A stretch of 64,000 nucleotides of DNA, from the NCBI RefSeq assembly GCF_052425735.1, contig NC_135758.1, positions 36,332,001-36,396,000 on the forward strand, in the 5' to 3' direction. Source of the DNA: Oculina patagonica. Taxonomy: Eukaryota. The position numbers and the translations under genes were made by a program. A model generated the notes under the pieces. The model made no database searches, was not told the origin of the DNA, and saw only the letters and a program-made list of their open reading frames with translations. Below are positions 1 to 64,000 of the stretch, piece by piece; positions within the stretch are counted from its first letter, which is position 1, and every line of letters starts with the position of its first letter.

Positions 1-879
1 TCCCCTAGGCAAGCATCCCCTTCGATCGCGTGATACGATACAGAGGGGGTAACGGCCCGTCTTAAAATCCCAGACAGAGCAGCAAAATCGATGCTATAAA
101 ATTTTAAGGCACACATAGCTTGGCTTTCCGCTATCAGCTGACCTGCCCGCCCCTGGCTCAGTGTCCTGGATTAAACAAGTCTATAAAGGTTACTTATCTA
201 AGAAAGTCATATCAGTTCGAGTGGCATAGAAAATCTGTTTTGTTTTTGAGTCGACTTAATACGGTTAAACCGATTAGTAATAAATACACCAACAGTTATA
301 GACAAACTACTAGTTCCAATGTTCTGTGCACGTATACACAAAACTCAAAGATTTGACAATGATACATCCGAGACAGTCTAAATTTATTCCTATTTATGGT
401 CCTGCGATGGTTTTCATACGAAAACCAGATAAAAGCCTTGCAACTAAAGGAAGTTATCACTTTACCAGGACTGTCAGTTCATGTCGTTTGAACATTGAAT
501 ACAGAAAATGGTTTCTGCTATAAATACACTTAAACTTAAAATATCAATTTACTGAAGACTTGATCCGATTTAAAACTCGTGAAATGATATACCAACAGAA
601 CTGTAAAAATAACCGGCATTAGAACACCGAGATGCTTTAGATTAAGGATAAAAGAAATGGGTTTTAATCCTTTAACTTTATATCTGTTATCTCCCAAGAT
701 ACGCCTAATACCTAATATGATATATAATTTGAATGCAAAAAGCTTGTATATTATATGCAACCAAGACTTAAAACCCTTGGATACCGTTACACCACAACCT
801 TTTGGTCGGCCCAGAAACTGAAGGTGTAAAGTCAGCAGAACAGAGCAAATTAGATGATAGTATGGTTTAAAACTGTGTA

Positions 880-1249
880 GCCGGTTAGCTTAGTTTGTAG
901 AGTGCGGACTGCTGTTCGGGAGGTCGAGGGTTCGAACCCCAGACCGGACCAACACTCAGGGTCACAGATAACTAAGGAGAATGTGCTGCCTTTGTAATTA
1001 CATCTGCAAAAGGTTAGACATTCTAGTCTTTTCGGAAAAGGACGATAAACAGAAGGTCCCGTCTCCTGTATCCTCAGTATTGTAGCAGGGGACGTTGAAG
1101 AACCCACATGCTATTCGCAAAGAGTAGGGCACGAAGCTCCCGGTGTTGTGGTCTGGTCTTTGTGTGTAGTAGATTGCAGTGTGTGTACAGTTCATTTGAT
1201 CATATAAATACGGAAAAAGCGCTATATAAATGCTTTATTGTTATCATTA
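880..1249 (+). mobile_element. tRNA-derived SINE with Deu/Nin-like core and L2-like tail
   Basis: A-box (TAGCTTAGTTTGTAG) and B-box (GGTTCGAACCC). The central ggacgttgaagaacccac..ttcgcaaagagtaggg..cccggtgt resembles the Deu/Nin domain from memory. The 3' end aaagcgctatataaatg is followed by (tta)-like repeats. Confidence 0.7.
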
Positions 1250-1920
1250 GCACCGCTGTAATGAAAGAAAGTTTCAAGTCCACTGACCTTTTGGGACTAC
1301 TGTGTCCCTTGTTTAGTGGAAATAATCGTTACAGTCAAGAACAGGGCAGAAAACAAAACCCAGTCCGACCCAGAGAGTAAGAACAATTATAAATGAATGT
1401 GGCAATTCAGCAGTTTCAAAACGGGTAAGCTAAAACTCTGATCATAATTATATGATGTTTTGTCATGCATAATCTCGGATCTTGGGTAGAAACGCGATAC
1501 TGGGTAAGTTTAAATTGACCCATTTGCGGATAATCCGTGTAAAATAATGATCATTATGATCTTAACATAAAAATTCCAGTTTCACATTTTCAAGATAACG
1601 TTTCCTATTGCTTGTGCTCTTTCCAAATATCACTGAGACGCACCCAAAATTTAATAGCTTTTAGGACTTCCAGCGGCTACAATAACTTCCCCTACAGTCC
1701 GTTTGAAGGAAAATATATCGATTAAAATTATCGTCTCTCCTTTTGCTGTCTTTGCTCCTCACTGCAAACTCTTTCAGTTCACTTTTGTCAAGGGATCTGG
1801 GATTTAACAGCTTTCTGATCTTTGTTACAATATACCGTGGAAACAGCTCAAGAATGAAGCGGAACTGAGATCTTACAGCAAGCAAAAGGTGGTTTCAGCC
1901 TTTGTTTATTGTCCTGAATA

Positions 1921-2219
1921 TACATACACCTGATTGAAGAAACGTTGACCCTTGAAAAGCCTAAACGATAAACTATGCGACCCAAATGTTTACTGGGAAA
2001 TAGGAAAAAGTAATCGTCTTCTGTGACAGAATGAAAATTATCATACGACAGATTGCATAAAACATGCTTTTAAAGCTCTTAAAGAAAATATTGCCTTGAT
2101 TATAAATAAATGGAATAGTACTAAGCTTACCAATGCTGTCTACCCTTAATCCCATTCGGTCTTATCGTTCATGGTTTGAGCTTTTGACGGGTCAACGTTT
2201 CTTCAATCAGGTATATACA
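1921..2219. mobile_element. MITE-like element with ~40-bp terminal inverted repeats
   Basis: acctgattgaagaaacgttgaccc (~1928) is the reverse complement of gggtcaacgtttcttcaatcaggt (~2189). Confidence 0.55.
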
Positions 2220-2306
2220 TGCAGAGTTGTTCTGTGCCCCCTTGACAACAATCAGGGCTTTCATTTCGATATTCAATGGTGCCTATTAGAGGGGAATACA
2301 ATTTAG

Positions 2307-2495
2307 GTAGCAGCTGAAAGTGGGCATGACGATGTTGTTAAAGTTCTTAAAAAGTTCTATACAAAATGTTAAAAAGCAGGCACAAATGTAGATCGAATCG
2401 CTGTTCAGCATGCTGCAGAAAATAACAGACTTAAAGTAGTGAAATTCCTTGCAGAAATGGGTGTCAAAGATGGATGCCTGAAATACGAAGGTTAG
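2307..2495 (+). pseudogene. Degenerate ankyrin-repeat fragment
   Basis: Frame reads VAAESGHDDVVKVLKKFYTKC*KAGTNVDRIAVQHAAENNRLKVVKFLAEMGVKD: two ankyrin-like AA..(G/N)...VVK.L motifs with an internal stop. Confidence 0.55.
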
Positions 2496-4583
2496 GAGAG
2501 TCCGTGCATGGACATGAGATCTCGATGACCCAGCAGTAATGAAATTCATCGCCGGACTTGGATGATCTTTCGTTTCAAACAATCCCCAATCGCTTATCAT
2601 TGCGATCTGTGTTCAAAGATTAAAAACATGTTCTGTACACTTGCACAACAAACCGTCCTTGTAAATGACATTCTGGTTAAGAATCATTGCTTATGAGGAA
2701 AGTTAGGATTTCTCAGAGTTTGTTACTCATTAAGTCATCGTTGTTTCAGTGTACTGACATCCACTGATATTGCTGGCTATCCTTCCGTTTGTAGTGCGGT
2801 TAAAATGAAATAAAGATATCAAGCTGGAGGCATTTAAATCGAATCATCAGTCGAGTTGACAAAGCTTGACAAATATCGTATATTCTTCGTAAAACGGTGC
2901 GTTGCCCCAAAAATGAATTCGGTAACTATAATTTCTCAGGTTTGTTATATAGGTCGCATTGCTAGTCGTTTTACAAAAAGCAATTGTTTAGCGTCGTCAC
3001 ATACAGTAGTCAGTATCGATATGTCAGATAGGCAGCTTTGATCTCTTTGATTCGTCTATCTTTTATTTGATAATGGCCAGTTTCAGAATCCCAATTACCT
3101 AACCGCTCATATCCTGAGCTATCTTGAGCTCATACGGTCTCATATACACGTTGTTCTTATGCCCGGGTGTTTATGTTGAAATCTCTCAGTAACATTCGAT
3201 TGAATACAGTGTGACTATTACTACGTTTTGCATTTTCCTCCCGTTTCACCTAACCTTAGCTCAACACAACTCAGAACGGTATAGTCAGCGACACTTGCGC
3301 TCGTCGCAGCGAACCGAATTATACTCAAATATATTATATTATCTTAACGCCTTGATTTTACAAGCTTCTTTGAATTTACTTACCTTCATATATCACCGTT
3401 CGTCTGCTAAGCGAGTTGTGCACGGTGCTATCTAGCAAGCCATGGTGAATATACAAGGTATTACTTAATCGTTAGCATGTGATAAAGATATGCGATTATC
3501 AGTACATCATAAAGATGACACGCGGCTTCCGTTAGAAATTCAAAGAATTAGGTATGGGTCGCACTTGGAAAAGTTTTGCCAGAATTTGTTTACTTTGCGG
3601 TGAAAATCTGTCATCAAAAATTAGACATGATTCAGTCGCCCGCCCGCGCATATCCGGGATTAATAGCTCACTTAAAAGAAGGGAAGCAGGAAGTTTTTTT
3701 ACACAGCGAAAGTGCAAGAAGTTTTTTTACACATTGAAAGTGAAATTGAAAACTGAAAACTGACAGATGCAATGTACATTTATAAATTATTTATCGAATG
3801 CAACCCTAATGTTTGACTGAGTGCATTTGTATGCGGCCAAACAAAATCTCGATTGCAATAAATTTCACCGAAAATAAAATGTACTGATTGAAGAACATTT
3901 TAGAACTATAACGACGACAACATCCGCATAATTGAGACAAAAACCAACCGGCGTAAGACGGGCGCGTGCTACAACGGAGATAAGTCGCCGCATTGGGCGT
4001 TGTATGTCTGTAATTACAATCAGATTTGTTTTTACAAGGAAGTGGGTCATTTTTAATTGTAAGTTAAAAACAACTTTTTTACACTGAATCACGCAATGAC
4101 GAGTGGACTGGGAATAGTCCACTTTATACAAAATTCACATGGAGCTACATCCGGGACCCTAGTGACATATTTCGATATCCCCGCAGTTTATCCCCGCTAG
4201 TGCTGATATCGTTGACGTCATTTCTCACCTTTGTTTCAATTCTTTTCACTTTTACGGGCTTTTTGGCTTCATAATGAAAAGAAAATTACATTATTATTTC
4301 ATGGTGAAAGCAATGTTTTACTCATTCGCCGCGCTTGTTCGTGAAATACTTTTTTACCACACCAAAATAAAATTCATACCTTCGCGCCGACGTGTAACCT
4401 CAAGTTACTACTGAGGTAAAGGGCAGTTTTCAATAAAATGTCCTAAAACATTGCTCTGGGTAATCACAAAGGAAGCTAATAATCCAGTGAACCAATCACT
4501 TAAAAAGATTGCGTGTGCGGCTGTACATTTTACCACAATACCTTGCAACCCCAACACAGTCAATTTAACAAATTGACATCAGT

Positions 4584-4743
4584 TTTTTATGCGTCTGTCC
4601 TGTTATTGATGATAAATTGCGTCATAACATTGTCAAAGTGTTGTAGATCCACGAGCCGCTAGGCCTAGGCGAGTGAATCTACAACAAACTTTGACAATGT
4701 TATGACGCAATTTATCATCAATAACAGGACAGACGCATAAAAA
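4584..4743. repeat. Near-perfect ~160-bp palindrome (fold-back element)
   Basis: Arm ttttatgcgtctgtcctgttattgatgataaattgcgtcataacattgtcaaag is followed by its reverse complement around a central ctaggcctag. Confidence 0.8.
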
Positions 4744-5316
4744 GGTTGCAATAGTTTCTTAAGTTTTAACCGATACATTTTAGATGATTTCCTCATTGAA
4801 GACTACTTGTTTTGTGGAATAATTCTCGCCTCATCAAGAATACAGCGCTAAATCACTGCTAAAAAGTTTGACAAAACCTTCGCTGATTGCGTCAGCGATG
4901 AGTTTAATGCGTCTGTCCTCTTATTGACAATGAAAATTAGTCAATCAGTGCGCGAGTATTCGCTCAGTTATTGTAAAAAGAAACATAAAAAAACATATTT
5001 TTTCTGAAATTTGTCCCTGTACTAACAACAATGCTTATGCCAAGTTTGAAGTTTTTAGAACTTTTACGTTCGTTTCTGTAAGTGTCTTTAGGTTTTTTGT
5101 GTGCTAAGAATTATGTGTAAATGTACCAGTCGCCATCTTTTTGTGTTCCGTTTTACTTCTGCAGATTGTCCAGATTGGATGAGGAAGTGACAGAAGCCAA
5201 ACACTACGCGTAGAAATGCAAAATCCAAAGCAAACGCGAATTGCTTTTGACACTCAAGAGAAAGAAAACCCACGCTTACTACTCAGTATAAATACTGTAT
5301 AGACTTGGTTACTACT

Positions 5317-5601
5317 TAGAGCAGTTTTCAATTGAGTGTCGTAAAACCAAAACCAATGTAATTACTTCGGCCAATCACAAAAGACACGGACAATCCAGTC
5401 AACCAATCAAACTCGAAGCAAAAAACATGTAACCGGCACGGAGCGCGGGAAAACGTGCGCGAGCGAGTCACGATTGGTTTTGGTTTTAGTTCTGATTGGC
5501 TGAGAAAGTGGCGCGAGATTTTAAAACCAATCACTGAGCGTAGTAATTCAAAACCAAAGCAAACGCAATTTACTTTTGACACTCAAGTGAAAACCGCTCT
5601 A
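5317..5601. mobile_element. MITE with TIRs TAGAGC(A/G)GTTTTCA.TTGAGTGTC
   Basis: Left end tagagcagttttcaattgagtgtc; right end gacactcaagtgaaaaccgctcta; internal ccaatca repeats. Confidence 0.7.
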
Positions 5602-8600
5602 GTATAGATTTGGTTTTGACTGTCCAAGTGGTAATGACTCATCTATGAATCAACAAACATTACGAACCATCTCCTTCCCTTCGATCGCTCCCACCGTACC
5701 TACCATTCCTCCCCTCCCCATCCCCCCCACACACTCGAGGCCAGACAAAAAACAGAGAAGTGAACATTCTTCCGATAATAAGTCGCTTCGAATAAAAGCC
5801 AAAAAAGACTTTTGTATGGTTTTCATACGCATGCGTTATGTTTAAAGAATTCTGATTTACAGTTTTACAACCAATCTGCATTCGATATTATATGCACCTA
5901 AATTTTTCGTACGCCCAGTTGGGCCAAATCCGAGTCACCTTTTGCCTCTGTTTCAAAACGAGTCTTCGTGCAAAACCAAGTTGATATGAAAATGAATTCA
6001 TATGAAAAACCCAACAAGTTTTGAAACGCAAAATACCTCCTTGTCATCAAAAATAAATCCAACTAAAAATAATCCTACTAAAAGAATGCCTTTTAAATAA
6101 AAATAAATGTAAGTCAAGGGCTTTTAAACAGAATCTTACAGTATTTAAATCTTGGATTGCCAGTGATGCTTAGCCTAAGTATATACTATTTAATGCGCAT
6201 GCCATGCTAAAAAAACCCTTTTCAAGTAAAATTAACCCCTTCGTGCGAAAACTTGACCAGAATTTCAGTCGTAAACTGTAACATGGACTAAGATCTTTCA
6301 ATAGAAAAACTACCACAATACTAAGGTGGCTGTTCCTAGCCAAAACTGGCAACCCCTGTTTTCGATACAAGTTCAACTGCAAATAAAGGTCAGGAATTTA
6401 GCAGGGTGAGATTACAACAAAGCTAAACAATTTCCTTTCCCTGCTGTGGGATCAGTTGTATGCCTGAGATAAATATAATCCGAAATGAGAAAACTTCTAA
6501 AATTAAATCAATTTAATCAAAGAGAACTGTTACACTAATACCGCAAAATATGCGAGCACAGAAGCTGGCAAAACCGTGGGACCTTAACGTCAAGTGTAAA
6601 GAGCTCTTCTGAGTTGAAAAACTCATGCGTAGTTTTCTCCCAGGTTTACTTCGTGCATCAGTCGAACGTTGACTGATGACTTTAACTAAGAAAATTGGTA
6701 AAACGAAATACCCAGGGTGCGTGCAATCATTTTAAAAAATCAACAAACGTTGACTGCCGTGCATGTGGCTAAAATAACAAGTGCTGTTAGCAGTAGCTAT
6801 TTTTGTGTTCTCACTTTAAAGATTATCTTGTTTATACGAACAATTTTAGTTTTAAACTGCGCGCAGGATCAATGAAACTTACGCTCCGCGGCAACTGCAA
6901 AACAGGGATCCGGGATGACGATTGGAAAACAGCTTACTGAGAAAGAATGCTGTGAGGCCTGATTGTGACGCAAACTGAAGCATTTAAAAACTTTTTGGTT
7001 TTTAGGACATCCCAAGTTCCAGTTTATTAAGGGGCTCGCTCAACTCCTGAAAGCCACTGGCCTGTGTATCGTTTAATATCTCATTTCCTTCGTAGAAGAG
7101 CTATAGACGGGATGAGTACTAAAGAAAACATACCGAGCATAACTCCATCGACCGAATGGACCATAGATCGGCTAACAAACTTGATGTGTCCTCTATTCTG
7201 GTCTTCTGTTCTAGAACATTCTTTACGAAAAAAATTGACCGAGTAATTAGTGCAACTAAAAATATCAGAGGAGTTGAAACCGGAGAGATTGATCTGAAGA
7301 GAATTCGAATAATTTCTCATTAAAGTAGCTTTAGTGGACTCTCTACTTGGCATAGAATAGCAAATTAGACTCACCGAGTTCAACAGGGAACTTCCATTGA
7401 AATTAAACCCATGCAGGTTTTCTTGCATTCTTTGGGATTTACGAAGCGTACAAAACGAGTTGCTGGAGACTACGGCAGCATTATTATTCTACAATGTTTT
7501 TTTTTAAGGGTATGTCGACTTGGTACTATTAGTAATAGTATTGACTAGATGACAGATCTGAGACCAGTACAGACATGGAACACCGGTGTCGAAAATAGGG
7601 CGATCTTTGCCGACGTCATTGTTTACATTTTGCCTTATTAACATACGACTTTTCTTATAGAACGCATCATGCTATACACAGAGTGACTCTAGATATATCA
7701 AGAGCTTGTAAAACTTAATTATCGGCGAAATTTTAAGATCTTTGCGTGCAATATTCAAGGAGATAAAAGCGTTCAAAAACTGCAAAATTTCTGGGTGGCA
7801 AAAGCGCTAATGAGCACATACATTCTTTGTCAAATATCAAGTTTTCAAACCTGCGTCACAGAAAAATTGTTCAATACATCGGACTCAAATTTATAGCTTA
7901 AGTTATTTGTACCATGCACTTTCAATATCCGGAATTGATTTTTTTGTAGCTCGATCAGAAAGCGAAGCGGATATGCTAATGAGACAAATATACTTTCGAG
8001 TTGTCTTTCCCGTTCGTTAATCGTTGCACGGGATGGACCGAGAAGCGCAACTGTCTTTTTTGAAATGATGTAACGTGCGTTTTGCTCAAGCAGATAAAGC
8101 GATCTGACCGGTTGCCGTCTAAGAAAAACTCCACGAATAAATCCTGGCATGGAATGAAAACGTCCATTCACATTGATATTCAGAGCCGGAAAAGTAGTTC
8201 TGCTTTACGAGGAATTCTAAAGTGTACTCTGATCACTTACTTTCTACTTTTCGGCGAAGGATTGAAACCTTCAATGCGCTATAACCCTTCAATACTTTCG
8301 GACAAGTTTTGTGATAGCTGTTAATATAGACCTGAGGTGCTCGTTTTCAGCGGGAACTTAACCCTAAGGTGCTCGTTTTCTTAGGAAACTTTAACCCTGA
8401 GGTGCTCATTTTTGAGCAGAAATTTAACCCGAGGCATCATTGTGAATAAACCTGCTAAAGTTTCCATGGAAACGGTACATGGCTAATCGTGATATGTTAT
8501 GAAATATGACGTTTAAACCTATTAATTCAGTGAATAACTTGAAGTTTCCTGCTCTAATCGACTTGATTTTTGTAAGGACAAGATTTACCGTAGATCCTAA

Positions 8601-10246
8601 GCGATTGTGTTTAATTCGTGCAGTATGTGGTAGGTAGCATGATCACTCGAAGTGCGGTTACGACGTGCGGTTGCGAACTTTTCAACCCTACATTAAAGTG
8701 ATTTTAAAATGCGTTAATCGCATTATCACGTGTCGGGTTTAATCGGTATCCGGTCAACGAGTTTCTTAATCCACTCAACGCAACATACTTTTCAGCTTGG
8801 AATCATAGGTGTTATACGCGTGCCACAATGACAAAAACGTGACCAATGAAATCGATTAACAGAAGATAGCAGGGTACAAAGGGATTGTGGAAGATGACGG
8901 AATATTATTTGTATTCTATTTCCGGCACAGTGGGAAACCCAATCTTGTGCACGATGAGGAGACCTGGCAAATACCTTGCGTTTTTCACATACCATTGATG
9001 ATTTTTTTTAATATTTTGTAGTACGGTAATACCAGTAGAGCGGTTTCACCCCTATTCAAACTAACGTCCGAAAAGAAACATAAGCAGCAACAATTTGATG
9101 AACTGTTGATAGAAACACCCCACCCCCACCCCCACCCCTACCACATCCCGGAAGGTAGCTAAGTATTGATTGATGTGTGCCGCTGGCTCAGTTGGACCGT
9201 CAATAGAAGCCGTGAATAACAACGCGGAAAAAAGAGAAATTAAAATAATATGAATTATTCATGTGTTATACCTCTGTTTGCATTAGTTCATTCGCTGTGG
9301 ACGTGTTTGTAAACTACACCTGACCTGAATAATACCTTGACAACTCCCTACAGGCATTTTTGGCGGGGAAATCGCACAACACGCGCCCGTTCCAGAACAG
9401 AGGAGATTCGGGGTGTGAAAAAACTCGGTTAAAGATAAAAGGCACTTCGTTCCTTTGTGAACACACCACGAGTGCATTAACGGAAAGCTCGTTAAGTAAT
9501 GCCCCTTTACAAGCTACAGATTTTAAGAAGAAAGGTCTTGCATAACTCAAACATTACTTACGTTTTGATTAAAATTTGTGTCTTCACTTGCACGAAAAAA
9601 TCAGCCACTTGAGTCAGTCATGTATGCTAACTTGTTAATGGTATCTATGGGACACTTTGGTGAATGCTAGAACCCACAAGATTAAAAATATACGCCCTCT
9701 CATTGGCTAAAACTAGTCACATGGTACAGTTGTGAGTTGTAGCATTTCCAGTTCACGTGTATAGTCCACTCCTGTCACGTGCTATTTCAACCAAAATCAC
9801 ATGACTGATGAAGTAACTACCTAATTTTACAGGGCTGGCCATGCCACCACCCGCCCCTTCAAGTAGAAGTATTTTGTGGGAAAACGAATGCTGAAAGACA
9901 TATTAATTCTCGAAGCATTCCTCAACTACACTGAATAATCAAGAAATATTTTTAGATCACTGGTTTTGTTCATTTAGTTATATAGAGTAAATGCTAGAAG
10001 AATGCCAATGTCATCAAATTTCATTACCAGCAGGAATTACTAGTCTCGAAACTTCGAGTTCTTTAATCGGAAAATAAATCTATTTAGGGGACTTAAATGT
10101 TTCGATAAATGAATTTTTACTTAAGGTTGTTAATGGAAGTTTTATTGCACTGATTTCAAGCTGAGTTTTTCCTCGCTGTTACTATAAGGCGACATGTATA
10201 AGCTGCACGAGCGGCTGATTAGTACACCGATCAAACATGGAAAATT

Positions 10247-10674
10247 CCCCGGGGGGTACTCTATATATTTTTGGGTGGGGGTGTGTCGCTGGGACTTCGA
10301 AACCCTTACCCTATACTAGACCCTGTTCAGCTGATTTCGCAACCCTTTACTAGACTAAACACCGAAAATCGCTACCCTATCCCAGACTTGCCATTTTCAG
10401 AACTGTGTCACTATTTTTGTTTTAAATGGAAAACCATCTGTCAACAACGTTGCCGCGATGATTTTTTACGTTTAAGAAGGGTCTCTTCCGAGTTTCTATT
10501 CCTATTCTGGACTTAATTCCTCATACTACTGATCAGTTTTCCGGCAAATGATTCCCTATTCTAGACCAAAACTCGCTGATTTCTATACCCTATCCCAGAC
10601 TAAACTGCTTGAAAACCATACCCTTCACAGCGGCACATACCTATATAGCTCATGTATGGGAGTGCCCCCCGGGG
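10247..10674. mobile_element. Non-autonomous DNA element with CCCGGGGGG(T/C)ACTC termini and internal accctat repeats
   Basis: TIRs cccggggggtactc / gagtgccccccggg. Related copies at ~14192-14640 and ~62487-62915. Confidence 0.65.
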
Positions 10675-11764
10675 AAAATTCCCACACAGCTCTCCCTGTC
10701 CAACAGGAAACCATGAACATGATTGATGTCAATCGCCACTGGGTACGAGTTGGACGTTGTGTACATAGGAAACTGACTAACCGCAAAGTAAAAGATCTCG
10801 ATTTCAAAGCGGCTTTTGGCAGCGAAAAACTTTCTCCTTCATTATCAACAAGTGACAAGTACGTGCAGCGACCGTGCAGCTCGTCTCCAGTCCCCTCTTT
10901 CCAATTTCTCACAATCAGGCTCCTGTCTTTCATTGTACACTTACTATAAGTTTACTTTTCACCTACAACATGAACAAATAGCGATGACATAAAAAATCGC
11001 TAACTGAAGATCGCCGAACTCAGTCTTAAATCGAAAATCCACTAAATTAATAATCTTGGAAAACCAAATGTGTGGGCAAAACAAGTACCCACAAAAAGTT
11101 GATTCCCTAGAAATCAAGAATATGTTATCATAAGCCAGATTCAACCGTAAAAGCAAACAAGACTAATTTAATAAAAGCGTTTCGCCCCACCCAGCCGCCC
11201 TCTAAGCCGATTTGCTTAGAGCTAGAGTACAGAAGTCCAGAGTGTGTGTTTTAGTGCACGCTCAATCTTGCTATCCTGGGCGTAAAACCGTGTTTATATA
11301 ACCCACAGTGACTACTGATCACGTCCCAGTTTGGTTCTTAAATTGCAACAGTAACATTTTCTAATGTGTAGTTCAAGCTTTTACAAGGTTTACACTGTTT
11401 ACAAAGTGTAGTAGCCTGTTGCGAGAAGGAAATTCTTCACGACAGAAAAACGAAGAGGGTGAGACAATTTAGCCGACTGGAAGTTGCTCAAAACCAACTT
11501 TGTGTTTCCGACATTTTCGGATATGCGGTTTGTGTTCGACATGTTCTAGGTTTGTGAGTCATTTTTGTTCGAAAGCTCATCTGCACTTATCTGACTTATA
11601 TACCACCATATAATACCAGTTTAAGGAGGCAGCTGACCCAAAGAAATCGAGGTCGAGATGAAAGCTTTTTAGGGACTCTGTGAGCTACAGTCCCCCCGGG
11701 GCTACAGTAAAGATAGTATCCCATTACAGACCTCTTTCTAAAAAAAAAAAAAAAAGGTCAGCTT

Positions 11765-12074
11765 CGAGCCAAAGTGGGCCGCATACTGCCGGGATGAAAG
11801 AGCTTATCCCGGTTTCCTTAGCATTAAGCAGCTAGGAGTATTTCTACTCCCCCCTAGATGGGATGCTAGTCCATCGCAGGGAACCCCCCAGCATTATTTC
11901 GCCGGTACCCATTTATACACACTAGGTGGAGATTTGAGGCACTATGAGAGCTAAAGTCGTTTTGCCCAAGAACACAACACTGTGACCCCGGCCAGGGCTC
12001 GAACCCGGAATATAATAGTTTGTGCCGCTCGCTGCCGGAGTGCCGGCGCGCTAACCATTAGGCCACCGCGCCTC
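11765..12074 (-). mobile_element. tRNA-derived SINE
   Basis: Minus strand starts gaggcgcggtggcctaatggttagcgcg (A-box), then gggttcgagccc (B-box) and a core cttgggcaa..aaatgggtacc. Related copies at ~20170-20410, ~37560-37740 and ~44040-44280. Confidence 0.7.
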
Positions 12075-13935
12075 GGGCCAAGACCTCTTTCTAACTCTAC
12101 TGAACTCATAGCAAGATGGAGAAGAATATTCAGTTGTATCTGGTGGTTGAACCATTCAGCGAGTTGAAGCTGTTGCAATTTCAGGCTTATTTCACAAGCT
12201 TATTTTCTTTAGAACACACAATGCACAGCACACCCCACCGCAAACTATTTCATAATGACCAAGTGATGCGAGTTTGCTGGTTGATTGTCTTGCTTTTTGT
12301 ACCTCGACAAAAGATCTAGAAAGCCCATGGCCAATGCTGCTACATTGTGAAGATTCTAGTTCCATATGGATAAATGAGCGTTCCTTTCTCAAAATGATCC
12401 GCCGGATCTCGTTTGTGCATGTTTCAAGTTTACTCCTGACTCCTGGTACTAATTATATGATACGGTAAATAATAAATAAAATATTACCTTTAAATTAGCT
12501 GCTAAGATACTTGCTTTTTTCTCCTACTTTCTTTCCACGTACAATACTGGCGAGATCACTAAATGCAGTCCCTCACTCGAAACCGAAATGTCAAGCTTTG
12601 GAGTTCCAGATCTTACTATTTAATACCTTCTGGGTAAAGACACGGGAAGTATGCCTTATCCAAATTTATACGTAACGGATATAGAATGTAGAAACACCTA
12701 GGCAACTAGGCACTAGGCAACGTATTAGCGATCACGTCCACTTAGACGGATGGTAATTAAAAAAATGAGGAAAAATTATCGGGCGTGCTGCTGTTTTTTA
12801 ATATTGTTTATCCTACGAACATTTAGTTTTTAATGGCTACTGAATGGGATTTCCATGAAAACGTATTGCGTGTGCCCACGAAAACACGAAAGAAACAAAG
12901 GCAAAAAAAATATCGATACGTCAAGGAGTGGTTAGTATATGCTCAGGTGATACTGGCTGCTTAGCTTCTTTAATATCTATGGACGAGATTTAGACCACGA
13001 GCCTTCCTTCCACTGAGACGCACCTTTATCCTGCTACACTCTTATTTTGCACGCAACTTCTTCAATTTCTCCTTGTTCAGCACTACTTCTGCTTCATCAA
13101 GTTTATACATCATGCGTCAAGCTAAAGGGTCTCAGGAAAGCTAGATGAAGGTATTGACCCTTTGAGGTGGTCTTCCACTCGGAAAGTCTGAAAGGTTTGG
13201 ATAAAAGGGCTATTATAATAACAGCAATAATGTTATTTGAAGTGGTTTTAATTTTCTTTTTCTCGCGGTTATATGCATGCATATTAGATGAAAGAAATGC
13301 GTACGCTGCAACGCCCGTGGCAAAGGTTGTTGGCAATCTGACTTTTTAAGCCCTTACGAAAGTGTCACATTTCTATTTTTTTCAAATTCTGCTGTATGAT
13401 GAAGCCTTGAAGTCCGATAATAAGTCAAACAAATAATGACAAAAATTTCAGAGAGGGGGAAGGGGGAGGTCGGATTACTTAAATGACATGAAAAAGCTGG
13501 GATTTTTGAGGTTTAGTCCTTAGAGATATTAGCGACCTTCAGATTGGACTACGAGTACGAGATTGAGTACGAGTTTTCAAACCAAATTCATGTGCCTCCT
13601 ATAATCACTTATCCCACCAATCGTATCCCTAACGTTTATATGTGTCTTAGTCAGCAACAGGGAAGAGTAATAGTTTGGGGAATACAATTGTGTCGAAATT
13701 CCAAAGTCGTACTCGTACTCGATCTCGTACTCGTAGTCAAATCTGAAGGTCGCTATTATAGTTAACTCTGACCCTAACGCAACGTCAAAATGATTAAATA
13801 CAGAACATGAAGTACGACAGCCAACGTTCCTAATTTCGATTTTTTTTTTTATTAGAACGTTGTCATTCCATATTCAGCTACAGGAAACTGACTGCGAGAT
13901 CCTCACGTGGTTTGTATTTAAACTACCTTAAACTA

Positions 13936-14060
13936 AACGGGAACGTCAGTTGACGACGGCGCGCGCATTAAAAATGCCCATGTATGGGTGTTTTTATGCG
14001 CACGCTACCCATATATGGGTAGTTTTAATGCGCGCGCCGTCGTCAACTGACGTTCCCGTT
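13936..14060. repeat. Palindromic fold-back repeat
   Basis: aacgggaacgtcagttgacgacggcgcgcgcattaaaa is followed by ttttaatgcgcgcgccgtcgtcaactgacgttcccgtt. Confidence 0.75.
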
Positions 14061-14191
14061 CTCTTGCTAAATCTGTCTATTGTCTCGTACCCTACGCCTT
14101 GTAACCATTATTGCTTCTTTCTTGCCCCGCAAAGGGATTAATAAGTCAGCGACTTGCGCTGAAGCTTTGTGCTTGTTATGAATACAGGGCT

Positions 14192-14640
14192 ACCCCGGGG
14201 GGGGGGGGGGTACTCCCATAAATTTCGGATTGGGGTGTGCCGCCAAGGTTCTTTAACCCTGACCCTATTTAAGGATAAAAAAAAGCGAAAATTGATACCC
14301 TTTTTAAGGCCCAAAACCGAAAAAAGACACCCTATTCAAGGGGAAGAGAAGCGTTCCGTGACGACCCAAATATCGCCTAACCGCGCACGACAAGACGCAA
14401 ATCTTTATAAAATCGCTTTTCTAATACCTGAACAGAAAATTCAGTTTTAAGTTTTTCGTTTAGCTGGGCGTTTATTTTAGCTAATAGAATTTAGGTACCC
14501 TATGTAAGGATCACACCAGGAACACATTGCCAAAAGGAGCAAAAATGATACCCTATTTAAGGACCGAGAACCTCAAAAACCATACCCTATCGGGCGGCAC
14601 ATACCTATATAGGCCACATATGGGAGTACCCCCCCCTGGA
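14192..14640. mobile_element. Second copy of the CCCGGG-terminated element
   Basis: Ends ccccggggg..gtactccc / gggagtacccccc. The subterminal aaaaccataccct..gcggcacatacctatata matches 10610-10650. Confidence 0.65.
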
Positions 14641-16156
14641 GGGCTACGAGGCGATACTGTCACGTTAGAGTCACGTTGGGGCACGGTGATTTGGTGGTCT
14701 TGCATTTGAACGACTTTTCTAAAATGATTTGAAATGATAGAATAACACAACAGAAATACTTGAAACGGAAAAATAACGGAAAAAGATTGGAACGAATGAG
14801 GCTACGTTTACACGGACACGGTTTCATTTGTAACCGCATCGAAAGCGTGCGGTTCCCTTTTTTTACCGGCCCTTGGCTTTCGGGGTTTTTAAAAACTCTT
14901 AGGGTTTTAAAATTTTTTTTATAAGAAAAAAAAAACTTATTTTTGGGGAGGAAAAAAAGGAAAAAAGTATAAAATTTTTTGTTAAAATACTGAATTGACG
15001 TAAACTTGATTACTAGCAAAGATAAAAGATTATTCTGTCCACAATGGAATCGCTTTGAGGTATTGATCGCGACGTCTCGACTGCTTTACAGCTAGTCTTC
15101 ATAGCAGTACAGCAGTCGAAACATCACGATCAACGCCTCAAAGCGATTCAATCGTGAGACAAAAGAATAAACGTTCATCTTTCCTATCTCACACCACGAT
15201 GAACAATAAACACATCTTTGATGACAACTTTATTGCTGTTGAAAATGAACAGAAATGTGTGTCAAAAATGTAGTTAACAATGTTCAGAAATCATATGAAG
15301 CTTATATCATGTCATAAACAAAAGTAAATGAACATCTCCACGAGTCATCAAATGTAGCAACGCGTCACCCCTTTGAAACTTCCCCGTGAAAGGCACTGTT
15401 CATTATATAAGGCACTAACTATATATAACTATATAACTATATAAGGCACTGTTCATTATATAAGGCACTAACTATAAATTTTGTAAATTTTAGTACTTTT
15501 TAACTAATATTTCAGTTTTTAAACTGATATACCTGATGTAATAGCTTTAGGAGTCTAGAGTCCACAATTAGTTTTCGTTTTAAGTGCTAATTACGCTCTT
15601 TTTTTATAAGAATGTCCATTTTTGGGCTAACGCTGAACATTCTTAGTTTTTCGACGATTTGAGGCTGTGAGATAATGCGGTACGTCTCCCTTAAACGCAT
15701 TAAGATTATACTTTAAGGTGGTGGAAATGTTGTTTTCTTGTTGGATTTGACAGAGGTTGATTCGTACTTGTCATTTTTCGCAAAACTGAAAGGTAAAAAA
15801 TAGTAATAAAGTTTTTACTCGGAAAATTTCAGCCTTGGGTACGTTCTTAGCTTGTTCTTACATTAGCCTTTCTCAGCCTTTATATTCTTGTTATTAAAAA
15901 GGTTGTAATTAAAAAGAGTGTCCTTAGACACTTCAACAAAGTTATTCCTTCATTCACTGTTTTGTTTGTAGCCTGCGCAGCTGGCGGGATTTCGCGCGCA
16001 AAGCACTCGATTGAAATCCCTCCACGCGCGAAATCCGGCCAGCCACGCAGGCCTTTTGGCGCGTAAATTTCTGAATTAGCTCGTCGCGTCGCTGGTTCTA
16101 CAGGTTCTTGTTTCTTGTCGTGTCTGGTCACGTACAGGCTGCAAAGTCAACAGCTC

Positions 16157-25039
<8,883 letters not shown>

Positions 25040-25202
25040 TTTACAAAATGTTATTTGTTCCACAGAAATCCCATGAGTAGGACGCCATCTTGTAAAGTAA
25101 CTCCGCTGGTCACTCTGATTGACACTTGTAAAAGAAGGCGATAGTTCCCAGGCTACCGCCAAGGCCCACCCCAGTGTCCGCAGACATAAGGGTACGGGGG
25201 GT

Positions 25203-25400
25203 ACGAGCTGCGCGGTTTTGAAGCCCTTGCAATTTTTCAGCAAGGCCCTTGTTACAGCTTCCCCACACTACGTTGCAATAATCAAATTGTGGTTGAATAA
25301 GGCTATTATAAACTAGGATTAAAATATTAAATTGAGTGAGATGCCGAATTTGTTTAATTGCACCAATGGCACAAGCTATCTTCTTAGAAATGTTTTCAAT
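25203..25400 (-). mobile_element. LINE (CR1/L2-group) reverse-transcriptase C-terminal fragment
   Basis: IENISKKIACAIGAIKQIRH...YNSLIQPQFDYCNVVWGSC..KLQGLQNRAAR is typical of the RT thumb region of this LINE group. Confidence 0.8.
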
Positions 25401-25550
25401 TAGAGGGCCAGAACTTGATTCTTTGACCGGAAAGCCAGAACTCATCAAATACTACCTGCTACAAGACAAGGAGGTCACAATACAAAACGAAAGGTACACA
25501 GTGTGTACAGGTGGCTACGTGTTGTTTCCATATCGAATGCATCGGACAAA

Positions 25551-25797
25551 TGTAACACTATGCCAATAACAGATCAAGTCCGCATACTTCACGTGCCAAA
25601 CGCAGTGAGGTTATATAACAACGCGGCAATTGTAACACAGTTAATGACGCATCAAGCCCCCATAATTCACGTGTAAACAAACACAGTGAGGTTATATAAC
25701 AACGCGAATGAATCGGGGAACAGTAACACTATGCCAATTACACCTCAAGTCCGCACAATTCACGTGTACACAAACAGTGACGGAGGTTATATAACAA
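25551..25797. repeat. Three ~85-bp tandem repeats
   Basis: Unit gtaacac..caag..c..ttcacgtg..aaac.cagtga.ggttatataacaa starts at ~25551, ~25631 and ~25722. Confidence 0.7.
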
Positions 25798-26649
25798 GAC
25801 ATACAACACCTACAATGCACATATGCAAGTAGCCAAAAAAGTGAGAAAAGTCGCCAGGAAGTTTTTCTTACAGCCCCTTTTCCCCTCCCATGGACTGAAA
25901 GAAAATCATGAATTTCAAAATGCAGCCTGAAAATTGATTGCTGTCCTTTAATTTATTGCACAACGAAAGCAGTCAGGGAGCCAAAAGTTAAAATCATCCA
26001 ATCCGAGTGCTCCATTGCACTCTCACAGCCTATTGTTAAACCGAATCGATTAGCGCGAATTAATTACTGGTATGCAAATAACTACACACGTGTGTAGCGA
26101 TATCTTTTCTTTCTTTTTCTTCTTTTATTGTGATATCTTTTCTTGATTTTATTCCATATGGTCAAAATCAGAAAATATCTTTGTCTTTATAATACAGGAA
26201 TTTGAAGTAATACAAGGAATTTGAAGTATTATTATTAAGAGAAATAAACCGTAACACGAATCTAAATCTAAATCGTAATCGTAATCGAAACGCGATTCTA
26301 AGGTATGTACTGCCATCAATGAAACCTTTAGTATCTACTTTTTTGAGTTTCCAAGAAAGAGTGCGTAAAATCATACTATCACCCAATTCAAGATATTCTA
26401 TCACGTTACATTACAAGGAACACTGAAAATCGCGAAATTAATTCAAGTTACATATATACGTAGTCGGCGAAAATAAAAGAATAGCAAAATATTGAAAAAG
26501 AAAGTTACACAAAGACACAAAAATGTGAAGAGATGTAACCAAAAAATAACATGAAAATTGACTCGAACGCAACATAATATCAGTTTCATTGAGGCTAATT
26601 AGCACGCATTAGAGTTCGGCGAATAATCTTCATCCTTTGGCCTTCGACC

Positions 26650-26970
26650 CTAATGAGAGCCAAGCGACTTTTCCAATCCAAACTCGTACCTGACATTTTG
26701 CAATTCAAGATGAGGAAGGGCAGCAAAATACTCGGCAGGCATTAGCATCACGCAGATACTATTTCTTCGTTGTTGCGTTAGATCGTTCATCGGTGCTGTA
26801 AAATTCTCTAGTCCCCTTATCGGCTTGTTGGTTGGTACGGACTGATTCAGTTTTTCAGCGGGTATTTTGTTGTGGTTTTCCGCTTGCTCTCCAAACTTTC
26901 TCTTTTGTTGAAGATACGGAGAAATTGACTGGGGAAGCAGAAGCCGCTTAGATTTTCCTTGTGGCTCCAT
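26650..26970 (-). CDS. Unknown 106-aa intronless protein (paralog 1 of RRNSIC-LMPAE family)
   Basis: First ATG at 26970 (MEPQGKSK...). Frame is conserved with paralog 2 across an in-frame indel. Upstream CArG, CCAAT and TATA-like motifs; AATAAA (minus strand) at ~26150 is conserved in the duplicate. Confidence 0.7.
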   Translation of the reverse strand: MEPQGKSKRLLLPQSISPYLQQKRKFGEQAENHNKIPAEKLNQSVPTNKPIRGLENFTAPMNDLTQQRRNSICVMLMPAEYFAALPHLELQNVRYEFGLEKSLGSH

Positions 26971-27133
26971 AGGATTGCAACGACTCGCCAGCAAGGAAGA
27001 ACTGGACTGCTTAGTATTGCACAATTTACGATGAAGAAGCGGACATGCAAAGAATCATATAATTGGCATCTTTGGAGCCAATAGGAGTTGGGAAAGACGA
27101 GATCTTGCGCAAGAGAGAACAGTGTAAACAGCA

Positions 27134-27170
27134 CCAAATAAGGCACCGTCCTGCGGTACAAATAACCAAT
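27134..27170. promoter_or_regulatory. CArG box (CCAAATAAGG) + CCAAT module upstream of paralog 1
   Basis: Exact CC(A/T)6GG at 27134-27143 and CCAAT at 27166-27170. The module recurs at 30813-30849 and 31077-31115. Confidence 0.55.
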
Positions 27171-27356
27171 CACAATCAACGGCTAATCATGCATGACTCA
27201 AAATGCAAACAATTCACAGTGCCTACTAGCCAAAACAGAAAAGTCCTATCGGAGGGCAACCATAACACAAAATCCCTTCATTTTGCTACCCTAACACAAA
27301 ACGCCTTATTTTGTTACACGCTTTAAAAGAGGTCAATCCAGGCATCCCACAGTGAT

Positions 27357-29245
27357 GTCAAGTGTTGCAAGGTCAAAGTTTCCCACGTGCGACGCGCGAG
27401 AGATCTGGGTGACGGCTTCTCTTACACGTGTATGTTTATGTAACAAGTGTCAATTATGTAACTGGAGTTCGGTAATATTAGATCGAAAGAAAAACTCACA
27501 CAGTTTTGTCAAGTGTCGGAATTCGAAGGTCAAAGTTTCCAACGTGTGACGCGCGAGAGATCTGGTGACGGCTTTTATTACACGTGTATGATTGTGTAAT
27601 GTCAATTATGAAACTAGAGATCGGGTAATATTAGATCGATAAAAAACTCTCACGGTGTTGTCAAGGGACGAAAGGTCAAAGTCCCGGGTCAAAGTTTCCC
27701 ATGTGCGACGCGTGAGAGATCTGGTGACCGCTTCTATTACACGTGTATGATTATGTAAGATGATTATGTAACAAATGTCAATAGGCCATTTCCGAGTTAC
27801 CCTTTGCCTCTGTTTCAAAACGAGTCTACGTGCGAAACTATTCAAATGAAAATGAGTTTGACTTGCATGAAAATGGGCCTGAAGGTGAAACTCATTTTCA
27901 TATAAATGGTTTCGCACGTAGACTCGCTTTGAGACAGAGGCAAAGGGTAACTCGGAAATGGCCTATTATGTAACTAGAGATCGGGTAATATTAGATCAGT
28001 AGAAATGCTCACACGGTGTTGTCAAGGGTCGGAAGGTCAAAGTTTCCCACGTGTGACACGCGATGGATCTGGTGACGGCTTTAGTTACACGTGTATGATT
28101 ATGTAAAACGATTATGTAACAAATGTCAATTATGTAACTAGAGATCGGGTAATATTGGGTTGATAGAAAAACTCACACGGTGTTGTCAAGTGTCTAAAGG
28201 TCGAGGTTTTCCACATGCGACGCGCGAGAGATCTGGTTACGGCTTGTATGATTATGTTCTGGTGATTATATAACAAATGTCAATAATGTAACTAGAGATC
28301 GGGTAATATTGGGTTGATAGAAAAACTCATACGGTGATGTCAAGTGTCTAAAGGTCGAAGTTTACCACATGCGACGCGCGAGAGATCTGGTGACCGCTTC
28401 TATTACACGTGTATGATTATGTAACAAATGACAATTATGTAACTAGAGATCAAACGGTGATGTCAAGTGTCTGAAGGTCAAAGTTTCCCACGTGCGACGC
28501 GCGAGGGATTCCATTACACGTGTATGATTATGTAAGACGATTATGCAATGTCAATTATGTAACTAGATCGGGTAATATTATATTAGATCGATAGAAAAAA
28601 ATTCACACTGTGGTGTCAAGTGTCTGAAGGTCAAGGTTTCCTTCGTGGGACGTGCGAAAATGGTATGACGGCTTCAATTACACGTGTATGATTATGTAAG
28701 ACGATTGTGTAACAAATGCCAATTATGTAACTGGAGTTCGGGTAATATTGGGTTGATAGAAAAACTCACACGGTGTTGTCAAGTGTCTGAAGGTCAAAGT
28801 TTCCCACGTGTGACGCGCGAGAGATCTGGTGACGGCTTTTATTACACGTGTATGATTATGTAAGACGATTGTGTAACAAATGCCAATTATGTAACTAGAG
28901 ATCGGGTAATATTGGGTTGATAGAAAAACTCACACGGTGTTGTCAAGTGTCTGAAGGTCAAAGTTTCCCACGTGCGACGCGCGAGAGATCTGGTGACGGC
29001 TTTTATTACACGTATATGATTATGTAAGATGATTATGTAATGTCAATTATGAAACTAGAGATCGGGTAATATTAGATCGATAGAAAAACTCACACTGTGT
29101 TGTCAAGGGTCGGAAGGTAAAAGTTTCCACGTGCGACACGCGAGGGATCTGGTGACGGCTTCTATTTCACGTGTATGATTATGTAAGGTGATTATGAGTG
29201 TCAATTATGTAACTAGAGATCGGGTAATATTAGATCGATAGAAAA
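27357..29245. repeat. Minisatellite, ~11 units of ~160 bp, rich in CACGTG and ATTATGTAA
   Basis: Unit gtcaagtgtctgaaggtcaaagtttcccacgtg.gacgcgcgagagatctggtgacggctt..attacacgtgtatgattatgtaa..caattatgtaactagagatcgggtaatatt; for example, 28779 to 28942 is 163 bp. Confidence 0.9.
27781..27966. mobile_element. Palindromic MITE inserted into one minisatellite unit
   Basis: ataggccatttccgagttaccctttgcctctg...cagaggcaaagggtaactcggaaatggcctat interrupts the unit motif tcaattatgtaac. A partial relative lies at ~5928-6000. Confidence 0.8.
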
Positions 29246-30344
29246 ACGATTTTGTTGGACTTGTTGAGTACAAACGCAATAATACTTGAGTACTGTACAA
29301 AGATTTTCTACAGACTGTCAACGAAGGAATAAAGAACTTTTATACAGTTCTCAGGTTGTGAGTGGAATTATTACGAATAGTCCGGCAACACTAAATGGAA
29401 AATCTCAAAAAATCATGCCTTGATCACCGATGGCCTTAAAACGCAATTTTGCTTCTGACTGCACACATGCCTTGCTCAACATTTCCAGCAAAAAGTTCCA
29501 AATTAATCTAACACATTAAAGTACTAAAAATTGTATAACAAGGGGACGCTCCCCATGCACACGGAGCAACAAAAAGTTGGAAATGTCGCTAGGAGTTTTT
29601 CCAACTGCCCCCTTCCCTGGATTGAAGGGAAAACAAATGAAAACGGAGCCTGAAACGTGATTACTGCCTAGTATGACAAAATACATGGCATTTCCAAGTA
29701 TCATAACAGGACTTACACTCTCACAACAGATTCGCTGAACTGCATAAATGAGTGCGCTTAACTTACCAGCTGGTATATCAAATTATTACGGAACATTTTT
29801 TTTCTTGATTTTATTACATATGGTCAAAGTGTGAAAAATTACATCACTGTGAAAATAATAAAAAAAAACTAAAGTATCGTCATTACAAGAAATAAACTGT
29901 TGGGCACCGATAAAGTAACGCCAATCTTAATCTTGAGTCGGTGAATTTGATTTTAACAAAATCGAATTGGGTTAATGTCGATACTGCCATCAATGAAACT
30001 TTCAGCATCAGCCTATTTACATTTCCAAGGAAAAACTACGTTAAAATGATAGTAACACACAAATCAAGAATTTCCATCACGGTACATTACAAGAAAAAAA
30101 ATCGTAGCGCTAAAATTCGCGATTAACTCAAATTCAAGTTACGAAATCGGCGAAAAATATATAAAAAAGTTACATCACTGTAAAGTTATCTTAGCTGTAC
30201 ACAAAGACACACAACAAAAATTGTAACAATATGAAGAGATTTCTCCGCAAAAAGCTTGAAAATTGACAGCGTAAAATCAGTTCCATTTGGATTTGTTAGC
30301 ACGCATTAGAGTTCTGCGAATAATCATCATTCTCTGTCTTTACC

Positions 30345-30671
30345 TTAATCAGTGTCAAGCGACTTTTCCAAACCAAACTCGTACCTGACATTTAACAATT
30401 CAAGATGAGGAAGGGCAGCAAAATACTCGGCAGGCATTAGCATCACGCAGATACTATTTCTTCGTTGTTGCTGTGGATCGTTCATCGATGATGTAACACT
30501 TTCGGGTCCCCTCATCGGCTTGTTGCTTGGTGGAGACTGATTCATCTTTTCAGCGGGTATTTTGTACTCTTTTCCTTCTTGCTTTCTGATCTTTTTCTTC
30601 CGTTGGAAATACGGAGAACTTGACAGAGGTGGAAGATAAAGTGGCCGTTTAGATTTCTCGTGTGGCTCCAT
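30345..30671 (-). CDS. Unknown 108-aa intronless protein (paralog 2 of RRNSIC-LMPAE family)
   Basis: First ATG at 30671 (MEPHEKSK...). The C-terminal QQRRNSICVMLMPAEYFAALPHLEL.NVRYEFGLEKSL is shared with paralog 1. The duplication extends through promoter and 3' flank (~26100-27180 vs ~29790-30855). Confidence 0.7.
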   Translation of the reverse strand: MEPHEKSKRPLYLPPLSSSPYFQRKKKIRKQEGKEYKIPAEKMNQSPPSNKPMRGPESVTSSMNDPQQQRRNSICVMLMPAEYFAALPHLELLNVRYEFGLEKSLDTD

Positions 30672-30812
30672 GGGCTTGCTACGGCAAGTGCGGTCGGCAA
30701 GGAAGAATGATTGCTCAGTACTGTACAATGTATGGTGAAAAATCGGGCGTTCAAAGAATTATATGAGCTGAAAAAGGAAGTTCTTACGCACGTCGAACAG
30801 TGAAAAATAACA

Positions 30813-31115
30813 CCAAATAAGGCACCGGCCTGCGCTACAAATAACCAATCACAACCTGTTCTTTTGATGTAAAGCGCATGCTTGCGTATAAACCATAATT
30901 TCATCGTATGTCAGTTATTACACCAACTTTGGGTAGTAGTGAAGCGTGAAGCAACTACAAAAAGTAAATATTTTAATATCGTTGTAAAAGACGACCCTTT
31001 GTGCAACAAAACAGAAAACTTAAAACATTCGAGGCTAAGGAAAACTGAGAACTTATACTCGTGGCGGAAGGCCAACCCAAATAAGGCACACTGTCCCGCG
31101 CTTCAAATAGCCAAT
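30813..31115. promoter_or_regulatory. Two CArG + CCAAT modules upstream of paralog 2
   Basis: CCAAATAAGG at 30813 and 31077; CCAAT at 30845 and 31111. Confidence 0.5.
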
Positions 31116-32034
31116 CACAAGCAGGTTGTTTTCTATGTCATGCGCAGGCATATATTTATCATGAGACTTCCATGAGACTGCAAGCTGTTCCTTTTAATCA
31201 GACGTGCGGGCGCAAACGCAAGCGAACAACTATGAGCCGAGCGAGAACTGGAGGAGAGAAGAAAAAAAGGACAATATTAGTTTATTTTTAACATGTAGGA
31301 TTATCTGAATACGTCTCTTACAGAAAAGGTTGCTATTTCTTTTTCTTTTCGCTTTGCTCGCCCGATCGTTGCGTTTTCTTGTTTTTGCCCGCTCGACTGA
31401 CTGAAAAGCTAAGGGACAGCTATCAGTCTAGTATGTTTTTTTAAATCACCATAAGCCTCCTGTTTTAAAGAAAATTCGTTTTTTTATGTGAAACAGCAAA
31501 ATAGGAATACTCGGAAATTGCACAGGGCGGCGGAGCAGGGGGGGTCAGGGAGGCGCTGTAGCCACGTTTTGGTGCCGAAATATTCCGTCTCGTGAGTGAG
31601 TTCAAACATCTTCGGAACTTCCTTGGAAGTCTTCGGGAAACTTCGTTTATCTTCGGAAAAGTTTGAAAAACGATCGGAAATGTTCGCATTGCCTTCGAAC
31701 AGCAATCGGAGAATCTTCAGAAATCTTCGGTCTAGAAACTGCTCAGAAAACAAAAAGTTGCTAGCACGGAAAAAAGTTGCTTCAAATATGAAAACTTGCC
31801 GAGTATTTTTGGGACAGTCTTAGCCCTCCACGTTCCGAAACGCCCCGCCGCCTAAACGTTGTAAGAAAAAAGCTAAAAAAACGTCACAGAAAGTGACCAA
31901 AAATCCTTAATTTACACACAATTGAAACAGCCCGCGAAATGCATTTGAATGAAACTGTACGCGTAAACATACCAGTTAATATTGTTAATGTTTTTCCCTT
32001 CGCACAGTAACAAGACTTGGTTGGCATGTTACGT

Positions 32035-33019
32035 TTAAATCAGATCTGTACCTGACAGCACACTCAGCAGCTCAAGATAAGGAATGGCTCGAAGATGCTC
32101 GGCGGGCATCAACGCCGCACAAATAGCATTTCTCCTATGCTTTGAACCAACAAGCCACCCTGTAGGACTTTCACTTTCACTGCCTGTCAACTCATCAGCG
32201 GAAATTTCCCCTCCGTTTGATTTAGCAATATCACAGCATTGTCTCTTTCGTAGAAAACGCGGTGACCATGATTTCTTCAAAGCACTTTCGTTTGGTGACT
32301 TCACTGATAAAAGGCCATCATCGCACACAACGATCTCTGGATTGCTGGGATGTTCAGAAGAACTTCCACTGAACTGTTTACTGGAGGAAATGTCCTCATG
32401 ACAGTTCCTCTTCCGTAGAAAACGCGGTGACCATGATTTCTTCAATCCATTTTCACTTGGTGACTCGGGTGGTGACTTCACCGTTAAAAGGCCATCATCG
32501 CACACAACGATCTCTGGATTGCTGGGATGTTCAGAAAAACTTCCACTGATCTGTTTACTGGAGGAAATTTCCTCATGACAGTTCCTCTTCCGTAGAAAAC
32601 GCGGTGACCATGATTTCTTCAATCCATTTTCACTTGGTGACTCGGGTGGTGACTTCACCGTTAAAAGGCCATCATCGCACACAACGATCTCTGGATTGCT
32701 GGGATATTCAGAAGAACTTCCACCGACTTGTTTACTCGAGAAAATTTCTTCATTGGCATTTCCTCTTCTGTAGAAAACGTGGTGACCATGATTTCTTCAA
32801 AGTATCTTTGCTAGGTGTCTCCACTTGTAAATAGCCATCGTCACATAGGACGATCTCTGGATTGCTGGGATGTTCGGAGGAGCATTCGCTAATGTCACTA
32901 GCCTGCTTGCTCTCTGCAAGTTCCTCCACATTTGATTCAGCATCGTCATGGTATTTCTCCTTTCGTGGGAAACGTGGTGACATTGATTTCGTCGAAGTAT
33001 TTTCGCTTCCTGGACCCAT
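32035..33019 (-). CDS. Unknown ~327-aa repeat protein (paralog 3, RRNAIC variant); +1 frameshift at ~32753 as assembled
   Basis: ORFs 32750-33019 and 32035-32682 join if one extra A is removed (tgccAatgaa vs tgtcatgag in the sister repeats). Contains 180-bp/60-aa repeats and ends HRRNAICAALMPAEHLRAIPYLELL. A CRE-TATA-Inr promoter lies upstream. Confidence 0.65.
32245..32990 (-). repeat. Coding tandem repeat, 180-bp period
   Basis: SEHPSNPEIVVCDDGLL.VKSP....LKKSWSPRFLRKR is repeated; the near-identical units at ~32399 and ~32579 are 180 bp apart. Confidence 0.85.
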
Positions 33020-33110
33020 TGGTAAAAGGCAGTTGTCACATAGGACGATCTCGATTGATCAAGAAATTTGCACGTTAAAAAAAAAAAAAACAGAGCGAAG
33101 GCAAAGTCGC

Positions 33111-33174
33111 AACTGATGACACTGAAAAGTTGTTGTTACTTTATATGTTGTTTTTGATTTTCACAATGACGTCA
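33111..33174 (-). promoter_or_regulatory. CRE - TATA box - initiator core promoter for paralog 3
   Basis: TGACGTCA at 33167-33174, TATAAA at 33145-33140 and TCAGTT at 33116-33111. The Inr A at 33114 places the TATA box at -31. Confidence 0.65.
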
Positions 33175-33244
33175 CTTGTCTTTCGAAAACCAATCGATTT
33201 CCTCGACCATAATCCCTCTGGTATTAAAAAATAAAGAAAAAGCG

Positions 33245-33451
33245 AAACGTGGTGACCTTTAAATTCTTCAAAGTATGTTTGCTTCCTAGATCCATTGGTA
33301 AACGGCAGTTATTACACAGGGCGATCTCGATTGATCAAGAAATTAAAAAAAAAAAACAGATCAAGGGCAAAGTCGCAACTAATGAAAATAAAAAATTGGT
33401 TGTTTTCTTCCCTAGTTGTTGTTTTTTTTCGTTATTTTTACAATGACGTCA
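33245..33451. repeat. Degenerate duplication of the paralog-3 5' end and promoter
   Basis: Aligns with ~32968-33174 (gaaacgtggtgac..ccattggtaaa.ggcagtt..cgatctcgattgatcaagaaatt..ggcaaagtcgcaact). It keeps TGACGTCA at 33444 but has lost TATAAA. Confidence 0.75.
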
Positions 33452-34376
33452 TCGTGCTAATTGGGTAATTGTAATAATAATACAACCGGCATTTAGAAAT
33501 TTAAATAAGAATGGCGACCTACGTACATACCTGTTGTTGTTTTTGTAATGAAAACACCTTTACAAGTATTTTTATCCATTAGTACATTAATAACTTTATG
33601 TTGGAGGGCAAGGAACGTACTGAAAGAAAATAACCCAAGGTCTAGCGAACCGAGCTGTGGCCCGCGTTTTGCCTGCCCTTGGGCATTAACATCGCTCATG
33701 ATGCCCTTGAACATAACGGAAATATCCGGTCCCGATTGAGACTATTAACCAATCAAATCGCGTGATATATGCAGCCTAGTACCCAGGTGTTCTCTCGTTT
33801 TATTTAACGCGCGAAGCCTGAAACTGGGATCTCGTTGTTAAAAACTCGTTGACCTGCAACGCGTTTAACAAAAACCGCCGAACGCTAACCTGATTCCGAT
33901 GGAAATTTGTCAGGCCTTTTACTGTACCTGAATTTACTCTATATACCTGGAGCCGAGCTGGGGAACCACGCATAAGGACTGTAAACAATACAAAAATAAA
34001 ACTTTATTTACAGACTGATGCTTGAGGATACACCGACTATTATTTTTCTTTTGCTCCTATGTAAGACTGATTACAAAACTTCACATCCACATTTGCATGA
34101 AGTGATGACTATAAGGGTACAAGAGATACAGTGGAGATAACAGTATTTTTTATCCTTTTTTATCCTTTTATTCCCAAATAAGTGAACCGTCTTTCTTCGT
34201 TTTGGTGTTCAAGATCTGTTCCAGAATACAAAACCCACGTTTAAAAAGTAAAACGTCCGCTTCAAACCCTTGTCACATCTACCTTCAGCACAGAAGATTT
34301 CTTTCAAGACGTTCTCGTTTTTGCGGATCCGTCGTTCTTACAGGTCAGCAACACGTTTGCTCATGCGTACTGATTC

Positions 34377-35137
34377 TTAGTCCGTGGGAGGTCCTTCACC
34401 GATCTCGTAAAAAAGACTTCGCACATCCAACATGGAAGCCAGTTCAAGAACTTGCTTCTCTATGCTGCCGTTGAGTAAAATTTCTGCCGCTGGCAGCTTA
34501 GGGAAGCTCTTCGGGTAGTAGTCGGAACCCTGAAAAAAAAAGACAAGTAAATAAACAAAGACTTTGGGAAAACAATGCCAAAATTTATTGACTTCCATGT
34601 AGCCAAGAATAGTTACGTAGTAAAACCGGCATGGACTGAAAATAAGGAAGATAAAAGTCTGTTAAGGGCCGATTGATACGGGACGACTTTCTCGCATGCG
34701 ACACTGTCACCAGCAAAGTGCGATCGTATTTCATAAAAACCTGATTCGTAACAGTACTGCTTACAATCTCAGACTCTCTACAATTAAGCACTCCAGAAAC
34801 ACTGGGATTTTCTTCCAAAAGCGTTCAAATCAGACCAGTCTCTTGAGTCGTTTATTGTAAATCTTTATTCTCTTGTCTTAACGCACAAAAAATAAAAAAT
34901 AAAAACTTTATTTATCCTGAAGGGCCAATCAGTGATCATTAGATCACTGGTATGAACTGGCGATCAGCATTAAGTATAAAATACATCTATTCTTAAAATA
35001 CAATTGCAGTTAACCAGAGTATTTTTTTCCATTTCTGTAAAGAAATTTTGTTATTGTAGTTTTTTTAGTAAATTCTTAGCACGGCTTTCTTAGAACCCAA
35101 TTCTTTGTAACTGAAGAGATTCCGTGTGGAAATGAAA

Positions 35138-35193
<56 letters not shown>

Positions 35194-38100
35194 TATAAGC
35201 TTACGACAGGCCTATGTCATGACTTAGTATCATTTACACGTGCACGTGTCTGTCGTAAGGATGTAGTAGGTTGATTTACCGACGCGATTCGTTTAGCAGT
35301 CATGGCGAAAGTGTATCGCATGCGACAATCGTAGGGTTTTCTTACACCCCTTTTTACTTATTAGCATTAGAAAAAATGTCTTTCGACGCTGCACTGCATG
35401 GCAATCGAGCCACAACCTAAATCCTTAGGATGGTTCTGTATGAATTTATCGCCTTTTCTGCAAAACACCGTGGTTTCTCCTGGTAAATCTAAGCAAGTCC
35501 TTCCCCGTCAAGGAAATTTTGACAATACCTTGAATGCTCGATGAAGATGCATCGTGTAGAAACAGAAGATATAACGAAGAATCATCAGGCGAAGAAACTC
35601 GTCATCGAGAAGCTGAATAAAGACAACATCTGTAAAATGAAAACAACAAAAAGGCGTGTTTAGACAACTTGTCAAAATGCGACGATTCATGCAGTAACCT
35701 TTGTGTGGCAGATGATCTGCAAAACAAACTTGCCGCACTTACGGGAGAATGGAACGCTTAGCTGGTGACAAGCTATTTTTAAGTAATTATTTTTTACAAC
35801 TCTCTAGGGGAAATGGAAACGAACTTTATTATCCAGTAGAAGGCATATCCCACAATCATTTGCAAAAAAAAATATGAGCCTAGAAGTTTAATACTAGCGA
35901 CCATTAGATTTGACTACGAGTACATAATCGAGTACAAGCACGACTTTGGAATTTAAAGACAATTGCATTCCCCGTACTATAACTCTTTCCTGTTGCTGAC
36001 TAACTCATAAAAATAAACGTAAGGGATAAGATTGGTGTGATAAGTGATTATAGGAGAAACACGAATTTGGTTTGATATCTCGTACTCGTACTCAATTTCT
36101 CGTACTCGTAGTCCAATTTAAAGGTCTCTAGTACTAACAGCTCTATACTGTCTTGGCTGAAAGTTTTAAATTGGTAATGTCTTTCGATGCCTTTCTCACG
36201 CCACGCGACTCACCAACATATCGAGACCAGTCGTAGAATACTCGGAGGCTGTCGTTCATTATTCGTCGAACTTGCCGCTGACAGCTATCCCACAAGTCGC
36301 TACGAAGGTCGGCAATGCTGCACACGTAACAGAAGGCCACTAGCGGATTGAAGAGAAACAACGTGAAGAGACTTCCCTTGCGACTTTGTTCTGCAAGATA
36401 GGAATAAGCATTAACAGATAGAAATTGCCTTCAATTTATCTCTTAAATCATGATACGTCCTTGCTAGAAACTCGCCCCTCTCCAAAAAGGTAACAAACAA
36501 GCCTCAATACCTCAGCTAGACATCAATCAATAAAGTCACAGTGCAGGAACCATCACGATCAGAACATCAATGTGGTGCTGTTTACTTTGCGGTACAAGAT
36601 GGTTCTATCTTTGGCATCCGTGGATGAAACTCCAATACTATAAAGTAGTAGTCTTTATTTATGTGTTTAAAATGCTGTACAAGATAGTTCTAACTTTTGA
36701 GTCTGTGGATGAAAATCCCATATTAAGTAGTACTTTCATTAGGTACTGTTTATTATGCTGTATAGAGTGGTTCTAACTTTCAAGTACATGGATTAACTCC
36801 CATTCACTGTGTGACCATACAAATGACAGCTAATGACCGGTATTTTCCCGACGTCTTCAGCATGGGTTGTTTTAAGCCTTGTAATAAATTATTTTTGCGA
36901 CACGTGGTGTCTTTGACGTGGCGACGTCCACAAAATGAATTCCTATCCTAGCAAAAATTCCGTACTGGAACTAAATCCACTTCGGTACAGTAGTTGTTAT
37001 TTTGTTTTGTAACGTACCACTACTCCAGTGAGGAATGCGTGACGCTTACCATGGCTGCGTGACATAAGCAGGGTTGCATATTTACCTTGCATTGTGGTAG
37101 GAACCGTGATAGGTGACATCAAACAGACCAGCGGTTGCCCAAATAAACTTGGAAAATACTGCAAGGTAAATGATGAAATTCTTGATTACAGAAAGTGTCG
37201 TTACAACAATATACCAATGTTGCAAGTGGTGATAACATGGTGCAAAATACAGTGTTTCGAGGGAATCAAATATTTAAAAAAATCGATTACCTGAGGAGAA
37301 ACCAGAAATGTAAAAAAAATAAAGGAAATGTATTGTTAAAAGGAAATTGTATAATGAACTCACTTTAAAAGCGTGACTGTTTGAGCTATCCACTATCACC
37401 ATGAGTGGTTTCCTACTGAACGGCACAAGGTCTTCTGGGTACAGACTACAAAACAAAGGTGAGTAAGTTAGTTCACACTTTATACATCACCATCGTCTCA
37501 GCAGTGATCATCACAACGGTTTGCTTACCAAATTGCTTTGCTCTGAGATTTATATTTAGATACAGAGGTCGAGAGTTCAAACTAGACGGAAATAAGCCAT
37601 TGTCACTGTGTTGTGTTCTTGAACCAGTCACTTCACACTTACAGTCTCCAGGGGTGTAAATGAGTACCTAGTTATATTGGGGTAACCTGTGATGGACGAG
37701 AATCCCATTTAAGGGGCGTGGCAATTACTACTAGTTGCTTCATACCCGAGGCATGTACGTCACTTGCGGCTGTTCAACCAATAGGCTTTATAACATAGCT
37801 AGCAGAGCCGCGCAATCAAACTCAGTATATGTAAGCGTGTTCAAAATCCCGATCGTGCACGCTGATGACGTAATCCTATCGACAAGTTTATATCTCATTG
37901 AGAAAAACTCACAGAATGTGTTTTGTCGAAAGCGATAAAATATATTTGGTTTGTGGAAAGCGAAACCCTATCAATCTTTTTTTCAGCTTTCGTTACTTTT
38001 AAGGTACTCGCGCTATATTGGGAAAACAACTGTCTAAATGCACGCGCAAAATGGCTACAATGCACGAAAGAAGCTAGAGTTGCCCTCGGCTATCGCCTAG

Positions 38101-41100
38101 GGCAATTCTTACGCTTCTTTCGTGCTCTCCAAACTTCCCGCGTGAATCCATAACTCGATAGTGCAAAATAAAGCATGAACCAATTGTGGTTGCATATGAC
38201 TTCTTTCGTAAATCAGACAACAGTAGAAATCTCAGTAATATTTATCAAGTTAAAACAAAGCAAAGGAGAACCGTGACGGTGGTTTGAATATGTGATCTTA
38301 ATAAGCATCGGTTATGCGATTTTATTGCTCCGTTTTCTCCGTTGCTTTTTCCAAACACCTCAACGTTCGTCAAAAACACTCCACTGCACGTCGTATTCCC
38401 AACTTTCTCCTCGGTATTTGAAATGTGTTTGATATATATTACTTCTAGAGCTATTAAAAGGGTGACAGAACGTCACTTCCGATATAGCTACGTAGACCGG
38501 CCACATCGTGGTTATGAGACCAATGCCGGTCTGGGCCCAGTTGTTCAAAAGGCGGATAACACTATCCACCGGACAAATCGCTATGCAGTGGATAAGTGCT
38601 AACAAAACAAACTGTGCTATCCACTGGATAGCGAATTATCCGGTGGACAGCGTTATCTACCTTTTGAACAACTGGGGCCTGTCGGCTCATGGGCCTGTCC
38701 TATATCAAAATCAGTTTGCCATAGTACAAAAGCAACGTACCAGTGAACGTCCTTCAGGTTAGTTCTCAGGCGCCTCGCGGCCTCTTCGTTTCCCGCCTTT
38801 TTATGACAAGTGGCAACTCCTCCCAGTTCGTAGGGACCTAAAGAGATAGAAACGCATTGTCATGTGACGTGCGTTTACGTGCGTGAAAAATATTTAGAGA
38901 CAATGTATGAACGACTTGCGTAAACGTTTACGAAACGTTTATTGAAATCCACCAATAGAGAGGTCACGGAGATTATTATATTGTGCAATTGAGGTTACCT
39001 TCTTCTCCAGCCTTTGCGCTTCCAGGGCAACCATCACCGGACACATAAACTAACATAACGCCATTGTTGGGAAGTTCCTGAAACAACAACAGAAGTTTGT
39101 AACTGGATAGTGTCCTTTTACTGGTCTTCTGTAAATTAAGGTCGACACACACGAGAGGTCAAGTCCCTGCAACAAGTCCCTTATTGTGAACCACCCATTT
39201 TTGACAAAAATCTAGTCGCAGGGACTAAGATTTCGTCCCAGGGACTTGTATCAGGGAGTTGCCCCCTGTACTTGTATTTCGTGTGTGCTGACCTAAAACT
39301 TTGTTTCCTTTTGCTTGGTTTGAGCACATACCAATTTTGGTTTGAACTTGTCTGAAAATTATCTAAATGCGAGATTTCAAAGAGGAATTTTCTGTTTTAA
39401 TCACTCTTCTGTAAATTCAAATTTGCGATTTACTCTAACCTATAGCCATGACTGATTAATCGTCAATGAGAACAACTGCAAATCCTAGATGTAATAGCGC
39501 TTACAGTCATCCGCGCAACAATCTAGGCACACTGAACTATAATGATAAAATCCAATTTCAGTTCAACAAAAACTGAGTTGCTCATAATTTAAATGGATGC
39601 CAACCTTAACACCGCAGGCCAGAAATACGTACAACTGAGTCAGCGTTGGTTTGTACAGAAGGTATTTATGGGGATTAGGTCTCTTGGATGACGATCGCTC
39701 CATCTCGCTGGTTTCCTAAACAGAAAAGAAGCACATATTACAATAACGACTCAACTCTGAGACGTAGCTTTTTAACTTTTTTACTTTTCTTGGTCAGGCC
39801 TGGTCAGGACCCTGACTGGTTGCTAAGAAACATAGCGTAGCCAAATAGCGTCATGCGGAGGTAATCAAACGATAGTATCGTTTGGAATACCTCTGAGTAC
39901 ACGCGCCATTTTTGTACCGGATGACAAGAAACGAAAATTCTTCAAGTCACAAAGATTTGCCAAAACCGCTACAGTAAAAACCCGCGTTTTAGAGTTTGGC
40001 AAAACAGGTTCTTATATTTTGGGGTACTTACTGGCATTTTTTAGCTCCCTGTGCATTCTGATCCTAGTCCTTTGATAAAATACAGTTATTGTATTATAAA
40101 TAAAATAGTTTAACCCCACATATAAGAACTTGGGGATTAAGGAAGCAAATTCTGCCAGGAGGTTCTTATTTCTAGGTTCTTATACGCGGGTTTTTACTGT
40201 ATTCTTCACGTACAATTACCCTGTGAAATGAAGAAGTCGAGAGCTGTAACCTTTATTACTGAATGGATGTCATGGCTCACCCTGTCAACGGGGCTCTCAG
40301 AGACCTCGGTAGAAGTTACCAAGGTACGTGAAGGAGCGTCCTCGGGTTCTCTCTCCAGGGCTTGCAGCATGCGGAACATGTCCAGCGTTAACTCGCTGAA
40401 TTTGACCTTGGGGAAAATGATAGATGGAAGTGATCAAAAAACAAACTTCGTTTATTACATTGTTTTTACACAGTGAAATGACGAATAGGTTATGGAGAGG
40501 GTATGCATTAAAACCTGGTTTTCACTAGCAAAGCAAGCACAAGCGCAAGCACAGACGCAAGCATAACAGCTCGTATTTCACCGTGAAAACCGCTTTGACG
40601 CAAGAATAAGCACAGGCACAAGGATCAAAATTTTTCCTTTTCTTGTGCTTGCATTATGCCGTGTGAAAACGAAACACGCATAAGCACAAGGAAATTTACG
40701 ACGTCTGGCCGTGTCTGGCCAATTAAAGCACTGGTTCCAGATTACCCCGCTTCGGAGCATTTGAGCCATGTAACTAGTAAACATCGTGTTATTATGCTTG
40801 TGCTTATGCTTATGTCGACGTTCGTTTTCACTTGACACAGTATATTCTCTTTACCCCCTGGGTAGGGTTATCTTTCTCTTCCCAGGGCAGAGTGTGGATA
40901 CTTAGACAACTGGACGCAATTGTTGTTCAACGGAAGGATATTGCTACGCACAGGATGAAGCACTACCCAGTGGATCGATCGAAATAAATGGATCGACGAA
41001 AGCAGGTCACAACAAGCTGCAACAAAGAGGATTTGCCGCAAGCAACGTGTAACAGCCAGGTCTTCCCTGCAAACCAACTTTGTCTGCACCAGCTACGGCT

Positions 41101-44100
41101 GAGACTGCCGCTCCCATACTGGACTGGACAGTCACACAAGACACTGCAGCAAAAGACGCTGACATTTCTGCAGGGCGCATCAGCATTGTCCTACGGGATA
41201 GAGCTATTCTAGCTCCGTCAACAGCGTGCAGCAGATTTGTTTTGTCAACACTCATCGACTGGATAGTGATTTAATCGTTGAAACAACCTAGCCCAATGAG
41301 TTATGGTCAACTGAGTTAGTGTTTGTTACACACCTGCTTTTCACAGTTTCCCACGATAACGATCTCCTGTAAAGATAACGATGTACCACTTACTGGTCTT
41401 TGAGGTGGAATCTCCTGGAAAAAAAAAATCACAAAGGGGAGTCGAGGATGTGCTCTCTGGTAAAAGTGTACTACGTAAAGAACGTTTAACCAGAGCTGCT
41501 TTATTTTAAAGATACACTCCTCAAAATTAATTATCTATGCTTGTCCCGTTTCCCTGTGAGGTTGATATAAACACGGTACTCACGTTTTCGCCCATCCTGT
41601 GTGATAAAGTCACGGGTACAACATCCGGGGTCATAACCGTCACCAGCGAGTCTGCCTGTATAACAGGAAACAAAAAACAGGTCTGACAGGAAAAGTGGCA
41701 AGAACAGTTTTATAACCTTATGCAAAATGACTAATCTGAATTCGTCTGGGCCCAGTTGCTCAAAGGGGGGATAAAGCTATCCACCGGATAAATCGCTATT
41801 CAGTGAATAAGTGTTGACAGAACAAACACCGCTATCCACTGGATAGTACTACTATTATTATCCGCTTTGTCCGGCGTGGTATATGGGAAAGTGTGGGGGG
41901 GGGGGGGAAGGGGGGGGGGGGGGGGGGGGGGGGGGATTTATGGGATGGATAGTGTTAGCCACCCTTTGAACAACCGGGACCTGCAATCCGTTTATATTTA
42001 TCCCTACCTCCATGAAAGCCGTTACTTCACTGATCACCAGTCTCCACTCTTCATCGTCGTCAGCTTCGTATACATTCACGTATTCCTCGACATAATGATG
42101 TAATTCCTGCAAAAAAGAAATCAAAATTCCAATACCCAATAGGTTGACAAAGCTACAGTGAAAACAAACAATGCAAAACTAATCAGCAAAACATTTTTCC
42201 ATGTACAATGACGTCATTAGAATATCTTACAATAGGAAATTAGATGGCAATATGAGTATGACTTTCGAATTTTAATCCAGTTACATTCCCAGACCCCTCG
42301 CTACTCCCTGTTGCTGACCAGTTGAAAAGGAGAGAGAGACTATAGGTACGAGATTGGTGTGAAACGTGAAAGCATAAAACTAAGTTCGAAAAGTTGTACT
42401 TGTACTAGTCTTCAAAAGGTGAAATCCAATAATAATGAATCACCTGTATCAATTCTTTGACAAGATCCACCTTATTAAGAAGAAGGCTGACAACTATGAA
42501 GCGTGCATAGTAACGAAGCTTTTTCACCATCAAATCTGGCCTGAAATATAATCGAAAAAAAAAATACAATATGTTAATACCCTGTTAATGAAACGTGTAT
42601 TATCCTTTGGTAAGAATGAACAGACATGTATGAAAAGCAAATTTATAAATTGATGAACTTTTTTTCAGATCCGTGGATGATGGCATTAGCTGTGTGACTG
42701 TGCTTTTTTTCGATGATAAAAACAGACAATGAGCGAACAAGAAATCTACAGTTTTTGCAAAAGAAAGTCACAGAAGTACATTTCAGATAAGATGCTATAA
42801 TTATTTGACCTCATGAAAGAGTGGTCCCACTTCTTTTAAGTAACTGCAGCAATAAGTTTAAGAGTTGCAATGTAGAAATGTTTGCCTTGTCGTGCTTCAC
42901 GCCTATCTCTTTCTTTTGAAGCTCATAATCCGAATCAATTTTCTGCACACTTACCCCAAACTTGGAAATCTACAGCAACACAAAATAAACCGAAAAATAA
43001 AACATTACTGCTTGCTTACTTTTCTTCCTTGCTAGCTTGGCTGTAATAGGCCCTAGATCGGATGGCGGAATAAAACCCAAAAGACTCATGCAGGTAGTTT
43101 GCCTCACTTGTCCTAAGGCTGAAAAGGTAATCATGAGTAATTAAACAAAAATAAATAAGACAGTCCTCTGTAAAAATTGTAAAAACCTTTAAGATCAAGT
43201 GACCACAAGTAGGGAGAGGTGAGGCATTGGCCCTACCACATCCTGGCCAATTCTAAGCTGGAGGCAGTGGCATATGGTTCAAGTTAGACTTGCTCCAAGT
43301 CGCTCGTTAGATTTGCAGGAGACCACTGGATACGGAAAGAGAGGGCGCGCGCGGGGGCATGAGAAACAAAATGGCGGAGGATCGTGGCGGAACAAGCAAC
43401 TTGTCTCACCTGCAGCACACCAATTCTGAAATGTGGCATCACCGGTGGATTTTTCCACCAGTGACGCCATCAAAATTATGTCAATCATATTATTGCGCAC
43501 GATCTTACTGAGCGCGCTCTGCTTGTCAACTTAGTGCGCGCTGCTCACGAGACAAGCTTGCGTTTTACTTTTTACCTCTTGAACAGAATTGCAGTTTAAA
43601 CCAGTTTTGGAACAAACATTACAAATGTCTTCTTTTGTGCCTGTCCCATTTAAATCTTACAAAAATGGGAGAGCCATCAAGGGCCTTGACTATGATTTCC
43701 CACAAAAAAGGGAAGAAAATCGCAATTTTAACAACGCCACAGCGCTCCTGACATCAGCAGCATACGGCGCACGAAACTGACATCAACACGATAAAAGAAA
43801 CCAACTCAATGCACACAAAATGATGCAATATTTTTGCGGCAAAAAACGTCAGCTAGAATCGTTTTCCTGCAAGTGACACAAGTCGCTCTTCCGGCCATTC
43901 CTCAGCAGGTGTCATTTGTTTTCCTTTGTGTACGCGTTCACATAAATGAATCCCGCGCGATCTCTCGCGCAGGATTTCAAAGCTATTTTATTTAAGTATC
44001 TATAGATGCAAAGAAAAAAAGAGCAACTTGGGGCAAGTCTAGGTTCAAGTGTGTTACAGCCCTGGCTGGTTTCACAAAGTTGGGCAAGACACTTTACTCT

Positions 44101-46518
44101 CATAGTGCCTCTCTCCACTCAGGTGTATAAATGGATACTGTCAAATTTAATGCTGGGGGTAACCCTGCGATGGACTAGCAGCCCATCCAGGGGGGAGTAG
44201 AAATACTCCTAGTCCCTTCCTGGTCCCTTAATGCTACAGAATCAGGATAAGCTCTGGCCTGATGGGTCACAAGGCTTGAACGTAGTCCACATTTTAAAAT
44301 TTTGTGCAGGTTGAAAATTCCCTGGGAATGTTTTTTTGCGACTTGTGTCAAATCTCCCACAAAGTGCATACAGATTGTTTCCTAAGGTAGTTTTGATACA
44401 GGTATTTATTGACTTGCTTTACTGTGTTACAAAAAAAAAAAAACAGTTAAAGATCAACCAAAACAAAATTTGTGCACTCCCCCCTCCCCCAACTGAAACC
44501 TTTGCAAGAGCACAGGATTGGGATCAGCATCTACTGCAACTGTCGTCCTCCACGAATCTAAAATACTCACACCTTTAACCGAAAAACTAATTTGTTCTAC
44601 AATATATCAAATTTAAAACTCTTACTAGTAATGATAGTAAAGTTGTCCAATTTTAGATGCAATTTCTCCTATTTGCCATCTTTTCAGGTTGTATTTAGTG
44701 TCCAGAATAGACCTAGGGAAATAAACAGACCATTCAAGAAAGTCAAATATTTTAATTTAAAATATTTCCTACTCAAGGCCGGCCAATTCATAGTCCAGCA
44801 TTAGGTACTATAATTTTTACTTTTAAAAAAACTTGAATAATTTAAATGGTTGTCATGACACTGCATCTAACAGTGGAACAAATTCCACATTAGTTTAAAA
44901 ATATATTATGGTCTGGATACTTTCAATTTTTTGGTTACAGTAAGAAACTGCCCAATAATATTTACCAGTACTTAACATCTAAAAAGACTAATATAAACAT
45001 ACCTGTTGTTCTGCTGAAATTTCCATAGCTGAGAGCATATTAAAAAACATAAATCATTTAATTTTTGGTATTTAATCCACACAAAGGCAAAAATGCAATC
45101 CATTTTGATTTAACACCGACAAAATACAAACATATTTTTTAAAAATCAGAAAATTATATCACATTATTCACCCTAGTGTAGACGTCAAATGTTTTTCCAA
45201 AATGTGTCTGCCAGTGCTTGTGTCCAAACTGTGGCAAGTCTCTGTGTTGATCATAAATTGAGTGCAACAGAATTAATTTGAACTTTGCATTGTACCTGTA
45301 CCTATACCAACGGGCTTTTAAAACACTTTTAATTATAACTTTCCTTATTCATAATTAATGCACCTGTCAATGTTATGCTGGAGGGGGTGGGGAGGCTGGA
45401 AATAGACGGTGGTATTTGACAGCAATTATCTGCCCATTGTGGGGCCTTTTGACCATTTGAGTGGACTTTCTAGCAAAATTTTGTTGAAGTTTATACACTC
45501 GTTTTACCATTCACAAATTCCCTTGGGTGGGGCATTTTAACAGAAAATCTCAGCTAAGTCCAAATGCCCTGCCTATGTCTGGCCTCCCCTTCTCCCCTCT
45601 TCTTCCCTGTTCTCCACATTGATAGTTGCATAACTTAAAGTTACTTTTAAGTAAGACACTATGAAGACACATACCCAGATTAAACTGCAAGTGGCAGCAG
45701 CATGAAGCCAGTGATAGAACAGAATATTTTAACTCTTTACAATATGACCTGGGTTTTTTTCATGACAGCTAAGTTTGCAAAATTTGAGCTTTGGAAGACA
45801 CGTTTCAATTCTGATATTCCCTGACTCTATTTAACGATGCCAAGATCTTCAGACTATGTTAAAATTTGTCAAGACTTATCACTTAATCTGGCTATGGACC
45901 ATTATACATCCTTTCCATGCAGCCACTGGTCTGCTGGTCATCAGCACAGGGAATTGTCATTGCATTGTATGTAACAGTACAACAATTTTATACACCTGGA
46001 AATCACATGGTAATTAATTACCCAGTGTAAGCAACAGAGAGTTTTTAGAACATGTTTCCTTGTAATGCATCAGTCGATTCTAGCAATGCCCTCCTCGCTC
46101 CCCGCCGGCAAAATTCCAGAGATGAGTTACAAGAACGCGCGTGCATGTCCCAAACTCGAACAAATAGGGAACATTTAAATTCAACGGCATAAGCTGTATA
46201 TAATACAAAATACTTGTTCGTAAATAAAACAATTTTGCATCTAAAGGAATTCTTAAGGAAAAATAGCCAGAAACAAGCCTAAGTACACCATAACATAAGC
46301 CGTTACACACCCTTCACGCAGACTGATATGACTAGATGAACGAACGCAAAAAAGCTACGAAGCTAGCTTACAGATGATACACCACACAACAAGCGTCAAT
46401 AATACCTTAGAGCGTTAAACAGCTGACGTGATTTTTCCTGTAGTTGACAAAACTCGACCACAATTTTCCGTTCGTCCACTTTAGAAGGAGGAGACTCGTT
46501 GTTTACGTCTTCCGCCAT
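34377..46518 (-). CDS. SCAI: Protein SCAI (suppressor of cancer cell invasion) homolog
   Basis: 18 GT-AG exons: 46518-46406, 45241-45172, 45028-45003, 44712-44626, 43118-43020, 42540-42444, 42106-42008, 41655-41584, 41414-41334, 40406-40281 (donor less certain), 39715-39605, 39077-38999, 38837-38741, 37445-37364, 37158-37086, 36390-36214, 35629-35529, 34529-34377. Total 1743 nt = 580 aa. Motifs LKRWQIGEIASKIGQLYYHYYLRTSE, KKLRYYARFIVV, VKFSELTLDMFRMLQALERE, NPHKYLLYKPT, DDEFLRL. Confidence 0.95.
35139..35192. repeat. (TCTG)n microsatellite
   Basis: About 13 consecutive tctg units in the last SCAI intron. Confidence 0.95.
38531..38680. mobile_element. Short palindromic MITE
   Basis: Ends ggcccagttgttcaaaagg.ggataac / gttatctaccttttgaacaactgggg. 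A second copy at ~41746-41983 contains a poly-G tract. Confidence 0.7.
39970..40201. mobile_element. Tc1/mariner-like MITE
   Basis: Ends ta|cagtaaaaacccgcgt and acgcgggtttttactg|ta: CAGT termini with a TA target-site duplication. Confidence 0.65.
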
Positions 46519-47823
46519 TTTTGTTTGACAACAGACTGCTGTTGATGAATATCGCGGGCTCTAGAATCGAACCCTCCGGCCTTGCAGTTGTACCTCGGGG
46601 ACTACCTCCGGGCCCAATGCCTTTGTAGATGGAACACCGGAAAAATCGTAACTTTGACAAAGCTGCTATCATCATATGTGTCATCATATGATATAAAGAC
46701 CACCTTTACTCCGTCACCTATTACATGAACTCTACATAAAAAACTTATTTCAGTTATTTTCCTCTCGAATTTTAGAGTAGCTTACAGATAAGCTAATATC
46801 TCCGAGAACAAAAAAAAGATACAGTAAAATAGATCACAAAAAAACCTACAGTTATTAAGGGTTCGAGTTATCGAGATTCAACGGTATTTAGACTATTTAG
46901 GAGTTGAGTGCATTCAGAAAGACCGGGAGAAAGAATATAAAATATAACACCTAAACTCAGACGTAAACAATTTTCACATCTCGCACGTATTTTGTTTGTT
47001 TGTCCTTGTTTGCCTTTTCTTCTAGTCAGTTATATTTGGAAGTCATAATAAGCACCAGCCATCACGGTGTGAATCCACGGCGTAATAATCTCTGGCAATC
47101 GGCAATCTTGCACCAGGGCGCGTAGTTCCCGGCCCGGTTTAATGAAAAATGTGCCCTAGGTCGGAGTTTAGGCGACGGTTCGGCGATCACTGCGATACTG
47201 AATAAATGACTGAGCTTCTATTTTCTTTTAAAAGAAATTATCACACAACAGGAATTAGGTACGGAAGGATTGGGAGACTACAAACCCCAAAACACGCGGT
47301 ATGCTGGCGCGCTGTTTGTATAAAATTGGTTAAACACTCTTTTAATGAAATTAATAAATCTACGGCGGGAGACAAATTGGGCACCTGCCAATAAATTAGC
47401 ACAGACTGATATACAATTCACTTGAAAAAACGTGAGTCGTCGGAAAACATGTGTAGGAAGTCTATCACTTTCCGGCTTCAAGAACTGAGTTTTAAAACAC
47501 AGAAAACAAGACCTTAAAATCACGTCCTGTAATTGTTAGCTGGGACTTATTTACCGCAAATTATTACTGGTTAACCACCTTAATTTCTCGATTTTTACCG
47601 GTCAAAAGTGAGTTTTACTTAACGACGCCAATTTAAACACAACAAAAACCGGCGGGACAAGAAATATTGAAATTTGTCAGGAACAACTGTAGTCAAGAGC
47701 AAGCTTTTGGACTAAAACTTGTGTCTGGTATCGTGGTTTACCGTTACATTGGTTAAACCAACCCAGTATGTCCACAAAATATCAATTTGTCATGGTGAAT
47801 ACCATTTTAAAATAAGTTTGGAT

Positions 47824-50800
47824 ATGTTCTACAAATATTTTATCATTCTTCATATCATCGTATGCCATACGCGATGTTTAGCAGTGCCTCATCAGCCAAG
47901 TATTCGCTTAGCACTCATCACAGACGTGCATTCAAGCTCAAATTGGACTGGCGTTTTCCAGAGAGCCCTTAAACTCGTCGACAAGCTTCCATATTTGCGA
48001 CATGAAGTAAAATTTGAATTTGTTTCCGTTTCTAAGAGAGACTTGCAGTCATTTGGAGACATTCTTGATATGCTGTGTCAGGAGTTGCTTCCTCGACAAG
48101 TTCATGCAGTTTTCCTGTCAACTGAAAGTCCAGTTGCTTACGAATTTACGAAGTTTTTCGGACTTGTTCCTGTACTAATTTTGGGTACAAATAGAGATCC
48201 AGCCTTTGAAAATCAGGTAATGGTTGTCCAGAGAAATAATAGTGGGTGAAAGTTAACCTGCTTTAATAATAACTTTAAAAGTAAACAGATAAAGTTACTC
48301 AGTTAGATTACAGTGCCTTCGACAACCAAATCAACTGAGTTACTTTACTGTCCTAATACAGCCGTTTTAGCGAATTTCTCGTTCTATACTTACTGTTAAA
48401 TAGCATGCGCAAACCGGTGTCATAAATGGGTACTTCTAATACAACGAAAACCAATTAACTTAATCGGATAAAAATGTATGTCATTCTATACATTGTATTA
48501 ATGTATAGCCCGACTATCAACCCAGGTTTTAATTTAATTCCATTTTCTAGCTTAAGTTTCATCTAAACCAGAGAGACATTGCTGTAGATTATCAATATTT
48601 AATTTATACTCATTACAATATCAATTACTGTATTTACGAAGGCGTGGAATATTATCTTAACTTGATGTAAAAACAATTTCAGAATTTATTCTCTGATCTC
48701 TAAGACTTGACGGATGTGAAGTGTTGATAATTTCAATAGAATAAGTCATTTATGCCTCTCCCTTTATTTATTAGGAGCTGTTTCAGAACTATAAATTCCT
48801 TCGATCTCCCTTAACCCATCAATCTGAAGTGATTCAAGGGATCCTGGACTCTCTTCAAGTTGACAAGTACTCCATTATATATGAAATCCACGAGGGAAAC
48901 GATAAACTAGCAAAGGAGATTATTTCTGGCGACAAAACACGCGCTGGCAATGTCTTCGAGGCTGTACTCCCGTCCAAGAATTTACTTGATAGCGCCTCAA
49001 AGTTTCTTATAGCGGAAGAATTGGTCAGAATAAAAATCCAAGAGATAAAAGTAATCGTTTTGGCTTGTCGACAGCATTTAGTGAAGATTATGTTTGAAGT
49101 TGCGAAGGGCCTGGGAATGGTTTCTGAAAAGTTTCTGTGGATTGGAACGGAGAGTGTTGTCCGTGCAATAAACGACACTGCTGGAGAAAATATCTGTTTT
49201 AAATTTCGTTGGAATTAGACTCAATACTTCAGACGAAACGATAGGTAAGAAAAGATTTGAAATATGGTCTGGTATGTACTCTTGCGTGGCGTGCTGGAAC
49301 CATCTCGTCCGCTTGCCCGCGCCGGCAGCCGGGGCAGAGGAACAAGTGGCCGGGGAACTGATGATGACAGAACAAAGGAAAACAGCAAACCAAACACCGT
49401 AGAATACTTGTTGTAAGGGATTTTACTACGGTTGATTTGTTTGGCTAGATTTAAATTCTCTTTGTTAATGTTAAAATCTAGCCAATCAAATCATACGTCC
49501 CCAGGGCCCCTTGTTACTCTTGCCCCAGGCTCTACCGGCTAAGAGGGACAAGCGGCTCTGAAAGCGGCTGGGACGAGAATGTACTGGACAATCGGAGCAG
49601 AGATCACGTTGTGTTTTGGCCAATTAGGGACATAAATGAAACCAGTCGTCAGTATACAGGCTTATTAACACAAACTTGGGCCCCGTCCACATTAACCCGG
49701 GTAAATTTGAAAACGATACGCTTCATTGGTGAGCGTTTTTGAAAAGCCCCGTTTTCGGTGACCGAGATCTAGAACGCCGTTTCAGTGTGGACGGTTGGCC
49801 TAATCATGGAAAAAAGATACGTTTTCAAATTTACCCGGGTCAGTGTGGACGGAGCCTTAATGCAAACGCTAAGTTTTTATTTAGCTTGTTTGTGATTACA
49901 GTGAACTTTCTCTAAGACGGACACCGTCTGGAACGTCTCAACTGTTCGTCATCAGAGAGGCGTCCGTCTTATAGGGAGTTTATTTTTAGTTACTCTGAGC
50001 TGAAGGCGACTGACAAAACGGCAGGCACAGGACTAACAACAGGTGTCCGTTCAGTCTAGCTACAAGAGGTGTCCGTTGAGAGATAGTTGACTGTACTTTA
50101 ACGACAGCTTTTGCGTAACGTCTCGCTCTCTACTATGGTACTCGTACTGAAGTAAATTGCTATCTGAGTGATAACTGTACAACATGTGTAGCTCATATAA
50201 CAGAACATGCGTGTCACGTAGAAAAAGGAATATTTTTTCTGTTGTGGGCCCGGGGCGTGTGATAATATTTTTCGTTCTTTTTTATTTCATGACTACAGCA
50301 ATGAAAGCACTACAGATTCTATCTTCTTCAGTACAAGCTGATTTTCATGAGTCATTTGTGACTGTTTTTCCTTCAATAAACGAGTCTTGTTTTGGTGGTT
50401 CTCAATGGATCCCACATGTAAAGTTTCGAAGGTAAGCTTTTAAAAAAACTTTTAATGTGTTAGTTACAAATTTGTTACGCAATTAAGGCCAGATTTCTTT
50501 GTGTTGAATTTGTTCCTTTTATTAAAGACTGGGATTAAAATAATTTAATAGACTGGGTAAAATGATCATGAATTGTAGAAGGGGCCTTGAGGGGTAAAAT
50601 GGGTACTGGGATTTGCCTATTTTTTCACTGGGAAAATTGGATTTGGTTCGCTGGGACTGGGAATCGCAAAACAGAAAATGGGACTGGGATTTGGGCAAAA
50701 CAGAGACTGGGAAATGGGATATGAGCAAAATTTGGGCTGGGAAATGGAACCTTTCATAGGGAAATAGTTAAGAACAATGTTGTGCTGCGTCAACTTGGGG

Positions 50801-53800
50801 TTTTAGAAGGGGTAGTAAATAAACTTCTAAGAGTAAACTCCTTGTTCACAGACCCTTTCTAGGCATACCAAAGCTCAAAATCAGTGTTTTTAAAACATTC
50901 TTTAGATATATCGGTAAGTTCGTTAGACTGACTGAGATACTAGATCTTGCTACCTTGCTAGGATAACCTGGGTTAGTTGGGTTTTTTTATTACAAGCAGA
51001 CTTCTCACTAATTTTTTGCTCTTTTCACAGTCATCTTGAACAGGCAATCCCTAGCCCTAATTTTGATCAGCAAATTCTTAGTGATACCTACACCATTTTA
51101 AAGCTTGAAAGTAACAACTCTGTGGAGGACCGATCTTGGAGACAAATTGGAGTATATCGAAATAAAGGAAGTACTATTCAAATGGAAGGCAACATTCTTC
51201 CGGTACAGCTCGGTCCCATTCCTCGCATTACTCCAAAGGCTCTCAGAATTGTTAGTATAGCACACGGTCAGTACCTTTACAAGGTCGGTAGTGTGCTAGG
51301 CTGCGAAGGCGCAAAGATATGCACAAGACAAAGTCTACAGCGCAGATCACTTCAACCCAGTTGCGAAGTAGGCGTGCCTTGTTACGACCATGTGCACTCA
51401 GAAATCTTGAATGACACAGACGAACTATACATTTTCTGTGTATCTGGTCTAATGATCGACCTCCTGGGCTTGATACAGAACAAGCTTGGTTTCTCGTACG
51501 AGCTTTATCTTGTCCCAGATGGAAAGTATGGTGCCATAGACGATGCCACAGGGCGCTGGAATGGAATGATAGGAGAGGTGCTGTACGGACACGCCGATAT
51601 AGCGCTGGGTACTATCACCATCAACGCACAACGCAGCCAAGTTGTAGATTTCACTTCTCCTTACGGCGAAGTTGGTATTGGAATGATGATATCCAACGGA
51701 AACACGGCCAGACCTGTAATAACTATGGAATTTCTCGAGCCATTTGGAACAAGTTTGTGGATTGCTATCGTGACTACTATTTTTACCATTCTCATTGCGT
51801 TGTGGTTCTTGGACCGAAAAACGAGCGAGTTTTACTCTAAGAGCAGGCGCACTTTCTTCAGAAGAGAAAAGAGTTACTTTCAAAGGAGACAAAGAGTGAC
51901 TCTTCTAGAAAGCATGTCTTACACGTGGAGCACGTTCGTGCACGTGCCGGCGGGAAGTGGTTTTCCAAGGAGCCTAAGTGCGCGCTTTGTGGCAATTTTC
52001 TTCGCGTTTGCGATGATCATCCTGAGTAGCACATACACAGCAAATCTTGCGGCTAATAAAGTGAAAGATGAAGCAGAATCACCGATAACAGGGATACATG
52101 ATGAAAAGGTAAACTCTAACGGATTTATAGATAAACCCCCTCTACTAACTTTGGTCTGGGCAGTGGCGGATCCAGGATTTTTCATAGGAGGGGATGCACC
52201 ACTAAGGAGTGGCGTTACTGACTTTTTTTTTTTGCAGAATACATATTGTATTAGAAAGCCGCAGGTCATTTCGGGGGGGAGGCTGCGCACCCTCCCCTAG
52301 ATCCACCCCTGCTGGGAAATAAGGCCGCTACGCACAAGCGAGACGTTCACTCCTACTTATTGGAAAAAGTACAAATCACTTGTCTATATATATTTGTATA
52401 TTCGGATCATGGGATCAGTTCACAGGAATACTAAGCCCTGAAGATGTGATATTAGAGTTAACACTTTTAGAACATCTAAGCGAAACTCTGATCTTTAGAA
52501 GAGAGAGCTTTGTTTTCTCTTGTTCAGGGTTGTCGCTCACACGCTTGTAACATATTAGGCCTACTATGTAACACAAGTGTAAATATTTCATCATATTTTT
52601 TTATTCCACAGATGGTAAATCCTCCCTCAGGCTTCCACTTTGGAACACTCAAGTCGACCAGCACTGAGGCCTACTTTAAGTTTAATCGTGACCCGCGCAT
52701 GCGTAAGATCTATCAGAACATGAAAGACCACAACGTGGAAAATGTGCACGATGGAGTAAAGAAAGTGAAGTCAGGGTAAGGTCTAGTCAATCTGCGTGCT
52801 TCGGCGTGTATATTAAAGTGAGATTTATAACGCGAATTACAGCTCGTCAGTCTCTAGTACAATCTCGTTCCCAAAGCCTTCCGCGCGCTCCCAGTTTTCA
52901 TCGACAAGAAGCGAGGGAGAAAGTCGGAAGGTGCTTCTTACTATCGAAAGAAAGCCATACACATGCCAGCCTTCCGTTCCTGATTTCAAAACACAACAGC
53001 AGCTGCTTTCACAATATCATGATGCAATAATCATTCAGCAAGAGGAAAGGAAAATCAATAAATAATATAAATAAAAGAAGGAAAGAATGGACGAACGAAG
53101 GAATGAGTGAGTGAGTGAGTGAGTGAATGAATGACTTAATGAATGAATGAATGAATTGGTTTCAATGGCATGCATGATAAAAGGTGGACCTTCATCCACT
53201 GTTGAACAGTAAATAGATATATGTCAGCAGATTCAGTTTTCCTTTTTTGCATATTTGCGCAATTTTTGTCTCTTCCAGGCGTTTGGTTTTGCGTAATTCT
53301 CTTCCAAGCCACGTTGGTTAATTGAGAAACAGCGCAAAATAATGGCGAGTGAAAAAAGGCAAATAATTTCGTATTTTTTTTTTTACTCGCCGTTCTTCGC
53401 GCTGGTCCCCAGCTGAACGCAAGGAACAGACTAGCGTAATCCTGATCATGTCTTCATTCTTGTTCTTAGGGAACTTTCAGTTTATATAGATGACCAACCC
53501 TACCTAGAACACATGGTCTCTTCGCAGTACGACTGTTCCCTAAGAATCGTGGGAAAACCCTTTGGCATTTCTGGTTACGGATTGGTACTTAGAAAAAACT
53601 CCCCCTGGACCCAGGCTATCTCGAACAGTATTCTACAATTAAGTGGTGACAACGTTTTAGCAGAACTCTGGAGCAAGTGGCTGGTACGCAAGTGCTTAAA
53701 AAAGGAAGATTTTGAAAAAATGCCGGACAGATTGTCCATACATAACTACAACGGCGTCTTCCTCCTTGTCGCTGCTGGCATTTTGATCTCAATTCTATTC

Positions 53801-54025
53801 CTAGGTTTTGAACGTAAGATCGCTTCTTATCGAGCAAAAACGGAAGGTGAAATAATACTGGGTAACTTTGCTTCCACAATAGCAGGGATGAACAGTGAAA
53901 CAGAGAGCAATGCTAAAAGTATGCAGGGACTAAATTTCTCGTCTTCAAACCCTGTACTGCAGCACGAAGAATGCGATAATAGCGAACAAGACTCGAATAG
54001 ACTCAAGTTTAATTCAATTTGTTAA
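47824..54025 (+). CDS. NMDA-type ionotropic glutamate receptor subunit (GluN-like)
   Basis: Exons 47824-48216, 48775-49244 (extra A at 49187-49190), 50299-50431, 51031-52108, 52612-52775, 53470-54025; ~930 aa after correction. Signal peptide, ATD, Cys-containing loop 1, DGKYGA..WNGMIGEV, TITINAQRSQVVDFT, PRSLSAR, TYTANLAA, GTLKSTSTE, YIDD, SGYGL.L.K.SPW and M4. Confidence 0.88.
49679..49858. mobile_element. Harbinger-like MITE
   Basis: Ends ggccccgtccacattaacccgggtaaatttgaaaacg / cgttttcaaatttacccgggtcagtgtggacggagcc. Confidence 0.65.
49897..50095. mobile_element. Tc1/mariner-like MITE
   Basis: Ends ta|cagtgaactttctctaagacggacacc and ggtgtccgttgagagatagttgactg|ta. Confidence 0.6.
53085..53157. 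repeat. (GAGT/GAAT)n microsatellite
   Basis: Run of gaac, gagt and gaat tetramers. Confidence 0.8.
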
Positions 54026-54587
54026 GAATTGGAACTCTAGTTGGCAAATCACACATGCACTTACCTTGAAAAAATTCAGAGCAGGATCGATGCCTCACCT
54101 AATCAACAGTCACGCAATCAGTTTTAGATTCCTTCAGCTTCCTGCTGTTACCGTATACTTTGTATCATCTCTTATGACATGCTCTCCAGTGCCCGAAGCC
54201 TTCGAAGCCATTTGAGGATCTTAGCCGGCGGGCCCTAGGCACGGGGAGCCGAAGTCTTATCCTTGGGCCTAGAGAATTAAACCGCAGTATGCTAGATCAA
54301 CATGAAAGCTTGGAGTGGCTCGAATAATTTCGAAAAATCGTGGCATAGCTTCAAGGAATGGAAAATGTGAAAAACAGGAAAGGACCTTGAATGCCAATAA
54401 AAGTCAAAGTGAACTGACTCTGATCTGTTTAAATTATCGTCTTGAAAAGTAAACTATTGGAAGGCTCAGAAACCAGGCCAATAACTCGCTTATACTTCTT
54501 ATGTTGTCCTCACTAAGAATAACCGCTGCCTTAGCATGAGCATGAGCAAAAGAAAAACAAAACTCTTCATTCTTCTTGTGCTTAGGC

Positions 54588-54840
54588 TAAAGCCCGGGCC
54601 AAACGAGGATGAGAGCTCAAACTCTCACTCTCAAGTTGGCATGGAACTCTCATGCACTCTCATCGACTCTCGTGCGCTCTCATGGGCTCTCATCGACTTG
54701 AACGTGTTCAAATTTTTCACGAGAGTCGATGAGAGTTTTCTCTCGTTTGGCCCAAGTTCATGATAGTCAATGAGAGTTGACGTTAACTCTCATGAGAGAC
54801 AACTCTCATCAACTCTCATCATCGTTCGGCCAAGTGCTTT
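54588..54840. mobile_element. Palindromic MITE with ctctca repeats
   Basis: Ends aaagcccgggccaaacgaggatgagag / ctctcatcatcgttcggccaagtgcttt. Confidence 0.55.
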
Positions 54841-55808
54841 TGCCATGCTTGTTCCGGTGATTCCCAACATACGAAAAAAAGGTGTCTTATGCTTGCGTTT
54901 ATGTTCATGTCTCAGTTGCCCTCAATAGCTCTGACGCCGGCAAAAAATAACTGGCCTCAACTCCAGCTTAATAGAATGAAGAGACTAGGAGTATTCAGAC
55001 TAGGACTACACCCCCCCCCCCCCACCTCCCCCCCCTTGGTAAGACACTAGTCCATCGAAATTTATATCCCAGAAATTTTGACCGGTTGCGAACTGTTTGA
55101 CTTCTTTTAATAAGTCGTTGGATTCTCCGCATACGATCTGTGTTTCTGTAGGTTTGCACCACAAAAATTTAGGCTATCTTAGAGTGGATTTTCATTTGTG
55201 TTGGTTTTGCATTGGCTGAGCCAAAAGTTGATTCCGTTGTTTTCGTTTGTCATGATTGCATGGCAATCGCCACTCTCATCATCGACTATATATCAGTGCA
55301 TATAGCTTTCGACTAATAAGTGCTGAATTCCAGAAATAATGCGAATAAAATAAACAATCAATCAATCTTTATTTTCACTTTCCCCTTAAATTACATTTAA
55401 CAGTAACAGGAAATAAAATTATTAACGGTGTAAACAGAAACAGGACAGAAAAAGATTGTTGTCGGATATTTTAAACTGGTAATTTTGTGGCCAATTACAA
55501 TATAAAAAAGTTGGTAACATAATGAGAGATGGAAGATTTAAAAATAACATTAACAAGGAAATAGTACCATGCGGAGGAGGGCCTTTCAACTCCTATCCAT
55601 TCCTCCTTTTCAAATCCCATTGCGTTCTTTTCGTTTCTTCTCTTCCCCGACGCCAGGTTACACAGCCAGGCACAAAGTCGTATTTGCTTGTTGTTGTGGC
55701 GAAAAGAGGAAGAATTTACATCATTGTTGCCACAAATTAATAACAAAATGAGTTAAATTACACAGCAACCGTTCAGAACAGAAGGTATAGATCTTGACTT
55801 TCGAAAAC

Positions 55809-58800
55809 ATGGAGAAAACCGCAGCGATTGACCTGGGTTTCTTGTCTGGCAGCCCTTTGAAGTCGTCTTCTCAACTCAACAAACCGAGAATGAGGCATAT
55901 CTCTGATCGCCACCCTAAACAACTTCTGGACACTTTAGAGGCTTTACGGCAATGCAAAGAACTATGTGATGTCGTTATTAAGGCTGGTAGCAAAACTCTG
56001 TTTGCCCATCGAGTGATTTTGGCGGCTTGTAGCCCGTATTTTCGCGCCATGTTCACCGGAGAAATGGCGGAAAGCCGCCAAATGGAAATTACAATCCAAG
56101 ATGTCGACGAAACTGCAATGGAATTGCTGGTTGATTTTGCCTACACGGCGACGATTACTGTCGAAGAAAGTAACGTTCAAGCGCTTCTCCCTGCCGCTTG
56201 TCTTCTTCAAATCTCAGAAATTCAAGAAATCTGCTGCGAATTTCTAAAACGTCAACTCGACCCATCGAACTGCCTTGGTATTAGAGCCTTCGCTGATACT
56301 CATGCTTGCCGCGAGTTGTTACGTATCGCTGACATTTTCACTCAACACAACTTTCAAGAAGTCATGGAAAGCGAGGAATTCCTGCTTCTACCGGTGACGC
56401 AATTACTGGACATTCTCTCGAGCGACGAGCTAAACATTCGTTCAGAAGAACAAGTTTTTACAGCGGTTATAAACTGGGTCAAATATAGCGTTTCCGAGAG
56501 GCGATGTCATCTTTCGCAGATTTTGCAACACGTCCGCTTACCGCTGTTAGGGCCCAAGTTCTTAGTTGGTGTGGTTGGTACTGATCCTTTGGTGAAAAGT
56601 GACGAATCATGTAGGGACCTAGTTGATGAAGCAAAGAACTATCTTTTACTTCCGGAGCAAAGGTTGCTCATGCAGGGACCACGAACCCGACCGAGGAAAC
56701 CAACCAAATGCTCGGAAGTATTGTTTGCTGTGGGTGGGTGGTGTAGTGGGGATGCCATCAGTAGCGTCGAACGCTATGAGCCGCAGACAAATGATTGGAA
56801 AATGGTGGCGACTATGAGTAAACGACGCTGTGGTGTAGGTGTCGCAGTTTTGGACAATTTACTGTATGCTGTTGGGGGTCATGATGGCAGTAGCTATCTC
56901 AACAGTGTTGAAAGGTATGACCCCAAAACAAATCAATGGAGCAGTGAAGTTTCACCTACTTGCACTTGCCGGACCAGTGTTGGTGTCGCTGTACTTAACG
57001 GGTGAGTTCAGATTTATTCATTTGATAAGTGGTGATCTACGTGTAGTCGTATCCATGTAGTCTACGTGTAGTCGTACCCACCCCCGTAGGCTAGTGTCCA
57101 TATGGGATGTGTGGTATTAGTTAAGCCCTATTTAGACCGGGCTTTTTTGGACCTTCTTGGACCGAAAGGAAGCCCCCCCCCCTCCCTATGTAACTTCCAG
57201 AATATTTAAGCAATCACAATGAAACTTGTAGGAGACTTAAGATGTATAGTATGTCCGAATATCTTTCTTTTGGTTAGCCTGCATAGCAGGGGTTTTATTT
57301 GGGGTTTTGTTTTTCACAATATGACCAAAAATTACATCAAAAACATTTAAAAATATGTCTAAAAACATACACAGTGCAGTTCTTTAATTTTGCGATTTGA
57401 GAATCCTGAAAAATTGCGAAATTTAAGACCTGCAAAATTAAGTACGAACATGTGTATCATTTTTAAAACAATTCTTTTAGGTACATGTATGCTGTTGGAG
57501 GGCAAGATGGTGTATCATGTCTTTACATTGTTGAAAAGTATGACCCTCAAGAAAACAGATGGTTCCGAGTGGCGTCTATGTGTTCTCGCCGACTGGGCGT
57601 GGGTGTTGCTGTGCTTGATGGATATCTCTATGCCATTGGGGGCTCTGATGGCACTTCACCTTTAAACACAGTAGAGAAATATGATCCTACAACAAATCGG
57701 TGGAGCCCAGTTGCTCCCATGGGAACACGAAGAAAGCATCTTGGGGCAGCTTTGTTCCAGGACAAACTTTATGTTGGTAAGATCCTAAAAGTAATGTGTT
57801 ATTGATCTTGTATAGTTCACTGTTGCATTAATTTACTCAGTTTACGCTTAGTGTCTCTTGAAAGACAAAATCTTAACACAGCCAACAATCAAAAGCCTTG
57901 TGTTTTAAAACTCAGTGTCCTTGAACCACTGTTAATCATTTTTAAGTCGTGAATGTAATGAACGACTTATAGCGGTTTGCTGGGTGGTGTAAAACTCGCT
58001 TGGTAACCTGGCAATTTTATATTAAGTTTAAATTAAGTTCAAAATGGCGGATGAACGTGGACAAGGGCTGGTTTCCCGAGTTGTAATGCGAACTTGTGGA
58101 TGTACATCAGGAGAATACAAATTTTTTTTCCTTTCTGGAAGGAATTTTTCTAGTGAGGCCAGTGCTCGAATCCACATTTACACACAATGCAACGGAAAGG
58201 ATGGCCAAGGAAGCAAGAAACTTGCACGCCGATCGATAGCTTATTTTGAAAGTCTGCGGATATGATATTATCTTTAATTGAAATGCAATCAAATAGTTGG
58301 TAAGTAATAAATCACCCTAAATAAGGCTGTATTTTTCACTACAAATTAGTCTCACTCAGCAAGATTAAACTGATGCCTTTCGAAACGATTATAGATATCT
58401 ATAGTTGGCTTGCTTTGTCTTTCGGTCGATCATTCATTTGCACGTTCGTCAAGTTTTTGTATCTAGTAATATTTTATATTCGTTGTCACACTCTCGTTAA
58501 CGAAGTTCCCAAGTACATCTATCTCTTAAATCAAAAAATCCTTTGGCATTCGTAGCTCATTAGGTAGCAAGCCTTATGTGAATGATAAATTTGCTCTGCT
58601 TTTGAAGGCAAAACTACATTTGTAAACACTGTATTGTGCATCAGTCCCTTACAATTATTTTTTCTTCATACACATGGTCTGTCAAAGAAGGGACATATTA
58701 GTTCAACTGTGGTAATTGTAGTTCTCCAGGGGTGTATCATTGCACTCAGGTAATTTTTTGCTTTGTCAACATCCACTGAGTGCTATGGGGTAGACATTCA

Positions 58801-61025
58801 AAGAAATACTGAGAGAGTACTATTGTTAGCGGCTATTAATTTAAGCGTTTTTTTCTGAGCAAGATTTAGCGACTATTTAATATGAAGATTTTCCAAAAAC
58901 TTCAAAAAATAGTAATATCGTGTAAACCAGCTTTTACTGGCCGGTGATGAACATGTGGCTAAGATGAAAATAAGTGTTCAGTAAAAGAAAAAAAACTACC
59001 GTATCTTGACATTGAATGAACATAAATTGCATTGCCTAAAAGAACGAGTTACCAGTATCCATTTTTGTGTTCCATTAGGGTGGGAAGGGGGTACCGGGAA
59101 GGTACTTGAAATTTGACCAAGACAAATTTTAGCAAGTACTAAATTTAGCGATTTTCGCCCAACTCACTAAAATCGCTAAAATGTAATAGCCACTAATATA
59201 ACAATAGTAACCTTAAGGTTGATTTCTGTACATGTCCTATGCCTCCCCCCCCCCCCCAATAAATGCATGCAGTCATCTCAGCCGAAAAGAAACCTGGTTG
59301 CATGCCATGTTGATAAATAACAAATTGCTTACACTGAGATGGTTTGTTGTATGTGTTGTCCTGCAGATTTATTTTAGCAAGGCACATAGAATTTTGAATT
59401 AATTTACAGATTCGCCAAAGCAATATCCTGCAATACAGCACATCACTGAACTCTGCATGGGGCTAGGCTGTCAAGAGGTGTGGGCTGGAATGAACATCCT
59501 GTAGTAACTTGTATGAAACACATGATCAGAAAAATAATTTTATTTCGAATTTACTCTCATTTCACAAACAGTGAATACTGCTCTCTATAAATTGACTTTT
59601 AGCAGACTGTACAGCTTGAAAAATAAAATATTTGGAAGTTATTGTTATTGACTGCTGAAAACAAAGAGTAAAAGATAAACAAGCTTTAAGGTTCAGATCC
59701 TTTAATCCAACATGGCCACCAAATATATGCAGAATGACTGGCAATGTATAGAGATTATTTAAAAACGAATTAATAAGGCTGATTAAAATGCATTGATGAT
59801 ATTTGTGGCATGTAAAGGGGTAAAGTTAACTTTTTGGTTGCAAGTAAAGGTACCAGAAAAGGAAATAAGCAGCAGTTTTCATTTGATACATGTATCAGGC
59901 CTCTAAATTGATAATAAATTATGTTGACTTTACTGTTTCCTGCCAATTTCAATTCTTAGAAGTCACATGTATCAGGCATCTGTTAGTTTCTTTTAATTAT
60001 TTGCCTTCTGTCACAGTGTCTGCCATTCTTTAACAGAGAAAAATGTATGTCGAATAATACCACTGTCCTGTATAAATGGCTGAGTTACCTGGTTATTAAC
60101 TAAAGAACCCTTTAGCAAACGTGAAACAGTTTGGTGAAAAAAAATTCCCTAGCTTCTTTCCATTACCAGCTTCGCAGCATCTTAAGGTACCTCATATCTT
60201 GTTACCACTATACGTGTCTCTCTCAGAATTAATTATTTTAAGCTCTGAAATAATCTTCACTTCTTAGCTGCTTAGCTAGAAGGCCTCGATGGACTACTGG
60301 ATGGTTAGTTTTCAGTTAGAATATGGGGTTATTTATCACTTAGCAGCTAGAATTTTAAACATGACTCGACTATGATGTACGTTTAACAGATTTTATAGAC
60401 AATTACAAAAATTGTCGTATGTCATTAGACATTTTAAATTTATTTTGGCTAATTCTGGGCTATCAGTTTATAATATACCACATTCACGACTTTGCTCATA
60501 GAGCCTTTGATCTCACTCTTGGTTTGCCATTGCAACGCACAAGTTTTAAGCAAATCTCTGTGCAACCTTTATTCAAAATTGACCAGGCAAAGTGGAGCTG
60601 TTTATTGCATATTCCCCAGTTGTCACAGCAAATTCACTCATAATGCATACAAATTCAAAGGTTTATAATAATAACATTGTCAATCACCTTTTTATAAAAA
60701 AAAGTGAGGCATGTTTCCTTTTTGTGTAGTTGGAGGGAGAGACGATGCAACAGAACTCAGCAGTGCCGAATGCTATGATCCCAAAACAAACCAGTGGTTT
60801 CCAGTAGTCGCAATGAACTCTCGCCGCAGTGGAGTAGGACTGGCAGTAGTGAATGGGCAACTTCTTGCTGTTGGCGGCTTTGATGGCACCACATATCTTA
60901 AGACAATTGAAGTGTTTGACCCAGTGTCCAACCAATGGAAGCTTTATGGAGGAATGAACTATCGCAGACTTGGCGGTGGAGTTGGAGTTGTAAAACTACC
61001 TCTGAGTGATGCATTTGGATGTTAG
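55809..61025 (+). CDS. KLHL20: Kelch-like protein 20 / diablo (BTB-BACK-Kelch CUL3 adaptor)
   Basis: Exons 55809-57001, 57481-57776, 60730-61025; 1785 nt = 594 aa. [29 protein letters not shown]; signature [67 protein letters not shown]. Confidence 0.95.
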
Positions 61026-61049
61026 AGTGTATGTTGAAAAAAAAAAACT

Positions 61050-61385
61050 TAGACTGTTCACAGTCCCTTATTTTCCCGTGAAGTTGTAGAGATCGATTGT
61101 TGAGTTTGACGAACTGCCATTTTGGTTCCTGAACGCGAGCAAAAACTGGGGAGAGAGCAAAATACCTGTGGGTAGGGGAGGGGGGAGGGGAGGGGTGCCA
61201 GGTCAAAAAAAAAATTTTCACCCCCCCACCCTCACACTATAAACACCCTGCTTCCCTACCCACAGGGTTTTTGCACTCTCCCCATTTTTCATATGCGTTC
61301 AGGAACCAAGATGGCGGCCTGTTGAACTCAACAATAATATTGATCTTTATGACTTCACGGAAAAAAGGGGACTGTGAACAGTCTA
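61050..61385. mobile_element. MITE immediately 3' of the KLHL20 stop codon
   Basis: Ends tagactgttcacagtccc / gggactgtgaacagtcta, with internal inverted matches. Confidence 0.7.
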
Positions 61386-63278
61386 GAAAAAAACTTCAAG
61401 TTATCAAGTTCAAGATTGCAAGTAACAGAAGGATGTTTGTTTTGGCATTCCATAAGATGTTTGTACCGTTTGGTTTCATAAGTTTTCAGTTTTGTATGTT
61501 AGGAAGAGGCATCAATTATCAAAGTCTCCCAACATTACTATGAGTGTTATAGGTAGACCAGTATAGAGAATAATTTTTTTCATTACTTAAGCTATAGATT
61601 TTGACTGAAAGGGTAAACAGGAACTGAACTTACAGGTGTAGTAGGATTTACCGCTCCAATCTAAATTTTTCAGAGTGATATTATTGTCTTGTCAGTTTCA
61701 TATTCACCTTTAGTTAATATGTATTTTTTATTATTATTTTGGAACTCTCAATAAGTCTGTTTCCCCAGTCCTATGAAGTTTGGATATTTGAAATTGGACT
61801 GTAATAGTTTTTGAACTGCTTTCTTTTTTTAATATGTTTTCCTTTCTGACTGATGCTTTGTATTTTCACTCTGGCATCTCACTTACAGAAGGACTTCTTG
61901 CAACTTTAAGTTATCTCTTGGAAATGTAGGTGTAAGTGTCTATCTTTAAAAGTAAACCAAAATTGCTGTCTCATTATTCACATTGCCATAGCAGATGTTC
62001 AATAAACACCAAATCAAGTGTCTCAAAGAATAGTAAATAACATTCATGAAAGATAATACCTTAGATTGTAATCTTTCAAAAAAAGTCTATGTAATGGCCA
62101 TGTTTGCCCACATAGTGAGGTCAGAAAGAAGCCAATATTTATCTACACTTGTTGTTCTTCACATTATTCATTCTTTAATCACGCATAATAAACCAGAGTA
62201 ATCTAGGACCTATAAAAGAACACTTTCCCAGCCAAGCTCAGTTGAAATTGTTTACAATTGTTCAACATTCAACTATCTTGGTGCTGGTTACAAGAAAAAA
62301 ACGCAAGGACAGAATGCTAAATTAAAACAAATTTATTTAACGTTTTCTTATAAATAATTATGAAGAAATGTACAGTTCCTATTAAAAGAGTAATTTGCAA
62401 ACAAGTGTCTTGGAGAAAGTTTAGTCACTGCTGGGCCCTCTTTTTCATTTGTAAAGGTTTACTGATTGTCACAGGTTATCTTTTACCCCCGAGGAGGGGG
62501 CACTCCCATATATGAGCTTTTCAGGTATGTGCCTCTGTGAAAGGTATGGCTTTCAAGCAGTTTAGTCTGGGATAGGGTACAGGTTTAGTCTGGGAAAAAA
62601 TTCCAGAATAAGAATAGAAACTGGGAAGAGAAAAAGGCTTTCCTAAACGTAAATAAAATCATTGCGGCAAAGTTGTGCCATTAAAAACACTATAAATACT
62701 ATATAGTGATACAGTCAGTTAATTTGGGAGAGGGTAGGAATTTTCAGACAGAAATTTTTTATGAAAAAATTCTTTCTGGTAGGAATTTTCGGTGACTAGT
62801 CTAGTATAGGGTGGCAAAATTGGCTTAACATGGTGTGGTATAGGGTGGTAAGGGTTTCATTGTTGTTCATTGCGGTACACTACACCCAAAAATTTACAGA
62901 GTACCCCTCCCCCTGGCTTTTACTACTCACACCCCGTCTTCTACACTAACCCCCTCTTCCCCTCTTCTATCCTGCATAGCAGGCGCCGTTGTTTCGAGTG
63001 CGCGTATGGGAAACGCGAAAGGTGCGGGGTAGCCTGCTACGCAGGCTACCTCTCTTCATTATCCGATGATCTGCAAGGAGCAGCTATTTTGGGGTGGTAC
63101 TTTATTCTCTGACTCCCAGAGTCAAAGCGCCAATTTGAAGTGATTGTAGGTTTTTGGCTTCTAGAAATATAATCTCACTTTTTCGACGTTTTTTCTTTCT
63201 TTCTTTTTTCTGCTGTGTAGTATAAACAGGGATTTAGTTTTTATACAGCCAGTTTTTAACCCGCGATCGGCACAAGTG

Positions 63279-63374
63279 GTACCCTGGTTTCCAGAGGGTT
63301 TTTTTTTTGCGGCGACAAAGAGCGGCGAAGCCGCGATCGTCGCCGAAAAAAAAACCCTCTGGCACCCAGGGTAC
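63279..63374. repeat. Short fold-back element
   Basis: Ends gtaccctgg.t.ccagagggttttttttt / aaaaaaaaaccctctggcacccagggtac. Confidence 0.7.
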
Positions 63375-63677
63375 ACAAGTGGCTTCCTGCTACTAAACCT
63401 CGTGTTTATCGCACTTGCAGATAATATTGTTGTTTTTTTCTACATTAAATGTAGAAAAAAAAAACAATTACCGGTAAGCATAAGCATTTCATTTTCCTAG
63501 CAAATCGAATTTGCACGCTTCTCATTAGCCAGAACTGGCCGGCCAGACCAGGCCGTATATTCGAGAACAAAATTCCGTTATTCGTCTGATTTTCCTGTCA
63601 AATCAGTCAATGCAAAAGTTTTAAAGTCAATGCATAAATATTATAAACTGTTTTGACGGGCCTTTTTCACGAAGTTT

Positions 63678-63905
63678 TCACACAAATCCCGCCCCAGATG
63701 AGGAGAACTGGTTCCTAGCCTCCGTCTTCCGCTGATTTGGTGCGTTTCGCGGGCTCAGTGAGTGAATACAAATCCCACCATGCACCTTGGTAAGCTCTCT
63801 TTCGGCTGCCATCATGGTAGGTTCCCGTTTAGAACAAGAAGTAACGAAGAAATCCATCTTCATCTCAGCTTCTAGGCTACTTTTAGACGTTTTGAATAAC
63901 GCTTT
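63678..63905 (-). CDS. Possible terminal exon of an unidentified gene entering from beyond the window
   Basis: AG at 63907-63906 is followed by 75 open codons (KALFKTSKSSLEAEMKMDFF...SSSGAGFV*). No recognisable domain. Confidence 0.25.
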   Translation of the reverse strand, partial: KALFKTSKSSLEAEMKMDFFVTSCSKREPTMMAAERELTKVHGGICIHSLSPRNAPNQRKTEARNQFSSSGAGFV

Positions 63906-64000
63906 CTAGTGTCTGAATATTTACGAAATACTATTTTTGCTTATTTTGACAATTTGCTTAACGTGCAAAGTATGATGTCATGAAATAAATACACGTAGTG

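Follow-up and report, generated by a model that had tools for sequence, protein, structure and literature searches.

The catalytic subunit of PKA is blocked by several described proteins. Among the determinants of PKI are an amphipathic N-terminal helix, with an aromatic residue near P-11, and an Arg at P-6; in members of the PKI family, the inhibitor site is followed by a leucine-rich CRM1 export signal. In that site, RRNAI, the Arg pair engages E127/E230 and the Ile occupies the P+1 pocket (PMC12184650). RI acts as a pseudosubstrate of PKA and RII as a substrate-inhibitor (PMC7723848). Unrelated proteins, namely ARHGAP36 (PMC5059767) and Smoothened (bioRxiv 10.1101/2021.07.05.451193), have evolved an RRxA-hydrophobic decoy that blocks PKA-C; ARHGAP36 uses RRGAV to bind and inhibit PKA-C, at an affinity like that of PKI (PMC5059767).

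In the present study, we analysed a 64-kb stretch of Oculina patagonica DNA (the window), in which three minus-strand paralogs, g1, g2 and g3, lie between SCAI and RABGGTB (Table 1). These flanks had been named in the original prediction, and the NCBI chromosome annotation agreed, placing SCAI (PF12070) and a Prenyltrans (RABGGTB) model at opposite sides of the cluster. The three genes belong to a nameless family of about 60 proteins, the named members of which come from Oculina and Desmophyllum only, and so far the family appears restricted to scleractinians. Each of the three genes carries both motifs on which the prediction was built, in the order given there, and neither motif recurs elsewhere within the 64 kb. 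The C-terminal motif was kept in many other corals. Motif 1, given as SxSPx(F/L)xxK(R/K), held in part: its (F/Y)-L-x-basic-basic portion was conserved, but the SxSP portion was not family-wide.

Table 1. Features of the g1–g3 locus; positions are counted from the first letter of the window.
Feature	Position	Strand	Remarks
g1	26650..26970 including stop; ORF 26653-26970	-	106 aa from first ATG; type a; RRNSIC...LMPAEYFAALPHLELQNVRYEFGL
g2	30345..30671 including stop; ORF 30348-30671	-	108 aa from first ATG; type a
g3, upstream ORF	32750..33019	-	89 aa; carries the start codon; ended by a one-base frame shift near 32752
g3, downstream ORF	32035..32682	-	215 aa, without in-frame ATG; 59-aa repeats precede RRNAIC..LMPAEHLRAIPYLELLSVLSGTDLI and the stop; type b
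Coding tandem repeat in g3	32293..32800	-	177-bp (59-aa) unit, 2.9 copies, 94% identity
CArG box CCTTATTTGG of g1	27134..27143	-	173 nt upstream of g1 ATG; adjoins an inverted CCAAT box
CArG box CCTTATTTGG of g2	30813..30822	-	151 nt upstream of g2 ATG
Second CCTTATTTGG copy upstream of g2	31077-31086		with CCAAT box
Palindromic full CRE TGACGTCA	33167..33174	-	upstream of g3; TATAAAG comes next (33139-33145)
AATAAA, probable poly(A) signal of g1	26148..26153	-	g1 3' region about 70% identical to g2 3' region
AATAAA, probable poly(A) signal of g2	29810..29815	-	
Minisatellite between g2 and g1	27357..29247		units of 154-164 bp; 15 CACGTG and 20 TTATGTAA sites

An alignment of 43 members revealed that the C-terminal module is nearly invariant, with strong conservation as far as P+28. 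Arg occupied both P-3 and P-2 in every member, and Asn was found at P-1 in 38 of the 43. The residue at P0 was Ala (32 members), Gly (8) or Ser (3) and no other, followed by Ile (24) or Val (18) at P+1, together 42/43, and by Cys at P+2 (42/43), a residue that RII inhibitor sites also have at this position. An LMP.EYF.ALP.LELL block follows the Cys. The presumed phospho-acceptor alternates between these three P0 residues only, whereas the flanking RRN and (I/V)C are fixed. The proposed pair of RRNS and RRNA versions does exist, with the qualification that Ala is the common residue at P0, and Ser a derived state that is seldom seen. Selection on the protein was confirmed by dN/dS and was purifying, concentrated on the C-terminal motif: across species, dN/dS was 0.02-0.13 in the module (dS 0.56-1.6) and 0.3-0.7 in the N-terminal half. 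Within the window, the g3 motif was kept despite divergence of its DNA, since the g2 and g3 modules share 68% DNA identity with a pS of 0.70 and a dN of 0.24; their dN/dS of about 0.11 is to be read with synonymous sites saturated. These results demonstrated that g1-g3 are members of a real, strongly conserved coral protein family.

All three ORFs were recovered on the expected strand and at the expected places, and the expected lengths of 106 and 108 aa held for g1 and g2. For g3, the window holds two ORFs, set out of frame with each other by one extra base within the 177-bp coding tandem repeat, degenerate further copies of which extend upstream to ~33400. The base at 32752 was absent from contigs of DNA run X9, which carries the same species label, and with the X9 allele 32035-33019 forms a single intact ORF of 327 aa. 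The predicted length of about 327 aa is correct for the X9 allele but does not apply to the window sequence itself. In GenBank, short introns are modelled in g2 and g3, g1 is fused to the RABGGTB model, and g2 (ACROYT_G003110) is a 96-aa protein with a 3' intron; the introns and the fusion look like prediction artefacts. The claim of intronless genes was supported for g2 by a 424-nt contig of an RNA-labelled run, which was colinear with 30292-30714, enclosed the whole ORF and was unspliced at the GenBank 3' intron site; evidence of expression is thin, as such contigs come from a close relative and the runs were presumed to be RNA by guess. The g2-like contig from this source encoded an intact 108-aa ORF, with all amino-acid changes N-terminal of the module. 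The RYEFGL tail of g2 was conserved at the protein level. We rejected the GenBank 3' splice donor of g2 as obligatory: another coral has an AGA rather than an AGG codon there, so that the GT is lost and the Arg kept.

The signal-responsive elements expected in the promoters were found as consensus CArG boxes (g1/g2 type) or a CRE (g3 type), conserved across species and in position upstream of the starts. In a cross-species comparison, CCTTATTTGG was invariant in five type-a promoters that were otherwise about 50% identical, and the CRE TGACGTCA upstream of g3 was also present upstream of the L005 and L007 genes. These elements suggest SRF-type control of g1 and g2 and CREB-type control of g3, and inducibility of the genes.

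The family was described in the original prediction as unrecognised, and our searches against Pfam, the PDB and the ESM Atlas matched it to no known family. Neither the window proteins nor 22 family members matched any Pfam model, PKI (PF02827) and Ank included, with E allowed to reach 10. PDB searches with profiles and single sequences returned nothing significant, and the ESM Atlas gave nothing beyond chance-level clusters (LRR, BRCT and RT), none of which reached 0.9. A full-text literature search with the motif strings found no papers. By eye, the alignment offered no fit of the conserved positions to the MAPK D-motif, RPEL, RVxF, B56 LxxIxE or LxxLL, and a neuropeptide precursor was rejected, as there is no signal peptide. 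A calcineurin PxIxIT site of the form P-x-(I/V/L)-x-(I/V/L)-polar, earlier proposed for the g3 repeats, was not upheld in orthologs: PEIVVC of g3 gives way to EIVPC or IEIVLC in P0015, and P0012 and P0053 lack it.

The AlphaFold models agreed with the predicted disorder outside the motif, giving disorder plus a C-terminal helix. Both the g2 model and that of a type c member were of low confidence overall (pLDDT 59 and 63, respectively; pTM 0.2). The g2 model has one continuous helix at residues 81-98 (pLDDT 72-86), confident only after the RRNA core, and the type c model has two short helices in the module. In types b and c, hydrophobic residues (M/F/L) at P-9/P-10 lie in a predicted helix that runs into RRNA. 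Across the alignment, P-6 is I, L or P. The module also conserves an F-xx-L-xx-L-x-L pattern that fits the class 1b export-signal consensus, with Arg at its position 2 in 6 of the 43 members.

We then compared the coral family with the known PKA inhibitors. Like PKI alpha/beta/gamma (PF02827), the coral proteins are small (70-120 aa) and predicted to be disordered, their core RRNA(I/V) is that of the PKI inhibitor site, and a leucine-rich hydrophobic segment follows it; the hydrophobics about 9-10 residues before P0 in types b and c loosely resemble the PKI helix. In contrast to PKI, with which there is no detectable sequence homology, the coral family carries the inhibitor-like site C-terminally rather than N-terminally, lacks a conserved Arg at P-6, has the P+2 Cys and the LMP.EYF.ALP.LELL block, includes members with Ser or Gly at P0, comprises several subtypes and is encoded in tandem clusters. 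The RR-x-(A/G/S)-(I/V) core is shared with the inhibitor sites of RI and RII, in which pseudosubstrate (Ala/Gly) and substrate (Ser) versions likewise coexist (PMC7723848). Unlike RI and RII, the coral proteins have no dimerisation/docking domain and no cyclic-nucleotide-binding domains, and therefore cAMP could not relieve inhibition. ARHGAP36 and Smoothened are precedents for a PKI-like RRxA-hydrophobic motif outside PKI, but there the motif sits inside large multidomain proteins, whereas the coral module is nearly the entire conserved part of a tiny protein.

Because the core RRNA-I/V-C matches the PKA-blocking part of PKI, g1-g3 are plausible candidate regulators of cAMP signalling. Our preferred reading, held tentatively and drawn from sequence, is that they are lineage-specific PKI-like pseudosubstrate or substrate inhibitors of the PKA catalytic subunit under SRF- or CREB-type control. 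The RR at P-3/P-2, the Asn at P-1, the small P0 and the Ile/Val at P+1 would fill the PKA substrate site; members with Ala or Gly at P0 would be pseudosubstrate inhibitors, and the rarer Ser forms (g1 and g2) RII-like substrate-inhibitors. The LMP.EYF.ALP.LELL helix may either enlarge the PKA interface or serve as a leucine-rich export signal, and nuclear import may be directed by the N-terminal (F/Y)L-x-basic cluster; import and export signals combined would make a PKI-like shuttle. PKA binding and both transport signals are thus putative properties of g1-g3. Transcription would be driven by SRF-type (g1, g2) or CREB-type (g3) promoters, and g1-g3 would therefore be induced feedback regulators. 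With still more reserve, we consider it conceivable that stony corals evolved, independently of PKI, an expanded set of tiny PKA-C decoys (Ala, Gly or Ser) in SRF-/CREB-driven tandem clusters, such that cAMP signals and those of the serum-response type would switch on a PKA brake or nuclear exporter of their own.

The part of the module that carries the PKI argument is only 5-6 residues long, and an RRx(S/A)-hydrophobic sequence also suits PKG and other basophilic kinases. Also at odds with the preferred reading are the lack of sequence homology to PKI, the missing conserved Arg at P-6 and the 25 conserved residues past P+2, which have no counterpart in PKI, RI or RII. It is a serious, if somewhat doubtful, possibility that the module serves another partner as a docking or regulatory motif. 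This could be a different basophilic kinase (PKG, CaMK, RSK and similar) or a non-kinase partner of the LMP.EYF.ALP.LELL helix, in which case the RR would belong to the interface or to a nuclear localisation signal. Conservation that reaches 28 residues past P0, well over the needs of a kinase cleft, points this way, as do the lack of sequence relation to PKI and the AlphaFold helix that gains confidence only past the core. However, the five core positions all agree with those of the PKI inhibitor site, down to the uncommon Asn at P-1 (PMC12184650), and P0 is limited to Ala, Gly and Ser, as a phospho-acceptor pocket would impose. The two short helices of the type c model, and weak phmmer matches of MPRDYFADLSHLELLNVLKLSG to designed consensus ankyrin repeats (TPLHLAADxGHLEIVEVLL; E ~0.8), could instead indicate a degenerate single ankyrin-like helix-turn-helix that packs on a folded partner, the resemblance to PKI being coincidental. 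This is unlikely, since the phmmer E-values are not significant, Ank went unmatched in Pfam, the g2 helix is continuous and an ankyrin repeat on its own is generally not stable.

That the genes are non-functional, as decaying duplicates, transposon ORFs or upstream exons/uORFs of RABGGTB, is highly improbable and already largely refuted. The frame shift of g3 in the present assembly, the GenBank fusion of g1 to RABGGTB and one poly(A) RNA run with zero reads would fit such a reading. Against these stand the low module dN/dS across species, ORFs intact in many assemblies, the absence of the g3 frame shift from another DNA data set, the separate promoter blocks and AATAAA signals of g1 and g2, and Pfam scans of window proteins and family members without transposon domains. 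In addition, synteny of the SCAI-RABGGTB interval was not kept in Desmophyllum, in which the ortholog lies beside genes for a purple acid phosphatase and a UBX protein.

In corals, cAMP/PKA signalling is linked with pH regulation, calcification, symbiosis and light responses. If the preferred reading of g1-g3 as PKI-like inhibitors is true, an inducible lineage-specific PKA-inhibitor family would add a new control layer to this signalling, and a further convergent kinase decoy would stand beside ARHGAP36 and Smoothened. Current coral annotations lack the family or model it wrongly, with spurious introns, the RABGGTB fusion and absence from most named proteomes, and it is therefore invisible to expression studies. 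Elsewhere in the family, a KLHL20 exon adjoins one type c gene.

The coral gene family is real, conserved and unnamed. A word-indexed search and a full HMM scan, covering 1.8 billion representatives, matched only small unnamed proteins, and about 60 family sequences were recovered, of which two were from Oculina patagonica and Desmophyllum pertusum and the others from ENA, JGI and Logan assemblies. The Pfam search gave no match at E = 10, the PDB sequence searches gave no significant match, the ESM Atlas yielded chance-level matches only, and the motif strings were absent from the papers of the literature searched; no known family was matched. Three types were distinguished. Type a (g1 and g2) carried the N-terminus ..RP.YLPPLSLSP(F/Y)L.RR.., and in it the module led into NVRY.FGL and a tail that varied among members; type b (g3 and short proteins of 70-90 aa) started with MLSFLE.KK and ended exactly at ..LS..(G/D)L(I/V); and type c (~107 aa) had a longer N-terminus. 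Tandem clusters were also found in other assemblies, with three type a genes in L004, b+a+a in L006 and c+c in L007. On L007 (342-1523 and 14008-14124), the two type c genes were flanked by KLHL20 exons and an RPS18 exon. RPS18 also lies at the window edge, and KLHL20 fragments occurred on further family-bearing contigs, which hints at a wider conserved linkage.

Positions of the three paralogs and of associated features in the window
Feature	Position	Strand	Description
g1	26653-26970	minus	106-aa ORF
g2	30348-30671	minus	108-aa ORF
g3	32035-33019	minus	broken ORF
Minisatellite	27357-29247		between g2 and g1; ~12 units of 154-164 bp
g2 contig	30714->30292		424 nt, from an RNA-labelled run
Second CCAAT + CArG module	31077-31120		~410 nt upstream of the g2 ATG
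High-copy repeat	31580-31830		between g2 and g3
g3 promoter contig	33024-33283		from an RNA-labelled run, depth 2.1; upstream of the predicted TATA box
Degenerate g3 repeat copies	33050-33400		e.g. GAGATCG..TGTGA at 33328 and 33052
g3 CRE	33167-33174		full palindrome

The conservation of the C-terminal module was evaluated by counting residues in 43 aligned family members, numbered from the presumed phospho-acceptor position (P0). Arg was invariant at P-3 and P-2 (43 each), and Asn (38) and Cys (42) occupied P-1 and P+2. P0 accepted only small residues (Ala 32, Gly 8, Ser 3) between frozen flanks, and P+1 was Ile (24) or Val (18). Further downstream, conservation extended over Met and Pro at P+6/P+7 (40 and 39), Glu/Asp, Tyr and Phe at P+9 to P+11 (41, 39 and 42), Leu, Glu, Leu and Leu at P+17 to P+20 (36, 38, 42 and 41) and Leu at P+28 (41). 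The Nei-Gojobori dN/dS was calculated among g1, g2 and three of their orthologs or paralogs from other assemblies. The whole-gene values were 0.25-0.6, and the 32-codon module gave 0.02-0.13 at a dS of 0.56-1.6. The N-terminal half mostly gave 0.3-0.7; comparison with the most divergent sequence, whose alignment cannot be relied on, raised this to 1.2. Between the g2 and g3 modules, which shared 68% DNA identity, synonymous sites were saturated and dN was 0.24, indicating that the motif is maintained as protein sequence, as had been argued for g3. The N-terminal motif SxSPx(F/L)xxK(R/K), proposed as common to all three genes, stood in part: the conserved portion was (F/Y)-L-x with a basic cluster after it, and Ser-x-Ser-Pro was not family-wide. 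Conservation of a PxIxIT-like motif was not found in the family orthologs compared. AlphaFold models built with the family alignment were non-globular and of low confidence. The g2 model had a mean pLDDT of 59 (below 50 for residues 35-64) and a single helix over AEYFAALPHLELLNVRYE (pLDDT 72-86), and a type c member showed long low-confidence helices (pLDDT 63, pTM 0.2). By these models, the family proteins are predicted to be short-motif proteins, not domains.

Previous studies have reported that the inhibitor site of PKI is RRNAI (residues 18-22), in which acidic PKA-C residues are paired with the arginines at P-3/P-2 and the Ile at P+1 occupies the Leu198/Pro202/Leu205 pocket (PMC12184650), and that the PKI export signal clears PKA-C from the nucleus (PMC7723848, PMC7234811). 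RI acts as a pseudosubstrate and RII as a substrate-inhibitor (PMC7723848). Convergent PKA decoys exist, for which a short peptide of the RRxA-hydrophobic type can be enough, since the unrelated protein ARHGAP36 uses RRGAV to inhibit PKA-C with PKI-like affinity (PMC5059767) and Smoothened employs a similar decoy (10.1101/2021.07.05.451193). It is to these pseudosubstrate-type PKA regulators that we liken the coral family. Its core RRNA(I/V) equals the PKI site, and the limits at P0 are exactly those that a phospho-acceptor pocket would impose. Because of this identical core, the known decoys, and the small residues at P0 between frozen flanks, our preferred reading is that of a PKA-C inhibitor or shuttle of the PKI-like kind, an assignment that is tentative and somewhat short of probable. 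However, the family has no homology to PKI and lacks Arg at P-6. In addition, neither PKI nor the R subunits contain anything equivalent to another 25 conserved residues of the family, which makes a partner other than PKA-C a serious rival. Under the PKI-like reading, the Ser forms, present in g1 and g2 of Oculina, would represent a substrate-type variant that is derived; a single substitution separates AGT, their P0 codon, from GGT (Gly), which type a orthologs of other corals carry at this position.

The original prediction of three same-strand ORFs of 106, 108 and ~327 aa was borne out for g1 and g2. The best database match of g2 was ACROYT_G003110 (GenBank, Oculina patagonica; 100% identity). 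In the window, g3 was split into two ORFs, one of 89 aa that has the start codon and one of 215 aa that lacks an ATG. The interruption was due to a single additional base, located in the first of the 177-bp (59-aa) units that are repeated in tandem in the coding sequence. Contigs of X9, a DNA run with the same species label as the window, had one base fewer at 32752, and applying this allele gave a single 327-aa ORF; the g3 ortholog P0015 (253 aa, other assembly) was likewise uninterrupted. These results indicated that at least one allele of g3 is intact and that the break is an assembly error or polymorphism. Degenerate copies of the repeat continue upstream of the g3 start codon, so that duplication of the repeat unit itself seems to have given rise to both the g3 promoter and the 5' end of the gene.

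The annotated gene order of the chromosome region was SCAI, a 286-aa gene, a 96-aa gene and a Prenyltrans gene. The 286-aa GenBank model of g3 skips the frame shift with a small intron, and the 96-aa model of g2 is spliced at AG/GTACGAG past ..LELLNV. The first residue of the RABGGTB model (422 aa, Prenyltrans) lay exactly at the g1 ATG (26970, minus strand), indicating that g1 was fused to RABGGTB, apparently via the donor-like AG/GTACGAG site; both gene models are probably wrong. In another coral, the putative g2 donor has AGA for AGG, losing the GT and retaining Arg. The tail RY(E/Q)FGL is kept at the protein level in distant members, and the g2 contig shows no break in colinearity at the donor-like site or at the stop codon. 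These observations argue for plain ORFs over the GenBank spliced models. The ORF of this contig, derived by applying the listed differences to the window sequence, was intact (108 aa), with all amino-acid changes N-terminal of RRNSIC. The contig, with flanks of zero depth, came from a run whose RNA label is guessed, and weakly supports expression; one poly(A) raw-read run gave zero reads and was rated as no test. The contig over the g3 promoter region could reflect upstream transcription or DNA carry-over.

The claim of signal-responsive promoters was supported at the sequence level. In five type a promoters (mean column identity ~50%), the 10-mer CCTTATTTGG, a perfect CC(A/T)6GG CArG box, was invariant, with an inverted CCAAT box just upstream and a ATATAATTC TATA-like block downstream. 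The full CRE TGACGTCA of g3, with TATAAAG 22 nt downstream, also occurred at a similar upstream distance in the g3 ortholog of L005 and in one type c gene of L007, the other carrying CRE half-sites. Factor binding and induction at these promoters are predicted from the sequence of these sites. The second CCAAT + CArG (CCTTATTTGG) module of g2 duplicates the proximal one. The minisatellite contains 15 of the 31 CACGTG E-boxes and 20 of the 21 TTATGTAA D-box-like sites of the window, and might serve g1 as an enhancer array that responds to the clock or to light. The high-copy repeat, with many different junctions and a word depth of ~25,000 versus ~42 in its flanks (X9), occurs in RNA-labelled runs too and probably represents a SINE- or MITE-like element.

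Follow-up and report, generated by a model that had tools for sequence, protein, structure and literature searches.

The question raised by this locus is what the C-terminal tail of one of its predicted proteins does. The window (the whole 64,000-nucleotide stretch of Oculina patagonica DNA analysed here) contains three related genes, paralogs 1 to 3, and in paralog 3 the tail reads Arg-Arg-Asn-Ala-Ile, a likeness of the pseudosubstrate through which PKI inhibits the catalytic subunit of PKA (PKA-C). A first-pass annotation had described this tail as a PKI-like module in which the pseudosubstrate is followed by an NES-like motif. Here we report that the paralog 3 module is real and conserved and that the family to which it belongs is unannotated; the assignment to PKI, the NES and the proposed switch between paralogs are not supported as they were stated.

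The 41-residue tail, as quoted in that annotation, matches the minus-strand translation of the genomic sequence exactly (Table 1). RRNAI occurs once in the 127,996 six-frame residues of the window, and the looser patterns RRx[AG]-hydrophobic and RRx[ST]-hydrophobic occur 18 and 22 times, respectively, in the same six frames. The hydrophobic spacing of NES class 1b appears in 39% of shuffles of the paralog 3 protein, and 90% of the shuffles match some NES class. On their own, the RRNAI and NES motifs are weak evidence; the R-R-N-A-I core exceeds chance expectation because it is conserved among homologues.

Table 1. Positions in the window of the family genes and of features within them
Feature	Positions	Strand	Basis
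Paralog 3 tail, 41 residues and stop codon	32035-32160	minus	translation
Paralog 3 stop codon	32035-32037	minus	
LRAIPYLEL, NES-like hydrophobic spacing, paralog 3	32068-32094	minus	
Core R-R-N-A-I-C of paralog 3	32119-32136	minus	translation and family conservation
RRNAI within paralog 3 tail	32122-32136	minus	
P-site Ala of paralog 3, GCT codon	32125-32127	minus	
Trp P-10 and Leu P-9 of paralog 3	32152-32157	minus	
Trp P-10 of paralog 3	32155-32157	minus	
Open frame with repeats 2 to 4 and tail	32038-32796	minus	
Coding tandem repeat, 177 bp, 2.9 copies, 94% identical	32293-32800	minus	
5' ORF of paralog 3, ATG at 33019, 89 codons, ends at TGA	32750-33019	minus	
Extra C relative to other repeat units, a frameshift	32755	minus	
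Paralog 2, small NVRY subtype	30345-30671	minus	
RRNSI of paralog 2, P-site Ser AGT	30450-30464	minus	
Paralog 1, small NVRY subtype	26650-26970	minus	
RRNSI of paralog 1, P-site Ser AGT	26755-26769	minus	

An orphan family of stony corals and its C-terminal module

Paralog 3 ends in the C-terminal module that defines an orphan family of proteins, which are small (73-296 aa) and predicted to be intrinsically disordered. Alignments A1 and A3 unite long and small types in one family through this module, for which alignments A1, A3 and A4 give the consensus R-R-N-small-[I/V]-C-x-hydrophobic-L-M-P-x-E-Y-F-x-x-L-P-x-L-E-L-L; the module of paralog 3 follows it, departing at the Tyr-Phe only. In the subtype of paralog 3 the C-terminus reads Leu-Ser-x-x-Gly/Asp-Leu-Ile/Val, and its members include a long form with 59-residue repeats (P0001-P0008) as well as many proteins of 73-109 residues. 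In the NVRY subtype, to which paralogs 1 and 2 belong, the module continues into Asn-Val-Arg-Tyr-x-Phe-Gly-Leu. What is multiplied in the repeats of paralog 3 is the motif found at the N-terminus of the small members, Leu-Ser-Pro-Phe-Leu and then basic residues. The 59-residue repeat (32245-33019 in the window; orthologues P0002-P0008) has a conserved Pro-Glu-Ile-Val-x-Cys-Asp-Asp-Gly-Leu-Leu, and its second conserved motif, Lys-Lys-Ser-Trp-Ser-Pro-Arg-Phe-Leu-Arg-Lys, is homologous to that N-terminal motif.

Two stony corals, Oculina patagonica and Desmophyllum pertusum, are the only named sources of the family; a further homologue comes from a scaffold of the Tara project, which sampled reef corals. 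An exhaustive profile search of 1.84 billion representative proteins returned only 21 clusters, all from this same coral family, and gave no link to a known domain. No Pfam family was found by hmmscan in the ORFs of the window or in 26 family members at E-values up to 1 and 10, single-sequence and family-profile searches gave no relative in the PDB, and a feature search of the ESM Atlas with the coral family gave nothing above noise. P0001 has 5 to 7 orthologues. No poly(A) tail is seen in the orthologue contigs from Logan (L006-L010), which hence are not proof of transcription.

We counted conservation over 62 distinct homologous modules, 48 belonging to the subtype of paralog 3 and 14 to the NVRY one, many of them close relatives whose counts are not independent. 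The arginine pair at P-3 and P-2 is present in every one (48/48 and 14/14, thus 62/62), which bears out the expectation that it is conserved among orthologues. Asn at P-1 is found in 40/48 and 14/14 (54/62 overall), a hydrophobic residue at P+1 in 48/48 and 12/14 (60/62), and Cys at P+2 in 47/48 and 14/14 (61/62). Fixation of the P-site alanine in orthologues had been named as a check, and it holds: in paralog 3's subtype Ala is present in 46 of 47 modules, the remaining one having Val; the denominator omits P0009, a truncated NVRY-type NCBI model of paralog 2 that a script had misbinned.

Upstream of the core, modules of paralog 3's subtype are hydrophobic at P-10 (83%), P-9 (69%) and P-6 (79%), a spacing that would suit an amphipathic helix, and the NVRY subtype lacks an upstream hydrophobic pattern at these three positions. 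Trp at P-10 of paralog 3 had been taken as the counterpart of the PKI phenylalanine. The tryptophan itself is peculiar to Oculina, being Leu or Ser in the orthologues, which do keep Leu at P-9; the position is nevertheless mostly hydrophobic across the subtype, with Phe in 20 of 48 modules. PKI has an arginine at P-6 that was said to be absent here, and this is correct: paralog 3 has Ser there, the subtype at large has Ile, Leu or Ser, and Arg never occurs.

Conservation does not end with the core. Positions P+4 to P+23 are conserved at least as strongly, in the order hydrophobic-Leu-Met-Pro, Glu/Asp-Tyr-Phe, Leu, Pro/Ser, Leu-Glu-Leu-Leu, Leu, and the LRAIPYLEL of paralog 3 falls within this block. 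The spacing that suggested an NES is a conserved one, but the pattern, found as it is in so many shuffled proteins, does not discriminate. The dN/dS is about 0.1-0.3 in the module against 0.3-0.6 upstream. AlphaFold2 predicts disorder, its mean pLDDT being 40 in paralog 3 and 57 in paralog 2; it leaves the core extended and places two short helices in the block of about 20 residues that follows; for the Gly-rich upstream stretch of paralog 3, a long-type protein, it predicts no helix. These models gave no fold worth searching.

Several known short motifs were compared with the module by eye and set aside: BH3 (a conserved Asp or Leu is missing), the APC/C D-box (Ile/Val stands in place of the required Leu), FFAT (the acidic tract is missing and position 4 varies), LIR (several members have Arg at a hydrophobic position), a PDZ ligand (P-2 is Gly, Asp or Arg) and dibasic prohormone cleavage (a signal peptide is missing).

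A candidate pseudosubstrate and its precedents

The invariant arginine pair, the fixed alanine, the hydrophobic P+1, the cysteine at P+2 and the upstream hydrophobic residues together make a pseudosubstrate reading reasonable. R-R-N-A-[I/V]-C would copy the R-R-x-S/T-hydrophobic consensus of PKA-type kinases with a non-phosphorylatable residue in place of the acceptor, and the core may sit as a decoy in the active-site cleft of a basophilic AGC kinase, in the manner of PKI, RI and the PKI motif of Smoothened. The PKA catalytic subunit would be the prime candidate target, and the downstream block of about 20 residues could supply a second contact or a localisation signal. The consensus is common to PKG, Aurora and other kinases, so the target of the coral core may not be PKA.

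Comparison with the PKI pseudosubstrate (PMC6514771) gives both likeness and difference. Both proteins are small and disordered, the coral ones by prediction; the R-R-N-A-[I/V] core is identical, with Ala at the P-site; and in both, though only in most of the coral modules of paralog 3's subtype, hydrophobic or aromatic residues lie about 10 positions upstream, and a Leu-rich motif lies downstream. PKI, however, has Arg at P-6 (Arg15 of PKI) and the coral module has none. Conversely, PKI lacks two features of the coral module, the Cys at P+2 and, behind the core, a tightly conserved block of 20 residues. The coral genes, moreover, lie in tandem arrays and paralog 3 carries 59-residue tandem repeats. 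The PKI family of Pfam (PF02827) gave no hmmscan match for the ORFs of the window and 26 family members at E-values up to 1 and 10. The family profile searched against all PDB chains gave 0 hits at an E-value of 10, in a chain set that should include many PKI peptides co-crystallised with PKA-C. As judged from sequence, the coral family is not a member of the PKI family and has no detectable homology to it. What stands of the PKI-like reading is the R-R-N-A-I core with its fixed Ala and invariant Arg pair, the predicted disorder and the conserved downstream hydrophobic spacing.

The regulatory subunits of PKA offer a further match to the core itself. The inhibitor sites of human RII are RRVSVCAE and RRASVCAE (PMC7865299), and the pattern R-R-x-[S/A/G]-[V/I]-C corresponds to the coral core as far as P+2. 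The cysteine at P+2 is thus common to the coral core and to known binders of the PKA cleft, a point in favour of the decoy. Further, the RI and RII forms differ by having a non-phosphorylatable residue or a Ser as acceptor, as do the coral modules. The coral proteins differ in having neither a cyclic-nucleotide-binding domain nor a dimerisation/docking domain (no Pfam hits), which implies that any inhibition would not be released by cAMP. The profiles and chains of PKA R subunits gave no match to the family, even at an E-value of 10.

Smoothened, in its C-tail, is a precedent for a PKI-like decoy outside the PKI family, and one with Ile at P+1. The hallmarks reported for its motif are Ala at the P-site, Arg at P-2 and P-3, a hydrophobic P+1, an upstream aromatic residue and an N-terminal helix; it bound PKA-C at about 0.8 micromolar, and replacing the Ala by Ser inactivated it (bioRxiv 10.1101/2021.07.05.451193). 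Roughly micromolar affinity is thus reached even without the full set of PKI determinants. The coral core has the core hallmarks of this type, and the upstream hallmark in part. The setting is different, since Smoothened is a membrane receptor in which the motif acts via avidity at the membrane, and the coral proteins are small and apparently soluble.

Based on these comparisons, we tentatively propose that the paralog 3 family is an analogue of PKI with a pseudosubstrate core, and not a detectable homologue, a reading that is plausible and to which we give a little less than an even chance. A point that weighs against the decoy is that neither binding to the PKA cleft nor an NES would call for conservation as tight as that of P+2 to P+23, which suggests another or an additional interface. 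A wider proposal, which we consider possible but somewhat unlikely in its entirety, is that stony corals possess lineage-restricted, tandemly amplified, disordered pseudosubstrate brakes on PKA-C or a related AGC kinase, independent of vertebrate PKI, in which an Ala/Gly/Ser series at the P-site would tune the module between decoy and phosphorylatable forms and a second module would serve export or contact.

In corals, calcification, symbiosis, responses to light and the activation of sperm have been linked to cAMP/PKA signalling, and coral-specific PKA regulators are not known. If the family inhibits PKA-C, the PKI solution would have been invented twice, independently, the second time in multiple copies and with natural variants of the P-site, and the family might furnish new sequences as reagents to probe the kinase cleft. 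Should it bind no kinase, it is still a family without annotation whose 30-residue motif is very strongly conserved.

Alternative readings and the state of the paralog 3 copy

The same conservation can be viewed differently, with the module docking on some partner other than a kinase cleft and forming one continuous interface of about 30 residues whose likeness to a PKA pseudosubstrate is coincidental. Conservation is unbroken from P-3 to P+23; Cys at P+2, Met-Leu-Met-Pro, Glu-Tyr-Phe and Leu-Glu-Leu-Leu are invariant or nearly so and would be needless in a binder of the PKA cleft; and the P-site accepts Ala, Gly and Ser, as if only the packing of a small residue were required. The RRx[AG]-hydrophobic pattern is also frequent by chance, as its six-frame count in the window indicates. 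However, no other known short motif fits (again by eye), and the likeness to kinase inhibitor sites reaches P+2 and takes in the upstream hydrophobic positions. We regard a docking motif of this kind as a realistic possibility, although we would sooner expect it to fail than to hold.

The integrity of the Oculina copy of paralog 3 is a question separate from the function of the family. The ORF is 100% identical to part of P0001, a 286-residue hypothetical protein of Oculina patagonica, and one might suspect that, whatever the role of the family, the copy in the assembly is an inactive or decaying allele. The only ATG (at 33019) opens a 5' ORF whose frame is not that of the tail, and the frame of the tail (from 32796) contains no ATG ahead of it; start codon and tail are separated because the extra C shifts the frame. 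The NCBI model spans this frameshift only with an 88-nt GT..AG intron (32699-32786) placed inside a coding repeat. Moreover, the near-invariant Tyr-Phe at P+10/P+11 is replaced by His-Leu in Oculina paralog 3 alone, and dN/dS in the module is 0.59 between paralog 3 and its closest orthologue.

Other features of the copy argue against decay. The frame of the tail is open over some 250 codons, and no stop codon interrupts the three repeat units, which have the identity given in Table 1 and each carry the motif SWSPRFLRKR. An in-frame version exists, since the extra C is absent from contigs in runs X5 and X7, which bear other organism labels and whose contigs are about 90% identical at paralog 3; other contig depth in these two runs retains the extra C. 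RNA from the gene amounts to a single 207-nt contig (32496-32702) from a small run, the polyA RNA run has no reads from it, and two small RNA runs contain only 7-13% of the words of its 3' part; scant as this signal is, the available runs are small. On balance, we think it unlikely that the copy is a weakened or inactive allele.

The promoter-proximal region of paralog 3 (33111-33451) is duplicated, with the copies about 277 bp apart, and each copy includes the palindromic CRE TGACGTCA in full (33167 and 33444). Contigs from X5 and X7 contain a joint that jumps back 258 bases (33259 to 33002) near this promoter, which suggests that the promoter-proximal region is copy-number variable. We considered whether a conserved CRE promoter might independently tie the family to cAMP signalling and rejected this, as full TGACGTCA sites lie upstream of paralog 3 only; none is present upstream of paralogs 1 or 2 or in locus L001.

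A further reading concerns the P-site residue, which is Ser in paralogs 1 and 2. The first-pass annotation had supposed that a Ser/Ala switch separates substrate from inhibitor paralogs, so that paralogs 1 and 2 would be substrates of PKA and paralog 3 its inhibitor, a division of labour like that of RII and RI. The serine is kept in both small Oculina paralogs and in the syntenic small gene of the coral of locus L004, at a dS of about 0.65, and in Smoothened the exchange of Ala for Ser at the P-site turns a pseudosubstrate into a substrate (bioRxiv 10.1101/2021.07.05.451193). But when the distinct modules of the NVRY subtype are tallied, six-frame hits in the window and in the fetched loci among them, 12 have Gly at the P-site, 5 have Ala and 3 have Ser, so that most orthologues of paralogs 1 and 2 are non-phosphorylatable there and the residue does not separate the paralogs as proposed. 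The codon for Ser is always AGT, that for Gly always GGT, and that for Ala GCT or GCC; AGT is one transition from GGT, and Ser is hence a derived, minority state, present in Oculina and the L004 coral. A substrate/inhibitor switch is, in our estimation, improbable.

Genuine homology of the family to metazoan PKI, obscured by extreme divergence, is highly improbable: the small members are of the PKI size class, the R-R-N-A-[I/V] core is identical and the order of hydrophobic stretch, core and Leu-rich motif is the same, but neither profile nor sequence gave a match at any threshold tried, P+2 to P+23 has no counterpart in PKI, and the P-6 arginine of PKI is missing.

Gene arrays and neighbouring sequence

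All three copies of the module in the window lie on the minus strand, in the order paralog 3, paralog 2, paralog 1, and FAALPHLEL follows RRNSI in both paralogs 1 and 2. A same-strand tandem array in which a small NVRY-type gene comes after a long-type one is a trait of the family that is present in the window. Loci L004 and L005 keep the order of long-type gene and small NVRY-type gene, and loci L001 and L002 are arrays of 5-6 family copies each within about 11 kb on one strand. Both arrays also contain broken copies, in L002 at 8650-8676 and in L001 at 7560-7586 and 14918-14944, one with an in-frame stop inside the module and two truncated; the coral family therefore turns over by birth and death. 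In locus L003 a reverse-transcriptase ORF (RVT_1, 13098-15797) lies downstream of the long-type orthologue, where the small NVRY-type neighbour is expected.

The NCBI model of paralog 2 (P0009, 96 aa) terminates at Asn-Val-Ser, and the genomic ORF continues through an Arg-Tyr-Glu-Phe-Gly-Leu tail that is conserved in all orthologues; from this reading of the sequence, the annotated 3' end of the model is probably wrong.

Directly upstream of paralog 1 lies a minisatellite (27369-29247) whose units, about 154-164 bp in period, are repeated up to about 7 times. The interval 31532-31864, located between paralogs 2 and 3, reaches a contig depth of about 25,000-39,000 in run X5 and 5,000-8,000 in run X7, against only tens to hundreds in its flanks, and internal skips are numerous there; by its appearance this is an interspersed repeat of very high copy number.

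What the first reader, a model, noticed from the sequence alone, without database searches (positions are those of the whole stretch)
33111..33451. Canonically spaced CRE-TATA-Inr promoter in front of the putative PKA inhibitor: possible negative-feedback loop
Seen: a palindromic CRE (33167-33174) lies 21 bp from TATAAA, which is at -31 relative to the A of a TCAGTT initiator, ~95 nt before the ATG. A local duplication supplies a second CRE (33444-33451); that copy has lost TATA and Inr but kept the CRE. Known: CRE plus TATA marks strongly cAMP/CREB-inducible genes. Inference: PKA activates CREB, which induces a PKA inhibitor. Caveat: isolated TGACGTCA also occurs at ~4213 and ~42209.
Basis: partly seen in the sequence, partly recalled or inferred. 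Interest (0 to 1): 0.72.

Follow-up and report, generated by a model that had tools for sequence, protein, structure and literature searches.

The report
Conserved CRE promoter, coral orphan gene
A cAMP-response element (TGACGTCA) in front of a coral-only gene is the best-conserved piece of that gene's upstream DNA in nine promoters from about six coral lineages, so it is very likely a real control switch. The transcription start, the cAMP response and the proposed feedback on protein kinase A remain untested.

Summary

One CRE here is not beyond chance. The Oculina genome carries TGACGTCA once per 14 kb, which predicts about 4.5 per window; 4 are seen.

Conservation is what decides it. I fetched promoters of this gene type from other corals. 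TGACGT.A is the only invariant block across nine promoters. It is also the top-scoring 8-, 12- and 18-nt window of the promoter alignment. One distant homolog has three full CREs plus a TGACGTAA variant within 120 bp.

- **Core promoter:** an inverted CCAAT box, an A/T box at -31 to -34 and an initiator block are shared by the closer lineages only.
- **Start site:** no TSS data exist, and one depth-2 RNA-like contig crosses the predicted start.
- **PKA side:** the protein is not a Pfam PKI member, PKA inhibition is untested, and other bZIP factors also bind CREs.

Verdict: a real, conserved CRE-type promoter of a known kind. The PKA feedback loop is a testable hypothesis, not a finding. The scan has not reported this on other DNA.

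The parts
33167..33174 (-). Proximal full palindromic CRE TGACGTCA, at -60 to -53 of the predicted start.
   Evidence: It is the only invariant block (TGACGT.A) across nine homologous promoters. It is also the top conserved window of alignment A1.
33157..33166 (-). Conserved 3' flank of the CRE (TTGTGAAAAT), possibly a C/EBP-like half-site.
   Evidence: The 18-nt block TGACGTCATTGTGAAAAT scores 0.96 mean conservation. The C/EBP reading is my inference.
33190..33194 (-). Inverted CCAAT box (ATTGG within cgATTGGtt), at -80 to -76.
   Evidence: Read. GATTGGTT is shared with L006 and L009 about 13 nt upstream of their CRE. It is deleted in the distal copy.
33140..33145 (-). TATAAA box, first T at -31.
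   Evidence: The same position holds TTTAAA in L003 and TTTACA in L021. L006 and L009 have ATAAAAAG at -35.
33101..33119 (-). Initiator-like conserved block TCATCAGTTGCGACTTTGC. The predicted +1 is the A at 33114.
   Evidence: Second-best conserved 18-nt window (0.86). No experimental TSS.
33020..33114 (-). Predicted 95-nt 5' UTR. It contains a T14 run (33077-33090) and a stretch derived from the coding repeat unit.
   Evidence: repeat family D4. The GATCAATCG...ACTGCCGTTTA.CAATG blocks are conserved in orthologs.
33017..33019 (-). Conserved start codon of the P3-type gene.
   Evidence: Orthologs start at the same place. The NCBI model ACROYT_G003111 instead starts at ATG 32983.
32983..33174 (-). 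Proximal copy of the 277-bp tandem duplication (CRE through the first ~36 nt of the CDS).
33259..33451 (-). Distal, decaying copy. It keeps the CRE (33444-33451) and the initiator block (33368-33385), has ATG 33293-33295 followed by a 23-codon dead ORF, and has lost the TATA box and the CCAAT-inverted block.
33497..33527 (-). Conserved upstream module: an ACGT-core site (TGTACGTAGGT; TTTACGTAGGT or TTTACGTAGTT in orthologs) followed by TCTTATTTAAATTT. It lies upstream of the distal copy only.
   Evidence: Conserved windows scoring 0.83 and 0.89. This shows the distal copy keeps the ancestral upstream flank.
32035..33019 (-). The driven gene (P3-type): three ~59-aa KKSWSPRFLRKR repeats and an RRNAIC tail. 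In this assembly a +1 frameshift at about 32753 interrupts it.

Best explanation
The stretch is the proximal promoter of the third ('P3-type') member of a coral-specific cluster of small-protein genes. Its key element is a functional bZIP-binding CRE.

**Layout on the minus strand:** inverted CCAAT box (about -80), full CRE (-60 to -53), TATAAA (-31), initiator-like TCA(+1)GTT, a 95-nt leader, and the conserved ATG.

**Shown:**
- The motifs and their spacing.
- Conservation of the CRE across about six coral lineages.
- Extra CREs in a distant homolog.
- A CREB-type KID domain encoded in the genome.

**Inferred:**
- A CREB/ATF-class dimer bound at the CRE, helped by NF-Y at the CCAAT box, recruits the TATA-dependent pre-initiation complex.
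- This makes the gene signal-inducible. cAMP/PKA-CREB is the leading candidate signal.
- Transcription starts near 33114.

**The duplication:** Oculina has tandemly duplicated a 277-bp unit running from the CCAAT/CRE region into the first codons. The distal copy keeps the ancestral upstream flank and its CRE but is otherwise decaying. It may act as a second CRE or as a shadow promoter.
For: - Motif positions and spacing.
- Homologous promoters:
  - L003 and L021, two copies in one genome.
  - L004, L005 and L022, run contigs of the same or sister taxa.
  - L006 and L009 (Tara metagenome), L018, L035 and L037.
  - All carry TGACGTCA, or TGACGTAA in L006, at the homologous place.
- In the nine-promoter alignment the only run of invariant columns longer than three is TGACGT.A.
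- In the seven-sequence alignment the CRE block is the best 8-, 12- and 18-nt window at 0.96-0.98. The initiator block and two upstream blocks come next.
- Outside the CDS, only this ~200-bp promoter and a few patches align between Oculina and L003, L006 or L009. The region is therefore constrained.
- L018 (protein 32% identical) has full CREs at -259, -236 and -148 and TGACGTAA at -202. At the genomic density of 7.0e-5 per bp, three full sites in 120 bp has P about 1e-7.
- The A/T box at -31 of the initiator A recurs in L003 and L021, and lies at -34/-35 in L006 and L009.
- The module is unique in the Oculina genome and is not a dispersed repeat.
- A pKID domain scores above the Pfam cut-off in the genome.
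- The upstream neighbour is co-oriented. It ends at an AATAAA-defined poly(A) site near 33985, with no read-through coverage, so this is a separate promoter.
- CRE plus a nearby TATA box is the signature of signal-responsive CREB targets (PMC5740062).
Against: - No TSS, expression or induction data exist. The runs available were contigs only, and none covered the P3 coding region.
- One 261-nt, depth-2 contig of an RNA-like run spans 33024-33283, across the predicted start, TATA box and CRE.
- Logan contigs of orthologs begin 115 to 401 nt upstream of the ATG and include the TATA-like box or the CRE. Their library type is unknown.
- L037 lacks the TATA-initiator block altogether, and L035 has it disrupted.
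- The Oculina gene carries a frameshift in this assembly. The promoter may therefore drive a decaying or alternatively spliced gene.
- The octamer does not identify which bZIP factor binds it.
Confidence: 0.65

Rival explanations
1. The CRE is functional but reports stress, injury, MAPK or circadian signalling rather than cAMP/PKA. The bound factor would be Jun/Fos/ATF2/ATF3/ATF4-type or PAR-bZIP-type, so there would be no PKA-CREB feedback loop.
For: - In Hydra the CRE/ATF motif shows the largest accessibility gain after injury. It is attributed to Jun, Fos, CREB and ATF factors together (PMC8049744).
- Human bZIP pairs from many families bind CRE-class sites (PMC5349851).
- L006 carries the CRE/PAR hybrid TGACGTAA, and so does L018.
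- A second conserved ACGT-core site of PAR-like form (TTACGTAG) lies about 90 nt upstream.
- The conserved flank TTGTGAAAAT resembles a C/EBP half-site. This is my inference.
Against: - The full palindrome TGACGTCA, the optimal CREB/ATF1 site, is the form kept in eight of nine promoters.
- It is paired with a TATA box, as in cAMP-inducible genes (PMC5740062).
- A KID-bearing CREB exists in the genome.
Confidence: 0.3
2. Transcription starts further upstream, either at the distal copy near 33380 or downstream of the conserved TATTTAAA block near 33500. The proximal TATA-initiator pair would then lie inside a long leader, and the proximal CRE would act from within the transcribed region or not at all.
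For: - The depth-2 contig of run X1 covers 33024-33283. It lies downstream of the distal initiator block and runs across the proximal one.
- X1 behaves as an RNA run: its contigs stop at the neighbour's poly(A) site.
- The distal copy keeps the ancestral upstream blocks, the CRE and an initiator block whose CATTAGT core matches L006's.
- Ortholog contigs L004, L022 and L019 extend upstream of the CRE.
Against: - Depth 2 in a run with 586,561 contigs may be genomic or nascent-RNA background.
- Contigs cannot show transcript starts.
- The library type of the Logan runs is unknown, and their contig ends look like repeat breaks.
- The distal copy has lost the TATA and CCAAT blocks. A transcript from it would carry a dead 23-codon upstream ORF.
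- Single-copy orthologs place the same TATA-initiator block directly before a short leader.
Confidence: 0.2
3. The arrangement is a chance co-occurrence of short motifs in A/T-rich DNA derived from a degenerate coding repeat, with no regulatory role.
For: - TGACGTCA is common in this genome, once per 14 kb.
- The leader and the ATG region derive from the 177-bp coding repeat (family D4).
- Retention in the two Oculina copies is not significant (P about 0.12).
Against: - The octamer is invariant at the homologous place in about six lineages.
- It is multiplied in L018.
- The surrounding intergenic DNA no longer aligns.
Confidence: 0.03

Closest known systems
Vertebrate CRE/TATA promoters of signal-inducible CREB targets (somatostatin, c-fos, NR4A, PEPCK class; PMC5740062 and my own knowledge)
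   Same: A full palindromic CRE within 100 bp of the start and a TATA box a few turns downstream. An adjacent CCAAT or C/EBP-like element is also present. The CRE is conserved across species.
   Different: The organism is a coral and the target is a lineage-restricted orphan gene. No occupancy, induction or TSS data exist. The TATA box varies between lineages (TATAAA, TTTAAA, TTTACA, ATAAAAAG) and is absent in one.
ICER P2 promoter of CREM: clustered CREs driving an inducible inhibitor of the same pathway (my own knowledge, not checked in a paper here)
   Same: The four CRE-type sites within 120 bp in homolog L018 resemble ICER's cluster of four CREs.
   Different: ICER is a bZIP repressor acting at the CRE itself. 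Here the product is a disordered repeat protein with an RRNAI motif and unproven activity. Oculina has one CRE per promoter copy.
PKI (cAMP-dependent protein kinase inhibitor, Pfam PF02827; review PMC7723848)
   Same: The gene product ends in an RRNAI(C) core identical to the PKI pseudosubstrate, followed by a hydrophobic, NES-like stretch.
   Different: Pfam gives no PKI match even at E up to 10, and the tail matches no PDB sequence. The motif is C-terminal rather than N-terminal. The protein carries KKSWSPRFLRKR repeats that PKI lacks. No review I read reports CRE-driven induction of PKI.
Hydra injury-responsive CRE/ATF elements (PMC8049744)
   Same: A cnidarian cis-element of the same sequence class, tied to rapid inducible transcription through bZIP factors.
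   Different: Those elements were defined by chromatin accessibility near Wnt-pathway genes after wounding. No such data exist for this coral locus.

Membership tests
CRE/TATA class of cAMP-responsive promoters | Full or half CRE in the proximal promoter (within about 300 bp of the start). | tested here: met
   TGACGTCA lies at -60 to -53 of the predicted start and 155 nt from the ATG. This holds relative to the ATG whatever the exact TSS.
CRE/TATA class of cAMP-responsive promoters | TATA box close downstream of the CRE. | tested here: met
   TATAAA lies 21 nt downstream of the CRE. L003, L021, L006 and L009 have A/T-box variants. L037 has none.
CRE/TATA class of cAMP-responsive promoters | Evolutionary conservation of the CRE. 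| tested here: met
   Invariant TGACGT.A in nine promoters, and the top conserved window.
CRE/TATA class of cAMP-responsive promoters | A CREB with a PKA-phosphorylated KID domain is present in the organism. | tested here: met
   pKID (PF02173) matches at 36.1 bits against a cut-off of 25 at G000 C7:3776045.
CRE/TATA class of cAMP-responsive promoters | CREB/CRTC occupancy and induction by cAMP agonists. | not testable with these tools
   This needs forskolin/IBMX expression series and ChIP or CUT&RUN.
TATA-Inr core promoter | TATA box at -31/-30 relative to an initiator that matches the consensus. | tested here: met
   The first T of TATAAA is at -31 of the A in TCAGTT. That fits the Drosophila-type TCAKTY consensus and matches YYANWYY at 6 of 7 positions.
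TATA-Inr core promoter | An experimentally mapped TSS at the initiator. | tested here: inconclusive
   Only contigs were available. None covers the CDS, and one depth-2 contig crosses the site.
PKI family (PF02827), premise of the feedback loop | Sequence membership in the PKI family. | tested here: not met
   Pfam gives no PKI match for P0001, P0004, P0005 or paralog 2 at E up to 10. The tail of P0004 has no PDB sequence match.
PKI family (PF02827), premise of the feedback loop | A pseudosubstrate R-R-N-A-I with a non-phosphorylatable P0 residue. | tested here: met
   The tail reads HRRNAIC in Oculina, and QRRNAIC or HRRNAIC/HRRNAFC in the closest orthologs. The more distant members P0007 and P0009 have RRSAIC.
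PKI family (PF02827), premise of the feedback loop | Nanomolar inhibition of the PKA catalytic subunit. | not tested
   I could not obtain a coral PKA-C sequence through the permitted routes, so no complex prediction was run.

The most novel reading that the evidence does not exclude
Stony corals evolved, independently of PKI, a small disordered protein with an RRNAI pseudosubstrate tail. Its gene would be switched on by PKA-phosphorylated CREB through an invariant CRE, which some lineages have multiplied to four sites. The result would be an inducible negative-feedback brake on PKA. The logic resembles ICER or PDE4 induction, but the brake would act at the kinase itself.
Probability: 0.13. 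Interest if true: 0.7.

Novelty: new member of a known kind. Interest (0 to 1): 0.45.

Why it matters
cAMP/PKA signalling is implicated in coral responses to light, in calcification, in symbiosis physiology and in spawning. Very few cis-regulatory elements of coral genes have comparative support.

This locus offers an octamer conserved across lineages. It sits in front of a coral-restricted gene whose product carries a PKA pseudosubstrate-like core. That gives a compact, directly testable circuit:
- mutate eight bases in a reporter;
- treat with forskolin;
- assay one peptide.

If the loop holds, it would be a convergently evolved inducible PKA brake. If only the CRE holds, the promoter is still a candidate signal-inducible driver and reporter element for cnidarian work. 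The locus also illustrates promoter evolution by tandem duplication and by gain of extra sites.

Tried and rejected
1. **RNA evidence.** The one run search and the one read-laying run returned Logan contigs only. They show the neighbour's poly(A) end and a transcript of paralog 2. Nothing covers the P3 CDS and they give no TSS, so expression remains open.
2. **Library type of the Logan ortholog contigs** (SRR15959990, 93, 95 and SRR32085968). I could not establish it. No paper cites the runs, the contigs have no poly(A) tails, and their ends sit at repeat boundaries. I therefore did not use their 5' ends as TSS evidence.
3. **Dispersed-repeat hypothesis for the module.** Rejected. There are 7 genomic hits to the 18-nt block against 5 for the control, and the other five hits are unrelated. 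BLAST of the 501-bp stretch 33020-33520 finds only this locus.
4. **Window-level CRE enrichment as evidence.** Rejected, because it equals the genome average.
5. **CRE as a family-wide feature of the neighbouring paralogs.** Oculina P1 and P2 and the L006 P2-type gene have a different conserved promoter (CCAAT-type motif plus TATAATTCT) and no CRE. Only the L007/L008 lineage has a CRE there, inside a ~24-nt insertion.
6. **First reading of L008 as 'CRE absent'.** This was an artefact of a short flank. The longer contig L035 shows the ancestral CRE and leader remnant about 720 nt upstream, separated by insertions.
7. **Metagenome scan with a CRE-plus-initiator pattern.** It found nothing.
8. 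**Complex prediction of the tail with coral PKA-C.** Not run. A Pkinase_C scan of the genome gave AGC-kinase exons, but none was recognisable as PKA-C.
9. **Taxon names of the ortholog assemblies.** Not recoverable.

Full report
**Setting.**
- Earlier notes of this scan name the genome as the coral Oculina patagonica. The NCBI name of the encoded protein agrees: ACROYT_G003111.
- The finding concerns the minus strand upstream of the third of three neighbouring small genes.
  - P1 lies at 26650-27024 and P2 at 30345-30728.
  - P3 lies at 32035-33019.
- P3 encodes about three 59-aa repeats (KKSWSPRFLRKR...) and a tail containing HRRNAIC.

**Observation.** Reading the minus strand confirms every coordinate.
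- The CRE is at 33174-33167.
- A 21-nt spacer separates it from TATAAA at 33145-33140.
- TCAGTT is at 33116-33111, with its A at 33114, so the TATA box is at -31.
- The ATG is at 33019, 95 nt downstream. A script reproduced these distances.
- The second CRE (33451-33444) belongs to a direct duplicate of the unit 32983-33174, offset by 277 bp. The copies are 81% identical.
- The duplicated unit includes a degenerate piece of the 177-bp coding repeat (family D4). The leader and first codons therefore derive from the repeat. Orthologs share this feature, so it is old.

**Is it more than chance?** The octamer alone is not.
- The dinucleotide shuffle expects 0.75 sites per window and 4 are seen.
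- The genome as a whole has 37,197 sites in 529 Mb, three times the reversed-word control. That predicts 4.5 per window.
- A single site in a given 200-bp promoter has about a 1.4% chance.
- Retention in both Oculina copies is also unremarkable (P about 0.12).

**Comparative test.** A protein search found P3-type homologs without names. I fetched their DNA.
- **Start codon.** The orthologs begin at the codon that matches Oculina ATG 33019.
- **CRE at the homologous place.**
  - It is present in L003 and its 111-kb-distant duplicate L021, and in L009, L035 and L037.
  - It is also in run contigs L004 and L022. L005 starts just downstream of the site.
  - L006 has TGACGTAA.
  - L018 (32% protein identity) has three full CREs and one TGACGTAA within 120 bp. 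At the genomic density this has P about 1e-7.
- **Conservation scores.** In the seven-sequence alignment the CRE block is the best-conserved 8-, 12- and 18-nt window (0.96-0.98). In the nine-promoter alignment TGACGT.A is the only invariant run.
- **Constraint.** Between Oculina and these loci, intergenic DNA outside about 200 bp of promoter no longer aligns, apart from a few patches. The promoter is therefore constrained, and the CRE is its most constrained part.
- **Not a repeat.** The module is not a dispersed repeat in the Oculina genome.

**Other elements.**
- An inverted CCAAT box (GATTGGTT) lies about 13 nt upstream of the CRE in the Oculina proximal copy, in L006 and in L009.
- An A/T box lies at -31 (TATAAA, TTTAAA, TTTACA) or at -34/-35 (ATAAAAAG) relative to the A of a conserved CA(Y)(Y)AGT..G(Y)GACTTTG block.
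- Further upstream there is a conserved ACGT-core site (TTTACGTAGGT or TTTACGTAGTT) and a TATTTAAAT block. In Oculina these lie only upstream of the distal copy (33497-33527).
- My reading of the history is that the distal copy holds the ancestral flank, while the proximal copy stays attached to the gene. The distal copy then lost its CCAAT-inverted block and TATA box, and its ORF died. Its initiator block keeps the CATTAGT core seen in L006, so it is not clearly lost.
- The TATA-initiator block is missing in L037 and disrupted in L035. The core promoter is therefore less conserved than the CRE.

**Transcription evidence.**
- The only accessible runs were contigs.
- Three RNA-like runs end at 33985-33989, about 20 nt after an AATAAA at 34009-34004 on the minus strand. 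They therefore behave as RNA, and the upstream neighbour is co-oriented.
- Nothing covers 33322-33925, so there is no read-through.
- Paralog 2 is covered. The P3 coding region is not.
- One 261-nt contig at depth 2 spans 33024-33283, across the predicted start. This may be background, or it may come from a transcript starting at the distal copy.
- No start site can be called from these data.

**Trans side.**
- The genome encodes a pKID domain above the Pfam cut-off, so a PKA-responsive CREB is available.
- CRE-class sites are also bound by Jun, Fos and ATF factors (PMC5349851). In Hydra the CRE/ATF motif is the leading injury-responsive motif (PMC8049744).
- CRE with a nearby TATA box marks signal-responsive CREB targets in mammals (PMC5740062).

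**The product.**
- Pfam gives no PKI match, and the tail matches no PDB sequence. The resemblance to PKI is limited to the RRNAI core and a hydrophobic stretch (PKI features are reviewed in PMC7723848).
- In this assembly the ORF that starts at the conserved ATG is broken by an extra A near 32753, compared with the other repeat units and with the orthologs.
- The NCBI model bridges the break with an 89-nt GT-AG intron and starts at ATG 32983.

**Verdict.**
- The stretch is a real, conserved CRE-bearing promoter, a new member of a known kind.
- I give about 0.65 to a functional CRE-dependent promoter with the proximal core as drawn. This composite figure sits below the CRE-alone term because it also requires the proximal core and start, which are unmapped.
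- I give about 0.3 to the signal being something other than cAMP, and about 0.2 to transcription starting upstream. These two are not exclusive of a functional CRE.
- The full PKA-CREB-inhibitor loop needs three untested links:
  - a functional CRE (about 0.85);
  - cAMP/CREB as the input (about 0.5);
  - PKA inhibition by the product (about 0.3).
- I put the loop at about 0.13.

Noticed in passing
window 32750-32756 (minus strand): An extra A (gccaAtgaag, where the other repeat units have gtcatgagg) shifts the frame. The ORF from the conserved ATG 33019 then stops at 32750. The NCBI model ACROYT_G003111 starts at ATG 32983 and bridges the break with a GT-AG 'intron' (about 32786 to 32698). 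Orthologs have intact three-repeat ORFs.
   Followed up: partly
window 31510-31830: A very high-copy repeat between P3 and P2. Summed contig depth reaches about 47,000 in run X10, with many internal joints and loose ends. It is probably a dispersed element.
   Followed up: no
window 27132-27173, 30811-30852 and a weaker copy near 31070-31117 (minus strand): P1 and P2 share a ~42-nt upstream motif (GTGATTGGTTATTTGTA.CGCAGG.CGGTGCCTTATTTGGTG). The P2-type gene of L006 has it too. Downstream lie TGCGCAAGA and, in Oculina P2, L007 and L008, TATAATTCT (TATATGATTCT in P1; not recognisable in L006). This promoter differs from the P3 promoter and has no CRE.
   Followed up: partly
L007:5280 and L008:1823: In this lineage the P2-type gene has gained a full CRE 6 nt upstream of its TATAATTCT box, inside a ~24-nt insertion. 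L007 also has a TGACATCA beside it. CREs therefore recur on different members of the family.
   Followed up: partly
L035:861-1138: A ~260-bp element with terminal inverted repeats is flanked on both sides by TGACGTCA. This looks like a hAT-type MITE with an 8-bp target-site duplication that landed in a second CRE of that promoter.
   Followed up: no
window 33985-34010 (minus strand): The upstream neighbour gene is co-oriented. It ends at a poly(A) site about 20 nt after AATAAA (34009-34004). Contigs from three RNA-like runs end at 33985-33989. The stretch 34296-34601 is 82% identical to L009:2-291.
   Followed up: partly
whole genome G000: TGACGTCA occurs 37,197 times, against 11,959 for its reversed word, despite containing a CpG. 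That is a roughly three-fold genome-wide excess. It could reflect repeats or widespread use of the site.
   Followed up: no
window 33002-33259: One contig of run X10 (99% identical to the window over its cleanest piece, so probably the same or a sister species) joins 33259 back to 33002 with 16 unrelated letters between. This hints at copy-number or structural variation of the promoter duplication.
   Followed up: no
window 27194-27200 (minus strand): An AP-1/TRE heptamer, TGAGTCA, lies just upstream of the P1 CCAAT-type motif. P2 has none. Nine TGACG half-sites in a single orientation lie in the minisatellite at 27410-29157.
   Followed up: no
L003 and L021 (one contig, 111 kb apart): One other coral genome carries two P3-type copies that are 92% identical over 2 kb. 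Both have the CRE. They differ in the A/T box (TTTAAA versus TTTACA).
   Followed up: partly
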